A stretch of 64,000 nucleotides of DNA from a virus (IMGVR_UViG_3300049043_000070:122294-186293); one strand, 5' to 3'. Shown: positions 1 to 64,000, counted from the stretch's first letter. Program-made: numbers and translations. The notes: generated by a model from the sequence alone, not told the origin.

Positions 1-2
1 TC

Positions 3-1989
3 ATGAGGTGGGACACGCTCTGTTTACCCCTAACGAAGACTGGACTGCGAAAGTCAGATTGTCCCAAAGACTTCATCAACGTGGTAGAAGATGCCCGTAT
101 TGAGAAACTGATGAAGCGTAAGTATCCTGGTCTGCGTAAGTCGTTTGCTGGTGGTTATCAAGAACTGAACGCTAAGGATTTCTTTGATATTGCTGGTGAC
201 GACCTCTCTACCTATAGCTTGATTGACCGTATCAACCTTCACTTCAAGGTTGGTGCTAGTGCTTTCATTCCCTTTGCTGATAATGAGCAAGTGTTCGTCA
301 CTCGGACGGATGAGGCAGAGACCTTTGATGAGGTGCTCCAGATTGCTGTTGATATCTACAACTTCAGCAAGCAAGAGAAAGAGATGGAGCAATTGGATGC
401 TAATGTTGGACTTGAGCAAACTACTCAAGGTGGGGGTGGTATGACCCAATCTGGGGGTGATAATGAAACTGAAGGTGATGCTGACGAAGACCAACCTTCC
501 AGCAATTCTGATCAAGAGTGTCAGCAGACTGGTTCTCCTACTCAACCGAAAGGTGAGGATGGTGATAGTGCTGGTGATGAAGGTGATGACGAGAGTTCCC
601 AAACTCAAGATGCCTTTGATCGTGCTGCTGAACGTCTGACGAATACCTTTGCTGGCAATAACACCATCTATGTTGAGATCCCCGATAACGTAGTCCTAGA
701 GGATTATGTTGCTGACTGGACTGAAGTTCATGCTTGGATTGATGAGCAGCGTGAAGCTAATGAACAGATGCTTGCTAACGCTTATCGTGAAGTAGATAAT
801 GATTACGCTTCTTTCCGTAAACAGTCTCAGAAAGAAGTGAACTATCTGGTGAAAGAGTTTGAGTGTCGCAAATCTGCTGATGCTTATGCTCGTGCTGGTC
901 AATCCAAGACTGGTGTGTTGGATACTTCCAAGCTTCACACTTATCTTTACAACGAAGACATCTTCAAGAAAGTCACAGTCCTTCCTGATGGTAAAAATCA
1001 TGGTCTTCTGTTTCTGCTTGATTGGTCTGGCTCTATGCAGCGTGAGATCTTTGCTACTGTCAAACAACTCCTGAACCTTACTGCCTTCTGTAAGAAAGTT
1101 CAGATCCCGTTTGAAGTGTATGCGTTCACGAACGATTACTTCCCTGTTCGTCGTATCAAAGAAGGTAAGTCTCAGTATGTTTCTAACGATGAATACTTTG
1201 CTGCCAACGGTTGTCATGATGGTAAGATCTACCTTCAGAAAGGTATGTTTCATTTGATGAACTTTATTTCGTCTCGCTCTAACGGTAAAGACTACGAACG
1301 TATGTGCCGTAATCTATATCGTGAGGCATACACTTACACTTACCACACTTACTATGGTGCCACTACTGGTCTGGGTTTGTCTGGCACTCCTTTGAATGAA
1401 GGTATCGTGATGCTCAATTACATCATCCCCCAGTTCAAAAAGAAGAACGATCTTCAGAAAGTGAACGTCTGTATTCTTTCTGACGGCGAAGCTTGCCAAA
1501 CTGCCTATGGTCATAAGATGTATGATGAATACAGGGATCGCAACTATATTCGCCCTCGTCGTTTGGATAGTGGCGCGGTTCTTCGTGACCGTCAGACCTG
1601 GCCGTGTTTACAAATCATTTGAGGGTTGGGATAACAACACCAACACTTTTATTCAACAGGTTCGTGACCGTAACCCTGGCGTGAATGTGCTTGGTTTCCG
1701 TATTCTTTCTGGTTCTCAACTGTCTAACTTTGTCAGTTCCTATGCTGACCTTGCTTATTACGGTGAAGTCCAGAAACAGTGGCGAAAAGACAAGTCCGCT
1801 ATTCTTCCTCACCCGAAAGCATTTACTGCTCTGTATGCTATTGCTAACAGCTCTCTTGAAGAGAATGCTACGTTTAGTGTAGAGGATGGTGCTAACAAAG
1901 CAGATATCACCAAAGCATTCAAAAAGATGCTAAACTCTAAGACCGCCAACAAAAAACTTCTCAATTCTTTCGTGGAGTATGTCGCATGA
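3..1989 (+). CDS. CobT-like VWA-domain protein, partner of CobS (5' truncated; one frameshift near 1610)
   Basis: MIDAS-type LLDWSGSM and ILSDGE motifs, acidic linker; ORFs 3..1622 and 1507..1989 join; lies upstream of cobS as in T4-like phages. Confidence 0.75.
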
Positions 1990-2495
1990 ATATCTTTGTC
2001 ACCTCGCCATTTCCTGCCGAGAGTGCCATTTGTTTACCTGACAAACATATTGTGAAGATGCCACTTGAGTGCTGCCAGATGTTATCCATCGTGGCATCCA
2101 AGTGGTATCACAATTATGGACCAATTCATAAAGCAGACGGTGTAGCATACCGCACAGAGAAAGGTGCGTTTCGTAATCACCCATGTACAAAATGGGCAGC
2201 AGAAACTATAGATAATGCCTACTGGTTGATCAAGTGGGGTATGAACTTGTGTGATGAATACTCTGTTCGTTATGGCAAGTTTCATTTTTGCTATAATACT
2301 TTGCTGGAAGCATATTACCTTTTCCCCAAAGGTAAGATTACAAACGTAACTCCATTTGCTAGAGCTATGCCAGATGAATACAAATATGATACGAGCATCA
2401 CTACGTTTGATGCTTACAAAATGTATATCGCTAGTAGACCCTCGGTCTCAAGCAACTACCTCCGTATGCCAGTTCGCAAACCGTCCTGGGTCTGA
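1986..2495 (+). CDS. Pyrimidine-dimer DNA glycosylase / DenV-like protein
   Basis: MNIF...DKHIVKMPLECCQMLS and HPCTKW motifs typical of this family. Confidence 0.7.
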   Translation: MNIFVTSPFPAESAICLPDKHIVKMPLECCQMLSIVASKWYHNYGPIHKADGVAYRTEKGAFRNHPCTKWAAETIDNAYWLIKWGMNLCDEYSVRYGKFHFCYNTLLEAYYLFPKGKITNVTPFARAMPDEYKYDTSITTFDAYKMYIASRPSVSSNYLRMPVRKPSWV

Positions 2496-2547
2496 CGCCA
2501 AACCGACCCGCCTGCCCTATAATAACTACATCAACGAAATGACTTCC

Positions 2548-3683
2548 ATGCCTGCCAAATCCGATGTGACCACCGAGCAGCTGACTTCTTATCTATCCAG
2601 CAACTTCGGCAACGATATCAACGCTGCTCAAGTTCAAGATGCTTGCGGCGTGTTTGGTATCACCTATGCTACTGCTACTAAGCGTCTGCGTGACTTTTAT
2701 GTGAAGCGTGGCACTTGGAACCTGACTGTTCAGGAGCGCCTTGAGCAGACCTTCAAGGCACCTGCCGCTGCTCCTGCTGTTGCTGTTACCGCTCGGGAAA
2801 ATCAGAACCTTGTTCCTGACAAAGACCCCCATTATGTCCCGTTCGGGAATTTCTCGGATGTGAAAAAGATTATCCAATCTGGTCTGTTCTATCCTACTTT
2901 TATTACTGGTCTCTCTGGTAACGGTAAGACTTTCTCTGTTGAGCAAGCATGTGCCAAACTAAATAGGAGCTAATCCGTGTGAATATCACGATTGAAACTG
3001 ACGAGGATGATCTTATTGGTGGGTTCCGTCTTGTTGCTGGCGAAACTGTCTGGCATAATGGACCCGTCGTGGAGGCTCTGGAACGTGGACCTATTCTCCT
3101 TCTAGACGAGGTTGACCTGGCATCTAACAAGATCCTGTGTCTCCAATCTATTCTTGAAGGTAAGGGTATCTTCCTGAAGAAGATTGGTAAGTTTGTTCAA
3201 CCCGCTGCTGGTTTCAATATCTTCGCCACTGCCAACACCAAAGGTAAGGGTTCTGAGGATGGGCGTTTCATCGGCACCAATGTGCTGAACGAAGCATTCC
3301 TTGAGCGTTTTGCTCTGACCTTTGAGCAAGACTATCCTACCGTCACGATTGAGACTAACATTCTCAAGAAAGTTTCTGCCTCTCTGGGTATTGATGATGT
3401 AGAGTTCTGCGAGAACCTTGCCAACTGGGCAGACATTATCCGTAAAACTTTCAAGGATGGTGGTATTGATGAGGTGATCAGCACCCGCCGTCTGGTACAC
3501 ATCGTTCGTGCTTTTGCGATCTGGCAGGATCGTATCAAAGCTATCAAGGTCTGTGTCAATCGTTTTGATGATGAGACCAAGCAATCTTTCATCGAACTGT
3601 ATGATAAGATTGATGCTAAGGTTGAAACTAAAAATGAATTAGAAGGAACCATGGAGATTGGTAATGCCAGCGATCCGTTCTGA
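2548..3683 (+). CDS. cobS: CobS-like MoxR AAA+ ATPase (frameshift near 2968)
   Basis: Walker A GLSGNGKT, Walker B LLLDEVD, ATANTKGKG, LNEAFLERF. Confidence 0.9.
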
Positions 3684-3840
3684 TGAATTCCACGGTTACG
3701 TGGATCGTCTTGCCGTCCTCAAAGACGGCAGGACCGTTCGTATCCTAGGTGGCGAGGGTATGAAATTATTTGTCAAGGACCTTGACGGGAACCTTGAAGA
3801 ATGCTACCATGATAACATTGAACACATTTGGTCTGAATGA
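3658..3840 (+). CDS. Hypothetical protein
   Basis: Short ORF overlapping neighbours in operon-like fashion. Confidence 0.55.
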   Translation: MVMPAIRSDEFHGYVDRLAVLKDGRTVRILGGEGMKLFVKDLDGNLEECYHDNIEHIWSE

Positions 3841-4124
3841 ACTACAAGTATAATGAAGACGCAATCCTTGAAGAGTTGCGCCAATACATCACCAATACTT
3901 ACCAGCAGCATTATTCTGCTGGCGATGATAAAATCCAAACTCTTGATTTGATTGAAGCGTGTGGTGATGGTGAAGCTTTCTGTCGTAGCAACATCCTGAA
4001 GTATGCTTCTCGCTATGATAGGAAAGGATCTGCTAGAATGGACATCATGAAAGTCCTACACTACGCAGTTCTTCTTCTGAACTTCAACGACAAAAATGCC
4101 AAACGTGAAGATTACAACCGATGA
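3837..4124 (+). CDS. DUF3310-like protein (SaV/T7 gp1.7-like)
   Basis: HY...IQTLDLI...FCRSNILKYASRYDRKG pattern. Confidence 0.7.
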   Translation: MNYKYNEDAILEELRQYITNTYQQHYSAGDDKIQTLDLIEACGDGEAFCRSNILKYASRYDRKGSARMDIMKVLHYAVLLLNFNDKNAKREDYNR

Positions 4125-4786
4125 GTAAAGTAACCCTATCCAAGAAGACCTTTGATGTCCTCAAGAATTTCTCCAGTATCAATTCCTCCATCGTATTCCG
4201 CAAAGGAAGCACGTTACGCACTATTAGCAACGCAGAGAACATTCTCGCAGCGTTCTCTAGCGAAGAAGTATTTCCAATGGACTTCGCAATTTATGATCTC
4301 AGCCAGTTTCTTTCTGGGATCTCTCTGTTTAACAATCCTGAACTGGAGTTCTCATCCAGCGATTTTGTTAGCATCCGTGGCGGTGGTAAGTCTGCTCGCT
4401 ACTATTTTTCTGATCCTGAAATCACCCTTAAGTCTGCGCCAGAAAAGAACGTAAAGTTTCCTGGTTCTGATATTCAGTTCAACATTACTGGTGAAGATCT
4501 CCTTTCACTTCAAAAAGCATCTGCTGTTTATACGCTTCCTGACCTGACTTTCCAGAGCGAAGATAACCAAATCAAACTCATCCTTCGTGACAAAGAGAAT
4601 GATACCAGCAATACTTACGAGCAATCCATTTCTGGTGATTGTACTGGCGACTATTCATTGGACGTTAAGATTGACAACATTCGTTTGTTCCCTGGTGACT
4701 ACGTTGTTAAAGTATCCAAACATTTGATTTCTGAATGGACAAATCAAAATTTAGACCTTAAATATTACATTGCGTTGGAGCCATGA
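4121..4786 (+). CDS. gp45: Sliding clamp
   Basis: LKNFSSINSSI, FAIYDLSQFL, YYIALEP C-terminus. Confidence 0.95.
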   Translation: MSKVTLSKKTFDVLKNFSSINSSIVFRKGSTLRTISNAENILAAFSSEEVFPMDFAIYDLSQFLSGISLFNNPELEFSSSDFVSIRGGGKSARYYFSDPEITLKSAPEKNVKFPGSDIQFNITGEDLLSLQKASAVYTLPDLTFQSEDNQIKLILRDKENDTSNTYEQSISGDCTGDYSLDVKIDNIRLFPGDYVVKVSKHLISEWTNQNLDLKYYIALEP

Positions 4787-4789
4787 CTA

Positions 4790-5125
4790 TTGAAACACAT
4801 TCTTTTTACCCTGAAGGGGTGTGCCGCTGATGATCTAGATGACGAAGGTTTTATCAGAGATGTGCTTTATCAAGCATCTATCAGGTGTAAATCAACGATG
4901 CTACATTTGAAATCGCACAAGTTTGAACCGCAAGGTGTTACAGCTGTTGCTCTGCTTGCTGAAAGTCATATTAGCATTCATACGTGGCCAGAGAATGGTA
5001 CAGCAGTTTGTGACATCTTTACTTGTGGAGATCACACAGATCCTGATGCTGGTGTAGAATACATGCGGGCAGAATTGAATGCCACCAATATTGTGTCACA
5101 AACTATTTTGAGAGAGTTGGAATGA
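4790..5125 (+). CDS. speD: S-adenosylmethionine decarboxylase proenzyme
   Basis: PQGVT...LLAESHISIHTWPE...DIFTCG; contains the E|SH self-cleavage site. Confidence 0.95.
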   Translation: MKHILFTLKGCAADDLDDEGFIRDVLYQASIRCKSTMLHLKSHKFEPQGVTAVALLAESHISIHTWPENGTAVCDIFTCGDHTDPDAGVEYMRAELNATNIVSQTILRELE

Positions 5126-5129
5126 GTAA

Positions 5130-5688
5130 TTAGCGATTTACTAATCTAAAACAATTTGGATAATTTTTACTATCAATTCTATATCTAACCTTTTTTTCAC
5201 TCCATCCAAGAATACTCATAGCATCTTTTATACTATCATATTCAATTCCATCTATACTCACTGGGGATGAATTTGATTTTTTGATCGCATCAAAAAATTT
5301 TTTTGATTGCTGTTTTCCTCTCATTCCGCGAGTGGCATATTCTTTTTTTGGTTTTTTATTATGATACTCTTTCATAGATTTTATAAAATTTGGAGATAAT
5401 GAAGTATTCCCACCTTCACCGCCAGTAGTCATGTTATACTTTGGATTTAGTTTGTTTATCCAAAACATTTCTCTATCATTTAAACTTTCTTCTGGTACTT
5501 CTGTTTCTATTTCTTCTATGATAAAATTTTCGCGTCCATATTTTCTTATTGCTCTATGAAGATATGTTTGTGAATTGTATGTATGTAGATCTATAGAAAT
5601 GTTCTCTTAATCTTACTTCTTTTTTCTTGGTGGTCTTTCCGATGTAAAAATCTCCATTTGTTTGATTGATTATTTTGTATATAATCAT
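5130..5688 (-). mobile_element. Free-standing GIY-YIG (Seg-like) homing endonuclease gene, antisense to neighbours, frameshifted near 5620-5580
   Basis: Minus-strand ATG at 5688 reads MIIYKIINQTNGDFYIGKT; then LHRAIRKYG..NF, E..WI, YNMTTGGEG and a NUMOD-like C-terminus; AT-rich relative to flanks. Confidence 0.85.
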
Positions 5689-5726
5689 GGTTGAAAAGTA
5701 ACGCCCTAAATTTATTTATGAAAATT

Positions 5727-6683
5727 ATGAACTCGTCTGATAAAAAACCATTCCTGTGGGTTGAAAGTTATAGGCCAACTACTGTTGAAGATTGTATCCT
5801 ACCAGAAAACATCAAAGAGGTATTCAAAGGATTTGTCGCACAAGAAGAGATCCCTAACCTTCTACTTACTGGCACTGCTGGTGTCGGAAAGACCACGATT
5901 GCCAAAGCGTTATGTAATGAGATCGGGCTTCCTATATCGTCATCAACGGTTCGGACGAGGGGCGGTTCCTTGGACACGGTACGCAATCGGGTCCGTCAGT
6001 TCGCCACAACGATCTCTCTGACCTCTGGGGCGTCCCACAAGGTCGTCATTATTGATGAGGCAGACAATACCACCAACGACGTTCAACTGTCCCTCAGGAC
6101 CGCCGTGGAGGAGTTCCATGGCAACTGCCGCTTCATCTTTACCTGTAACTTCATCAACAAGATTATTGAACCTCTTCATTCTCGCTGTACTGTTGTTGAT
6201 TTCCGTATCAAACCCGACCAGGCAATTCAACTTCAGGGAGAGTTCTTTACTCGTCTGAAAACTATCCTGACCCATGAATGTGTAGAGTATGAAGATAAAG
6301 TCATCGCCAAACTTGTCAAGAGATACTATCCAGACTGGAGACGCCTCATCAACGAATGTCAACGTTATGCTGCGACTGGCTCTATCAGTTCCGCTATTCT
6401 TGTTGATGTTGCTGATGTCAATTTGGACGCTCTACTCACTTCATTAAAGAAGAAAGAGTTTACAACTGTGAAAAACTGGGTGGTTCAGCATCTTGATAAT
6501 GACCCTAGCATGATGATGCGTAAAGTCTATGATAGTTTGTATGATGTTCTCAAACCAGCTTCTATTCCAGAAGCAGTTTTGATCATCGCAAAATATATGC
6601 GAGACATTACAATTGTGCCAGACCAAGAAGTAAATATGCTAGCATGTCTTACAGAACTGATGATGAGTTGTGAATTCAAATGA
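5727..6683 (+). CDS. gp44: Clamp loader large subunit (local indels near 5930-5965)
   Basis: WVESYRP, GTAGVGKTT, IIDEAD, SRC motifs. Confidence 0.95.
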   Translation: MNSSDKKPFLWVESYRPTTVEDCILPENIKEVFKGFVAQEEIPNLLLTGTAGVGKTTIAKALCNEIGLPISSSTVRTRGGSLDTVRNRVRQFATTISLTSGASHKVVIIDEADNTTNDVQLSLRTAVEEFHGNCRFIFTCNFINKIIEPLHSRCTVVDFRIKPDQAIQLQGEFFTRLKTILTHECVEYEDKVIAKLVKRYYPDWRRLINECQRYAATGSISSAILVDVADVNLDALLTSLKKKEFTTVKNWVVQHLDNDPSMMMRKVYDSLYDVLKPASIPEAVLIIAKYMRDITIVPDQEVNMLACLTELMMSCEFK

Positions 6684-6934
6684 ACCCATTTAAAATTAAT
6701 AAGTGGGATTTATATGAGGTTCCAGTGAAGACAAATCCTGATAATGTAAAAGAGGCAAACGAAGGTCTCTTTCGTGCTAAAATGACCTTACCTGCTGCTG
6801 CCAAACATTGTGGTATGACGCAGAAAGAAATGAAACTTACCTTTAGAGAGTATCTTAAATATCATGCCCCAGACTTTGAAATCACTGAAGACACCTTTAA
6901 GATATCCTGGAGGGAAGAGCAGAGCTCTGCCTAA
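6680..6934 (+). CDS. Hypothetical protein, possible HTH
   Basis: LPAAAKHCGMTQKEM resembles a helix-turn-helix. Confidence 0.55.
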   Translation: MNPFKINKWDLYEVPVKTNPDNVKEANEGLFRAKMTLPAAAKHCGMTQKEMKLTFREYLKYHAPDFEITEDTFKISWREEQSSA

Positions 6935-7706
6935 ACTCTTTCAGTTCATGCCTGATCTGAAAGATTATACAGAATATCGTGAACCTTTCCTTGGTGGTGG
7001 TTCTGTAGCACTTGAAGTAACCAAGCGTTATCCTGGCATTCAAGTGTGGGTGAATGATCTTTACGAACCTCTGTATAACTTCTGGTGTATTCTTCGTGAT
7101 CGCCCAGAGGATCTTTATGAAACTCTGCGTGACGAAAAGAATTATTGTAATACTCCTGAACTTGCCCATGGTCTTTTCAATCAAATGAAGATTGAATTGA
7201 ACACGCCAGAAACTTCAGATCTTTGGAGAGCAGCAGCATTTTATATCATCAATAAGTGTAGCTTCTCTGGTCTGACTGAGAGTTCTTCATTTAGTCCTCA
7301 GGCAAGTGAAAGTAATTTCTCTATGAATGGTATTGAAAAGATCCCTGGGTATGGAGAACTAATCAAGGATTGGAGGATTACTAACTATTCATATGAAAGT
7401 CTTTTGATGGCGGATGATAAATCTGTATTTGTTTATCTTGATCCTCCTTATGATATTAAGGACAATCTCTATGGGCGTAAGGGATCAATGCACAAAGGAT
7501 TTGATCACGATAAGTTTGCTGCTGATTGCGATAAGTATATTTGTCATCAACTGGTATCTTACAACAACTCTCAGTTAGTCAAGGAGCGGTTCCGGGGGTG
7601 GACAGTTGGAGAATTTGCACATACCTATACCATGCGGTCGGTCGGATCGTATACAATAGATCAAGCAGAACGAAAGGAACTCGTCCTTTACAACTATGAA
7701 AATTAA
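6864..7706 (+). CDS. dam: DNA adenine methyltransferase (D12 class)
   Basis: PLRYPGGKS, EPFLGGGS, DPPY catalytic motif. Confidence 0.93.
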   Translation: MPQTLKSLKTPLRYPGGKSRALPKLFQFMPDLKDYTEYREPFLGGGSVALEVTKRYPGIQVWVNDLYEPLYNFWCILRDRPEDLYETLRDEKNYCNTPELAHGLFNQMKIELNTPETSDLWRAAAFYIINKCSFSGLTESSSFSPQASESNFSMNGIEKIPGYGELIKDWRITNYSYESLLMADDKSVFVYLDPPYDIKDNLYGRKGSMHKGFDHDKFAADCDKYICHQLVSYNNSQLVKERFRGWTVGEFAHTYTMRSVGSYTIDQAERKELVLYNYEN

Positions 7707-7839
7707 AGTCCAACTCTACGTTAACGGTCGTGTCTTTGATGAGATCGTTGAAGCAGCCAACTATCAAGATGCTCGTGTTACTGCTCTTGCTCGTAACCCT
7801 ACCGCTAAAGTTGTAAATGTAACTGCTGTATTTAAATAA
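7696..7839 (+). CDS. Small hypothetical protein MKIKVQLYVNGRVFDEIVEAANYQDAR...
   Basis: Manual translation; overlaps the dam stop and abuts the gp62 start. Confidence 0.6.
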   Translation: MKIKVQLYVNGRVFDEIVEAANYQDARVTALARNPTAKVVNVTAVFK

Positions 7840-8220
7840 TGTACCAACTAAAAGATTATCTATACAGCATCAATCAATCTAAAAAAAGTATTCTTAACGA
7901 TGACGTTGATGCTGAAAAAGCATATCCACCATATATTATTAATCGTTGTCTTAGCTCTTTTACTGACACTATATTATTTGCAAATGAGATGAACAAGAAT
8001 TCTCATTTGCCAAAGAGACTTCAGTATGATTTCTTACTAAATAGTCTCAAACCTAGAAAGAGATTTTCTCCCTGGGCAAAAAAGATTCGATTGATTATCT
8101 TGATGTAGTCAAAGAGTATTATGGTTATAATGACGATAAATCTCTACAGGCACTTAGGGTTCTCACAAAGGATCAGTTAGATCATATTAAAAAAGTGTTA
8201 GATAAAGGTGGAAAGAATGA
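7839..8220 (+). CDS. gp62: Clamp loader small subunit (frameshift near 8085; end approximate)
   Basis: LKDYLYSIN, YPPYIINRCLS, QYDFLLNS, then VKEYYGY in shifted frame. Confidence 0.9.
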
Positions 8221-8639
8221 CCGCAGAAACTGAAATCCAGTGGAAACAATCTGATATGGTTGAAGTACTTCTTGGAGAACCTGATGATTTTCTAAAGGTG
8301 CGAGAAACTTTGACCAGAATTGGTGTAGCTTCTCGTAAAGAAAAGAAAATTTATCAGTCTTGTCATATTCTGCATAAGCAGGGTAAGTATTATATTGTTC
8401 ATTTCAAAGAGCTCTTTGCCTTAGATGGAAAGAATACTAATCTATCTTTGAATGATGTGCAAAGACGTAATCGTATTATTCAACTTCTCAGTGATTGGGG
8501 ATTGATTACGATTGTAACACCTGATAAAATTGCTGACCTTGCCCCTCTCAATCAAATCAAGGTTCTTGCTTTTAAAGAAAAAGACGAATGGACTTTAGAA
8601 AGCAAATATAATATTGGTAGAAAAAAAACTGTTGAGTAA
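8217..8639 (+). CDS. regA: Translational repressor RegA
   Basis: PDDFLKVRETLTRIG, QSCHILHKQGKYYIVHFKELF. Confidence 0.97.
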   Translation: MTAETEIQWKQSDMVEVLLGEPDDFLKVRETLTRIGVASRKEKKIYQSCHILHKQGKYYIVHFKELFALDGKNTNLSLNDVQRRNRIIQLLSDWGLITIVTPDKIADLAPLNQIKVLAFKEKDEWTLESKYNIGRKKTVE

Positions 8640-8641
8640 AC

Positions 8642-8680
8642 CGTAGTATTAATGGGGGTTTTTACGACCCCCATTTTTTG
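8642..8680 (+). terminator. Rho-independent terminator after regA
   Basis: ATGGGGGT..ACCCCCAT stem followed by T-run. Confidence 0.75.
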
Positions 8681-8745
8681 TCGTTGATGTATAATTAATT
8701 GTGTGATGCCGAATGGGTCACATGTAAACGTCGCTTTTTAGGACA

Positions 8746-9147
8746 ATGGTAACATTTAATTGGGAAACATATACACCTTACGGAATTGGTTTTGATGAAG
8801 CATTCAATAGATTGGAAGCTATTGCAGGAGGTGGATCAAGCTACCCTCCTTACAATGTCATTAACGGAGATGATGGCAAGACCATACTTGAAGTCGCTAT
8901 GGCAGGATTTTCAGCTGAAGATATTGAGGTCGAAACTGAACGAAATGTTCTGACAATCAAAGGTAAAAGATCAGACGATAAAGAAGTCAGATATGCCCAC
9001 AAAGGTATCTCTAATAAATCATTCTCAAGGAACTGGCAACTAGCAGATAATGTAGAAGTTGAAGATGTAAAGTATCATAATGGGTTACTGACTGTTACAT
9101 TGGTCAAAGAGTTGCCAGAGAAACAGAAGAAAAGAAAATGGTTCTAA
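8746..9147 (+). CDS. hsp20: Small heat-shock protein (Hsp20/IbpA-like)
   Basis: YPPYNV, HKGIS.KSF.R.W.L, NGLL.V. Confidence 0.95.
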   Translation: MVTFNWETYTPYGIGFDEAFNRLEAIAGGGSSYPPYNVINGDDGKTILEVAMAGFSAEDIEVETERNVLTIKGKRSDDKEVRYAHKGISNKSFSRNWQLADNVEVEDVKYHNGLLTVTLVKELPEKQKKRKWF

Positions 9148-9153
9148 ATATTC

Positions 9154-9188
9154 GGGGCACTTGACGGTGCCCTTTTTGATGCTAAACT
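9154..9188 (+). promoter_or_regulatory. Terminator hairpin with sigma70 -35 (TTGACG) in its loop; -10 TAAACT
   Basis: GGGCAC-TTGACG-GTGCCC-TTTTT then TAAACT. Confidence 0.6.
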
Positions 9189-9210
9189 AATATCAAACAT
9201 ACAATATCTT

Positions 9211-9557
9211 ATGGCAGTATCAATCGTTACACTCAAGACGGGTGATCGTGTCATTACAGAACTTAAAGAAGTCTTTGATGGTGAAGACGATAATAAAAAA
9301 GGAATTTGTCTTTTGATGGACGAACCTTATGTTTTAAGTTTGGATGGCACAACCCCCAATATCTGACTGAATCTCATGGAATGGAATATCAGGTTCGCTT
9401 TAGTAAATGGAATCCATATTCTCCTGATACTATGTTTAAAATTCCATATGATTGTGTCATGACAATTAGTAGTCCAGAACCAGGATTACAAAAAGCTTAT
9501 GAAAATAAAATCACCCAAAAGAAGGAACTAGAAAATGACCGAGCAACTGAAGACTAA
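9211..9557 (+). CDS. Hypothetical protein (frameshifted)
   Basis: ATG 9211 MAVSIVTLKTGDRVITELKE joins ORF 9306..9557. Confidence 0.65.
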
Positions 9558-9918
9558 TCATGGAATTCGTATCGTAACTCTTGCTACGGCAGAAAGAGTT
9601 TTGTGTATGTTTGGTGAAGTCAAAAATGATGAGGAAAATGTTATCGGATATAGGATGCTGTATCCGTTTGTTCTAAGTCTTGGCACTCCAAACGAAGATG
9701 GAACTGTTCCCATTCAATATGAAAGATGGTGTCCATTTAGTCCAATTGAAGAACATCGCTTGAGCGGAGATCATATTATCAGTGTTGTTTATCCTGATAA
9801 TAATATTCTTGATAATTATGTACTCAAATTGAAAGAGTATGGATTTACTGATGAACAACTTTTCTTTGAGGTGAACCAAGATGGAAATAACAGCGAACTT
9901 GCTGAAGTTAGCGAATGA
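9535..9918 (+). CDS. Hypothetical protein
   Basis: ORF in operon upstream of gp43; similar W.P.SP pattern to the preceding gene. Confidence 0.65.
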   Translation: MTEQLKTNHGIRIVTLATAERVLCMFGEVKNDEENVIGYRMLYPFVLSLGTPNEDGTVPIQYERWCPFSPIEEHRLSGDHIISVVYPDNNILDNYVLKLKEYGFTDEQLFFEVNQDGNNSELAEVSE

Positions 9919-10162
9919 GTGGATTATCGCTCAGGTAGAGGAGGTTGAGGGTGCCACTTCAATAGGTGACCCCGACTGTGTTTTACGAGAACCATATGTG
10001 GTAGAATGTGATGGTGAGATCTATTCATGGCCTCGTCATTCAAATGATCGTGAGGTGATTGTCAGATCTTCTGATATTACCACACTTGTCAATCCAAGTA
10101 CCAAGTTGCTTGCTACTTATCTACTCAAAGTTGATCCTCCAAAACCGCCAAAGTCTGAATGA
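9881..10162 (+). CDS. Hypothetical protein
   Basis: ORF overlapping the gp43 start. Confidence 0.65.
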   Translation: MEITANLLKLANEWIIAQVEEVEGATSIGDPDCVLREPYVVECDGEIYSWPRHSNDREVIVRSSDITTLVNPSTKLLATYLLKVDPPKPPKSE

Positions 10163-12659
10163 AGTTTTATACTAATGTTGAACAAGCTGGCAACCGATTG
10201 CTGGTACGTGGTTATGAATGTGGTAAAAACACAGAAGCGAGATATAGTGTTAGGGTTCCATTTAATCCTACACTATATCTCCCTTCAAAAAATTATTCTG
10301 AGTGGAGAACCCTTGAAGGAAATTGTGTAGAACCTCATAAGTTTGGATCTATTTCTGAAGCACGAGATTTTGTAAAAAAGTATGATCAAGTAGAAGATTT
10401 TCAAATCTACGGCAATACCAGATTTTTGTATCAATACATTGCTGAAGAACATCCGGAGGATGAGATTAAGTTTGATAGCAGTAAGATCCGTGTCTTCACA
10501 ATTGATATTGAGACCTCAGCAGAAAATGGATTTCCTGATGTAGCATCTGCCGATCAGGAAATTCTTGCGATCTCTATTAAAGATAGCTTTACTGGTCGCA
10601 TTACTGTTTGCGGTGCAGACCATTTGATAACAAAGATCCAATGGTTGATTACATGCATTTCCGTCAAGAAGAAAGCATGTTAACCGCTTTTCTGGATTAT
10701 TGGCAAGAGAACTATCCAGATGTGATTACTGGATGGAATGTACAGTTGTTTGACATGCCGTACATTCACAATCGGATTGATCGCATTTTGGGTGAAAAAT
10801 ATACAAAACTTTTATCACCGTGGAAACTTGTATCTCGCCGTGAGATCTTTATTAAGGGTCGCAAGCAGTTTGCCGTAGATACTCTTGGTATTTCTACTCT
10901 TGATTATCTTGAATTGTATAAGAAATTTACTTATACCAACCAAGAGAGTTATCGTCTTGATTACATTTGTAATGTAGAATTAGGTGCCAAAAAACTGGAT
11001 CACAGTGAGTTTGATACCTTCAAAGAATTCTATGAGAATGACTGGCAGAAGTTTATTGAATATAACATTCATGACGTTCGCCTTGTTGATCAATTGGACG
11101 ACAAGATGAAACTTCTTGATTTGGCATTTACTATGGCATATGACGCTAAAGTAAATTACGAGGATGTGTTCTCCCAGGTTCGTATGTGGGACAATTACAT
11201 TTTTGTAGAATTGTTGAAGCGCAAGATTGCCATTCCTCCCAAAAAAGAAGCTGTTAAAGATGCTAAGTATGCCGGAGCATATGTGAAGGAACCTATTCCT
11301 GGTTTCTATGACTGGGTTGTGTCTTTTGACCTCAATAGTTTGTATCCGCATTTGATCATGCAGTATAACATTTCCCCTGAGACTCTTATTAGACGAAAGA
11401 CACTCTGAGGCAAATGTTGATGATCTTCTAAACAAAAAAGTAGAAATCAATGGTGATCATTGTGTTGCTGCTAACGGCGCACAGTATCGTAAAGACATTC
11501 ATGGTTTTCTACCTCAGATGATGCAGAAGATGTATGACGGTCGTGTGATCTACAAAAAGAAAATGCTTGCTGCCAAGCAGCAGTATGAGAAAACACCCAC
11601 AGTGGAACTCATGAAGGATATTGCCAGATACAATAATATTCAAATGGCAAAAAAGATTTCTTTGAACTCTGCCTATGGCGCTATTGGTAACGAGCACTTC
11701 CGCTATTACAAACTGGCAAATGCTGAAGCGATCACTCTATCTGGTCAGCTCTCTATCCGCTGGATTGAGAATAAAATGAACCAGTATCTAAATAAGGTGT
11801 TGAAGACTGGTGACGTTGATTATGTGATTGCTTCTGATACTGATAGCATCTATCTGTGTCTTGATGCTCTTGTTCAAAATGTCTTTAGTGACACATTACC
11901 AGAGAAAGCAAAGATCGTTTCTTTCTTGGACAAGGCATGTCAAACACAGATTGAACCTTTCATTGAAAAGTCCTATCAAGAACTGGCTGATTATATGAAT
12001 GCGTATGATCAGAAGATGCAAGATGAAGCGGGAGAACATTGCCGACCGTGGCATCTGGACAGCAAAGAAGCGTTATATTTTGAACGTATGGGATAGTGAA
12101 GGTGTGCGATATACTGATCCAAAGATGAAAATCATGGGTCTTGAAACTGCTAGGTCTTCAACTCCAGCATACTTCAGAGACAAATTGTATGAAGCCTTCA
12201 AGATTATTATCGGCAAAACAAATGATGAACTCATCAATTTCATCAATGATGTCCGTGATGAAACCAGAAAGCGACCCTATTCCGAAGTTGCCTTCCCCAG
12301 AGGCGTCAACAATTTGGCAAAGTATCGCCACCCCACGGAGATTTACAGGAAAGGAACCCCCATTCATGTAAGAGGTGCTCTGCTCTATAACCATTATGTT
12401 AAAAAGCATAAGATTGAGCATAAGCATCAACTTATTCAAGAGGGTGAAAAGATTAAGTTTATGTATCTTAAAACTCCAAACATAATTCATGAAAACTGTA
12501 TCGCTTCTTGGTGAATTGCCACCAGAATTTGGATTGGAAAAGTATGTAGACTACCAGACACAATTTGAAAAATCTTTTCTTGAACCGCTCAAAAATGTGT
12601 TAGAATGTATTGGATGGAAACATGAAAAGGTGATCACGATTGGGAGCTTCTTTGAATGA
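10159..12659 (+). CDS. gp43: Family B DNA polymerase (several frameshifts)
   Basis: DIET exonuclease, SFDLNSLYP, K..LNSAYG, SDTDS motifs across ORFs 10159, 10608, 11518, 11999; total length normal, no intron or intein. Confidence 0.97.
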
Positions 12660-12826
12660 ATATCTGGATTGTGTGTTGGACCAATCATGTCGTTGGGCAG
12701 ATTGGTCCAAATAACATCAAATGTTTTGAGGAGTATGAAACTGCCAGAGCATTTGCTAAGATGATGAGCAATGATTATTCTTATGTTAATATGTACGAGG
12801 ATGAGGCAAAACAATGGGATTTTTAG
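12656..12826 (+). CDS. Small hypothetical protein (56 aa, [14 protein letters not shown]...)
   Basis: Manual translation; ATG overlaps the gp43 stop, end overlaps the uvsX start. Confidence 0.55.
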
Positions 12827-13827
12827 ATTTAGTTATTAAAGACAGTGGCAATGAATATGCTGCTTTGGTTAGCGATGGTGTTGCCGCTGGCGACATTACT
12901 ACTTTTGTTGATACAGGTTCTTTCATTTTTAACGCACTGGTTAGTGGATCTATCTTTGGTGGTATCCCATCTAACAAAGTTACAGCTCTTGCTGGGGAAA
13001 CAAGTACAGGTAAAACATTTTTTGCTTTGTCTCTTGTTCGTAGTTTTCTTAATGCTAACCCTGATGGTGGCGTCATTTATTTTGAAAGTGAGTCTGCTAT
13101 TTCCCGCGATATGATTGAAAGTCGTGGAATTGATAGTAAGCGTATGGTAATCTTTCCTGTTGGAACAATTGAAGAGTTTAGAACACAAGCAGTTCGTATT
13201 CTTGATAAGTACCTTAAAGAACCAAAAGATGAACGCCAACCATTAATGTTTGTCTTGGATAGTCTTGGTATGCTTTCTACCAGCAAAGAAATGGAAGACG
13301 TTGCTAATGACAAACAAGTTCGTGATATGACTAAATCGCAACTGATTAAGGGTGCGTTTCGTGTTCTAACTCTCAAGCTTGGTCAAGCGAACGTGCCTAT
13401 GATCGTAACTAATCATACATATGATGTGATTGGATCGTATGTTCCACAAAAAGAAATGGGCGGTGGTACTGGATTAAAGTACGCAGCATCAACGATTATA
13501 TACTTGTCTAAATCAAAAGAGAAGGATGGCACTGAGGTGGTTGGTAATATCATCAAGTGTGAAGCAAAAAAATCACGATTAACCAAGGAGGGTAGTAAAA
13601 TTGCCACAAGACTTTTCTTTGACGAGCGTGGACTGGATCGCTATTACGGATTACTGGAATTGGGTGAGGAGCACGGAGTATTCACTCGTAAAGGAAATCG
13701 TATCGTTGTTGGCGAATCCTCTGTTTATCCTTCTGTTATTCTTGCCGATCCCGAGAAGTATTTCACGGAAGAAATAATGGCTCAACTTGAAGAAGCAGCA
13801 AGGAAAGAATTTGGTTATGGCAACTGA
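12814..13827 (+). CDS. uvsX: RecA-like recombinase
   Basis: [30 protein letters not shown]. Confidence 0.97.
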
Positions 13828-15203
13828 ACGTATTGAAGAAACTATCTTGCGTAATCTTCTCTTCAATGAGGAGTATTACCGCAAGGTAGTTCCATTTCTA
13901 AAAGCAGATTATTTCAACGAATATCATGAACGCATCATCTTTGAAGAGATTGCTGACTTTGCCAGTAAGTACGACAAAGTACCTACTCAAGAAGTTCTCT
14001 CAATCAACCTCCAATCTAGAAACGATCTTACAGAAGACACATTCCAAAGTTCCTTATCTACACTCAAGTCCCTCGGAAACGATTGGATTGACTATGGCTG
14101 GTCCTTGATGCCACAGAAAAGTGGTGTCAAGACAGAGCAATCTATCTCGCTCTCATGCTATCCATCAAGGTCGCAGATGGAGGTGATAAAAAACTATCAA
14201 AAGATGCGATCCCAGGTATCCTTCAGGAGGCCTGGCAGTATCGTTTGATGAACACATAGGACACGATTATATTGAACAAGCAGAAGAACGATATGATTTT
14301 TACCACCGTGTTGAAGAAAAAATCCCGTTTGATCTTGAAAAGTTTAATTTCATTACCAAAGGTGGTCTCCCCAATAAAACTCTCAATATCGCTCTTGCTG
14401 GCACGGGCGTCGGAAAAAGTCTATTCATGTGTCATATGGCTAGTGCCGCTCTCACACAGGGACGCAACGTACTCTATATTACATGTGAAATGGCAGAGGA
14501 GAAAATTGCTGAGCGAATTGACGCAAACTTATTGAATGTCAATGTCAAAGACATTGCTGAATTGCCTGAAGTTCTCTTTACTTCTAAAGTTCAAGAGATT
14601 GCTAGAAAGACTAGAGGAAAACTTATCATCAAAGAATATCCAACAGCATCAGCACACGTTGGACATTTCAAGGCATTACTCTCAGATCTTTCCTTGAAAA
14701 AAAGTTTTAAACCTGATATAATCTTTATTGATTATTTAAACATCTGTGCTAGTGCGAGGTACAAAGGTGCGATTGTCAATTCTTACACGTATGTCAAAGC
14801 GATTGCTGAAGAGCTGCGTGGTCTTGCTGTGGAGAACAATGTACCAATTGTCTCTGCTACTCAAACTACTCGCAGTGGTTATGGTAATAGTGATCCTGAC
14901 CTTACCGATACTTCTGAGTCTTTTGGTCTTCCTGCCACTGCTGACTTTATGTTTGCCCTTATTTCTACTGAGGAACTTGAACAACAGGGTCGCATCATGG
15001 TCAAACAACTTAAAAACCGATACAATGACCCAACTGCCTCTAGAAAATTCATGGTGGGAATTGACAGAGCGAAGATGAAGCTGTATGATGTAGCAGATGA
15101 TGCTTCTGCTATCAGTATAGATGCTGAAGACCCTGGCGAAGAGTTCGCCCAATTTGCCCAAACACAAAACCGTTTATCTAAATTTGCTGAGTGGAATGTA
15201 TGA
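13817..15203 (+). CDS. gp41: Replicative helicase (frameshifted)
   Basis: [40 protein letters not shown]. Confidence 0.96.
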
Positions 15204-15606
15204 CTATTGATTTTAATCGTTACAAAGAATTTGTTGCTGCCGTCACTTCAGATGCCTCAACAAACTTTGTTGATTTTGCCGATCGTATTGTAGAACTTGA
15301 TCGGCAAGGAGACTTAGCATTGAACGACTGCTTACTGCTGGAGTTGGAATTAATGCTGAAGGTGGCGAGTTTCTTGAGATTATTAAGAAGATGATTTTTC
15401 AGGGAAAACCTTGGAATGAGGATAATAAGGAGCATCTGATTATTGAATTGGGTGATATTATGTGGTATGTCGCTCAAGCAACCCTAGCACTTGGAATTTC
15501 ATTTGACGAAGTGCTTGAGCGAAATGTTAAGAAACTTGAAAAACGGTATCCAGGTGGACAGTTTGACATCTACTACAGTGAGAACAGAGCAGAAGACGAC
15601 CTCTAA
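15200..15606 (+). CDS. mazG: MazG-like nucleotide pyrophosphohydrolase (frameshifted)
   Basis: AEGGEFLEIIKKM..QGKP, ELGDIMWY, NV.KLEKRYP. Confidence 0.92.
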
Positions 15607-15649
15607 TTACAAACCTCCCTCTAAATACTAGCAGGGAGGTTTTTTTCTT

Positions 15650-17149
15650 ATGACTAAACAAATAGATTTATCTGGATTTGGTGCTGAATATAAAAAAGCA
15701 ATCAATGATATTATGGATTCTCTCGGGGATGAAAATTTCTCTTTTTATAATTTTGACGTAACAAAAATTGCTGATCCTACAGGCAGATCAAAAATTTTCT
15801 TTGCTCTTAAAGTAATTGTTCCCAGAGCAAAGAGAACAAAAGCAGCATCCATGATCGCACAAAATGTTGGTAGTAAAGGATATAGTGCGGTTGATACTAA
15901 AGGAACTGGAAATCAATTAGATATTTCTGTTGCTGGTAAAACTTTAAGAATTGATATTAAACCAGAAGGTGGTGGCTCGGGGTGGAGGCGCCGCTGAAAC
16001 TGCAAGAAATGAAGCAGCACAGTGTCTTTATGCTGCTCTTGCTTTTAACGTATACAGAAGAGAAATAGATGAAAATCTTCCTGTTTCATTAAGTGATCTT
16101 GAAAAAGCATCAACGACAATTGACGTTGATGTGCCCTTTGAGCAATTGCTTCCAGATGAATTGTCAAGAGAATGGCAGATATCTTCTATCAGGGGAGCAA
16201 ATAAACTGTGGCAAACTTTTCATAATTCGGGTAAACATTATATTTTTTGTAGAGGTGGTGGACCAGACGACAAGGAAATTAAAAGAGCATACCAACGAGC
16301 TAGAAGAAGTATGATGAAAGACCCTAATGTTAGGGTAAATTTTTCTTCTGAAGACAAATGGAATCCAGCAGATATCTGGATGGTATCGTCTACATTTAAT
16401 CCCAGTGATTTAGATAAGTATAAAACTGTTGATACAATAAACGAATTTATAAAAGAAAAATACGAAGAGAGAGAACTGATTGGTGTTTCTTTAAAAAAAT
16501 AAAAGATCAAGCAAAGTTAAAAGTTTTGAATTATGATCCAAATGATAAAATGAAAGAACTTGAAGATGTTAAATGGGGACAATATTGGGTAAAATTTAGA
16601 GATAATAAATTACTTGGCGGCGAAGATGCCTTCCCAATGGATGTGTATCTTTATTGGGTAAAAAATGGAAATCAAAGTCAAAGATTTCAATCAAGAAATT
16701 TTGGTGGAGCATCATCTCCATCTTGGCAGATAGAGAAGAAAGGAGCATCTGCAGCACAGGGTCGTTGTGGTGGTGGTAGCATAGTTGAAATTTTAAAATC
16801 TTTGGGTGTTTCTTATAGTGGCATTACAACTGGTTGGAATAATAGAACGTTGTGGCCGACTTGCAAACCAACAAATAAATCCAAGAAAGATCGTATCAAT
16901 GATCAATTAGTTGAATTGCTTGACAAATATTGCGGCACAAATACAGACACTGGATATCCTGGAAAAATACAAGCAAGAGTCGAAGTTGCTAATCAAACTC
17001 AATCTTACAGATATAGTAAGTTGATGGGTCTTCGTTTGTTGGATTGTATTTTAACTTCTGGAAAAGCAGATGAGATTATGAAAGCATTATATTGTTATGC
17101 TGGATCACAAACTGATAAATCATCGGTTCATGTAAAATTGATGGATTGA
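15650..17149 (+). CDS. Large protein with PD-(D/E)xK restriction-endonuclease-like core (frameshifted; 3 ORFs joined)
   Basis: E(AAQC)...WNPADIW...VSLKK; late-promoter-like CTAAATAC upstream. Confidence 0.55.
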
Positions 17150-17150
17150 T

Positions 17151-17169
17151 GGACAGTTTGAAACTGTCC
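17151..17169. promoter_or_regulatory. Palindromic operator-like site GGACAGTT-N3-AACTGTCC
   Basis: Perfect 8-bp inverted repeat upstream of ORF 17212. Confidence 0.5.
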
Positions 17170-17211
17170 CATACTTCGCACTCCCCAACCAAAATCGTGT
17201 ATTATAGATAG

Positions 17212-18416
17212 ATGGCAAACGTAACTCAACTCAAACACTTAGAACACCTTGAAGATGAGATGCTCAACTATGGAGTTGAGGGATGTGAATCTGCTGTATC
17301 TTTCTTGAAAGAATTGAGGAAGATGATGGGTCATCAAGAAAGCACTGGATTTATGCAAACGAAATGGGATGGTGCTCCTTCGGTTGTTTGTGGTGTGGAT
17401 CCTTTATCTGGAGTATTTTTTGTTGGCACGAAGTCTGTGTTTAACAAAACCGAACCTAAATATGTGCTACTGAAAAATCAGTTGATGACTATTACGATGG
17501 TGATCTAGCAGAAAAACTTAAATATTCTCTTCGTTACTTTAGTAAACTTGGTATCAAAGGAGTTATTCAGGGTGATTTATTATTTACTGATTCCACCAGA
17601 CACATTGAAACTGTAAATAAAGAACAACTCTACACCTTTAGACCAAACACTATTACTTATGGCATTCCTACTGACCACGATATTGGTAAAGAAGTTGGCA
17701 GAGCAAAAATTGGAGTAGTATTTCATACTCATTATACTGGTGATTGTCTTGCTGAAATGCAAGCACGAGCTGGTGCTCCCATCAATACTTTCAATAAAGT
17801 TCCTGAAGTAGCAGTGATTGCTAATGATACCCCCATGGATCGTGTTGGATTTTCAAGAGCAGAGATGGCACGATTTGATAGGTATATTGCTAAAATCAAT
17901 AGGATGTCTCAACTATGTGGAGACTTTCTGGATGATCTTGTCAGTAACTTTGGTACTACTGGTGATGCTAAGTTCCATATCTCTTCTTATCTAAAGCAGT
18001 TTTTTAATAGTGAGATCAAGAATGCTCGCAGCATTTCTAATATTGATGAGACCATAAACGAACTGGTTAATTTCTATCATGATAAAATGAGTAAAGAACT
18101 TGCCAAGATAAAGACACCAGCAAATCTTGTGACAAAAAGAAACCTTGTTTATAAAAGTGAGAACTACTTGTTGGATAATGTTTATAAGTTCAAGACCATG
18201 ATTGCTCTGTACAAAGAACTACAGGCAGTCAAGCAAATGGTTATAGATAAACTAGACCATCTTGAAGAGTTCAGAACTTTTGTTCAGACCGAGAAAGGAT
18301 ACAAGGTCACAACTCCTGAAGGTTATGTTCTTCATAAAGACGGTAGCATGATCAAGTTTGTCAATCGTCTGGAGTTTGCTTACAACAACTTCACACTACA
18401 AAAGCAATGGCGATAG
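17212..18416 (+). CDS. DUF6267-like protein with ATP-dependent ligase-type motifs (frameshift near 17460)
   Basis: TKWDGAP (KxDG motif I), EGYV (motif IV), IKFVNR (motif V-like). Confidence 0.65.
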
Positions 18417-18967
18417 GAAAATGCTGCTACTTTACATTTGGTAGGTTTCAACCACCTACCACTGGACACAAAGAAAACTTTGATGGTGTGAAGCAAGCAG
18501 CTGGATCGCATGATTACAGGATCTATATCTCCCAAACAGTTGATACAAAGGGGAGCAATCCGTTGCCACCAGATGTAAAGCTTAGTTACATGAACAAGAT
18601 GTTTCCTGAGCATAACGGTAAAATATATTCTGGTCCTAAACAACCAGTAGAAATTTTACAAGATCTTATGCTAGCGGGTTATGATGAAGTGGTATTTCTT
18701 GTGGGGTCTGATCGGGTCAGTGCCATGCAATTCCTCCATAAATACAACGGAAAAGACTTTTCTTTCAGAAACATTGAGATCAAATCTTCTGGAAGTAGAG
18801 ATGCTGACGGTGATACATTCGCCATCTCAGGAACAAAAATGAGAAGAGCAGCGTTTGCTGGAGATTTCAAGACATTCCGTTCTGGTATTCCTAGAGCTTT
18901 GAATGATAAAGAATGTATGAACTTGATGAACGAAATACAGAGTAGGTTACCGAAAACATTTAAATGA
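18407..18967 (+). CDS. HxGH-superfamily cytidylyltransferase-like protein
   Basis: FTFGRFQPPTTGH, VGSDR, ISGTKMR. Confidence 0.85.
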   Translation: MAIGKCCYFTFGRFQPPTTGHKENFDGVKQAAGSHDYRIYISQTVDTKGSNPLPPDVKLSYMNKMFPEHNGKIYSGPKQPVEILQDLMLAGYDEVVFLVGSDRVSAMQFLHKYNGKDFSFRNIEIKSSGSRDADGDTFAISGTKMRRAAFAGDFKTFRSGIPRALNDKECMNLMNEIQSRLPKTFK

Positions 18968-19256
18968 AAGATTTCAAAAAACTACGAGAAGAAGCCTGCG
19001 CCAACAGCAACGACAGCAGGAAGTTTTTAAGGAAGGTGATGTTGTCATGTCTTCCCGTAACGGGGAGAAAGGAATTATTCACAGAGTTGGTGGAAACTAT
19101 GCGATCATCATTACCGAAGATGGTGAGATGTTTAGAGAATGGATCAGAAATGTAAGATCTATAAATAGTCAAAAGAGAACCTTTCACTACAACAATGAAG
19201 TATCAGAAGCCCAGTTAATACAGTTAAAAATAATGATGAGTTTTCTTCCGAATTGA
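18964..19256 (+). CDS. Hypothetical protein (frameshifted; end approximate)
   Basis: MKDFKKLREE... joins 19047 ORF. Confidence 0.55.
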
Positions 19257-19996
19257 TGGAAGCATTTAGTCGTTGGATGGAGGGAGAAGGTTTCCAAACT
19301 CCAAATACAATCAGCGAAGCACCATTTGATGGCATGGATCCTCAGTCACATGGCGCAGAAATTGAGCATACTACTACCAAGAAAAAGAGTGCTAAGAAAG
19401 AAACTCCAAAGCAGCAACTAGCAACTAAGGAAGAGTACGAAGTTCTAGAGACTGAGGAGTATGAGATTGATGGTGAAGTCTATGTTCTTGAGAAAGTCAA
19501 GATGGACGGCAAAGATGACAACGGTTTCAAAACTTGTTGGAAAGGTTACAAAAAGCAAGGCACCAAGGTCAAGGGTGGTAAAGAAGTCAACAACTGCGTG
19601 AAAGCTGGTTACGAAGCAGAAGGCGAGGAAGACCTCCAAGAAAAGGCACCTCCTGGTGAAAAGTATGAGCGTATGGTCAAGCACATCAAGAAAGGTTATT
19701 CAAAAGATGGTTTGAGTGATAAAGAAAAGTCAATTGCTTATGCTACTGCTTGGAAAGCAAAGAATAAGATGAAGAAAGAAGAGTATGAATGTGAGAGTGG
19801 TGAGAAGGAAGAGAAGATGGGTAAGTCTTCCAAGAAAAAGCATGAGAAGATGGAGATGAAGAAGGAAGGAATGGATCCAGTTGGCAAGGAAGATGGCGAT
19901 ATTGATAACGATGGTGATAAGGATAAGTCAGATAAGTATCTTGCTGCTCGTCGCAAGAAGATCGGTAAAATTATGGCAATGAAGAAAAAGTCATGA
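19195..19996 (+). CDS. Lys/Glu-rich late protein, candidate internal head protein (frameshift near 19215)
   Basis: TATAAATA at 19160; CWKGYKKQGTK and DGDIDNDGDKD motifs. Confidence 0.6.
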
Positions 19997-20391
19997 AATC
20001 CTTTAAAAAATTCTGTGAAGAATGTGGTTGCGAAAAGAAAGAACCAAAAAGTAAAAAGAAAGCATCTGTAGAAGTGATGCCAACAATAAATGATGGGCAG
20101 AAGGGTATGACTACAAAACCCACCAACGAAGGTTTTGCTGGCAACTATAAAGGACCACTATACGCACCTCATCCTGACATCAAGAAAGAAAATTATGATA
20201 AGGGTGAGTATGATTATGAAGGCGATATGGCAAAGACGCAATTGAAAGGAATTATTCGTAATGCCCAGGAACTACATGATATGTTACAACCTGCTGACAA
20301 TCTTCCTGAGTGGGTTCAGTCTAAGATTACAATGGCAGCAGACTATATTCAGACATCTACAGATTACATGATGAGTGTCAGAGGTAGATAA
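19993..20391 (+). CDS. Hypothetical protein with T4-like capsid-targeting N-terminus
   Basis: MKSFKKFCEE; EGDMAKTQL...LPEWVQSKIT.AADY module. Confidence 0.6.
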   Translation: MKSFKKFCEECGCEKKEPKSKKKASVEVMPTINDGQKGMTTKPTNEGFAGNYKGPLYAPHPDIKKENYDKGEYDYEGDMAKTQLKGIIRNAQELHDMLQPADNLPEWVQSKITMAADYIQTSTDYMMSVRGR

Positions 20392-20426
20392 ATCATAAAT
20401 AATTTTGTAGATTTTGGTCTCTAATC

Positions 20427-20642
20427 ATGCTAGGTCAATTTGTAGAACTTGTTAAACCACTTTTATTTGCTGCTCTTTCTTCTTGTCATACAAAAAAACT
20501 TGTATGTGATCTTCTAGATCGTTACGTATCATCAACTGATAATGACGTTGATAACGTAATTGCTGCAACTGTAAGAACAGTTTTCTCAAGAACTGTAAGT
20601 AATAGGGGAGGGGATCTAATCCCCTTTATAAATAAATTTTAG
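20427..20642 (+). CDS. Small hypothetical protein
   Basis: ORF after a late-promoter-like CATAAATA. Confidence 0.55.
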   Translation: MLGQFVELVKPLLFAALSSCHTKKLVCDLLDRYVSSTDNDVDNVIAATVRTVFSRTVSNRGGDLIPFINKF

Positions 20643-20669
20643 AAATCGGTAAATATCTGGAGAGTATCC

Positions 20670-21615
20670 ATGTCGCTGTATAGTCGTGCGGAAACAAACG
20701 CACAAAGTCTAAAAGTCCAAAACACTACTGAAGTTAATTCTGTAGATAAGTATGACTGGGACAACACCCTAATCGTTGATGGTGATAGCACGGTGGCTGG
20801 TGCTCAAGGTTATGCTACTGCTGCCCGCAGAACAATTTTTATTGATGCTGTGGAAGCAACACTTCCAGAAAATGCAGAGCGTGGATTGAATGCTCCTGGT
20901 TGGTGGGAGTATATGACTTATACAGATGCTGCTGGCAATACTCGCCATAAAGTGGATCACTTAGTAGCATTCAAGAGTGCTCCTGCTAATACTGCTGACC
21001 TTGATGATAACGTTGCTGCTGACGTAGCATCTGCTATCACAATTTCTGGTCAACCATCTAATCAGACAACTAGAACTCCTGCTGGTGCTATCTTAACTGT
21101 AACTCATGCTGGAATATCAACGGGTAGTGGATCAACAACTGTCAATAGCTCTACTGCTGGTATTGTAGTAACCAACGTTTCTGGTGGTGCTGCTCCTGCT
21201 GCTACTGGTTATGAATTTACAGTTGCTCGTTCTGGTGGAACTTACACCGTTACCGTTGTAACTGGTGGTTCTGGATTTGCTGCTACAGATACAATTACTA
21301 TTCCTGGTAGTTCTTTGGGTGGCGCTGATACGACTAATGATCTTGTTATTACAGTTGCTACTGTTGCTACTGCTGCTGCTACATTCTCTGTTACTGCTTC
21401 TGCCACAACAGGATCTCTTGTTTATCAATGGCAGCGTAGAACCACCAGTACTGCTAAGTGGACAAATGTTTCTGGAGCCTAACAGTTCTTCACTTGCTCT
21501 TACCTCACTTACAACAGCATCTAATGGATATGAGTATCGTGTCAAACTTACATCATCTGCTGGTGCCGAGGAAGTTATTTCTGCTGCGGCAACTCTAACT
21601 GTTACCGCAGCATGA
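20670..21615 (+). CDS. Virion structural protein, Thr/Ala-rich with Ig-like C-terminus (frameshift at ~21480)
   Basis: TATAAATA at 20627; YQWQ...W.N..GA....L......NGYEYRV Ig-like motif. Confidence 0.7.
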
Positions 21616-21620
21616 TCTAA

Positions 21621-21977
21621 ATGAAGATTAGTGAACTGAACCATGAGAATTGGTTATTCTTTGCCATTCAAAACTATAACAACCCGTCGTCAGTAACTTA
21701 TAGTGATTTTGAAGAAGACCTCAAACGCTTCAAATACATCAAAAGATTACTCAAGAGATACGAAACGACGGGTGAATTGAAAACTCATCTCATTCTAAAT
21801 CATGTGATAGTATTGTATAATGTATTTGATGACGCAGCAACACCGCTGTTATTTTACAAAACTGAAGCAACATACTGGTCTCAAATCAAGGCGTTTATGT
21901 TGTTTCTAAATAGATTACCACCTTTATTGAACAAGGATGTTGACCAAGAATGTCTGAAAAGTTTGAACCTAATATGA
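21621..21977 (+). CDS. Conserved cyanophage hypothetical protein (DUF7207-like)
   Basis: FAIQNYNNP, EDLKRFKYIKRLL, LILNH. Confidence 0.7.
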   Translation: MKISELNHENWLFFAIQNYNNPSSVTYSDFEEDLKRFKYIKRLLKRYETTGELKTHLILNHVIVLYNVFDDAATPLLFYKTEATYWSQIKAFMLFLNRLPPLLNKDVDQECLKSLNLI

Positions 21978-22630
21978 ATGAAATGGTTGCTGGTGATGGT
22001 TCTACCCTCCAGCTTCCTCCAGCATTTGTTCTTGTAAATCCAAGACAACATCGTAGATATAAAAAGAGTAATCAAGATAAAGTAGATGGTCGCAGCAAAG
22101 GCGCCCGTGCCCTTTTCAATCGTATCCAACGCAGAAAAATGAAAGAAGAATTAGAAACACAAATTGATGAGGCGATTGTGTCTGATACCGAAAGGGCACA
22201 AAAGCAAATCTCACAGCAAAAGAAACTCAATCGTCAGAAAGAGCTTCAAAATAAGCGCAAAGAAGCGAAAGAAGAAGCTGATGAGTAAGACAAAAGAGAT
22301 GGACACTCTTATGAAAGTCGTCTTTCCGATTTCAAAAAGAAAGCATCTGAGCAACAGAAAAAAGTTCAGCAACAAAAAAATTCATTTGAACCACAGGGAA
22401 ATATGATGATGGAAAATCAAGATGTTATTCAGGTTGCTTTAGACGTAGCAACATCTGAGTTGAACCCATCCGGTGAAGCTTCTTTTGCTAAAATTAAATT
22501 TAGCGATGGCAGCACCCAAAACTTAGATAACTTCTCGGCAAAACGTATTGCCGCTTGTTATGCTCAATTAGATGATGAGAAGCAAAACCAGTTCCGTTAC
22601 CTATTGAAATAAGGATGCTTCCACATTCCA
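21974..22630 (+). CDS. Coiled-coil hypothetical protein(s), frameshifted
   Basis: ORFs 21950, 22164 and 22403 appear to be pieces of one or two genes; boundaries uncertain. Confidence 0.45.
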
Positions 22631-22681
22631 ATCTGCTCTTTGACTTTGCTGTTCGCAACGTTTAAGGGGGAGATTACTACA

Positions 22682-23116
22682 ATGCCATTCAATTTAGACA
22701 AGCAAAAAGATCTTGCTGTTCTAGAAGGAAAATTTCAGATCTATGAAGATCTCTCTAAAGAGATGCTTGACAAACTTGAACGAGCAGTAGAAAAAATCAG
22801 CGAAGGAAATCAAAAAGTTGCTCTTATTCTCGCAAAGCACGAGGAAAAAATTGAGCAAGGTATTCGCGCAGACGAACTGATTATTAAAATGGTAGATGAA
22901 ATGCGCGAAGCAAATACAAGAGAGCACACTGCTGTCTTAGATAGAATTGAAAAACTTGAAAATAAAGTAAGTGATATTTCTAGATTTAGGTGGGTTGCTG
23001 CTGGTGTGGTAGCTGCTGCCATAATGATAATCGGATCATCAGAATTTTTTGGTAGCATATTGACAATGCCTCAGCGCGATGCTAACATAGAGAGTAGTGT
23101 TGACCGTGCCAAGTGA
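22682..23116 (+). CDS. Coiled-coil protein with C-terminal TM helix
   Basis: Long heptads then RWVAAGVVAAAIMII. Confidence 0.6.
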   Translation: MPFNLDKQKDLAVLEGKFQIYEDLSKEMLDKLERAVEKISEGNQKVALILAKHEEKIEQGIRADELIIKMVDEMREANTREHTAVLDRIEKLENKVSDISRFRWVAAGVVAAAIMIIGSSEFFGSILTMPQRDANIESSVDRAK

Positions 23117-24110
23117 GTTCTTTTATTGATGTAAAGTATATTCAACTCGTATCCTCTCGTCTTATTCTGTTTACACGCAAAAAAGCAGACCTGTATAATT
23201 TCAGGTGTCCATACTGTGGAGATAGTCAGAAGCGCAGAAATAAGGCAAGAGGATATTTGTTTAAGATCAAGAATGATTTTGTGTTTAAGTGTCACAATTG
23301 TGGAGCAGGCAGAACCCTCTCCAACTTCCTAAAGGACCAGGACACATTCCTTCATGATCAATACGTGATGGAAAAGTTCAAAGATGGTAAGACTGGCAAA
23401 GGAACTACAATTCCAAACCCAGTCTTTAATTTTCAGGAACCAAAGTTTTTCACTAAAATTGAAAATTCAGTTGATCTTGAAAAAATTTCAGACCTAAATA
23501 TTTCTCACCCGGCGAGAGAGTATCTTGAAAATAGAGGTATCAAAGATTTAGATTATTTTTATTATTGTCCAAAGTTCAAAGAATGGACAAACAAACAAAA
23601 GAAAACTTTTGATACCTTGCGCCAAGATAGTCCCAGAATTATCATTCCTTTCCGAGACAAAGATGGTAACCTTTTTGGATACCAAGGCAGATCGCTAGCT
23701 CCTAAAGCAAAACTCAGATACATCACGATCATGCTGGATGAAGGACAATCAAAAATTTTCGGACAGGATAGAGTAAATTACGATGAGAGATTATTTGTAA
23801 CAGAAGGACCCTTTGATAGTATGTTCATAAAGAACGCATTAGCAATGGCAGGTTCCGATGTTTCACTGTCTCAATTCTCAAAAGATACTGTATTTGTATT
23901 TGATAATGAACCACGCAATAAAGAGATTGTAGCAAAATATGAAAAGGTAATCAAAGCAGGATACTCAGTCGTGATTTATCCTAGCGGTATAGTAGAAAAA
24001 GATTTGAACGATATGTGCTTATCTGGACGTGATGTTCAAAGTATAGTAGAATGTAATATCTACAGCGGATTAGAAGCAACTCTTAAATTAAACAATTGGA
24101 AAAGGTATGA
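23113..24110 (+). CDS. gp61: DNA primase
   Basis: CPYCGD...CHNC zinc finger, RIIIPF, TEGPFDS, FVFDNEPRN TOPRIM, KDLNDM. Confidence 0.96.
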
Positions 24111-26431
24111 CAAACGGATACAACATTCAAGTTCGCAAGCGTAACGGGTCTGTAGAACCCATCAATCTTGATAAGATCCATAAGATGGTAGAAGAGGCTT
24201 GCGATGGGTTAGGGAGCGGCGTGAGTGCCTCTCAGGTGGAAATGAATTCCGGTCTTCAGTTCTTTGATGGAATTGAAACCAAGAACATTCAGGAAATTCT
24301 TGTTCGTTCTGCTAGCGATTTGATTAGTCTTGATAGTCCAAACTATCAATATGTTGCTGCTAGATTACTTTTGTTTGGACTTCGCAAACAAGTATTTGGT
24401 TCTGCCTGGTTGAATGGTTATCCTCATGTATTAGATCATACCTTTAAATGTGCGACAAAAGGAATTTATGACAAAGAAATTCTTGGTAAATATACCAAAG
24501 AAGAATGGGATAAGATCAACAGTTTTATTGATCATGAGCGAGATTTTCTCTTTACATATGCTGGTCTTCGCCAGGTAGTTGATAAGTATCTTGTTCAAGA
24601 TCGCAGTAGTGGAGAAGTCTATGAAACTCCACAATACATGTATATTATGATTGCTGCGACTTTGTTCCAGAACTATCGCAAAGACAGGTTAGAGTATGTC
24701 AAAAAATACTACGACGCAATCTCAAAGCACAAAATCAACATCCCTACCCCCATTATGGCGGGCGTTAGGACACCACTCAGACAATTTGCTAGCTGTGTTT
24801 CTTGTTGATGTTGATGACACCCTCGATAGCATCTTTAGCAGTGACATGGCTGATTGGCTGACTATGTTAGTCAAAGGGCAGGAATTGGCATCAACGCAGG
24901 TCGTATCCGTGGCATCAACAGCAAAATCAGAGGGGAGAAGTTACTCATACAGGTGTTATCCCATTCCTCAAAAAGTTTGAAGCAACTGTTAGATGCTGTA
25001 CACAAAACGGGATTCGCGGTGGAAGTGCTACTGTCCACTTTCCAATCTGGCACAAAGAAATAGAAGATATTATTGTATTAAAAAATAATAAAGGAACCGA
25101 AGATAATCGTGTTCGTAAGTTAGATTACTCAATTCAAATCAGCAAACTGTTCTATGAGCGTTTCATTCAAGACCAAGAAATCTCACTCTTCTCCCCACAT
25201 GATGTTCCTGGTTTGTATGATGCTTTTGGCACTGATAGATTTGACGAGTTATATGTGGGTTATGAACGAGATACATCTATTTCAAGAAAGACTATTGGAG
25301 CTCAAGAACTCATTTTGGACCTCTGAAAGGAGAGAGCAGAGACCGGTCGTATTTACATCATGAATATTGACCACTGCAACTCTCATTCTTCATTCAAAGA
25401 TAAGGTCAACATGTCCAATCTTTGTCAAGAGATTACACTACCAACAGATCCAATCAATCATATTGATGATAAGGAGGGAGAAATTGCTCTCTGTATTTTG
25501 TCTGCGATTAATGTTGGTAAGTTAAAAACTCTTGATGATCTTGAAGAACTTTGTGATCTTACTGTTCGTGGTCTTGAAGAACTAATTGATTATCAGAAAT
25601 ATCCTGTTGCAGCTGCCAGAAAATCTACTCTTGCTCGCCGTTCTCTTGGCATTGGTTACATTGGACTAGCACATTATCTGGCAAAAAATGGAGTAAAATA
25701 TGAAGATCCAACAGCATGGCAACTCGTCCATGACCTTACTGAAGCCTTTCCAGTACTATCTCCTCAAATCTTCCAACGCAATTGCCAAGGAGAAAGGAGC
25801 ATGTGAATACTTCCCAAGAACCAAATATGCTGACGGTATCCTGCCAATTGACACTTACAAGCGCGACATTGATGAGTTCTGTGATTCAACATTGAAGTAT
25901 GATTGGGAAGTACTACGTGCCGAGATACAAGCATCTGGACTACGACATTCAACATTGTCCGCACAAATGCCATCGGAAAGCAGTTCCGTTGTGTCAAATG
26001 CCACAAATGGAATTGAACCACCACGAGGATACATGTCCACTAAGAAAAGTAAAAAAGGGCCTCTTAAGCAGATTGTTCCGCAGTATGGGTCTCTTAAAAA
26101 TAACTATACTCTTCTTTGGGACATGAAAGATAATGATGGTTACATTAAAATTGTTGCCGCCATGCAGAAATTCTTTGACCAAGCAATCTCTGGAAACTGG
26201 AGTTATAATCCAGAAAATTATGATGACAACGAGGTTCCAGTATCTGTGATGGCAGGCGACCTTCTGAAGACCTACAAATATGGTTGGAAAACTTCATATT
26301 ATCAAAACACATATGACATCAAGAGTGATGAGCTTCTATTAACAGAAGACGAAAAGAAAAACTCAATCAAAGATCTACTAGACGACATTTTCAAAACGGA
26401 GGAAGAAGATTGTGACAGTTGTAAAATTTAG
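24107..26431 (+). CDS. nrdA: Class Ia ribonucleotide reductase alpha subunit (multiple frameshifts)
   Basis: ATP-cone start VRKRNG, PTPIMAG, SNLCQEI, QMPSESSS, C-terminal CDSCKI. Confidence 0.96.
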
Positions 26432-27590
26432 AGTTACAGAACCACAAAACGTAGAAGGTATGACAGTATTCAATACAAATAAAGTTGATACCACAAAACA
26501 GAAAATGTTTTTTGGACCTCCTTTGGGGGTTCAGCGTTATGATAAGTTCAAGTACCCTGTATTTGACAAACTGACACAACAGCAACTTGGATATTTTTGG
26601 AGACCTGAAGAGGTATCCCTTCAGAAAGATCGTGCTGATTATCAAACATTAAACGCAGCACAAAAACATATCTTTACTTCTAATCTCAAGTATCAAATTC
26701 TTCTTGATAGTGTTCAAGGTCGTGGTCCTGGTATGGCGTTTATGCCATATTGTTCTCTTCCCGAGCTAGAAGGTGCCATGAACATCTGGCAGACCATGGA
26801 AATGGTTCATAGTCGCTCATACACTCACATCATCAAGAATGTGTATGCTGATCCCTCTGAGGTGTTTGATAGAATTCTTGAGGATGACAAGATCCTTCAA
26901 CGTGCTCGTTCGGTAACTCGTTCATATGATGAATTCCTCCAAGCAGCAACAGAATGGGGAGCAGGAAACCAGTGGCAGCATCAGTTAGAAGGAACACCCG
27001 CAGCAAAGGACACTTTGTATGATCTCAAAAGAAAATTATATAGAGCAGTTGCGAACGTATATATCCTCGAAGGAATTCGGTTCTACGTATCGTTTGCCTG
27101 CTCTTTCGCTTTTGGTGAACTTAAACTCTTGGAAGGAAGCGCCAAAATCATCGGACTTATCGCAAGAGACGAAAGCCAACACATGACAATCACCCAGAAC
27201 ATTCTAAACAAATGGAAGGAAGGTGATGATCCTGAGATGGTTGAGATTGCTAAGGAAGAGAAAGAGAATGTCTATCAGATGTTTAGAGACTGTGTAGAAG
27301 AAGAGAGGCTATGGGCAGAGTATCTGTTCAAGGATGGATCTATCATTGGTCTCAACGACAAACTGTTGGCAAAGTATGTTGAATGGACTGCCAATCGTCG
27401 TCTCAAGTCCATTGGTCTCAAGGCAATCTTTGATACTCCTATCATTAACAATCCTCTTCCTTGGACAGAGCATTGGTTATCTTCTAAGGGCATGCAGGTT
27501 GCTCCGCAAGAGACAGAGGTTGAAAGTTACTTAATCGGGAGCATAAAACAGGATGTTAAGAAAGATACTTTCGCTGGTTTCAAACTTTAA
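26412..27590 (+). CDS. nrdB: Ribonucleotide reductase beta subunit
   Basis: FWRPEEV, LLDSVQGR, EMVHSRSY, LEGIRFY, RDESQH, APQETE. Confidence 0.97.
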   Translation: MTVVKFRVTEPQNVEGMTVFNTNKVDTTKQKMFFGPPLGVQRYDKFKYPVFDKLTQQQLGYFWRPEEVSLQKDRADYQTLNAAQKHIFTSNLKYQILLDSVQGRGPGMAFMPYCSLPELEGAMNIWQTMEMVHSRSYTHIIKNVYADPSEVFDRILEDDKILQRARSVTRSYDEFLQAATEWGAGNQWQHQLEGTPAAKDTLYDLKRKLYRAVANVYILEGIRFYVSFACSFAFGELKLLEGSAKIIGLIARDESQHMTITQNILNKWKEGDDPEMVEIAKEEKENVYQMFRDCVEEERLWAEYLFKDGSIIGLNDKLLAKYVEWTANRRLKSIGLKAIFDTPIINNPLPWTEHWLSSKGMQVAPQETEVESYLIGSIKQDVKKDTFAGFKL

Positions 27591-27771
27591 TGGAAGACTG
27601 GAAAGAAAAAGCACTGAAGTACGAAAAACTATCAGAGCACAACAAACGAATACTCAGGGAGGGACCGGAAAGCTCTATCGGAAGCATGGTTCCTCGGCGC
27701 AATGAAAAACAAATACCAGACCCCTGGTTCAACTGAATAGATAAATACCTCCGTGAAGGAGGTTTTTTATT

Positions 27772-28113
27772 ATGCGTCCACAATCAGCAAAAGCAAAGGG
27801 TCGCCGCCTTCAACAATGGGTGCGAGAAAAATTGATAGAATGTCTTAATATTCATCCAGAAGACATTGAAAGTCGTAGTATGGGTGCGGGAGGTGAGGAC
27901 TTAATCATGGCACGGGATGCCAGGTCAAAGTTCCCTCATAGTATTGAGTGTAAAAATGTGGAAGAAGCTGAATATCTGGGAGGCATACAGACAAGTGTTG
28001 CCAACAAAGGAAATTATGAACCAATTGTGGTTATAAAGAAGAATGGAGAAAGTCCATTAGTTGTAGTTGATGCTGAATATTTTATAAACCTCTATGGAGA
28101 AACCAATGCCTAA
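27772..28113 (+). CDS. Holliday-junction-resolvase-like PD-(D/E)xK nuclease
   Basis: KAKGRRLQ, GEDLI, IECKNVE. Confidence 0.65.
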   Translation: MRPQSAKAKGRRLQQWVREKLIECLNIHPEDIESRSMGAGGEDLIMARDARSKFPHSIECKNVEEAEYLGGIQTSVANKGNYEPIVVIKKNGESPLVVVDAEYFINLYGETNA

Positions 28114-28815
28114 GATTGATCTTCACAATTTTTTTAAACATTATGATGAAAATAACCCAAAACATGTTGCTGCTGTAGAAGAACTGGAGAAAGACGCTAA
28201 GTGGAAAAGCGCCTGCAATGAATTTAGAAGATACAGCAAACTGGGTGAGAATTTATAGATCAAAACCAGACAAACCAAAATCAAATATTCTTGATGTCCC
28301 TTTCTTTCCTCAGACAGATAATTACAGAGATGCTAATCGCACCTGTAACTCATCTGCCTGTGCTATGGTATTAGAATACTTTAAACCAGGCACACTTAAA
28401 GGAACAAAAGGCGATGATGCTTATGTCCAAAAAGTTTTCTCAATCGGTGACACAACTGATCACGTTGTTCAAACCCGTGCTGTTGGCGTCTTATGGTATT
28501 CAGTCACACTTTAGCTACAGGTTATCTTTTGATGACCTTGATCGTGAGCTTGCTGCTGGGAGACCAGTGGTTATTGGTATTCTCCACCGTGGTCCTTTAT
28601 CTGCTCCTACTGGTGGGCACATGGTTGTAGTCATCGCCAAGACATCTTCTGGTGATTATGTTGTTAATGATCCTTATGGTGCATTGAACGATGGTTATAC
28701 TGGTGCCGTAACAAATGGTAAAGGTGCTGTATATAAACATGGCAGATCTTGCTGCGTAGATGGTGTCCCAATGGTAAGTGATGGATGGGGGAGAATTTTT
28801 GACGTAAAAAAGTGA
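28106..28815 (+). CDS. Peptidase C39-like protein (frameshifted)
   Basis: VPFFPQTDN...TCNSSACAM (Cys), GGHMVVV (His), VNDPYG (Asp). Confidence 0.8.
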
Positions 28816-29305
28816 CAAGTTCTACTTCTGAAACAAGTAAATACGCTTTACCAGTAAAAGGAGTAGAACTCATTAAACAATTTGAAGGATGTGAATTATC
28901 TGCCTATCCAGACCCTCGTACTGGCGGGTCACCTATTACTATAGGATGGGGAAGCACCAGAGATTTTAATGGAAACCCATTTAAACTTGGACAAAAGATT
29001 TCTCAAAAGGTTGCTGATGATCTGCTAATTTCTCAAATTAAAAAAGAATACATTCCTACACTCACAAAAATACCATATTGGGGAGAGATGAATGAAAACC
29101 AGCGCGGAGCATTATTATCTTTTGCTTACAATCTCGGGCTAACTTTTTTAACAGTTCTGGGTTTGACACGATCTCAAGAATACTCAAAGATCACAAGTGG
29201 AATGATGTACCAAAAGTTTTAGAAATGTATCGTAATCCTGGCAGCAAAGTTGAAGCAGGATTACTTAGAAGAAGAAAAGCAGAAGGTAAACTTTGGATTT
29301 CTTAG
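28812..29305 (+). CDS. GH24 phage lysozyme/endolysin (frameshifted)
   Basis: LIKQFEG, AYPDP, TIGWGST, ALLSFAYNLG, GLLRRRKAE. Confidence 0.9.
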
Positions 29306-29541
29306 TCTTCTACTTTTGTTCTTAGAGCAATTACAGTCGTTAAAATTGCCAATAAAGTTTCATATCCTCTTCTCTCGGATTCTTTACAATCCAAGGGAGG
29401 AGGATTTTTTAATCCACCCAATACATTAGCACTAATGATAGAGCCTGGTATCATAAAGTTACAGGCAATAAAATTCAATCCAACAAAACCAACCGCTGAT
29501 ATACAGACAATAAAGATAAGTTTACTTAGATTGAGTTTCAT
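29302..29541 (-). CDS. Small membrane protein with 1-2 hydrophobic segments (holin candidate)
   Basis: LIFIVCISAVGFVGLNFIAC and LLAILTTVIAL; convergent with lysozyme. Confidence 0.5.
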   Translation of the reverse strand: MKLNLSKLIFIVCISAVGFVGLNFIACNFMIPGSIISANVLGGLKNPPPLDCKESERRGYETLLAILTTVIALRTKVED

Positions 29542-29729
29542 CTTCCCTCTTGCCTATGTATCCAGGTTTTTAACTCGTGTAGATATTGCCTGAGTTCGTC
29601 TGCTTTTTCTAGATGCCAAATGTCGCCACTCTTGAAATACTCTTGAGTGTGGTTGTCTATTGCTTTTAAAGTATTATGGATGGGAGCATTCCATGGCTCC
29701 CTGATTGGAGTGTTCCACTCTCTTGGCAT
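29538..29729 (-). CDS. Hypothetical protein
   Basis: ORF with minus-strand late-promoter-like CATAAATAC at ~29754-29762. Confidence 0.6.
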   Translation of the reverse strand: MPREWNTPIREPWNAPIHNTLKAIDNHTQEYFKSGDIWHLEKADELRQYLHELKTWIHRQEGR

Positions 29730-29769
29730 ACAATATTGCGCCCCGCCACCGTAAGTATTTATGAAAATA

Positions 29770-29798
29770 TTGACAAATCCTAAATAATCACTTATAAT
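29770..29798 (+). promoter_or_regulatory. Consensus sigma70 promoter upstream of rlpA leader
   Basis: TTGACA-17nt-TATAAT. Confidence 0.8.
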
Positions 29799-29854
29799 GT
29801 TTTTAACCCATGAGATTTCATGGGTTTTCTCATAATGAGAAGGTGAGTGACAAT

Positions 29855-29921
29855 TAGAGCCCAGGAGATTGCCCTCTGAGAAGAGGGAAGTGCGCTTTCT
29901 CTATTGGGATGTAGAGTTCTA
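29855..29921 (+). ncRNA. Candidate structured cis-regulatory leader of rlpA (family unassigned)
   Basis: Nested stems TAGAGC/GTTCTA, CCCAG/TTGGG, GAGA/TCTC, CCCTCT-GAGA-AGAGGG. Confidence 0.55.
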
Positions 29922-29930
29922 TTAATTTTA

Positions 29931-30293
29931 ATGCTTTTTAAAACACTTTCAATTCTTGCTTTTGGTCTCGTCGGATTGGCACCCGTAACAGCAAAGGCAG
30001 CGAGCGGATGTTCCCTCGCATCACATTATGGAGTTGGTGACGGATATCATGGGCAAACAACTGCTAACGGTGAACGATATAACGCATATGGAAAATCTGT
30101 GGCGCACAGATGGCTTCCATTCGGAACTAGATTACGAGTTACGAATCAACGAACTGGAAAGTCAGTACTTGTGCGTGTAAATGATCGTGGACCCTATGTT
30201 GGAGATAGGGATCTTGACTTGTCTTATGGTGCTTTCTCTTCTATTGCTCACCCAGGGCAAGGTGTAGTAAGTGTTTGCTATAGTAGAATTTGA
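29931..30293 (+). CDS. rlpA: RlpA-like (DPBB) lytic transglycosylase with signal peptide
   Basis: ASHYG...TANGERYN..AH..LPFGT..RVTN..V.VRVNDRGP...LDLS. Confidence 0.9.
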   Translation: MLFKTLSILAFGLVGLAPVTAKAASGCSLASHYGVGDGYHGQTTANGERYNAYGKSVAHRWLPFGTRLRVTNQRTGKSVLVRVNDRGPYVGDRDLDLSYGAFSSIAHPGQGVVSVCYSRI

Positions 30294-30352
30294 TCAATTT
30301 TACTTTTCCTAATAAATAAGGAGGAGTGGTGCTAGCAACTCTTCCTTTTTTT

Positions 30353-30751
30353 ATGTTTAATTTTAATTTTGGCAAAAAGAAAACATCTATAAAAACTATA
30401 CTAATACTTACATTAGTTGTAGCATCACTCTCATCTTGCCTAAGGATAGAGGATAAACATATCTGGGATATTATTTACGAAGCACTAGTAAAGTATCAAC
30501 CAGATTCTACTTTAATACCAGAACTACAGAAAGATCCTGGCATCATAGAACGCAAAGTAAAAAGAACTGTTGATAAAGCGATCAGAGATTATGAACGCTT
30601 GACAGGTGACGATGGAACTGTTAAGATACTATCTCCAAGATACTCAGAGAAACCAGTGGACACTTCTGTGTGCTATACTGATGATTGTAAATCACTTGGA
30701 GGGGAAATCAGGATGTGTGCCCCGTGGATTGACACCTGCCCCAAACAGTGA
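30353..30751 (+). CDS. Putative lipoprotein
   Basis: KKK, hydrophobic stretch, then LSSC lipobox; four C-terminal Cys. Confidence 0.55.
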   Translation: MFNFNFGKKKTSIKTILILTLVVASLSSCLRIEDKHIWDIIYEALVKYQPDSTLIPELQKDPGIIERKVKRTVDKAIRDYERLTGDDGTVKILSPRYSEKPVDTSVCYTDDCKSLGGEIRMCAPWIDTCPKQ

Positions 30752-30765
30752 TATACTTCTTACAT

Positions 30766-30838
30766 GCCTCAGTAACTCAGAGGACAGAGTATCCGCCTTC
30801 TAAGCGGTTAACCGTTGGTTCGAATCCAACCTGAGGCG
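30766..30838 (+). tRNA. tRNA-Arg(TCT)
   Basis: Cloverleaf; loop CTTCTAA; TTGACA..TATACT promoter upstream. Confidence 0.9.
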
Positions 30839-30886
30839 TTGAGTTTTTTAAACTCTTATAAATAAACACATTAAAGGTCGAACATC

Positions 30887-30988
30887 ATGTCTAACTTCAG
30901 CAAGCAAATTGAGATTTTTATGGAAAGTGATTGCCGTTATTGGCATATTGCTCAGTCCCCCGTGCTTGCTCATAAGTGGAAACGATGA
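30887..30988 (+). CDS. 33-aa small ORF MSNFSKQIEIFMESDCRYWHIAQSPVLAHKWKR
   Basis: Manual translation; TATAAATA at 30857. Confidence 0.4.
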   Translation: MSNFSKQIEIFMESDCRYWHIAQSPVLAHKWKR

Positions 30989-31105
30989 CCGACATCTGAC
31001 ACATAAGCAAGATTTATCAGGGGGGCAGTTGACAAAACCGCCCCCCTTATTTTATTGTAAATTCATCGGTGGGTGATCCACCAGCACCTTGACAATTTAA
31101 TCTTT

Positions 31106-31178
31106 GGGTCTGTAACTCAGTTGGTAGAGTAGCGGGCTTTTAACCTGTAAGTCGTCGGTTCAAGCCCGACCAGACCCA
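31106..31178 (+). tRNA. tRNA-Lys(TTT)
   Basis: Cloverleaf; loop CTTTTAA. Confidence 0.92.
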
Positions 31179-31182
31179 TTGT

Positions 31183-31264
31183 GGGAGGATTTCCGAGTGG
31201 TTAAAGGAATCTGACTGTAAATCAGACGGCTCTGCCTTCACAGGTTCAAATCCTGTTCCTCCCA
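31183..31264 (+). tRNA. tRNA-Tyr(GTA)
   Basis: Loop CTGTAAA; long variable arm. Confidence 0.92.
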
Positions 31265-31268
31265 CCTT

Positions 31269-31340
31269 GGCCCTATAGTGAAGTGGTTATCACGCATCTC
31301 TGTCCAAGATGTATCACGAGTTCAAATCTCGTTAGGGTCG
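31269..31340 (+). tRNA. tRNA-Asp(GTC)
   Basis: CATCT-CTGTCCA-AGATG. Confidence 0.9.
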
Positions 31341-31343
31341 CCT

Positions 31344-31415
31344 GGTCTCATCGTCTAGTGGTTAGGACAACACTCTTTCACAGTGTAGACACGGGTTCAA
31401 GTCCCGTTGAGACTA
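31344..31415 (+). tRNA. tRNA-Glu(TTC)
   Basis: ACACT-CTTTCAC-AGTGT. Confidence 0.92.
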
Positions 31416-31417
31416 TT

Positions 31418-31492
31418 GGGAACATAGGCTCCAATTGGTAGAGCACATGGTTGAAGACCTTGGTGTTGTTGGTTCAAATCCAACTGTTCCCG
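31418..31492 (+). tRNA. tRNA-Phe(GAA)
   Basis: Loop TTGAAGA; acceptor GGGAACA/TGTTCCC. Confidence 0.88.
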
Positions 31493-31495
31493 CCT

Positions 31496-31569
31496 GGAAA
31501 CATAGCTTAGTTTGGTAAAGCATTCGACTGATAATCGAAAGACCACTGGTTCGAGTCCAGTTGTTTCCA
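31496..31569 (+). tRNA. tRNA-Ile(GAT)
   Basis: TTCGA-CTGATAA-TCGAA. Confidence 0.92.
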
Positions 31570-31572
31570 CTT

Positions 31573-31655
31573 GGAAGATTGGCAGAGCGGTTAATGCAGC
31601 GGTTTGCTAAACCGTGAGGGTAACACCTCCGTTGGTTCGAATCCAACATCTTCCG
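31573..31655 (+). tRNA. tRNA-Ser(GCT)
   Basis: Loop TTGCTAA; long variable arm. Confidence 0.92.
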
Positions 31656-31657
31656 TT

Positions 31658-31729
31658 GGCAGTGTAGTTCAGTGGTAGAACAAGAGATTCATACCCTCTA
31701 TGTCGGTAGTTCAATTCTACCCACTGCCT
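31658..31729 (+). tRNA. tRNA with CAT anticodon (elongator Met or Ile2)
   Basis: Loop TTCATAC; G1-C72 pair so not an initiator. Confidence 0.85.
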
Positions 31730-31730
31730 T

Positions 31731-31802
31731 GTGTCGTTAGCCTAGTGGTTAAGGCAGTGGTTTGTGGAACCACCCAGATGGGTTCAATTCCCATACGTCA
31801 CC
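31731..31802 (+). tRNA. tRNA-His(GTG)
   Basis: GTGGT-TTGTGGA-ACCAC. Confidence 0.88.
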
Positions 31803-31803
31803 C

Positions 31804-31873
31804 GTTTCAGTCGCCAAGTGGTAAGGCGGAAGTCTGCAACTTCCATGCGTTGGTTCGATTCCAACCTGAAACT
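31804..31873 (+). tRNA. tRNA-Cys(GCA), anticodon arm probably missing A residues through sequencing error
   Basis: GTTTCAG/CTGAAAC acceptor; GGAAGTCTGCAACTTCC. Confidence 0.75.
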
Positions 31874-31877
31874 CTAA

Positions 31878-31951
31878 TGAGAAATCGTCTAATGGTAGGA
31901 CACCTCCCTTTGAAGGAGTTTATCTAGGTTCGAGTCCTAGTTTCTCAGCCA
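31878..31951 (+). tRNA. tRNA-Gln(TTG) with encoded CCA
   Basis: CTCC-CTTTGAA-GGAG. Confidence 0.92.
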
Positions 31952-31952
31952 G

Positions 31953-32023
31953 TTGGGTTGGTGTAATTGGTAACATCTTGGTCTCCAAAACCAAAGTTCA
32001 GAGTTCAAGTCTCTGGCCCTTCG
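31953..32023 (+). tRNA. tRNA-Trp(CCA)
   Basis: TTGGT-CTCCAAA-ACCAA; top of acceptor stem imperfect. Confidence 0.82.
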
Positions 32024-32026
32024 CCT

Positions 32027-32101
32027 GTCCTCTTCAGCTCAGTGGAATAGAGCAATCGGCTACGAACCGATGTGTCGTAGGTTCAAATCCTACAGAGGAC
32101 G
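32027..32101 (+). tRNA. tRNA-Arg(ACG)
   Basis: ATCGG-CTACGAA-CCGAT. Confidence 0.92.
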
Positions 32102-32160
32102 CTTTTCAAAAAGGAGCTTGACAAGACAATCTAAATACCTTAGAATTACTCAGTAATTAT

Positions 32161-32247
32161 GCTCCAGTGGTGGAACGGTAGACACAGCGGACTTAGAATC
32201 CGCCGCCCTGAAAAAGCGTGGAAGTTCAAATCTTCTCTGGAGCACCA
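32161..32247 (+). tRNA. tRNA-Leu(TAG) with CCA
   Basis: GCGGA-CTTAGAA-TCCGC; long variable arm; TTGACA promoter at 32119. Confidence 0.92.
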
Positions 32248-32319
32248 GGGCGATTAACTCAGTGGTAGAGTGGCCTCCTTACAAGTGGTAAGTCACTGGT
32301 TCGAATCCAGTATCGCCCA
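32248..32319 (+). tRNA. tRNA-Val(TAC)
   Basis: Loop CTTACAA; GGGCGAT/ATCGCCC. Confidence 0.9.
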
Positions 32320-32435
32320 TTTTTCATCATAAATTATGAAAAAGAAAACTTTTAATAAACTTATCCAGGGACCCTTGCGGTTTCATCATCAAGATATTCA
32401 CGAAGAACTAGAAGACATTAAGGGAATGTTGAAAA

Positions 32436-32687
32436 ATGTTATCAGTCAGATGCAAGAATTGCGGGAAGGAGTTAGAGGCTCACCCAACGAAAACTAGATG
32501 TTGTGGATGTCCAAACATGACATCTGTTAGAGGAGACCAAATATCCGCAGTTGATCTATCCAAAGTTGTATTAATCAATTCTGAAAAGAATATTAAGAAA
32601 CAACCATTGTTATCAAATGCTGACCTAAAATACCAGGAAGAACGACGCAAACGCAAAGTTCGCAAACTAGACTTTGAGGTACGCTAA
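32436..32687 (+). CDS. Small zinc-finger protein
   Basis: CKNC...CCGC motifs. Confidence 0.7.
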   Translation: MLSVRCKNCGKELEAHPTKTRCCGCPNMTSVRGDQISAVDLSKVVLINSEKNIKKQPLLSNADLKYQEERRKRKVRKLDFEVR

Positions 32688-32902
32688 TGATCAATCTCCA
32701 TCAACGTTATAATCATTATCTTCACACCGACAAAAAACATGATCGGGTGAATGAAAATATTATAGGTTATGGGTGGACTGATGATGGTTCAGAATTGACT
32801 GGGTATTATGTCTTGACAGAACATCACAAGTTGTTCTATAATCTTCAAGAACAATTTCAATATATGGAAGGGTGGCCGAGTGGTTTAAGGCAACAGTCTT
32901 GA
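32687..32902 (+). CDS. Hypothetical protein (3' end overlaps tRNA-Ser)
   Basis: ORF abutting the previous stop. Confidence 0.5.
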   Translation: MINLHQRYNHYLHTDKKHDRVNENIIGYGWTDDGSELTGYYVLTEHHKLFYNLQEQFQYMEGWPSGLRQQS

Positions 32903-32949
32903 AAACTGTCGTGTGACGAGCACCGTGGGTTCGAATCCCACCCCTTCCG
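32866..32949 (+). tRNA. tRNA-Ser(TGA)
   Basis: ACAGT-CTTGAAA-ACTGT; long variable arm. Confidence 0.92.
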
Positions 32950-32993
32950 TTCCCTATTATTAGGGATGACATGTCGTTCAAATAATAAAAACT

Positions 32994-33875
32994 ATGTTAA
33001 TTCGTTCATTTATTGCTGCTGGTGTTGCTGTTGCTTCTATTGCTGCTCCTGCCATGGCACAAGTCACCAGTGTTTCACAACTGAAAGACGTTCAACCTAC
33101 TGAGTGGTCTTATCAGGCAATCTCAAATCTGGTTTCACGTTATGGTTGCGTTGCTGGTTATCCTAATGGCACTTTCCAGACCGGTCGCACCGCCACCCGT
33201 GCTGAACTTGCTGCTCTCACCAATGCTTGCCTTGATAACATCACTACCTTCTACAGTGAAGCAGATGCTCGTCTTGCCTCCGCTCTTCGTGCTGAGTTCT
33301 CCCGTGAGATTGCTGCTACGAACAAGCGTGTGACTGCTCTGGAAGTTGCTGCTGCTCAAAAGGCACAAGGCGTTGGTAACTATGTTGGTGTTGGCGTTCT
33401 TCTCAATCAGCAAGGCACTGCTGGTAATGGGTTCAGTGCTCAGCGTACCATCTCTGGTGCTACCGTTCAGGCACGTTATGCTGTGAAGAACTTCACCAAC
33501 CTGAATGCTGTTTCGGTTCGTCCTTATGCTAGCTTCGTAGGTACTCCTGCTGGTCAACTGGGTTCTGGTGGTGGCGCTCTAGTGTCTTATGATTGGAGCA
33601 TTTCTCGTGCCAAGTCTGGTGTGAGCCGTGCTAACGTCTACACTGGCGTTGGTTATCAGATCCCCTTCGTGAACAACACTGCTGCTAACTATCAGTCTGC
33701 TGTTGGTAATCGTGGTCAAGTTGTTCTTGCCATTGGCGTTGAAGGTCGTATCACCAACTCTCTGGTTGGTTTTGCTGATCTGAAGTTCCCTACGACCAAT
33801 GCCGCTAACAGCTACGGTGCTACTAACGGGACTTATTCTCCTGTGTTCACCACTGGACTTGGTTTCAAGTTCTGA
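32994..33875 (+). CDS. SLH-domain outer-membrane protein (Som/iron-uptake-porin-type N-terminus plus small beta-barrel)
   Basis: Signal peptide; DVQPTEWSYQAISNLVSRYGCVAGYPNGTF..R..TR.E.AA SLH; coiled coil; amphipathic strands ending GLGFKF. Confidence 0.85.
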   Translation: MLIRSFIAAGVAVASIAAPAMAQVTSVSQLKDVQPTEWSYQAISNLVSRYGCVAGYPNGTFQTGRTATRAELAALTNACLDNITTFYSEADARLASALRAEFSREIAATNKRVTALEVAAAQKAQGVGNYVGVGVLLNQQGTAGNGFSAQRTISGATVQARYAVKNFTNLNAVSVRPYASFVGTPAGQLGSGGGALVSYDWSISRAKSGVSRANVYTGVGYQIPFVNNTAANYQSAVGNRGQVVLAIGVEGRITNSLVGFADLKFPTTNAANSYGATNGTYSPVFTTGLGFKF

Positions 33876-33902
33876 TATAATGGGGAGAAATCCCCTAATA
33901 TT

Positions 33903-35211
33903 ATGATCTGGATTGATTCTATTTTTAACACTGGTCTTCTTATTGTGATGACCAGTGTTATTTCTGTTTTTATAGGAACTTTCACTGCTCTGTTTGCATG
34001 GAAAAGTAATCAACGATGGGCATACTTTCTCCCTCTGACGTAACACTTGCAGTTCCTCCTTGGTTGTTTACTTTTTACTTTAGTGAAACTTTTGGTATTG
34101 TAGATCCTTGGATTGGCGCTGCTATTAGCTTGGGAGTTTGTTGTAGTGTATATCCCCATAGTATTATCTCAAGCAGTTTAGCAAACCGAGCATATAAAGA
34201 TTGGGAAATGCTTCAGGTTATCAAAGGAAAGAACCTGAAGAGCTTAGCAATGGCAGTATATCCATCACTCAAAATTAGTTTACTTCCGAGCATCGCTATC
34301 GTTGCTGCTGAATGCATTACTGATTTCGGTGTATCAAACTTCTATGGATTGAATACCGTCACCATGCTCACGTATAATTTGTGGACGAGCACATGGAACT
34401 TTGGTTCTTTGGTGTGGGGTATATTCATTCTGTTGGCGATGGGTATATTGATTAGTCGTTTGGAAACGAATACGATTGTGAGTTTGACAAGTTCAAACAC
34501 CACACGAAAATCAAATGTTTATGGTATCATTGCTGTGCTGCCCACATTATCATTGTTATTATTTGGCATGGTAAAATCTATTGAATGGATTGTAATGCAG
34601 GGTAGTATTGATGTTGGTGATTTACTTTTTGAAGTTGGTAACACAATGCTCTTGGTTGGTATTGTAGTAGCAACTTGTATACTTGTTCTGATTTCTTATC
34701 TTGGTGGATTTGCTAAATCATTTACAAGGAGATTAGGATTGGCTTCGTATGCCATTCCTGGCACTGTAGTTGGTTCAGCATTTGTCTACCTATTGGGCGG
34801 CAAACTACCACTGATTATTCTTTTGACTTCAGCAATTACTTTCCGATACTTTGGTTTGATAATTCATTCGGTCTCAGTATCTGAAAAGGAAGTAAGAAAT
34901 ACTTTGAAGTAATTGATTTTTATACTCGTTCTAGATGGAAACAGTTAAATCAAAAGTTTAAACTGATCCTCTCTAGCATCATGATTGGAATGAGTTTGAT
35001 TATCTTAGATGTTTTAAGAGAGCTACCAATCTCAATGGTTCTTCAACCTGTAGAGTTTCAAACTCTCGCTATGAGGATGAGTTATATTGCCAAGACAGAA
35101 AATCCCACTCTTCTTGGATTTCATAGTATAATACTTTTACTGTTGGGAATATTTTTTAGTTTAGTCGTTGTGTGGATTACCTATGATAAAAGTAAAAAAT
35201 CTCATCATTGA
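33903..35211 (+). CDS. fbpB: Fe3+ ABC transporter permease FbpB/FutB-like (frameshifts near 34030 and 34905)
   Basis: NTGLLI...IGTFTALF; ECITDFGVSNFYGLNT; SYAIPGTVVG; DVLRELPISMVLQPVEFQTLA. Confidence 0.85.
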
Positions 35212-36140
35212 GAAACCAGATTTACAAATTAAAGACCTTGAAATAGATGAACACACAGTCATCATCGGACCCAGTGGTGCTGGTAAAACAACGTTCCTTC
35301 GTTGTGTTGCTGGTCTTGAGAACTATACTGGGGAGATTTACATTGATGGTGAACTGAAAACCGAAGTCGGATTAAATCGTGGTGTGAGTATGGCATGGCA
35401 GGATGGTAGGTTGTTGCCAAACTCTTCTGTTCGTGCTAATATTGAGTTGGGTGGCGATCCTGATTTAATTGAACACATGTGCAATCTATTCAAGATCGAC
35501 CATCTTCTTGATAAGATGCCTCACGAACTTAGTGGGGGTGAAGCACAACGAATAAATATCATACGAGCAATTTGTTCACCCGCAAAGGTGGTCTTGTTGG
35601 ATGAACCGATGCAGGGCATTGACCCTATCATTGTTCGTAAAACATTGAAACAGTTGCTCCATGAGCTGAAAGAAATATGATAAGATAGCATTGTTAGTCA
35701 CTCATGAACTTTATCAAGTTTATGGATTGTTTGATCGTGCTATCGTTATTAAACATGGTGAAACGATTGCACACGACGAACTTCGTTCGTTGTATGACAA
35801 TCCTTTATCACCTTGGATGGCTAACTTCTTTGGTGCATATACTGTATTGAATAAAGAAGACCTTAAAAGTTTTGAACACCATTCTAACGAAGATCCATGT
35901 ATGATCCGACCAGAATGGTTTAAAATCAAAATGCCTCCTTTTAAGAAACCTTTGGAGTTCAATGCTACTGTCACTGGCGTACATTGGGATGGTCCCAGTA
36001 CAAAAGTTTCCTTAGTGCTTGACGGCACAAACAAACCACTCGCTGTGGAGTTATACGCAGATTACGAAATCAAAAAAGGAGACAGAGTTTATGTCAATTT
36101 TAAGAAAAGCAGTCGCCCTACTTGGGTGCTTAACCGTTAG
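35183..36140 (+). CDS. fbpC: ABC ATPase FbpC/FutC-like with TOBE domain (frameshift near 35675)
   Basis: GPSGAGKT, LSGGEAQR, VVLLDEP, VTHE, P.SPWMANFFG, IRPEW. Confidence 0.9.
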
Positions 36141-37138
36141 CATCGGAGCAGTTCTACCTGCTGCCGCTGCCCCTAAGAAAACCGTTACCGTGATTACTGA
36201 CCGTAGCGATTTTCACCTAAAGCCTATCTTTGAGGCTTTTGAAGAAGCAACAGGTGTTGATGTTAAAGCAGTATTTGTGGATCAAGGATCTCTTCCTGCT
36301 CGTCTAGCATCTGGAGCAGACAAAGCAGATCTATTCATCACTACAGATCTTCCTACGATTGCTACAGCAAAAGAACAAGGATATACTCAACCAATTCTTT
36401 CTGGAAAAATCAGAACTCTTGATAGAGGATTTGTAGATCCACAAAGTCATTATGCTGCTATCAGTTTCCGTGGCAGAACGATTGTTTATAATCCTAAAAA
36501 AGTAGATGTAAAAACTTTGAGGGGTTATGATGATCTTGCTGATCCAGAATACAAAGGTCGTGTATGCATTCGTCCTTTCACTCATGTTTACAATGTAACT
36601 ATGCTGAGTGAAATGATCGTTGATCGTGGTGAAGCATATGCTCGTAACTGGGTGAATGGTGTGAAGAATAATCTTGCTGTGAAACCATCTGGTAATGATC
36701 GCAACCAAGCAAAACTGAGTTGCAAATGGAATTTGTGATCTTGCTTTGATGAACACTTATTACTATGGTCTACTTCTTTCAAATAAAGCTCAAAGACCTA
36801 TCGCTAATGCTACAGAACTCTTCTTCCCCAATCAGAGTGGGAAGGGAACTTATACGCTTTACAGTGGCGTAGCAATGGCAAAAACTGCCAAACACACCAA
36901 AGAAGCAATCCAATTGGTCGATTACCTGTTGGGTAATGTCGGACAAAATCATATCGCTCAAACTACATTTGAATATCCTGTAAATCCCAACATTAAACTT
37001 TCAGTTATTGCTGAAGGTTTTGGTGAGGGTCAACCTGGCATCAAAGATGGCAAAGCAAAATTTGCACGTATGAACCCCGCTAGAGTTGCTAAATATCGTG
37101 AGACCGCTGCTAAGATCTTGGCAGAGGCAAGCAAGTGA
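36091..37138 (+). CDS. fbpA: Periplasmic Fe3+-binding protein FbpA/FutA/IdiA-like (frameshift near 36730)
   Basis: Signal peptide; FEEATGVDV; ADLFITTD; GRVCIR..HVYN; GNDRNQ; MNTYYYG; EYPV. Confidence 0.88.
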
Positions 37139-37194
37139 TATAATGATCTGGGGGTTGACAAAACCCCCTTTTTAACTTATGATGAAACTTATAA

Positions 37195-37266
37195 CGGGGC
37201 GTAAGTCAGCGGTAGACGGCTTGCTTTGGGAGCAAGAAGACACTGGTTCGATCCCAGTCGCCCCGA
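37195..37266 (+). tRNA. tRNA-Pro(TGG)
   Basis: CTTGC-TTTGGGA-GCAAG; TTGACA-17-TATGAT promoter at 37155. Confidence 0.92.
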
Positions 37267-37294
37267 TCTTTCCTATATAATTTTTTAGGTGCCG

Positions 37295-37540
37295 ATGTCT
37301 TTTACCATCTACTCCAAAACAGGTTGTCCTTTCTGTGAGAAATGTATTGCTGTCATGGAACATGAAGGTTTCACACATGTAATTTATCAATTAGATAAAG
37401 ATTTTACCATTGATGAATTCTATGCTGAATTTGGCGAAGGATCCACATTTCCACAAATTACCTTGGATGGCATTCAACTTGGTGGATGTCAAGAAACTGT
37501 TAAATATTTACAAAAAAACAATGTCTGCTGCAATGTCTGA
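37295..37540 (+). CDS. Glutaredoxin (NrdC/NrdH-like)
   Basis: CPFC, TFPQI, GGC. Confidence 0.9.
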   Translation: MSFTIYSKTGCPFCEKCIAVMEHEGFTHVIYQLDKDFTIDEFYAEFGEGSTFPQITLDGIQLGGCQETVKYLQKNNVCCNV

Positions 37541-37781
37541 AGAAACTACTGAAATCACTGAACTTGAGCTTGAAAAAAACTTTGATGAAATTATTGAACG
37601 TGTAGAAGCAGGAGAAACATTCATCATTCGTAGAGATGATGGGTCTGCGGTTGCCATGGTTCCGGCATCTTTAGTAGAAGAAGCTGGAGTTGATCTGAAG
37701 ACACTTTCTAAAGTGGCACAACCACTTGACAACGACGATGAATTGTGGGATAATATATATGATCACGATGATGCTTCATGA
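37533..37781 (+). CDS. Phd/YefM-like antitoxin-fold protein
   Basis: ELEKNFDEIIERVEAGETFIIRR..G.AVAMVP. Confidence 0.6.
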   Translation: MSEETTEITELELEKNFDEIIERVEAGETFIIRRDDGSAVAMVPASLVEEAGVDLKTLSKVAQPLDNDDELWDNIYDHDDAS

Positions 37782-38014
37782 CCAAACCCACTGTAATTCT
37801 TGAACGTTACCCTTATCGCTATGTTCAGTGCGGTCTCCTAGAGATCAACGGCAAACCCGATTATCGTATTCAAAAAGTCAACGAATGGACCAAGCGTTAC
37901 GCTGATATGTACTTCCTTGACAACCACATGCAACTTGATGTATGCTTGGAAGACCCTGAGTATTCTAAGTGGCTAGATCCAGATGGTGTCCCTGCTTACC
38001 GTAAATACAATTAA
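37778..38014 (+). CDS. Hypothetical protein
   Basis: ORF in operon. Confidence 0.6.
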   Translation: MTKPTVILERYPYRYVQCGLLEINGKPDYRIQKVNEWTKRYADMYFLDNHMQLDVCLEDPEYSKWLDPDGVPAYRKYN

Positions 38015-38019
38015 TTACT

Positions 38020-38319
38020 ATGACTATTCGTTCCCATATTGAAACTGCCGAAGAAGCACTGCGTCAAGCACTGATTAATTCTCTTGCTGAAAAACAAGAT
38101 GCTCAATTGACAGAACTGTTTGATGCCCTTGGTAAAGTGAAGAGTATTCTGAATGCTTACCCTATTCGCGTTACTGATAACACAAGTGATTATAAGTTCA
38201 AACTGACTTCTGAATACTTAGATAGTGGATACATCAATTACAATCTCAGTCAAAATGATAATGTGATTAGCTTTAGTAATGTTCGTGGTGGTATGTCTGA
38301 TGACATTCTGAAACTTTGA
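38020..38319 (+). CDS. Hypothetical protein
   Basis: ORF in operon. Confidence 0.6.
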   Translation: MTIRSHIETAEEALRQALINSLAEKQDAQLTELFDALGKVKSILNAYPIRVTDNTSDYKFKLTSEYLDSGYINYNLSQNDNVISFSNVRGGMSDDILKL

Positions 38320-38323
38320 TAGA

Positions 38324-38420
38324 TAGTCCTGGAATGACTATAAACTTATCCTGGTGGAGTCATCCCCGTAAATGCCCGTGATGGAGACACGTAAACAACC
38401 CTGGTCGGGACCCCCCTCGA
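38324..38420 (+). ncRNA. 5' module of manA-like structured RNA (two hairpin-TAAAC-CCTGGT units)
   Basis: AGTC-CTGGAAT-GACT...CCTGGT and CGTG-ATGGAGA-CACG...CCTGGT; family recalled from memory, not searched. Confidence 0.5.
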
Positions 38421-38450
38421 TAACACACACATACACACAGGAGATACAAA

Positions 38451-38660
38451 ATGTCCAAAACACCTTACGAGCTTCGCTTTGAAATCTTCAAGCAAGCATA
38501 TCATATGCTGAACGATGAGTTCTGCGTGAAATATGATACTGCTAGAGAATGGAATGAAAAAACTGGAAAGCAGGAACTCAAACTTCCTGAGTTTCCTACA
38601 CTAAATGAAGTTCTCAAACAAGCAGATATCATCAATACCTTCGTTTCCGAACCGAAGTAG
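38451..38660 (+). CDS. Small protein MSKTPYELRFEIFKQA... embedded between the RNA modules
   Basis: AGGAGA Shine-Dalgarno, CA-rich leader. Confidence 0.75.
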   Translation: MSKTPYELRFEIFKQAYHMLNDEFCVKYDTAREWNEKTGKQELKLPEFPTLNEVLKQADIINTFVSEPK

Positions 38661-38748
38661 GTTTCCAATTTCCTCAAAGAATTGGTGGTGCGGATGGGAC
38701 TCTCTCCCGCCTGTTTCCTAGTTCAGTAAAAACTAGGTGGCGAGCCTG
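38660..38748 (+). ncRNA. wcaG/manA-like cyanophage RNA motif (two stem-UGGYG units)
   Basis: CCAATT/AATTGG-TGGTG, GGGA/TCCC, CCTAGTT/AACTAGG-TGGCG. Confidence 0.65.
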
Positions 38749-38777
38749 GCACGGGAGGAATGACCACCTCCCACCTT

Positions 38778-38849
38778 GCGGAATTAGTTCAGTGGTAGAA
38801 CGCTATCCTTCCAAGTTAGATGTCAGGGGTTCGAATCCCCTATTCCGCT
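38778..38849 (+). tRNA. tRNA-Gly(TCC)
   Basis: Loop CTTCCAA; GCGGAAT/ATTCCGC. Confidence 0.92.
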
Positions 38850-38906
38850 TATTCAACAAATATACTGAGCCATAAATAAACCTGAGAACTAGTATCATTT
38901 GGTTAA

Positions 38907-41900
38907 ATGGTTGACCGCTTTCCCTTAATTGTTAATGCTGTTTCCAGAAAAATTGAAGAAGTAGCATCTGGAGATAGATTAGAACTAACTGGTAATGGAA
39001 TTGTTATCAGTGGAGATGGTGGTAATGGAAAATATTTAACAAGTGATGGCAATACGGTTTTTTGGGGTAATCCTGGTAACGTTTACTTAACTCAAAATCA
39101 AACTCTTACAAATAAAACATTTGAAACTTGTATTATTTCTGGTTCTCTTAACACATTAACAAACATTCCCAATAGTTCTCTTGTTAATTCTGGAATAACT
39201 GTTAATGGTGTTACGATCCCGTTGGGAGGAACAGTAACAACTCCAGATAATAACACAACTTATTCTGTTTCTGCTGTTGATGGTTTATCTGCTGCTTCAA
39301 AAAGAATTCGTTTAACTTCTGGTGGTAATTCTGGTGCTGGTGTAACTGATGATATTACTATTGCTGTAGCATCCCCAGCAACAGTTCCTGCAGGATCTAA
39401 TGCTCTGTCATTATTTTTAGATAGAACAGATGATACAATTAGTATTTCTGGTCATGTAGTTGATAACAATACAATTACATCAATTCAATCTGCTGTTGGT
39501 GGAACTGCTCAAACTGGGGCAATTACAATCGCTGCTACTGGAGCTTCTACTGTATCTCAGGACTCTGGTACTAAAACTATTACTATTAATACAGTAGATA
39601 ATGATACAATTACTAGACTTCGTGCTGGAACTGGTCAAGCATTTAATCCTGGAGACTTCACATTTCTTGCTGGAACAGCAATCAGTCTTACTCAGGGTGT
39701 AGATGGAAGTAGTAAACCAACAATTACAATCACTTCTTCTGATACCGTTACAAGATTGAAGGGTGGTGGAGCAGGAAGTTTCCAGTCTGGCGATATAACA
39801 ATTCAAGGTGGAAGTGGAGGTAATGTAACTGTATCCCAGAGTGGTAATACAATCTCTATTGATAGCACAGATACAAATACTGTTACTCAATTAGCCTCTG
39901 GACCAACAAATACTCTTGCTGCTGGAAACTTTAGATTTATTGCTTCTGGAGCATCTAGTATTTCACAGACTTCTGCTGGTGGAGTAACAACAATTGAAAT
40001 TAGTTCTGTTAATACTGATACTGGAGCTTCATTTACTGCTGGTGAGGGTCTTACTTTAACTGGAGGAACCCAATATTCTATTAAAAACGCAGCAAACTTA
40101 ATTGATAACAGGATTATTAAATGGGATAATTCAAACAATCAATTGACGAATGGAATTATAACTGATGATGGAACAACTGTTACTGTAAATGGAAACTTTA
40201 CTGTTACTGGAACTAATACTGTTATTGAAACAACTACTTTATCTGTTTCTGATAATATTGTTGAGTTAAGAAGAGGAAATAATTTAACAGGTACTGATGC
40301 TGGAATTCAGGTCAATAGAACAACAAACTCTTCTGGATCTGTAACTAGTTTTAACAGAATGGAGTGGTACGAAGCTGGAGCATACTGGAGGTCATATGAT
40401 GGATCTGTTGCTGTAGATTTGTAACAGAAACAGAAACTCAAATATTAACAAATAAAACTTTAACATCACCAACACTAACATCACCAAGTCTTGGTGCTGC
40501 TACTGCTACAAGTATTAATGGTTTAACTATTACTTCAACAGTTAGCGCAACTGTTACCGTTGCTAACTTAAAAACAGTAACTTTAAATAATACTCTTACA
40601 TTTAATGGTACTGATGGATCTACAATTAACTTTGGAAGTGGTGGTGGTGCTGGAGTCAAGTAGCATACTCTTCAAATACTCTTGCTTCCTTTGCTACCAC
40701 AACTTCAACGCAGTTAAGAGGTATTGTATCTGATAGTACAGGAACTGGTGTTCTTGTATTCTCAGCAAGTCCTCAGTTTAATACAAGCGTTACTACAAAT
40801 AGCAGTACATTTGCTGTATTTGATACTTCAGCAACTACTGTAAATGCTTTTGGAGCTGCTACAGCACTCAACTTTGCTGCTTCAACTGGTACTACAACAA
40901 TCAATAATTCACTAACAGTTGCTAAGAACTTTACTGTTAATACAATTGTTGGTGACACATTTACAGTTAATGGTACAGCAAACTTTGTGAATGCTGATAT
41001 CACTATTCGTGGTGGCAGCGGTGCTCCTATGAAGATTGGTAGAGGTGGTGGAGCAATCAACACTAATACTAGAATAGGATTTAGCGCATTAGAAAATAAT
41101 TCAACTGGATCACAAAATACTTCAATCGGTTATGAAGCACTATTAGCAAATCTATCTGGAGCAAGTAATGTTGCTGTTGGACATAGAACATTACGTTCCA
41201 ATTCTTCTGGATTTGCCAACATCGCTATTGGTAAAGACTCACAACTTTCTAAATTCAGATGGAGATGGAAACGTAGCAATTGGTTCTAGCTCTTTGGAGT
41301 CAAACGTTGGTGGAAATTACAACGTTTGTATTGGACATTTTGCTGGATATGGATTGGTTGGTAGTGGTAATGTTATAATCGGTGCTGCTCCTGATGAGAA
41401 CGGTACAAATGCCACTTATGTTCCTCCTAGTGCTGCTGGGAATAATCAATTAGTTATTGCTTCTGGAACAGAAGCATGGATTCGTGGTGATAGTTCTTTC
41501 AACGTTACCATTCCAAAAGATTTTAGAGTAAATGGTGCCACTATTATTGATGGTAACCTGACTGTAAACGGTACAACAACAACAGTTAATTCAAACGTAA
41601 TGACTGTTGATGATAAAAATATTGAACTTGCTGCTGTTGTAACAACTACATTTACATGTAACGTTCAGAACGGTCAAACTAATATTACTGCTGTTACTCC
41701 AACGGCAGGATTAATTGCTGGTATGACGTTGGTATCACAAACTGGTGGTATTAGTGTTCCTGCTGGCACATACATCGTTTCAATTACTAATAATACTGCT
41801 GTTCTTTCTGCTGCTGTTTCTGGATCTACTGGAACTGCTACATTTGAGGCAACTGGTCCAACAGATCTTGGAGCTGATGGCGGTGGAATTATTCTGAAGG

Positions 41901-42496
41901 GCGCTTCAAACAAAACAATTTTGTATGACCACAGCAGAACGGATAAGTACTGGGTCATGTCTGAAAACCTAGAACTTGCGCCTGGTAAGAAGTTTGTTAT
42001 TGGTAACCAGCTTATTCTGAATACCACAACTCTTGGTACTACAGTTGTTAATTCTTCTCTAACATCAGTTGGAACTCTAACAAATCTAACGGTTGATGGG
42101 TTTGTCAAGATTGGTGGAGTTGTAACAGAAAAAGTATTCAATAGTTTTAATACAACTCTCACTCCAACATCAAATACTCTTACAATTAGTACTGCTGGTG
42201 CTAACACAATTCTTGGAAAACCAACTACTACTGCTATTAACACCTGGGCATTTACTGGTGTTGGATTGTCTAACGGTCAGTCTAAAACTATCACTTTAAT
42301 TCTTGAAGGAAATACTGCTGCTACATACGGTGATGCTTGTTCAGTAGATGGAACAGCAGTATCTAATGGTGTTCGTTGGTCTGGTGGTTCACCTCCACTT
42401 TCTACATCAAACACAGATATTCTAACATTTGTTATTGTTCAAGATGCTTCTGGTACTGTTAGAGTATTTGGTCAGGGCAATACAAACTTCAGCTGA
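38907..42496 (+). CDS. Long tail-fiber-like virion protein (frameshifts near 40420, 40660, 41270)
   Basis: Thr/Gly/Ser-rich beta repeats, twice LSVxDxxIEL motif; late-promoter-like CATAAATA at 38872. Confidence 0.8.
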
Positions 42497-42506
42497 GGAT
42501 AGATAA

Positions 42507-44600
42507 ATGCCAGTAGGTTTTAACAGTCCCGCTAGAAATCTATTTCTGTTGGGGTCCACAGGAGCACAGGTAGTAACAAACTTTTTTAGAAAACTTGACT
42601 TATCAGCAGGAACTGATGGTGTTTATGTTCCTGATGAAATCAAATATAATATTCTTGATCAGAAATATATTCTTGCTGGATCGGATCAGAATAGTTCTTC
42701 TAAAGGAAAAGGATGGTTTGAGAAAAGAAACGATGCTGGAACTCGTGATTGGTTAGTTGAAATTGAATCAACTCTCAACTCTACTAACACTACACTTAGA
42801 GCTTTAGAAATTGATAGCAATAATAATTTGATTGCTTGTGGAAAGACAGGAACAGTTCCTTGGATTGCCAAGTATACAAATGGTGGCAGCATTAGTTGGC
42901 AAGTAACATCAAATACAACTGGGTTAGGATATACAGGAATAGCGATTGATTCTAGTAACAACATTTATGCTTGTGGTTCTACATCTACACGAGCATATAT
43001 TGAGAAAGTTGATGGTACTGGTTCTTATTCTTGGGGAAAGTATAGCACTACTACTGCTGGAGCAATTACATTTGCCAAGTGTGGTGCTAACTCTAGAGGT
43101 GAAGTTGTTGCCGTTGGAAAGATAGAGGATACTATCAAAGATAAAGGATATATCGCTAAAGTGAATACAACAACTGGTGCTCTTTTGTGGGACAGAACCG
43201 TAGAAGATCCTAGACTAGCAACATCATCTTCATACTGGCAGACGGAATGTACTGATGTCTATATTGATAGTAAGGATCAAATCTATGTCGTCGGAACAAT
43301 ACGTGATACTGTTGGAAATCTTTCTAAGGGATTTCTAATCAAATATTCTCCAGAAGGAAATATTGTATGGCAAAAAGAAACAAAATTAGATAGAAATTTT
43401 GAATTCTATGGTGTCAAATCTGATGGTGAAACACAACAAACAATTGTTGCTGGAAGATTTAGATACAATAATGATGATTTTGTGATGCTAAACAAGTATT
43501 CACAAGATGGAACGCTTATTGTGGTCTAGAACTTTGTATAGTATGCATGAGATCAAACGATTGCTAATGTTTCTTCGGATGCTGATGCTTCTTTCTACTA
43601 TTTGTTGTTCACGGATGAGACTACTAATGCTGTAATTAATGAACCAAACAGTTATGTGTTTGGCAAAGTGAGTAGTTCTGGTAATGGTTTTCGAGTGCTT
43701 TTCCAGTATTCTTCTGGTGGTGTCAATTATGATTATGTGATTCTAAACATCACAGATAATATTGGCAGATTGACAGATGGTTCTGTTAGACAAGATAGTA
43801 GTGATCTAATTACATATCCATTTGAAGCTAACAAGATTATGTTTGATGATCTTGCCACTCAAGTTGCCAACAAGAAAGTTCAAGTTGATGAGGCGGGTAC
43901 TTACTCAGATCCTACTTATAGTATTACTACTGGGTATCCAAAAATTTCCACAGAAAGTATAACAACCGATGGATTGGTTTTTTATATAGAACCATCAATC
44001 TCATATCCAAGTCCCAGAACTGGAAGCACTTTATATGATTTGAGTAGTGGTGATAGAAATGCTACACTAGTAAATAGTCCAACGTATAGTAGTTCTAATG
44101 GTGGATATCTTGTTTTTGATGGTACTAACAAGTATGCTACTGTAGCGTCTAATGCTGCTTGGGGTTTTGGTGCGAATGGAACTGTCGAACAGTGGGTATA
44201 TGTTGCTGGTAATGACGGACAAAACAATAGATTTTTCTGTACAAATAATAATGCATCATCTTTAGATGCTTATTTGAATGGGTTTACTTATAACGTATAT
44301 TTTCATGGTAGTTCTTTTTCAACAAATAATCCTATCACACAAAATACATGGGTTCACTTTGTTGTTAGGTATATTGCTGGAGCTGTAACCGTGTATTTTA
44401 ATAATGTTGCCCAAGGAATTAATGGAACAACAACTGGATATAATATTACTACAACATCAACACTTTACATTGCTAACTATACTACTCCTGGGTATGAATT
44501 GAATGGTAGAATTGGTGCCATGAGAATATACAATAAAGGATTGTCGGCAACTGAGATATCTAATAATTTTAACGCTTCTCGTGCTAAGTATGGTGTCTGA
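42507..44600 (+). CDS. Virion structural protein with beta-propeller-like repeats and C-terminal LamG/ConA-like domain (frameshift near 43530)
   Basis: IDSxNN repeats; FDGTN, WVHFVV, G.IG..RIYN..LS..EI..NF. Confidence 0.75.
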
Positions 44601-44643
44601 TAAATAGATAGAGCAAAGAATATCTATCCAGAGGCACTGAGTA

Positions 44644-47600
44644 ATGGCGAGAAAATCCATTCTAAACAATTACTACATTTTTGATCCAGCATCAAGACAA
44701 GTTGTTATTCCTGGCGGCATTACTAGAGAAAGCTTGTATTGATTACTAACGTTACGAAGAACAAGGTAATCTACAACTTCTCGGATCCAGAACTAACTGC
44801 TAGTGCCTATCAGATTGCTACTGATATTCGTAACGTCACTACGACCAGAGTTACTCTGACGTATGATACAACCACGATGTCATCAACGGACAAACTACAG
44901 ATTGTCTATGATGAATTTGAAGAGAGCTCTCGCCATCAGAAACATACCACGATGCTGTAAACAAACTCAGAATTTCGCAGCCTCAATCCCAGATGGATAC
45001 CGACTTTGAGTATGGCACTCGAAAGCGCCAAATGGGAAGGATTGGCGATGATCAATAACAACCCATTTGCTTATAAGGGTGATACTCCATATGCTGTTAC
45101 TGATGTTCAGGTAACAACCAATAGTAAAGTAGTTACTGTATCTGTCAACACATTAGTTACTGCTCTCCCTGCTGCTGGAGCTGCTATCTTTGTACAAGAT
45201 ACTGATTTCCCTGGTGCTAACGGTGTGTTTAGTCAACAGCGTACAGGCTGGACAAAGTACATTCAAATACACAGCATCATTCCCATGGACTGCTGGTAAT
45301 GGCGGCATTTATGATTCTTCCAGGACTGCTATTTATGCTGGTGTTCATTACAGTTCGTCTGATATTGGTGGAACTCTTACGTTTACAGCAATTGCTGCTG
45401 GCGTAATGAACGGATCAGTTCGCGTTGATTGTACAAATGCTCATGGTTTAGAAGTTGGTAATGAAATTGCTATTACTGGTTCTTCTGGAACAAATGTAAA
45501 TGGTTCATGGACTGTAGCAAGAGTTGAAAGTCCTACGAGATTCTATTATTTTCCAGATGCTGCTCCTTCTGGTTCTGTTGATAGTGGAACTAAAAAATTA
45601 TATCCAAGACCACAAGGTAACTCAATTCACAGAGCATTTGATGGTGGTGTAAAGTTCTCTACTAATTCTTTCTCTGCTAATCAAACAGCTATTCGTCAGA
45701 CAAAACGTTACTTCCGCTATCAATCTGGTAAGGGTGTAGCATTCTCTACTGGTTCTATTCTTGCTCCAGTTATTGAAAATATTGATAGCATCTCCGCATC
45801 TGGCAGTACTGTTACTGTTGTTTGTGCGGTTGCTCATAACGTAACAAGAGACACAATTGTTGATGTTCGTGGTGTAAATGACAACAATTATAATGGACAG
45901 TATCAAGTAAGTAACGTTACTGATCCATATACATTCCAATATACTGCTTCGTCAGCACCACAAGAATCAACTGCTGCTGGAAATTACACAATTTCTCCAG
46001 TCAATTCTTATGGAACTAAACTTGAAATTGGTATGATGGATCAGCAAAACGGTATCTTTTTCCGTTATGCTAATGGTCATCTAAGTGCTGTTCGTAGATC
46101 TTCAACATTCCAATTATCTGGCAAGGCAACAGTAACTGCTGGTAGTTCTCTTGTCTCAAGCTACACCACACCAAATGGACAAGGTACTAAGTTTGGTAGA
46201 CAATTGGTTCCTGGTGATTATATTGTTATCCGTGGTGTTTCTTACCGTGTTGATGGTGTTATTTCTGACACTCAAATTGTAATCTTCCCAGACTATCGCG
46301 GTCCTTCCGCTAATAATGTTCCAGTATCTAAAACACAGGAAGTAGAATGGAAGCAATCTGAGTGGAATATTGATCGTTGTGATGGTACTGGTAAGTCTGG
46401 TTATGATTTAGACCTTACAAGAATGCAGATGTTCTACATGGACTATTCTTGGTATGGTGCTGGATTTATTCGTTGGGGATTCCGTGGTACAGATGGTAAC
46501 GTAATCTATGCTCACAAGATCCCAAACAACAACTTCAACACAGAAGCATACATGAGATCAGGTAACTTGCCTGCTCGTTATGAAGTAAATACTATTCCGC
46601 CATTTGTTACGGCAACAACTTCAATTGCTTCTGGTGATAGTACAATTTATGTCAACAGAGCACCTTATAGTTTCCCAACTTCTGGAACACTAAAGATAAA
46701 GCAAACAACTGGATCAACAACTGGTGTAATTGAATATGTAAACTATACTGGTAAAACAGAATTCAGACAGGATATTATCTCAGCAAATGCTTCTGGTAAT
46801 GTATTGACAGTTGCTTCTACGACTGGTTTAGCTCCTGGTGGAATTCAAACTATTGTATTTGATCGTCCATTCTCTAATATTGTTTCTGAAAAGACATATT
46901 ATGTTGCTTCTGTTCCAAGCGCAACAACTTTTACAATTACAACTGTTCCTGGTCACGTCAACTCCAGCATCTTATTACAACTGCTACAGGATCTGCTCTA
47001 TCTCCACTAGCAGTTGCCGAGAGTGGTTCATTTACTGGAGTAACAAGAGAACAAGCAGGAGCATCTGGTGTAAACCTAACGATGGCATCTGGAGCATCTA
47101 CTGGTACTGTAAGTTCTGGAACTGGTATCCAGAAGGGACAAACAGTTCACGCAGCAATATTCCAGATGATACTTTTGTACATCTATTTCTGGAACTAACA
47201 TTACACTTAGTAAAGCAGTTACAGCAGCAAACCCAACCTCTGTTACTTTCTCTACTTGGGGAGCTGGTTCAGCACAGACATTCACTTATAGTTCTACAAG
47301 ACCAATTGGTATTGAATTACTGAGGGCAACTTCTGTTCCAACTATTTCACACTGGGGTTCCTCTGTTATCATGGAAGGACGTTACGATGATGACCGTGCC
47401 TATGTTTACACCGTAGGTTCTAGAAGTCAGAGAGCAATTCTTCCTGGAGCTTCTATTGGTATTGTTGCTCTTCGTGTCGCACCTTCTGTTGATAACAGTA
47501 TAATTGGAAACTTTGCTACCAGAGAATTGGTCAACAGAATGCAGGTGGTTTTACGAGGAATTGATACTTCATCTACTGGTAAGTTCTTTATTGAAGTTTT

Positions 47601-47944
47601 ACTAAATCCAATTCCTAGTGCCAACAACAACTGGACAAATGTTGGAGGTACAAGTCTTTCTCAATATTCCATTCTTTCTACAACAACTACTCTATCTGGC
47701 GGTGAAGTTATCTATGGATTCTTTGCTGATACTGGTGTAAACGCATATGATCTTTCAATTGTAAAAGAAATTTCCAATTCTATTCTTGGTGGTGGCGGAA
47801 CCAGTTATGCTACTTCAACTTCTCCAAACCCAACTGGCATCTTCCCAGATGGTCCTGAAGTTATTGTTATTAAAGCAACGAATATTGATACTGTTTTATA
47901 GAAATATTGACGCTAGAATTTCTTGGACTGAAGCTCAAGCTTGA
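44644..47944 (+). CDS. Large virion structural/tail protein (several frameshifts)
   Basis: RQTKRYFRYQSGKG, DYSWYGAGFIRWG, HWGSSVIMEG..DDD motifs typical of cyanomyovirus structural proteins. Confidence 0.75.
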
Positions 47945-48003
47945 TCCTTGACAAGTCTTTACAATTGCTATATAATTATGTAACAATTCTTTATGAATGT
48001 AAC

Positions 48004-48207
48004 ATGACTGTAACGACAAATGATCGTGGGCAACAAAACATGTGGGCAAAAGAACCCCAGATGGTCTACCAAGAATACAACCGCAAGGGTCTTCTGACCC
48101 CTATGCAAGATGACGGAGATGTACAATGGACGTTGGGCAATGCTCGGCATTATTGCTGGTGTTGTTTCTTATACTTTCACTGGCAAGTCTTCTTCGGTGT
48201 CTTCTGA
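48004..48207 (+). CDS. hli: High-light-inducible protein (frameshifted)
   Basis: MWAKEP N-terminus; E..NGRWAMLG chlorophyll-binding motif; TTGACA..TATAAT promoter at 47949. Confidence 0.85.
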   Translation: MTVTTNDRGQQNMWAKEPQMVYQEYNRKGLLTPMQDDGDVQWTLGNARHYCWCCFLYFHWQVFFGVF

Positions 48208-48293
48208 TGACTGAAGTAATCTTTACTGTCACTGCTGTTGCTTTTTTTGTGACACTGTGCTATGCTGTAGAACAACTCGCTGAAACTTATTAA
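48207..48293 (+). CDS. 28-aa membrane peptide MTEVIFTVTAVAFFVTLCYAVEQLAETY
   Basis: Manual translation; ATG overlaps the hli stop. Confidence 0.6.
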   Translation: MTEVIFTVTAVAFFVTLCYAVEQLAETY

Positions 48294-48304
48294 GGAGAAC
48301 AACT

Positions 48305-48424
48305 ATGAAATTCGGTTTTACCCCCGAGGCTGAGATCCTCAACGCTCGCCTGGCAATGCTCGGTTTTGTGATTGCCGTTGGCACCTATGCTACCACTGGT
48401 CAAGTAATCCCAGGTATTTGGTGA
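48305..48424 (+). CDS. hli: High-light-inducible protein
   Basis: FTPEAEILNARLAMLGF...TTGQVIPGIW. Confidence 0.93.
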   Translation: MKFGFTPEAEILNARLAMLGFVIAVGTYATTGQVIPGIW

Positions 48425-48452
48425 TAAATAATAATTGAATATCGTCGTCGCA

Positions 48453-48494
48453 AACTAAAGGGACCTCTGCCAACTTACAGAAGGTCCCTTTTTT
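48453..48494 (+). terminator. Terminator after hli genes
   Basis: AAAGGGACCT...AGGTCCCTTT-TTTT. Confidence 0.8.
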
Positions 48495-48547
48495 ATGTGC
48501 CACTTTTTAAACTGGTTTAATTGAGTATTTATACCAGTCTTTGGGGA

Positions 48548-48576
48548 TTGACCTGTCCGATGTGTTGTGCTATACT
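48548..48576 (+). promoter_or_regulatory. sigma70 promoter of psbA with overlapping late-like CTAAATAA
   Basis: TTGACC-17nt-TATACT. Confidence 0.7.
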
Positions 48577-48663
48577 AAATAAGTTAACAAATGTTACGGA
48601 TCCCTCATAATTCGTAACATTCTGTTCCTTATACATTCCCACAATTACTCGGAGTATTATCCT

Positions 48664-49749
<1,086 letters not shown>

Positions 49750-49777
49750 CAGATAAGTTAAACTCTGATAAACTACC

Positions 49778-49800
49778 GGGGAGAGAAATCTCCCCATTTT
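49778..49800 (+). terminator. Terminator after psbA
   Basis: GGGGAGA-GAAA-TCTCCCC-ATTTTT. Confidence 0.8.
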
Positions 49801-49819
49801 ATACATATAATAAAAAGTT

Positions 49820-50077
49820 ATGGAAATTACTGTTTATACATCTCCTGGATGTACTTGGTGCTTAAAAATTAAGGAATTATTTGCTAGAGCCAATGTTGAA
49901 TTTAATGAAGTTTCTTATGGGGAAATGACGGAAAACGAAAGAGAGGCATTTCGGGAACAATATCCACAAGTAGAAAGTTTTCCTGTTACTATTATTGATG
50001 GAGAATTCATTGGTGGTCTTGTCCCAGTTGCCAAATTGTTCTTAGAACTTGGTTTAGTATCTGCTCCCAAAAAATGA
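49820..50077 (+). CDS. Glutaredoxin
   Basis: CTWC, SFP, FIGG. Confidence 0.85.
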   Translation: MEITVYTSPGCTWCLKIKELFARANVEFNEVSYGEMTENEREAFREQYPQVESFPVTIIDGEFIGGLVPVAKLFLELGLVSAPKK

Positions 50078-50240
50078 AGGAATTGAAAATAAATAGAGGT
50101 GTCGAACTCATGCTTAGGGGGAGAGACCAAACAAAGAAGATCCTCCACCTGGGGGGATAGTAATCAACAAAGTGTTTTCTTTCCTAAGCAGACAGGTTTA
50201 TTTCAACTTAGAACTTAGGTGGGACAAAGAAGAAAAATAG
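50074..50240 (+). CDS. Hypothetical protein (frameshifted)
   Basis: MKELKINRGVELMLRG... manual reading. Confidence 0.45.
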
Positions 50241-50254
50241 TTCGGAGTTGAACA

Positions 50255-50494
50255 ATGGCACAATCAGTAATCGTTTACTTCTCGGCAACAGTCTCGTTCA
50301 TTTTCCTTTGTATTGGTGTGATCGCTGGATGGACGGCAAACGAGAAGATGCACGAATTTCTTTATGCCAATCAGGAGGAAGATCAAAGATTACATCCAGA
50401 AATGTATGATGAAGACGGTCAGTGGATTAATGAAGAATTGCTATCTGTCCGTTTTGTTGAAGAGGATGAGGAGGAAGAAGAATACGAAGAATAA
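50255..50494 (+). CDS. Membrane-anchored hypothetical protein with acidic tail
   Basis: N-terminal TM; HPEMYDEDG. Confidence 0.65.
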   Translation: MAQSVIVYFSATVSFIFLCIGVIAGWTANEKMHEFLYANQEEDQRLHPEMYDEDGQWINEELLSVRFVEEDEEEEEYEE

Positions 50495-50521
50495 ATATAC
50501 ATATGTTACCAATATTAGGTC

Positions 50522-50952
50522 ATGCAGTTATTAATTAATGAAGTGCTACAAAAAGTAAGCAACGCAAAAACAAAAGCGGAAAAAATTACTCTATTACAAG
50601 ATTATAATACTCCAGCACTTAGATCTATTCTAATTGCTAATTTTGATGAGAGTATCATTTCTATGCTACCAGAAGGAGACGTGCCATACACCCCTAACGA
50701 GGCACCAGAGGGCACGGAACACACCAAACTGGTACACGAGTATAGAAAGCTTTATCTCTTTTCAAGGGCGGCGCAAACATCTCTCAGAACCGCCGTGAAA
50801 TGCTTTTCATTCAACTTCTAGAAGGACTTCAGAAAGGTGAAGCAGAAGTGCTTTGTCTTATGAAGGATAAGAAACTTGGTAAGCGTTGGAAGATTACAAA
50901 ACAATGTGTTGAAGAAGCTTTCCCACAAATTCAATGGGGCAATAGAAGTTGA
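50522..50952 (+). CDS. Conserved hypothetical protein (DUF6433-like; frameshift near 50760)
   Basis: LPEGDVPY, L..E.RKLY.F, F..LLEGL...EA. Confidence 0.65.
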
Positions 50953-51200
50953 GTATAAAAATTATTCATCAAAACTGTGATCCGGCATTGGCAGAAGACA
51001 AAAATCTGCCATATAATGCGTACATAGTAAAATATGATGACAGCAATCAATACAATTATGATATTGTCATCGCAAATAAAAGAGTAGATATTTTTGATTA
51101 TTATTGGGACAAGTATAGAGAAGGTTTGGTGTCATTTAAGCAAACAGAAGGAAGAGTAAATCCCAAAATGTGGAACCAAAATCAAAAGAAAAGAAAATGA
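50949..51200 (+). CDS. Hypothetical protein
   Basis: ORF in operon; GRVNPKMW. Confidence 0.6.
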   Translation: MSIKIIHQNCDPALAEDKNLPYNAYIVKYDDSNQYNYDIVIANKRVDIFDYYWDKYREGLVSFKQTEGRVNPKMWNQNQKKRK

Positions 51201-51502
51201 ATTCAGATCCTCGTGGCAATTGGTGTATTCGTTATTGTAAAAGACAAGATCCAACTAACTGGTATGTAATGAAGTTACAACGCAGTGATGGAGTTCTTGT
51301 ATCAGCAAAGACATATGATGATGTCTTTAAGTTTGTGAAGTACCATGATGCGTGGGAGTTTGCTAAGAATTTAATTACTGCGGAACCAGAACCAAAATAT
51401 GATGCTGAAGTTAAGCGTGTATGTTTGGCGAGAAGGTTCTTCTTTTTATCTCTCTGGCAACTAAAACGGTATTACATTTTACAAAATTTATGGTATAATT
51501 AG
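51197..51502 (+). CDS. Hypothetical protein
   Basis: ORF in operon; 3' end uncertain. Confidence 0.55.
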   Translation: MNSDPRGNWCIRYCKRQDPTNWYVMKLQRSDGVLVSAKTYDDVFKFVKYHDAWEFAKNLITAEPEPKYDAEVKRVCLARRFFFLSLWQLKRYYILQNLWYN

Positions 51503-51507
51503 ATATA

Positions 51508-51597
51508 CGTTCATCGCTATATGCGACGGAAGTAAGTCGCGGAACGGATCGTTCATTCGCTATTTGGAAATAGCGAACGCAAACGACTGAAGGAACG
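51508..51597 (+). ncRNA. Tandem glutamine riboswitch (glnA / Downstream-peptide type)
   Basis: Two CGTTCA...GGAACG units, GGAAGTAAG and CTGAAGGAACG cores; 5' of a DUF4278-like ORF. Confidence 0.8.
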
Positions 51598-51628
51598 CTC
51601 TTTAACCTCAAAATTAAGGAGAACCCTA

Positions 51629-51787
51629 ATGTCACAAGCAACTTACCGTGGTTGCCAGTATAATACTGACACCGCCAAGCAAGAATATCAGCATTGGTAT
51701 TCACAAACTCACGCACCAGCACATCCCACCAACACTTATCGTGGTGTTGCTTATCGTCCTTGTAACAATAATAAGGAGGTAGTATGA
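51629..51787 (+). CDS. DUF4278-like small protein (52 aa)
   Basis: Two TYRG(C/V).Y motifs; AAGGAG Shine-Dalgarno. Confidence 0.8.
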   Translation: MSQATYRGCQYNTDTAKQEYQHWYSQTHAPAHPTNTYRGVAYRPCNNNKEVV

Positions 51788-51873
51788 TGAACTGGTTAGT
51801 GATTATTCGTAGACAAATTCAAAAACAAAATAAACTAAAACAGGCACAGCTTGTCATGGCAATGAAAGTGTGA
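51784..51873 (+). CDS. 29-aa basic peptide MMNWLVIIRRQIQKQNKLKQAQLVMAMKV
   Basis: AAGGAGGT Shine-Dalgarno; overlaps the previous stop. Confidence 0.55.
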   Translation: MMNWLVIIRRQIQKQNKLKQAQLVMAMKV

Positions 51874-51881
51874 TATAATAT

Positions 51882-51930
51882 ACTTCCGTGTGAAGGAAGT
51901 TATCGGGGAGGGTAACACCTCCCCTTTTTT
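51882..51930 (+). ncRNA. Candidate ~45-50 nt sRNA with its own promoter and terminator
   Basis: TTGTCA-17-TATAAT (51851-51879), ACTTCC-GTGTGAA-GGAAGT, GGGGAGG/CCTCCCC-T6. Confidence 0.5.
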
Positions 51931-52315
51931 ATACTATAATATGTGTTAAATAATATTGTATGCTGACCATGAACAAAGACAGACTTAAATTAATTGTAAA
52001 AAATCTAAAACTTCTTGTCCAATCTTTGGAAGCAGAAATTTATTCAGACCCGCAATCTTACACATCCAAAATAAGTTCAGATAAACCTTATTCCATATCG
52101 GATGATGACGATGGATATCCAGACTAAAGATCTAAATTTTCAAAAGAGATCTTTTATATTAAGTGGATTTACAAGAATGAGAATATCAATTACTCAAAAT
52201 GTTAGAAATTTTTGTGACTATATGATTGACAAAAACTACCAGTTTGACTTAGGATCCTTAGATGTCGTTGACAGACAGATACTCGCAGAGTATAAACTAT
52301 ACATGGAGAATAGAA

Positions 52316-52591
52316 ATGGTGATTAGGGATGTCATTAAAGCAGCAAAGAAAGCATTAAAGCTTGCTGAAAAGAACCCGATGCTTTATAGTAATGAAGAGA
52401 TTATTTACATGAAGAAATCTTTGCGAAAAGCAAAGATGGATCTTCAAGAAACCCGAGACCTCATGAGTAAAGGATTTAAACCAAATGCGACAGAATGGAC
52501 TAGTAAAACTCTTATCAGTGACACCACAAGCGGAACAGACGATGGGGTATGTGGCGAGAGTGAGCAATCCACAGAACCAGGAGAACCCTAA
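52316..52591 (+). CDS. Hypothetical protein
   Basis: ORF overlapping thyX. Confidence 0.5.
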   Translation: MVIRDVIKAAKKALKLAEKNPMLYSNEEIIYMKKSLRKAKMDLQETRDLMSKGFKPNATEWTSKTLISDTTSGTDDGVCGESEQSTEPGEP

Positions 52592-53132
52592 TGTGGCTGG
52601 TCTGCTCAAGTACTGTATCAAGCACAATCATTGGTCAGTATTTGAGCAGGCACATATGACACTTGAGATTGAAACAACACGAGGCATCGCAGCTCAAATT
52701 TTGAGGCATCGTTCGTTTACATTTCAAGAATTTTCACAACGCTATGCTGATACTAATTTAATTACAGATAGTATTCCCATTCCCGATCTTCGCAAACAAG
52801 ATACCAAAAATCGTCAAAACTCTACTGATGATCTTGGTGATTATGTCAAACTTAAATTTCAGACAGAGATTGCTGAACACTTCACCGCAGCTAACAACCT
52901 CTACAAGCGCCTGCTAGAGGCAGGAGTAGGTCAAGAGTGTGCCCGTTTCGTACTACCCCTGGCAACTCCTACAAGGATTTACATGACAGGATCTGTGCGT
53001 TCCTGGATCCACTATATACAATTGAGGACTGCGAATGGAACTCAAAAGGAACATATGGATATTGCTAAAGAATGTCAATGTATTTTTGCTGGTCAATTTC
53101 CTATTTGTGCTGAAGCATTGGAGTGGTTATAA
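52485..53132 (+). CDS. thyX: Flavin-dependent thymidylate synthase
   Basis: HWSVFEQ, QILRHRSFTFQEFSQRY, ARFVLP. Confidence 0.96.
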   Translation: MRQNGLVKLLSVTPQAEQTMGYVARVSNPQNQENPNVAGLLKYCIKHNHWSVFEQAHMTLEIETTRGIAAQILRHRSFTFQEFSQRYADTNLITDSIPIPDLRKQDTKNRQNSTDDLGDYVKLKFQTEIAEHFTAANNLYKRLLEAGVGQECARFVLPLATPTRIYMTGSVRSWIHYIQLRTANGTQKEHMDIAKECQCIFAGQFPICAEALEWL

Positions 53133-53398
53133 TGGCAACATATCCAGTTTATAATAGAGTTACAGGAGAACAGAAAGAAGTTGTCCTTAGTGTTCACGAT
53201 TGGGAACGGTGGAAAACCGATAATCCAGATTGGGAACGAGATTGGAGTGACCCATCTACTGTTCCTGGTTCTGGGGAGGTTGGTGAATGGCGTGACAAGA
53301 TGGCAAAAACCCATCCTGGTTGGTCAGATATTATGAGAAATAAAATCAAACCAAAAGCAGCTCGCTACAACAACAAAACCATCACAGATAAGTACTGA
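53132..53398 (+). CDS. Hypothetical protein (FmdB-like N-terminus MATYPV)
   Basis: ORF between thyX and phoH. Confidence 0.6.
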   Translation: MATYPVYNRVTGEQKEVVLSVHDWERWKTDNPDWERDWSDPSTVPGSGEVGEWRDKMAKTHPGWSDIMRNKIKPKAARYNNKTITDKY

Positions 53399-53399
53399 T

Positions 53400-54152
53400 A
53401 TGCCCGTAAGAAAGAAAACTGTAAAATCGCCTGGACAGGGTATGAGTTCCAAACAAAAGAAGCGTCGTAAACCAATTAGCGAAGAATTCATGGTTCAGGT
53501 AGAACCACTCACTCATAATCAAAAAATATTTTTTGATGAGTGGGATAAAGGCAACATGCTTTATGCTTATGGTGTAGCAGGAACAGGAAAAACATTCATT
53601 GCTCTATACAAAGCACTCAAAGATGTTTTGAATGAATACACACCATATGAAAAGATTTATATTGTTCGTTCTCTTGTAGCAACAAGAGAGATTGGATTTC
53701 TCCCTGGCGATCACGAAGACAAATCTTCTTTGTATCAGATCCCTTATAAGAACATGGTTCAATCCATGTTTGAAATGCCAGATGACAATTCATACGAGAT
53801 GCTTTACAGTAGTCTAAAGCAGCAAGAAACAATTTCTTTCTGGAGCACAAGCTTTATTCGTGGAACCACTCTGGATAATTCAATCATTATTATTGATGAG
53901 TGTCAGAACTTGAATTTTCACGAATTGGATAGTATAATTACTCGTGTTGGTCAAGACACCCGAATTGTTTTCTGTGGAGATGCGTCTCAAACAGATTTGA
54001 TCCGAGTAAATGAACGCTCTGGTATCTTAGATTTCCAGAGAATTCTACAAAATATGCCCGAGTTCTCTCTTGTTGAATTTGGTATTGATGATATTGTTCG
54101 TTCTGGTCTTGTCAAGTCTTATCTTATTAATAAAATCAATCTTGGTCTATGA
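53400..54152 (+). CDS. phoH: PhoH-like ATPase
   Basis: GVAGTGKT, IGFLPG, FIRGTT, IIDECQN, GDASQ, RSGLV. Confidence 0.96.
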   Translation: MPVRKKTVKSPGQGMSSKQKKRRKPISEEFMVQVEPLTHNQKIFFDEWDKGNMLYAYGVAGTGKTFIALYKALKDVLNEYTPYEKIYIVRSLVATREIGFLPGDHEDKSSLYQIPYKNMVQSMFEMPDDNSYEMLYSSLKQQETISFWSTSFIRGTTLDNSIIIIDECQNLNFHELDSIITRVGQDTRIVFCGDASQTDLIRVNERSGILDFQRILQNMPEFSLVEFGIDDIVRSGLVKSYLINKINLGL

Positions 54153-54845
54153 AATTATTTAATCATGTTGGTGGTCTGACGCCAATTGAATTGGATGCTA
54201 TAATGGTAGATGGCAAACGCCTTTATCCAACACCAGAAGGTCAGTTTACGTCAGTCACCACCGTGATTAGTAGCAATCGTGAAAAGATGGCAGGCATTGC
54301 TCGTTGGCGTGAACGAGTTGGAGAAGAAAAAGCAAATAATATTTCTTCTCGGTCTACTAACCGTGGAACAAAGTATCATTCTATCGTAGAAGATTACCTC
54401 AAGAATGCTCTTGACCTCAAGAAATATCAAAAGTTTTCCTTTACCTGTGTTAATGTTTCAACACAGTAGGGAAATTTTGGATCGTATAAATAACATATAC
54501 CTTCAAGAAGCAACTCTTTATTCTAAACATTTAGAATTAAGCTGGGAGGGTTGATTGTATTGCGGAATTTGATGGCGAATTGTCCATCATTGATTTTAAG
54601 ACAGCATCAGAACCAAAAAAGAACAATATCTTTACGACTATTTTGTTCAAGAAACAGCATATGCTTGTATGCTTCAAGAACTATATGGGTTACGAGTAAA
54701 ACAACTTGTAACTATCGTTGCTTGTGAAAATGGAGAAACTCAAGTCAAGGTGCTTCCACCAAAGAAAGAATATTTCATCAAACTGATGGGTTACATCTCA
54801 GAATATCAGGAACGATATGGACAAAAAACAACTTTTAGAGGATAG
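54149..54845 (+). CDS. PD-(D/E)xK exonuclease (Cas4/RecB-like; frameshifted)
   Basis: SVTTVIS, RGTKYH, AGRVDCIA, IIDFKT, Q..AY. Confidence 0.85.
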
Positions 54846-55072
54846 ATTTATGACATCTGCGAAATTTTCGCAGGAAGTGGGAGAAGATTGCTTTGAGCAA
54901 TCCAGATATGAATTATATTGATTCGGTTATCCATTACTGCGAAACTAATGAAATTGAACTAGATAATGTAAATAAATTGATTAGCAAACCTTTGAAGGAA
55001 AAACTTCGTCACGAGGCACAGCAACTCAATTTTATTAAAAAAACAAGTCGTGCCAAATTAATGTTAGTATGA
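54817..55072 (+). CDS. gp33: Late-promoter transcription co-activator (frameshifted)
   Basis: KFSQEVE, MNYIDSVIHYCE, LISKPLKEKL..EAQQLNF. Confidence 0.85.
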
Positions 55073-55413
55073 AATTCTTTCAATCAGAATTAGTGCGTGG
55101 TGACATTCAAAAAATGATAGAATTACAGCAGTTCTGTTTTCGTTCTGCCATGAATTTTGTTCTTTTGGATGAAGAAAGAAAACTTGAATATTTTGAGGCA
55201 CTTGAAACATTAATTGAAAAACAAAAAATATTTTTATGCTCGCATTAAGTTGTAGCGATGATCCCGAAGCTAAAATCAGTTGCCGAAACAATGAAACAAG
55301 GAATAATTATGTTAGGAGCAACTCCAGACACTCCAATTGAAAATATGTTTGACGAGCTACTTGAAAGAGTAAAAGTTATGAAATCCAAATTGGAAAGTGG
55401 CACAGGGGATTGA
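55069..55413 (+). CDS. Conserved cyanophage hypothetical protein (DUF1825-like)
   Basis: FFQSELVR...KQKIFYARIKLSDDPEA. Confidence 0.65.
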
Positions 55414-55494
55414 CACCCGACCCTGTGCCTGTTATGATGAGTAAGTGATTGGGCGTCACAAAGACCAAATCCAAAACAAATCCGAGGTAATCCT

Positions 55495-56406
55495 ATGTCC
55501 TTTGCTGATCTTAAGCGTAAATCCCAGAACAACTTTGAGTTTCTTCAAAAAGAACTTGAGAAGTCTGCCAGTGGCAAGAACGTTGATGAACGTTTCTGGA
55601 AACCAGAAGTTGATGCTGCTGGTAATGGTTACGCTGTTGTCCGCTTCCTGCCCGCTCCCGAGGGGGAGACTGTTCCCTGGGCGAAAGTCTATTCCCATGC
55701 CTTTCAAGGTCCTGGTGGATGGTATATTGAAAACAGTTTGACTACTCTTAACGAGAAAGATCCTGTTGGTGAGATCAACCGCCGCCTCTGGAACAGCGGC
55801 AGTGATGAAGACAAAGAGACTGCTCGTAAGCAGAAGCGCAAGCTCTCCTACTACAGCAACATCTATGTCGTGAAAGATCCTAAAAACCCTGAGAATGAGG
55901 GTCGTGTATTCTTGTATAAGTATGGCAAGAAGATCCATGATAAGATCCTTGCTGCGATGCAACCCGAGTTTCAAGATGAAGAACCCGTGAATGTGTTTGA
56001 TCTTTGGGAAGGTGCTAACTTCAAACTGAAGATCAAGAAGGTTGCTGGTTACTGGAACTACGACAGTTCTGAGTTTGATAGTGTCTCTGCTCTGTTGGCA
56101 GATGATACTGAACTTGAAAAAGTTTGGAAGAGTGAATACTCTCTCGCAGCCTTCACTGCTCCTGATAGTTTCAAGACCTACGAAGAACTTGAAGCACGTC
56201 TGAACCTCGTGTTGGGCGCTACTTCTCGTCCTGCTCGTCAATCTTATGATGAAGATGAGGAAGAGTTTGAACCTGTGGCAGAAGAACCTGCTCAGACTTC
56301 ATTCCGTTCTCGTGTTGCTGCTGTTCCCACTCCTGTGAAGGAAGCAGCAGTTGTGGATGATGACGATGCTCTTAGTTACTTTGCTCGTCTCGCTGAAGAC
56401 GACTGA
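55495..56406 (+). CDS. gp32: Single-stranded DNA binding protein
   Basis: DERFWKP, GGWYIENSLTT, KYGKKI, acidic tail LSYFARLAEDD. Confidence 0.97.
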   Translation: MSFADLKRKSQNNFEFLQKELEKSASGKNVDERFWKPEVDAAGNGYAVVRFLPAPEGETVPWAKVYSHAFQGPGGWYIENSLTTLNEKDPVGEINRRLWNSGSDEDKETARKQKRKLSYYSNIYVVKDPKNPENEGRVFLYKYGKKIHDKILAAMQPEFQDEEPVNVFDLWEGANFKLKIKKVAGYWNYDSSEFDSVSALLADDTELEKVWKSEYSLAAFTAPDSFKTYEELEARLNLVLGATSRPARQSYDEDEEEFEPVAEEPAQTSFRSRVAAVPTPVKEAAVVDDDDALSYFARLAEDD

Positions 56407-56475
56407 ACTGAAAATTAAAAACTGATTTTCATTGGCGGGGAAAAAATTTTCCGCCAATTTTTTTGTCTAAAAAGT

Positions 56476-57105
56476 TCAACCAGTTTTCTTAAGTTGCTGC
56501 GAGATATAATTACCAGATTTCTTGTAGAGATTTTGTTTTCTGAAATCATCTACAAATGCCTGTAGGTATCCTGGCTTCAGCAAATAGATTTCGCGTTTCT
56601 TTTCATTTTCTGCTGTATAATGCTCAATAATTGTAATAGGTTTAGATAATTCGTTACCATTTTTAGTTACAATTTCACCATTGATGTTTAATTTGTGAGT
56701 TCTGTTGTAGAATACACTATCTACATGTAATCCTGCTGGATATGGACCATACTCATAGGTTTCGTAGTGATGAATGGTTCCATATGGATCATCAAATTCT
56801 TTCTCAATGACTTTACTCAAGGTGTAATTTGTCATCGGCAAATCATATTGAGAATTGACAAGATTGTTTGTCAGAAGAATGACCCAATCATAAAATGGAT
56901 CACCATAAAGTCTTTGGGCAAGTGTATCTGGTCTATCACCATCTACGATTGTATATTTTACGAAGAATACAACGTATGAAAAAATTTCGTCGTTAACTTT
57001 GTATCTACGGAAGAAGTTCTTGGCAGTAATAAAGTCTGCTTCTGAAAAAGGATAACTGATTGGTTTCTCATCGTATGAGATATTAGGAACGATTGAAAAA
57101 AACAT
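56476..57105 (-). CDS. gp53: Baseplate wedge subunit
   Basis: Y.I.DGDRPD.LA..LYGDP.YDWVILL.N, ENEKKREI. Confidence 0.9.
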   Translation of the reverse strand: MFFSIVPNISYDEKPISYPFSEADFITAKNFFRRYKVNDEIFSYVVFFVKYTIVDGDRPDTLAQRLYGDPFYDWVILLTNNLVNSQYDLPMTNYTLSKVIEKEFDDPYGTIHHYETYEYGPYPAGLHVDSVFYNRTHKLNINGEIVTKNGNELSKPITIIEHYTAENEKKREIYLLKPGYLQAFVDDFRKQNLYKKSGNYISQQLKKTG

Positions 57106-57106
57106 T

Positions 57107-58247
57107 TTAGTAACCTGCCTTTACGTCTTCTCTGAAGATGAGTTTTGTTTCTTGGAAGTTTAGTGAAAGTTGATACGCAACCATGCGCCCATCTTGTGTG
57201 ATAGCGTATGCTCCGTCTGGAGTATAACTCACATCAACTTGAGTAAGAGCGCAAGTTTTATATTGAGGAACGTTTTTATTTAATGCTCCACCTCGCATAA
57301 ATGATACTCGGCAGACATCTGGAACTTTTATGTAAGTTTGCTGCTAAGGAGTTATTTCTCCTCCAAATAATGCTCGAAGATCTACTGTCAAGCGCATTTC
57401 CAAAAACGGATCCGCCTGGATCTCTATAATCAGAGTTTCCATATGGAAGCATTCCCATTTTGAATGTTTTTATAATATTTTCTATGTTTGTTGCTTCGTC
57501 CGGACTTCTTGGTACTAATTTATAATTTAGTGAGAAGTTACGCATATCTAATCCAGAAAATAGTCAGCTCTGCGTTAGGATTTAGAATAACTCCTCGCGT
57601 GCCACCAAAAAATTCATCAAGTGAGATACTTTCGCCTGTAATTTTGCCAATCGCAGCATTAACTAACTGTGCTCCAGCTATAGGAACAGCATTTAGTTAA
57701 AGCTTCATCAATAGTTGTTAAACCTTGCGTTAGTTTATCTAACGCTGTTTCACCACCAGCGGTTTTCATTATATCCTGCGATCCAATATTACTGAAGTTT
57801 TTGCCAGTCCAATTTGTTTTAAATCCAGTACTTATATCTTCTGGCATGTATAGAAGAATATTTGGTAAATCAGATGGATCATATTCTTGTGCTGAAGAAT
57901 TATAACTTGCTGTTGGGTTTACATTTCTACTTACATCATTACTATCTGCTTTAAACGGAGGACTATACTTAAAAAATTGAAATAAAACATAATCTGTGTC
58001 AGCAGCAATTTCTGGATCACTTGGATATCTCAATAATCCTTTTTTGTTTAAAGTTGGATTTTTTGGTCCGCTAACTTTTAATTTTTCTTGGTCTTTCTTC
58101 GCTTTATCTTGTTCCTCTTTTGCTTTATCAGCGAGCTGCCTGAGAAGGAGCAACAACTGGTTTGCCAGAAGTGTCTGTGAACTGTGTTTGGGGTGAGATT
58201 GTTCCGCCTAAAGGAGGTAATCCTTCTTGCCCTGGTTCATATACCAT
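57107..58247 (-). CDS. gp48: Baseplate tail-tube cap (frameshifted)
   Basis: LRYP, LYMP, NPNAE.IF...R.F..NYKL.PRS..EA, CAL..VDVSYTPDG, L.F.ETK. Confidence 0.85.
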
Positions 58248-58933
58248 TATTTGCTCATCTCCCTACTTTGCTTTGTTCCGTATCCTTTTATAATTCTGTG
58301 ACCAGTGATTTTGTCATAATATTTTTCGCTCGTTTCCTTCCAAACCTCTTCTTTATTGATTGGAAACTTTACTCCTCTAACATCTTTCACAAAATCTTCA
58401 GTTGGCAATAGAATGGCAGTGTCCCATTCAACCGTAGCGAGATCAATATACAAACCATCAACATGAGCGTGTATATATTTATGGAAACATGCTTTGGGTA
58501 TGTCAATCTTTCCTTCCATTAATTTCTTAACACAGATTATTCTCTTTTTGATTGGTAGATAGTGTAAGTTAGCACCCCAGAATTCTTCTTTTTGTGATTT
58601 GATTACATAAACGAGAGGAAATCTGTCATAGTAAGGTAACCATTTCATTTTTGCTTTATATTCATACATGTATAAGTGACCTTCAACGACATATCTTCTA
58701 AGTTGGTTTTGATCTTGTTCTTCTACAAGTCCACCCTTATCTCCCTTCTCGTCTAAAATATATTTGTTGAAGTTTTTCTTATACTTTCCTGCTTCTGCTT
58801 TAACAGCAGCAAGATACCAACTATAACTTTTCTTTTCTCCGCCAGTTGCTGCTGTCACACGTTCAAACAATGTTTTATATCCTGGTTCTTCATTAACGTT
58901 ATTGCGTTGGATATTTCCAAATCCTTGTGCCAT
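58247..58933 (-). CDS. gp2: DNA end-protector-like protein
   Basis: G.LYM.EY.AK..LPYYDRFPLV, GANLHYL. Confidence 0.75.
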   Translation of the reverse strand: MAQGFGNIQRNNVNEEPGYKTLFERVTAATGGEKKSYSWYLAAVKAEAGKYKKNFNKYILDEKGDKGGLVEEQDQNQLRRYVVEGHLYMYEYKAKMKWLPYYDRFPLVYVIKSQKEEFWGANLHYLPIKKRIICVKKLMEGKIDIPKACFHKYIHAHVDGLYIDLATVEWDTAILLPTEDFVKDVRGVKFPINKEEVWKETSEKYYDKITGHRIIKGYGTKQSREMSK

Positions 58934-58935
58934 TG

Positions 58936-59367
58936 TTATACTCCTAAATGGTCTTCGGTGAGTATCAAGAAGTTCATTTGCCTATCTTCACAATACTCAC
59001 GCGCAGCAGACCATTTGACTTGGTTTTTTGCGAATGTTAAAACTGCCTCACGATAGGCACTGGTTCGTCTATTTTTTTCATTCGGTGGTTGAGTTTGTCT
59101 TTTGGGTTTGATCTCAATAATATATTTGGTGATCTTGCCATCCTTCTCACGAACTTTGATATAGAAGTCTGGATAATAACGTCTCACTTTACCATCAGGA
59201 GCACGATAAGGAATGATTACCTCTTCGCTGCCCCATTCAATGATGCTGGGATTGTTATCACAAAATACCATGAACTTTCGTTCCCATAGCGATCTATAGA
59301 TAACACGAGTTGGATTACCACGATACTTTCCGGGATTTACGGGTTTGTATAATCCAGAGTATGCCAT
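58936..59367 (-). CDS. gp4: Head completion nuclease
   Basis: YSG.YKP.NP.KY.G, RSLWERKFM, YYPDF, EIKP, NQ.KW.AA. Confidence 0.95.
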   Translation of the reverse strand: MAYSGLYKPVNPGKYRGNPTRVIYRSLWERKFMVFCDNNPSIIEWGSEEVIIPYRAPDGKVRRYYPDFYIKVREKDGKITKYIIEIKPKRQTQPPNEKNRRTSAYREAVLTFAKNQVKWSAAREYCEDRQMNFLILTEDHLGV

Positions 59368-59375
59368 AAATATAG

Positions 59376-60122
59376 TTGGACCAACATAGGTATTTAGTGT
59401 GTCTATTAATTAGCTTCATCAACACGGTAGCTAAGTATGGCGGAATGTCATTTAGCAATAATTTTGAAGTAAAAATCATTAATCCACCGGTAGAATATGC
59501 TGGAATTAATGAGATTGTTTCATTGTTTTGTGACGAAGCGCAACTTCCAAACACAAACACTGCTCAGGGGTCCATTAATGGTTTGTATCTGGGTAGCGGA
59601 TCCGTTCAGTATCCTCACACTAGAGTATATACAGAAATCCAATTTGGATTTATGTTAGATGCTAATTTATCTGCTTTGAAATTTTTAAATAAATGGATGG
59701 ACTTCATTTTTAGCGGTCAAAGTAAAGAATTTAGCGATCAACTGACTAACAAATCTCTCACACAAATTCAGTCTTTGGCGTCCACAAATCCACGAGCAAA
59801 AAACAGATCAATTAGACTTAGATATAAGAATGAATACGCAAGAACCATCTTGATTAGTAAAACAGAGCAAGGTCCGTATTCTCCCAATCAGAGAGTTCCT
59901 CTCACATATGTTTTAGAAGAAGCATATCCATACGCAGTTGATGCTGTTCCATTGGCATATGGCAACTCACAGATAGCAAAAGTCTCGGCGCAATTTTCAT
60001 ATGCGAGACATTATACAATACCAAATGATATTACTTCTGTGGCAGGAACACTCAATGGAATGTATAATCCATCTCAAAAGAAAGACGTAGAACAAAAGGT
60101 TGTTCCTGGAAAACGAAATTGA
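59376..60122 (+). CDS. Baseplate/tail-tube initiator, gp54-like
   Basis: FCDEAQLP, YP...D...L.YG, V...F.Y; divergent late promoter at 59365. Confidence 0.65.
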   Translation: MDQHRYLVCLLISFINTVAKYGGMSFSNNFEVKIINPPVEYAGINEIVSLFCDEAQLPNTNTAQGSINGLYLGSGSVQYPHTRVYTEIQFGFMLDANLSALKFLNKWMDFIFSGQSKEFSDQLTNKSLTQIQSLASTNPRAKNRSIRLRYKNEYARTILISKTEQGPYSPNQRVPLTYVLEEAYPYAVDAVPLAYGNSQIAKVSAQFSYARHYTIPNDITSVAGTLNGMYNPSQKKDVEQKVVPGKRN

Positions 60123-60214
60123 TATTTGAATTCCTTAAAACCCGAAAAATTTTTTCCGCTAAAAAATCGTCAAAAAAGACGCAATAAATATACATATGAT
60201 CTGATTTAAGTATA

Positions 60215-60932
60215 ATGGCATTACCACAACATGCTCTCCCGACTTATGAGTTAGAAGTCCCATCAACTGGTAAAAAAATAAAATATCGTCCATTTGTAGT
60301 AAAAGAGGAAAAACTTCTTTTGCTGGCATTAGAAGCAAATGATGAAAAACAAGTAGAACAAGCACTTAAGACTTTATTAAAAAATTGTATTCTTACAAAA
60401 GGTATCAAAATAGAAGAATTGCCATCTTTTGACTTAGAATACATTTTTCTTCAAATTCGTGCTGTTTCTGTTGGAGAAACAATTGAGATGAACATCACTT
60501 GTAGAGATGATGAAGAGACTATTGTAAAATATGTCTTAGATCTCACAAAAGTCACTGTTACTAAACCAGAGAGGGCATAGCAATAAAATCGTGCTATCCG
60601 ATACAATGGGTATGATCATGAAATATCCGGCATTTGATGATTTTGTCAGAAATTCAATTCTTGGTGCTTCACCAACAGCAGATAGTGTAATTGAAGCAAT
60701 GGCATCTTGCGTTGATCAGATATTTGATAATGAAGAAGTCTATGATGACTCAACTACAAGTAAGAAAGAATTTATTGAATGGATTGAAGGTCTTACGAAT
60801 AAAGAATTTGAACAAGTTAAAGAATTTTTTGATGAAACTCCAAGATTAGAGCATACATTTTCTCTTAAAAATCCAAAAACTGGAGTAACATCAGAATATA
60901 CGATTACGGGGTTAGCAAATTTTTTCGGATAG
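60215..60932 (+). CDS. gp26: Baseplate hub subunit (frameshift near 60570)
   Basis: MALP, YRPF.VKEEK.LL, FDLEYIFL.IRA.SVGE, ends GLANFFG. Confidence 0.9.
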
Positions 60933-61116
60933 CACTCTTCCATAACAGTTTGGAAGGGTATTATAAAACCAACTTTTCTTTGATGCAGCACCATAAATAT
61001 CAGCCTTGACTGAGATTGAAAATATGCTGCCTTGGGAGAGACAGGTTTATACCACTCTCTTGATGCCATATCTAGAACAAGTTAGACAAGAACAAGAAAA
61101 AGCAGCACAACGCTAA
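60929..61116 (+). CDS. gp51: Baseplate hub assembly protein; no upstream ATG, possibly reached by -1 frameshift
   Basis: YYKTNFSLMQHHKY.LTEIENMLPWERQVY. Confidence 0.75.
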
Positions 61117-64000
61117 TGGCACACGGTTTTCTTACACCACAAGCAGTATCGGGAGATAACTTCTGGAAAAACGTTGAATGGTTGTGGAAAAAATTAAACA
61201 AGGAAAAAAAAGAAAAGGAAGAAAAAGAAAAGGGTGGTGGTTTAGCAACAACACCAAAAAATGATTACGTTGATGACGGTCTAAAAGCAGTAAGAGTTAC
61301 TGATGTTACTACTCCAAAAGCACAAAGAAATCCACCTCCAGTAGCAAAAATGTTGAAGCAATCAGCTGTTGCTGGTGCTTTAAATGCTGGAACTGATGCT
61401 ATTGTTAAAAAAGAGCAATTAGCACTACCGCCTGGAGGACCAAGACTTCCTGGTGGGGCATCACCAACAAAAGGTGGTACTTTTACGAATATCCCTGGTA
61501 TTTCTGCTGCTCCTAAAAAATTAGATAGTGAAGCATTTTTCAAGGCAGCACAAACTGGCGTTCATCCAGAAACTGGTAAGTATCTTCAGCAGTGAAGAAA
61601 GGAAGGATTATCTAAAAAAATCAAAAGCACAAATGAATGCCCCCGCGAGTGTGGCATCTGCTGGAGCTTCTGGAATTTCAAGTGCTTCTTTGGTAACTAA
61701 AGGAGATGAAGCGGTTGTAGGATCAGTAGAAAATTTAACTAAAGTAGTAACGTCACTTGTTGATGCTGTGAAGGCACAGACAGCAGCGCAAAAACAAATT
61801 TCAGATAAAGAAGCAGCAAAAGCAGACACTTTAGCAAATAGAGCACTAGCAAGAGAAGAAGAAAAATCACTAGAAGGAGGATCAGATAATTCTGGATTTC
61901 TTACTCCATCTGGTGGCATTCAATTGGGTGGAAATGCTGCTCAAGGTGGCATGGGGGCTGGTGGTGGTCCTGGTTTCGGTATTGGTGGAAAAGTAGCAGC
62001 AAATGCTATCGCAAAACGTGGCGTTGGCAGAATGGCTGGTAGAGCAGGAGCACGTATTGCCGGAAAGCAAGGTGCTAAACTAGGTGGAAAAATCGCAGGG
62101 AAATTAGGTCTCAAGGCAAGTGGTCTTGCTGGTAAAAAAATTCCATTGCTTGGATTGGGTCTTGGTGGTATATTTGCTGTTCAGAGAGCGATGCGCGGCG
62201 ACTGGGCAGGTGCTGGAATGGAACTGGCATCTGGTGCCGCAAGTACAGTTCCTGGTCTTGGAACTGCGGCTTCTCTTGGACTAGATGCTGCTTTAATGGC
62301 AAAAGATGCTGCTTCCGGAAATGGCTGAGAGGTGGTCTTGTTACTGGTGGTAAGAAGAGTGTTGTTGATGATGTTCCCATTCGTGCTGATGAAGGCGAAG
62401 TTGTGATGAGCAATGCTGCTGGCAATGCCTGGGGAAGAGGCACATTATTGGCAATGAACGCAATGGGCAGGAGGATCCAATAATCCTACAGGAGGTAAAG
62501 GATATGCTGAAGGTGGTTTAGTTGGTGGCGATAAAGCAAAATCTAAACAAATGTTCAAAATGTTTGGTGAGGGTATGATTGATGCCCAAAAATCAAATAG
62601 TAGAGATTTTGCTAAGATACAATCACAGGGTTTAAGGCAATATTATGAAAATGAAGGTGGTGGAGAAAGATTAGGTAAAAGTCTTGCTAGTGTTTGGGGT
62701 AAAATTAGCGGCGTTCTTGGAGGTCTCTTTAGTGGCACTCTAACTTCTCTCTTGGGGGGATCTGCGGGTGCTACTGAACTGGGCAATCCAGCAGATTATT
62801 TGGACAGTGGAATTGGTGGAAGCACCGCTGAAAGAAATGCCGCAGCATTTTTATCTACTTTAGAAGGTGGGGGAGGACAAACTGCCGCTGATACTTTCCA
62901 GGTTATGTTGAATAGAACTGCTAACGCAAAATCTGGTGGTTCTATGAAAGCATACGGAACTACTTTATTTGATCAAATAACAGCACAAAGTCAATTTAGT
63001 CCATTTTCTGCTGCTATCAATGATAGACCAACTGGAGATAAAGCTGCCGATGAAAAATATGGCAAAATTAGAGCAAAACTTGGAAAAAATGCGGCAGAAA
63101 GAAAAGCAAAACTTCTAGAAATTGCTGGTGGTCCAAATGGATTAGCAGCATTACAAAAGTTATTTGGAGCCTGGTAGTGGAGCAGAAGCAGCAAAAGTTC
63201 TTGCTGATTTTAAATCTGGTGGCGTAATGTCAAAATCTTCTGCTCAATTTGTTGGAGCAGCAATGTCATTTCGGGGTTATGAAACTTCTGGATCAAGAAG
63301 AAGATCTCAGGGTGGAAACTATTTCTTTGGGGCGGCACAAGGAACAAAAGCTGCTTCACTAAATGCTGTTTCTGCTGCTCCTACTGAAACTTTAAGATAT
63401 GTCTAGACTTCCAAAACTTCCAGATACTGGTACAGCACATGGACAAAATTATGGAGCAAATAGAGAAGGTGGAAGAAAACATGCTGGTGTAGATTTTGAT
63501 ATACGTGGAAATCAAAAGTTTTTCAGCAGAATTGGTGGAACTGTTACTAAAGTTGGATACGATCCAAATGGATATGGAAATTATGTTGACATTTACAATG
63601 ATCAACTAAAAGTTACAGAAAGAATTGCTGAGGGGAAAACAGTATTAGTAAAACAAGGACAAAAAGTTTCTCCAGGAACTCCTGTCAGCTCAAGGAGAAA
63701 CTGAAACTGGAGTTATACATTATGAAATTAGAAAAGATGGCGGTGGATTTGGATTTGCTGGAACAGTAAATCCGTTGAACTTTTTAGCATCTGTTTCATC
63801 AAAAAATAAAGATATTGCTTCTTCTGGTGGAGGAGGTGGTGGAAGAAGAGGAAGCGGATCTTCTCCTGGTTCTTTACAAGCAGCACCAGCAAATCCAAAT
63901 ACAGGAGCAAGTCTGGCACAAGCATCTGGGCAAGTTTCTATGATGGCTATGGGCATGAACACTCCAACCGGCAATATCATTAATAACATTTACGGTGGTC
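61116..64000 (+). CDS. Tape-measure/baseplate-hub-like protein with M23 peptidase domain (frameshifted, 3' truncated)
   Basis: Gly/Ala-rich helical repeats; H.GVDF...GYGNYV...HYE M23 motifs near 63480-63730; follows gp26/gp51. Confidence 0.7.

Follow-up and report, generated by a model that had tools for sequence, protein, structure and literature searches.

A compact FbpABC-type importer, most likely for ferric iron, encoded between two tRNA genes of a T4-like cyanophage

The window, i.e. the whole 64,000-nt stretch of viral DNA analysed here (IMGVR_UViG_3300049043_000070:122294-186293), contains an SLH-protein gene and, overlapping one another, the genes for the permease, ATPase and binding protein of an ABC importer, all located between tRNA-Ser (TGA; 32865-32950) and tRNA-Pro (TGG; 37195-37266). 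All of these features lie on the + strand, and both tRNAs were predicted by ARAGORN. The SLH-domain ORF (32994-33875, 293 aa; PF00395, E = 1.3e-09) is followed by an fbpB-like fused double permease in three pieces (33903-35211; recognized by fold and profile match to FbpB), an fbpC-like ABC ATPase in two pieces (35183-36140; ABC_tran, PF00005, E = 2.1e-24) and an fbpA-like binding protein, also in two pieces (36091-37138; SBP_bac_6, 4e-13, and additionally SBP_bac_11 and SBP_bac_1). The permease and ATPase genes overlap by 29 nt and those of the ATPase and binding protein by 50 nt, exactly as in intact relatives. The cluster has a G+C content of 37-40%, equal to that of the phage background, and is flanked by phage genes (the tRNA array, NrdC glutaredoxin, DNA polymerase and RNR). 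Both the importer gene set between two tRNAs and the unambiguous phage flanks, as described in a previous sequence-only reading of this DNA, were confirmed.

Several regulatory-like sites delimit the locus. A sigma-70-like promoter (TTGACA-18 nt-TATAAT; 32813-32842, + strand; consensus match only) is perfect in 12 of 12 positions and precedes tRNA-Ser and the SLH gene. A second promoter-like site (TGGACT-16 nt-TATAAT with an upstream TG; 33854-33881, + strand), matching the consensus in 10 of 12 positions, overlaps the end of the SLH gene, with the permease starting 22 nt further on; the sequence immediately after this site can be read as a hairpin, GGGGA-GAAA-TCCCC (33882-33895, + strand). 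The transporter unit is closed by a hairpin resembling an intrinsic terminator, GGGGGTTGACAAAACCCCC plus a T run (37150-37178, + strand; terminator scan), an element that alignment shows to be kept in relatives. The TTGACA in the loop of this terminator, together with TATGAT at 37178-37183, makes up a further promoter-like site (11/12 matches) before tRNA-Pro.

The permease gene is divided into the pieces 33903-34037, 34040-34882 and 34885-35211. Reading through them, with X at the breaks, yields 436 aa and no further stop, and the gene is intact in relatives, with 435 aa. The permease had no Pfam match at E ≤ 0.01, including BPD_transp_1 (PF00528), and a precomputed Pfam domain was found in none of the 59 clusters of its family. 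Its AF2 model (pLDDT 84.5) had a single full-length fold match, chain 9J4R_A of Thermus FbpB (TM 0.81/0.73, 454 columns, E = 1.2e-11), with the remaining ABC permeases matching just one half of the model, and the same chain was the sole PDB match of the permease profile (2.7e-14). In this protein, two homologous transmembrane halves of type I importers are joined in one chain, and its model superposes on 9J4R_A over the whole length, yet with 18% identity. Full-length alignments to proteins of 500-560 aa were likewise obtained, and four of these proteins that we checked scored below the cut-offs of the ModB-, CysT- and PhnU2-type permease models. The canonical size (about 500-560 aa, with 6+6 helices) and recognition by PF00528 were not found in the phage protein, for which approximately 5+5 helices can be read from the model and a hydropathy plot. 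Instead, it belongs to a compact clade (395-448 aa, without about the first 45 residues), which was on phage contigs in all cases examined; cellular proteins have about 490-560 aa, and the phage permease, which additionally lacks some loops, is around 85 residues shorter than cellular FbpB. Each half has a conserved stretch, AAE-x3-DFG-x6-G in the first and LRELPIS-x-ILQP in the second; their equivalence to EAA loops was assessed only visually. The short permease had been proposed to reflect long residence in phages, and it is indeed the mark of a long-resident, phage-associated clade. With no BPD_transp_1 match and some 85 residues missing, transport competence of the predicted permease is not guaranteed.

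The ATPase gene is interrupted by a +1 indel at 35668, whereas relatives have it intact (318 aa). Its product shows the complete motif set of FbpC and CysA-MalK-type ATPases, with Walker A (GPSGAGKT), Q-loop, signature (LSGGE), Walker B (LLDEP) and H-loop (THE), and its second-best PDB match is Thermus FbpC (9J4R_B, 1.4e-29). Its C-terminal part is TOBE-like, but matches to the TOBE domains are weak, with 18.9 bits for TOBE_2 (cut-off 21) and 18.4 bits for TOBE_3 (cut-off 27).

The binding-protein gene contains a +1 indel at 36718, and its relatives are intact (348 aa). Inspection by eye of the N-terminus of the product revealed a basic start, a hydrophobic segment and, ahead of the mature part, a site rich in Ala, resembling a signal peptide. 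Among its 29 PDB matches at E ≤ 0.001, 28 are ferric-binding proteins and the other is an unnamed ABC binding protein (3.6e-04). The top matches are 7LI0 (3e-56, residues 33-302) and FutA1 (1.5e-50); the N-terminal piece of the window alone gave the same ferric-binding result, and similarity to structurally proven Fe3+-binding proteins extends over the full length. Three tyrosines of the C-domain, the Tyr of HVYN and two Tyr of NTYYYG (Y167, Y223 and Y224 in P0002 numbering), are present in the pieces of the window and conserved to at least 90% within the phage clade, and the aligned tyrosines of FutA1 and cFbpA match their positions. They also correspond to Tyr144, Tyr200 and Tyr201, the three C-domain residues with which Tery_3377 binds iron (PMC6254336).

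The N-domain His-Tyr pair of cyanobacterial proteins is missing: the SSRHY of FutA2 aligns with TDRSD in the phage protein, with RHY replaced by RSD and the ligands by Ser-Asp. A class IV FutA identity was rejected because this motif is absent, and a three-tyrosine type therefore fits the binding protein better. Three-tyrosine proteins, namely Bordetella FbpA (1Y9U/2OWT), Mannheimia FbpA (1Q35/1SI0) and 7LI0, are indeed among its best or near-best matches, with values of 7e-44 for 1Y9U and 6e-46 for 1Q35. They share with it the C-domain tyrosines and an Arg at the place in the N-terminal strand that His-Tyr occupies in FutA, although identity is only around 35-40% and the conserved N-terminal motif DRSDFH is the phage clade's own. 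Since the N-domain ligands of FutA are missing, the mode of metal coordination is proposed by analogy. All three parts of the importer match ferric-iron systems best or nearly best, in line with the type originally claimed, and from these similarities its transported substrate would most likely be ferric iron.

Among known systems, the FbpABC of Thermus thermophilus (FbpBC cryo-EM structure 9J4R; TtFbpA 3WAE/4ELO) likewise has a single fused double permease, together with an ATPase and a periplasmic Fe3+-binding protein; the C-terminal regulatory domain of its ATPase may have a counterpart in the TOBE-like tail of the phage protein. The phage module differs from it in being virus-encoded, with order B-C-A and overlaps, and TtFbpA itself resembles the phage binding protein only weakly (4e-16). 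Cyanobacterial FutABC/IdiA, represented by FutA1 (2PT1), FutA2 (2VOZ), the Trichodesmium protein (6G7N) and Prochlorococcus FutA (8C4Y), belongs to the same family, with the same three tyrosines (PMC6254336), and FutABC is likely the host counterpart system. The picocyanobacterial 8C4Y is the weakest cyanobacterial match (3e-32, as compared with 3e-56 for 7LI0), indicating that the phage gene is not a recent copy of host futA. T4-like cyanophages are known to carry PstS, the periplasmic phosphate-binding protein of an ABC importer (PMC3037559, PMC10452541). Those phages encode the binding protein only and need the host PstCAB, whereas here the permease and ATPase are phage-encoded and the nutrient would be iron.

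The SLH protein consists of a signal peptide, an SLH domain, a coiled coil and a beta-rich C-terminal part of approximately 165 aa that ends in Phe. Its gene shows 76% nucleotide identity, with all indels in-frame, to S-PM2p168, annotated as a putative S-layer protein; both are of the same length class and occupy the same site beside the tRNA array, and we found no difference of substance between them. In the isolate S-PM2, however, the gene is followed by no transporter at this locus. Proteins of this family, around 290 aa long, fall into more than 1300 clusters, of which many come from contigs of phage size, and the top 120 are at least 81% identical; the protein of the window shows the features of the S-PM2p168 type, namely its size (about 280-300 aa), the SLH domain, a conserved C-terminal part ending in GLGFKF and occurrence on cyanophage-sized contigs. 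The closest relative of the window, L008, also has this gene directly upstream of the transporter.

The SLH protein had been taken for a porin, which our results do not bear out. Against the iron uptake porin model NF033921 it reached 97.8 bits (cut-off 100) and covered only positions 1-107 of 485, whereas the porin of sister phage L003, used as a positive control, scored 294 bits over its full length. Neither the SLH protein nor the rest of the genome has a match to OprB (PF04966). Its similarity to the L003 porin, of the SomB type (SLH plus OprB), is confined to residues 23-122, that is, to the SLH domain and coiled coil (53% identity), and beyond residue 122 there is no likeness to the porin barrel; the SLH porin identity was rejected for the window on these grounds. 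In L003 and L009, conversely, a full-length iron uptake porin lies directly upstream of the same three transporter genes. The proposed pathway from outer membrane to cytoplasm therefore fails for the phage of the window, although it holds for these two sister phages. By sequence comparison, the SLH protein is the orthologue of S-PM2p168, a known cyanophage gene of surface-layer type that is separate from the transporter, and it is a neighbour of the transporter and not demonstrably part of it. Its monomer model is poor (pLDDT 47), with about eight predicted beta strands. The best control scored 0.00, whereas the trimer model scored 0.50, a mark that 20 of 30 proteins solved as pairs attained but only 1 of 23 solved as single chains; contact agreement among runs was at least 83% and partner pLDDT at least 68. 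The protein is predicted to form, probably, a peptidoglycan-anchored trimer, with an interface mainly of SLH and coiled coil and not of barrel; the trimer score may stem from resemblance to SLH/coiled-coil trimers of solved structure.

Could the cluster be cellular DNA misassembled into a phage contig, or the decaying remnant of a transporter? Genes of this family usually belong to cells, and the tRNA genes on either side of the cluster are of a kind at which recombination is common. Contamination or a chimeric join is contradicted by the recurrence of the module: six or more independent phage contigs, obtained from different samples, carry it with the same overlaps and beside different phage neighbours, in at least four or five phage backgrounds; among them are L003, with psbA and lysozyme, and L005/L095 (272-309 kb), with T4 gp13, gp15 and sheath, further carriers being L094, L099 and, distantly, L096. 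Additionally, its G+C content is phage-like, the nearest cellular genomes among 185,579 species searched are at most 39% identical, and the single cellular locus examined has the order A-B-C, with a permease of 577 aa and an ATPase of 256 aa. Because the same architecture recurs in several unrelated phage backgrounds, the claim of a complete FbpB-FbpC-FbpA-type importer in a phage, and not of host contamination, holds, and a contaminated or chimeric assembly is refuted for practical purposes. The transporter contains exactly four frame-breaking indels (+2 at 34038-34039, -1 at 34883, +1 at 35668 and +1 at 36718), and it is improbable, though less so than contamination, that these are true mutations of a non-functional pseudo-operon. 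All four are present in two consensus versions of the phage, and only that at 34883 lies in a homopolymer run, so that most are not classic homopolymer errors. Nevertheless, the DNA polymerase, which is essential, also has four frameshifts common to both versions, indicating that an indel found in both need not be real. Essential genes are as dense in indels as the transporter: four in 3.2 kb of transporter, four in 2.5 kb of DNA polymerase (as compared with S-H9-1) and up to nine in the 4.5 kb of primase, nrdA and nrdB together. The second consensus (JGI contig, L101/L102) differs from the first largely by indels, with no substitutions and three 1-nt indels in 8.5 kb around the polymerase, and with indels in 7 of the 15 differing columns in 6.85 kb around the cluster, including the 34038 site itself. 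The transporter has no extra stops, its genes have a dN/dS of 0.06-0.12 (0.06-0.10 in comparisons including the window), and five independent metagenome contigs contain intact genes of 435, 318 and 348 aa with identical overlaps. The suspicion of sequencing-type errors was thus well founded, and the four frameshifts are almost certainly errors of assembly or consensus, not decay.

It is also unlikely that a functional importer carries a substrate other than Fe3+, such as another metal or oxyanion complex, an iron chelate, 2-aminoethylphosphonate or a phosphorylated sugar. The best NCBIfam matches of the three parts include the 2-aminoethylphosphonate proteins PhnS, PhnU2 and PhnT, but these are very weak and all far below cut-off (e.g. 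41 vs 310 bits). The wider family has been misassigned to iron before, with AfuABC formerly called an iron system although AfuA binds sugar phosphates (PMC4546632), and cyanophages carry phosphorus-acquisition genes such as pstS (PMC3037559); the absent FutA N-domain ligands point in the same direction. However, no sugar-phosphate- or PLP-binding AfuA matched the binding protein at E ≤ 0.001, where nearly all PDB matches are iron binders, the tyrosine triad is conserved, the permease matches FbpB only, and the gene adjoining the module in sister phages encodes an iron-uptake-type porin. Only slightly less doubtful is that the short SLH protein is a small oligomeric outer-membrane channel that works with the transporter, completing an envelope-spanning pathway. 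Its position, where sister phages hold a true porin, its signal peptide, SLH domain, coiled coil, predicted strands and C-terminal Phe, and the trimer score would agree with this. Nonetheless, the family is very widespread, including in phages such as S-PM2 without a transporter at the locus, the protein has no OprB domain or porin-barrel similarity, its monomer fold is unreliable and the predicted interface is mainly outside any barrel. Moreover, with eight strands per chain it would have the size of an anchor-type barrel rather than that of a general porin.

Overall, we consider it probable (about 0.78) that this T4-like cyanophage encodes a long-resident, phage-adapted FbpABC-type importer, most likely for Fe3+, with the frameshifts being errors and the SLH protein separate. 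The module was not found in phage isolate genomes or in the searchable literature; it is a genuine and apparently undescribed phage nutrient-uptake module, and its compact three-gene form is unusual and common to several phage lineages. With its overlapping genes in the order B-C-A, framed by a promoter-like site and a terminator-like hairpin, the unit would be expressed during infection, and the binding protein would be exported to the host periplasm by its putative signal peptide, capturing Fe3+ there with the three tyrosines of its C-terminal domain. Three-tyrosine ferric-binding proteins use a synergistic anion, and by analogy such an anion, held by the conserved arginine, would probably complete the site instead of the His-Tyr pair of FutA. 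The binding protein would then deliver the iron to a complex formed by the permease and ATPase of the phage itself. An infected cell would in this way acquire a capacity for iron uptake independent of host ABC subunits, and the iron would feed phage and host enzymes, including class Ia RNR, 2OG-Fe(II) oxygenases and the photosynthetic apparatus.

The window is the 64 kb at the end of an IMG/VR virus record of 186,293 bp, whose completeness is estimated at 96%. Its source is a T4-like cyanophage, whose DNA polymerase, primase and ribonucleotide reductase genes share 76-79% DNA identity with those of Synechococcus phages S-H9-1, ACG-2014h, S-WAM2 and S-RSM4. ARAGORN identified 19 tRNA genes in the window, at 30765-32319 plus 32865, 37195 and 38778; 15 of them form a nearly gap-free array at 31105-32319, and the transporter genes lie within this tRNA-rich zone.

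The locus begins with tRNA-Ser(TGA) (32865-32950; ARAGORN) and continues on the + strand with an SLH-domain ORF of 293 aa (32994-33875), a membrane protein, the permease, in three pieces (33903-35211), an ABC ATPase in two pieces (35183-36140) and a solute-binding protein in two pieces (36091-37138), followed by tRNA-Pro(TGG) (37195-37266; ARAGORN). This layout agrees in its coordinates with the sequence-only reading, as do the overlapping genes, the flanking tRNAs and four breaks of frame. The three transporter genes have a G+C content of 37-40%, equal to that of the rest of the phage. Directly after tRNA-Pro lies an NrdC-type glutaredoxin gene (37289-37540) and, because phage S-PM2 likewise carries NrdC near its SLH gene, the transporter seems to have been inserted into a neighbourhood that is otherwise conserved. 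By consensus match only, a promoter-like site occurs at 33854-33881, 22 nt 5' of the permease start, and a terminator-like GC hairpin, GGGGGTTGACAAAACCCCC, with a T run at 37150-37178, 3' of the binding-protein gene. The loop of this hairpin is TTGACA, a perfect -35 box, with TATGAT 17 nt further on (37150-37183; again a consensus match only). Metagenome contigs L003, L008, L009 and L010, which carry relatives of the cluster, retain the hairpin 3' of the binding-protein gene, and it may serve as a combined terminator and promoter for tRNA-Pro.

To place the frame breaks, we aligned the cluster with five independent metagenome contigs containing intact genes, which revealed exactly four indels that break the frame: +2 at 34038-34039, -1 at 34883, +1 at 35668 and +1 at 36718. 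Essential genes of the record show the same indel rate as the cluster. The DNA polymerase (window 10159-12514) falls into at least four separate ORFs, with four frame-breaking indels in 2.5 kb in comparison with S-H9-1, and the primase-nrdA-nrdB stretch (window 23113-27590) contains up to nine in 4.5 kb in comparison with S-WAM2. Small indels of 1-2 nt run through the whole record, interrupting primase and nrdA as well.

Another consensus of this phage is contig Ga0496538_0793 (184,645 bp) of JGI 3300045937. In the 8.5 kb surrounding the polymerase, the two versions differ by no substitution and by three 1-nt indels, and they have all four polymerase frameshifts in common; since a phage with a fourfold-frameshifted polymerase would not be viable, indels common to both versions are consensus errors. 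In the 6.85 kb around the cluster, indels make up 7 of the 15 differing columns; two of these seven break the SLH gene in the JGI contig, and one difference falls right at the 34038 site. Reading through the breaks, with an X at each, yielded proteins of 436, 318 and 349 residues with no further stop, and dN/dS of the three genes against their intact relatives was 0.06-0.10. Judged from these comparisons, the four cluster frameshifts are almost certainly assembly errors and the module is intact in reality. With the frameshifts being assembly noise, gene calls from this record, and absence calls built on them, are unreliable.

The binding protein was analysed through P0002, an intact relative with 92% identity to the piece in the window. 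Of its 29 PDB matches at E ≤ 0.001, 28 are proteins that bind ferric iron; the remaining match (3.6e-04) is an unnamed ABC binding protein. The matches include 7LI0 (3e-56), Synechocystis FutA1 (1.5e-50), Campylobacter cFbpA (2e-46), the FbpA proteins of Mannheimia (6e-46) and Bordetella (7e-44) and Trichodesmium IdiA (4e-43), with Prochlorococcus FutA reaching only 3e-32. The tyrosine of an HxYN motif and two tyrosines of an NTYYYG motif are at least 90% conserved among 22 family members and are present in the window; they match the three C-domain iron-binding tyrosines of Tery_3377 (PMC6254336). The phage protein lacks the His-Tyr pair found in the N-domain of cyanobacterial FutA: 'SSRHY' of FutA2 aligns with its 'TDRSD', a segment whose Arg is shared by Bordetella FbpA and 7LI0. 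Because the FutA pair is missing and this Arg is shared, the phage protein fits the three-tyrosine type. In proteins of this type, as in the structures from Mannheimia and Bordetella, the iron site relies on an exogenous anion to complete its coordination.

None of the permease, ATPase and binding protein reached the cut-off of an NCBIfam family. Weak matches to PhnS, PhnU2 and PhnT raised phosphonate as a possible substrate, a lead that we rejected on the PDB matches and the tyrosine conservation.

The permease had no Pfam match, nor did any of 59 related clusters, defined at 90% identity. When a profile was run against 1.84 billion representatives, the scores showed a sharp step: 16 representatives fell below 1e-30 and, leaving aside a few fragments and the weakest of them (469 aa), measure 363-448 aa. 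They were followed, at 1e-30 to 1e-20, by hundreds of proteins of 500-560 aa that aligned over their full length. Four of the latter were checked and matched ModB-, CysT- and PhnU2-type permease models, below the curated cut-offs. The AlphaFold model of the permease (pLDDT 84.5, pTM 0.82) had a single full-length structural match, FbpB of Thermus thermophilus (9J4R_A; E 1.2e-11, TM 0.81/0.73), which was also the only PDB sequence match of the family profile (2.7e-14). From this fold and these profile matches, the permease is therefore a compacted FbpB, differing from FbpB in that about 45 residues at its N-terminus and some loops are missing. With moderate confidence, the predicted helices are arranged 5+5 rather than 6+6, the hydropathy plot being too noisy to fix their number. 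At around 435 aa and invisible to Pfam, this permease would be a natural minimal FbpB that could help work on the structure and mechanism of type I importers. The ATPase contains all ABC motifs, its second-best PDB match is Thermus FbpC, and a TOBE-type tail was weakly detected.

The SLH-domain protein had been proposed to be a porin, an assignment that the window does not bear out. It is an orthologue of S-PM2p168, annotated as 'putative S-layer protein', and belongs to a family of more than 1300 clusters, many of them on phage-sized contigs; members of the family abound in cyanophages. Its 53% identity to a real porin is confined to the SLH domain and coiled coil, it falls short of the cut-off of the 'iron uptake porin' model, aligning with 107 of 485 positions, and no OprB domain occurs in the genome. 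The C-terminal part, of around 165 aa, has about eight predicted strands and a terminal Phe; the monomer model, a long helix followed by about eight strands, is unreliable (pLDDT 47), its quality being insufficient to search for similar folds. Modelled in three copies, the protein scored 0.50, where the best control reached 0.00, with runs agreeing in at least 83% of contacts and a partner pLDDT of at least 68; among proteins of solved structure, 20 of 30 pairs and one of 23 single chains attained this mark of 0.50. The predicted trimer interface involves mainly the SLH domain and heptad positions of the coiled coil, and the score may stem from likeness to solved SLH trimers.

In two sister phages (L003, 4296-5777; L009, 3-326), the exact position of the window SLH gene, directly upstream of the transporter, is occupied by an SLH-OprB protein. 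This 493-aa protein matches the 'iron uptake porin' model over its full length, with 294 bits against a cut-off of 100. The closest relative of the window, L008, has a short SLH gene, as in the window. The envelope-spanning pathway proposed from the sequence thus exists in the sister phages, but the window phage does not show it. A phage-encoded porin of this family seems noteworthy by itself.

The B-C-A unit occurs, with identical overlaps, in several phage backgrounds. Its neighbours are psbA, lysozyme and glutaredoxin genes in L003, a 187-kb contig; in L005 and L095, contigs of 272-309 kb, it lies between five 2OG-Fe(II) oxygenase genes and the T4 gp15, gp13 and sheath genes. At the start of the 272-kb L005 (1-5736), the unit directly follows the five oxygenase genes and a tryptophan-halogenase-like gene, and this placement of an iron importer beside iron-dependent enzymes is suggestive. 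Upstream of the unit in L094, a 75-kb IMG/VR contig, S21-, IF-3-, Hsp20- and ClpS-like ORFs were recognized by eye from translations (3096-4824); this phage may infect a host other than a cyanobacterium. The most divergent transporter copy is found in L099, an 83-kb phage-like contig with PIF1, GyrB and Tad2-like genes; the Tad2-like (anti-Thoeris) gene, together with EAL-domain and HDOD-domain genes, lies a few kb downstream of that copy (14087-18074). L096, a 306-kb IMG/VR contig, contains a more distant relative of the module.

Identity within the phage clade ranges from around 45% to 92%, under strong purifying selection. The closest homologues in 185,579 species genomes reached at most 39% identity, in a scan whose pattern demanded a Cys absent from FutA and so was blind to that protein, and the 80 loci listed from this same FutA-blind scan were all non-cyanobacterial and mostly proteobacterial. 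The one cellular relative examined at its locus has the order A-B-C, with a 577-aa permease and a 256-aa ATPase, whereas the phage order is B-C-A. The transporter is an old phage module. It was found in no isolate genome: tblastn of 50,697 phage isolate records, a collection that may mask the source record of the window or a near-identical record, returned only an unrelated 28% match in a gut phage fragment. An IMG/VR scan for close relatives with the binding-protein piece gave no matches, and an alignment-based IMG/VR scan recovered only three contigs. Our literature search found no paper describing FbpABC or FutABC in a cyanophage; a 2026 preprint reports that huge phages have complete ABC transporters in the vicinity of pspA, making no link to iron.

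The core of the sequence-only reading, a complete FbpABC-type importer in a phage, therefore holds. The cluster encodes a complete, phage-adapted importer of this type, for which, going by homology, Fe3+ is the most likely substrate; we infer iron binding, transport and expression of the module. What sets it apart from known FbpABC systems is a compact permease clade that Pfam does not recognize, a gene order of B-C-A, a ligand set unlike that of FutA and its spread among phages. A further-reaching reading, which we put at slightly better than even odds (about 0.55), is that compact, self-sufficient ferric-iron importers, made up of an FbpB of around 10 helices, FbpC and a three-tyrosine FbpA, are kept and exchanged among T4-like aquatic phages, some with a SomB-type iron porin completing the route from outer membrane to cytoplasm, and that infected cyanobacteria take up iron through viral machinery.

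Across large areas of the ocean, primary production is limited by iron, and a considerable fraction of picocyanobacteria are infected by cyanophages. The nutrient genes known from cyanophages, pstS for example, supplement a transporter of the host with just one binding protein, whereas the window phage brings all three ABC parts and its sister phages add a porin. If the further-reaching reading is true, a complete nutrient transporter of several subunits would for the first time be known among cyanophage auxiliary genes, and viruses would have a direct hold on iron cycling in waters limited by iron. Were the module functional, infected cells would gain iron by a virus-encoded route, which would change models of iron uptake and demand in infected cells and give ideas on phages and iron a concrete, testable counterpart.
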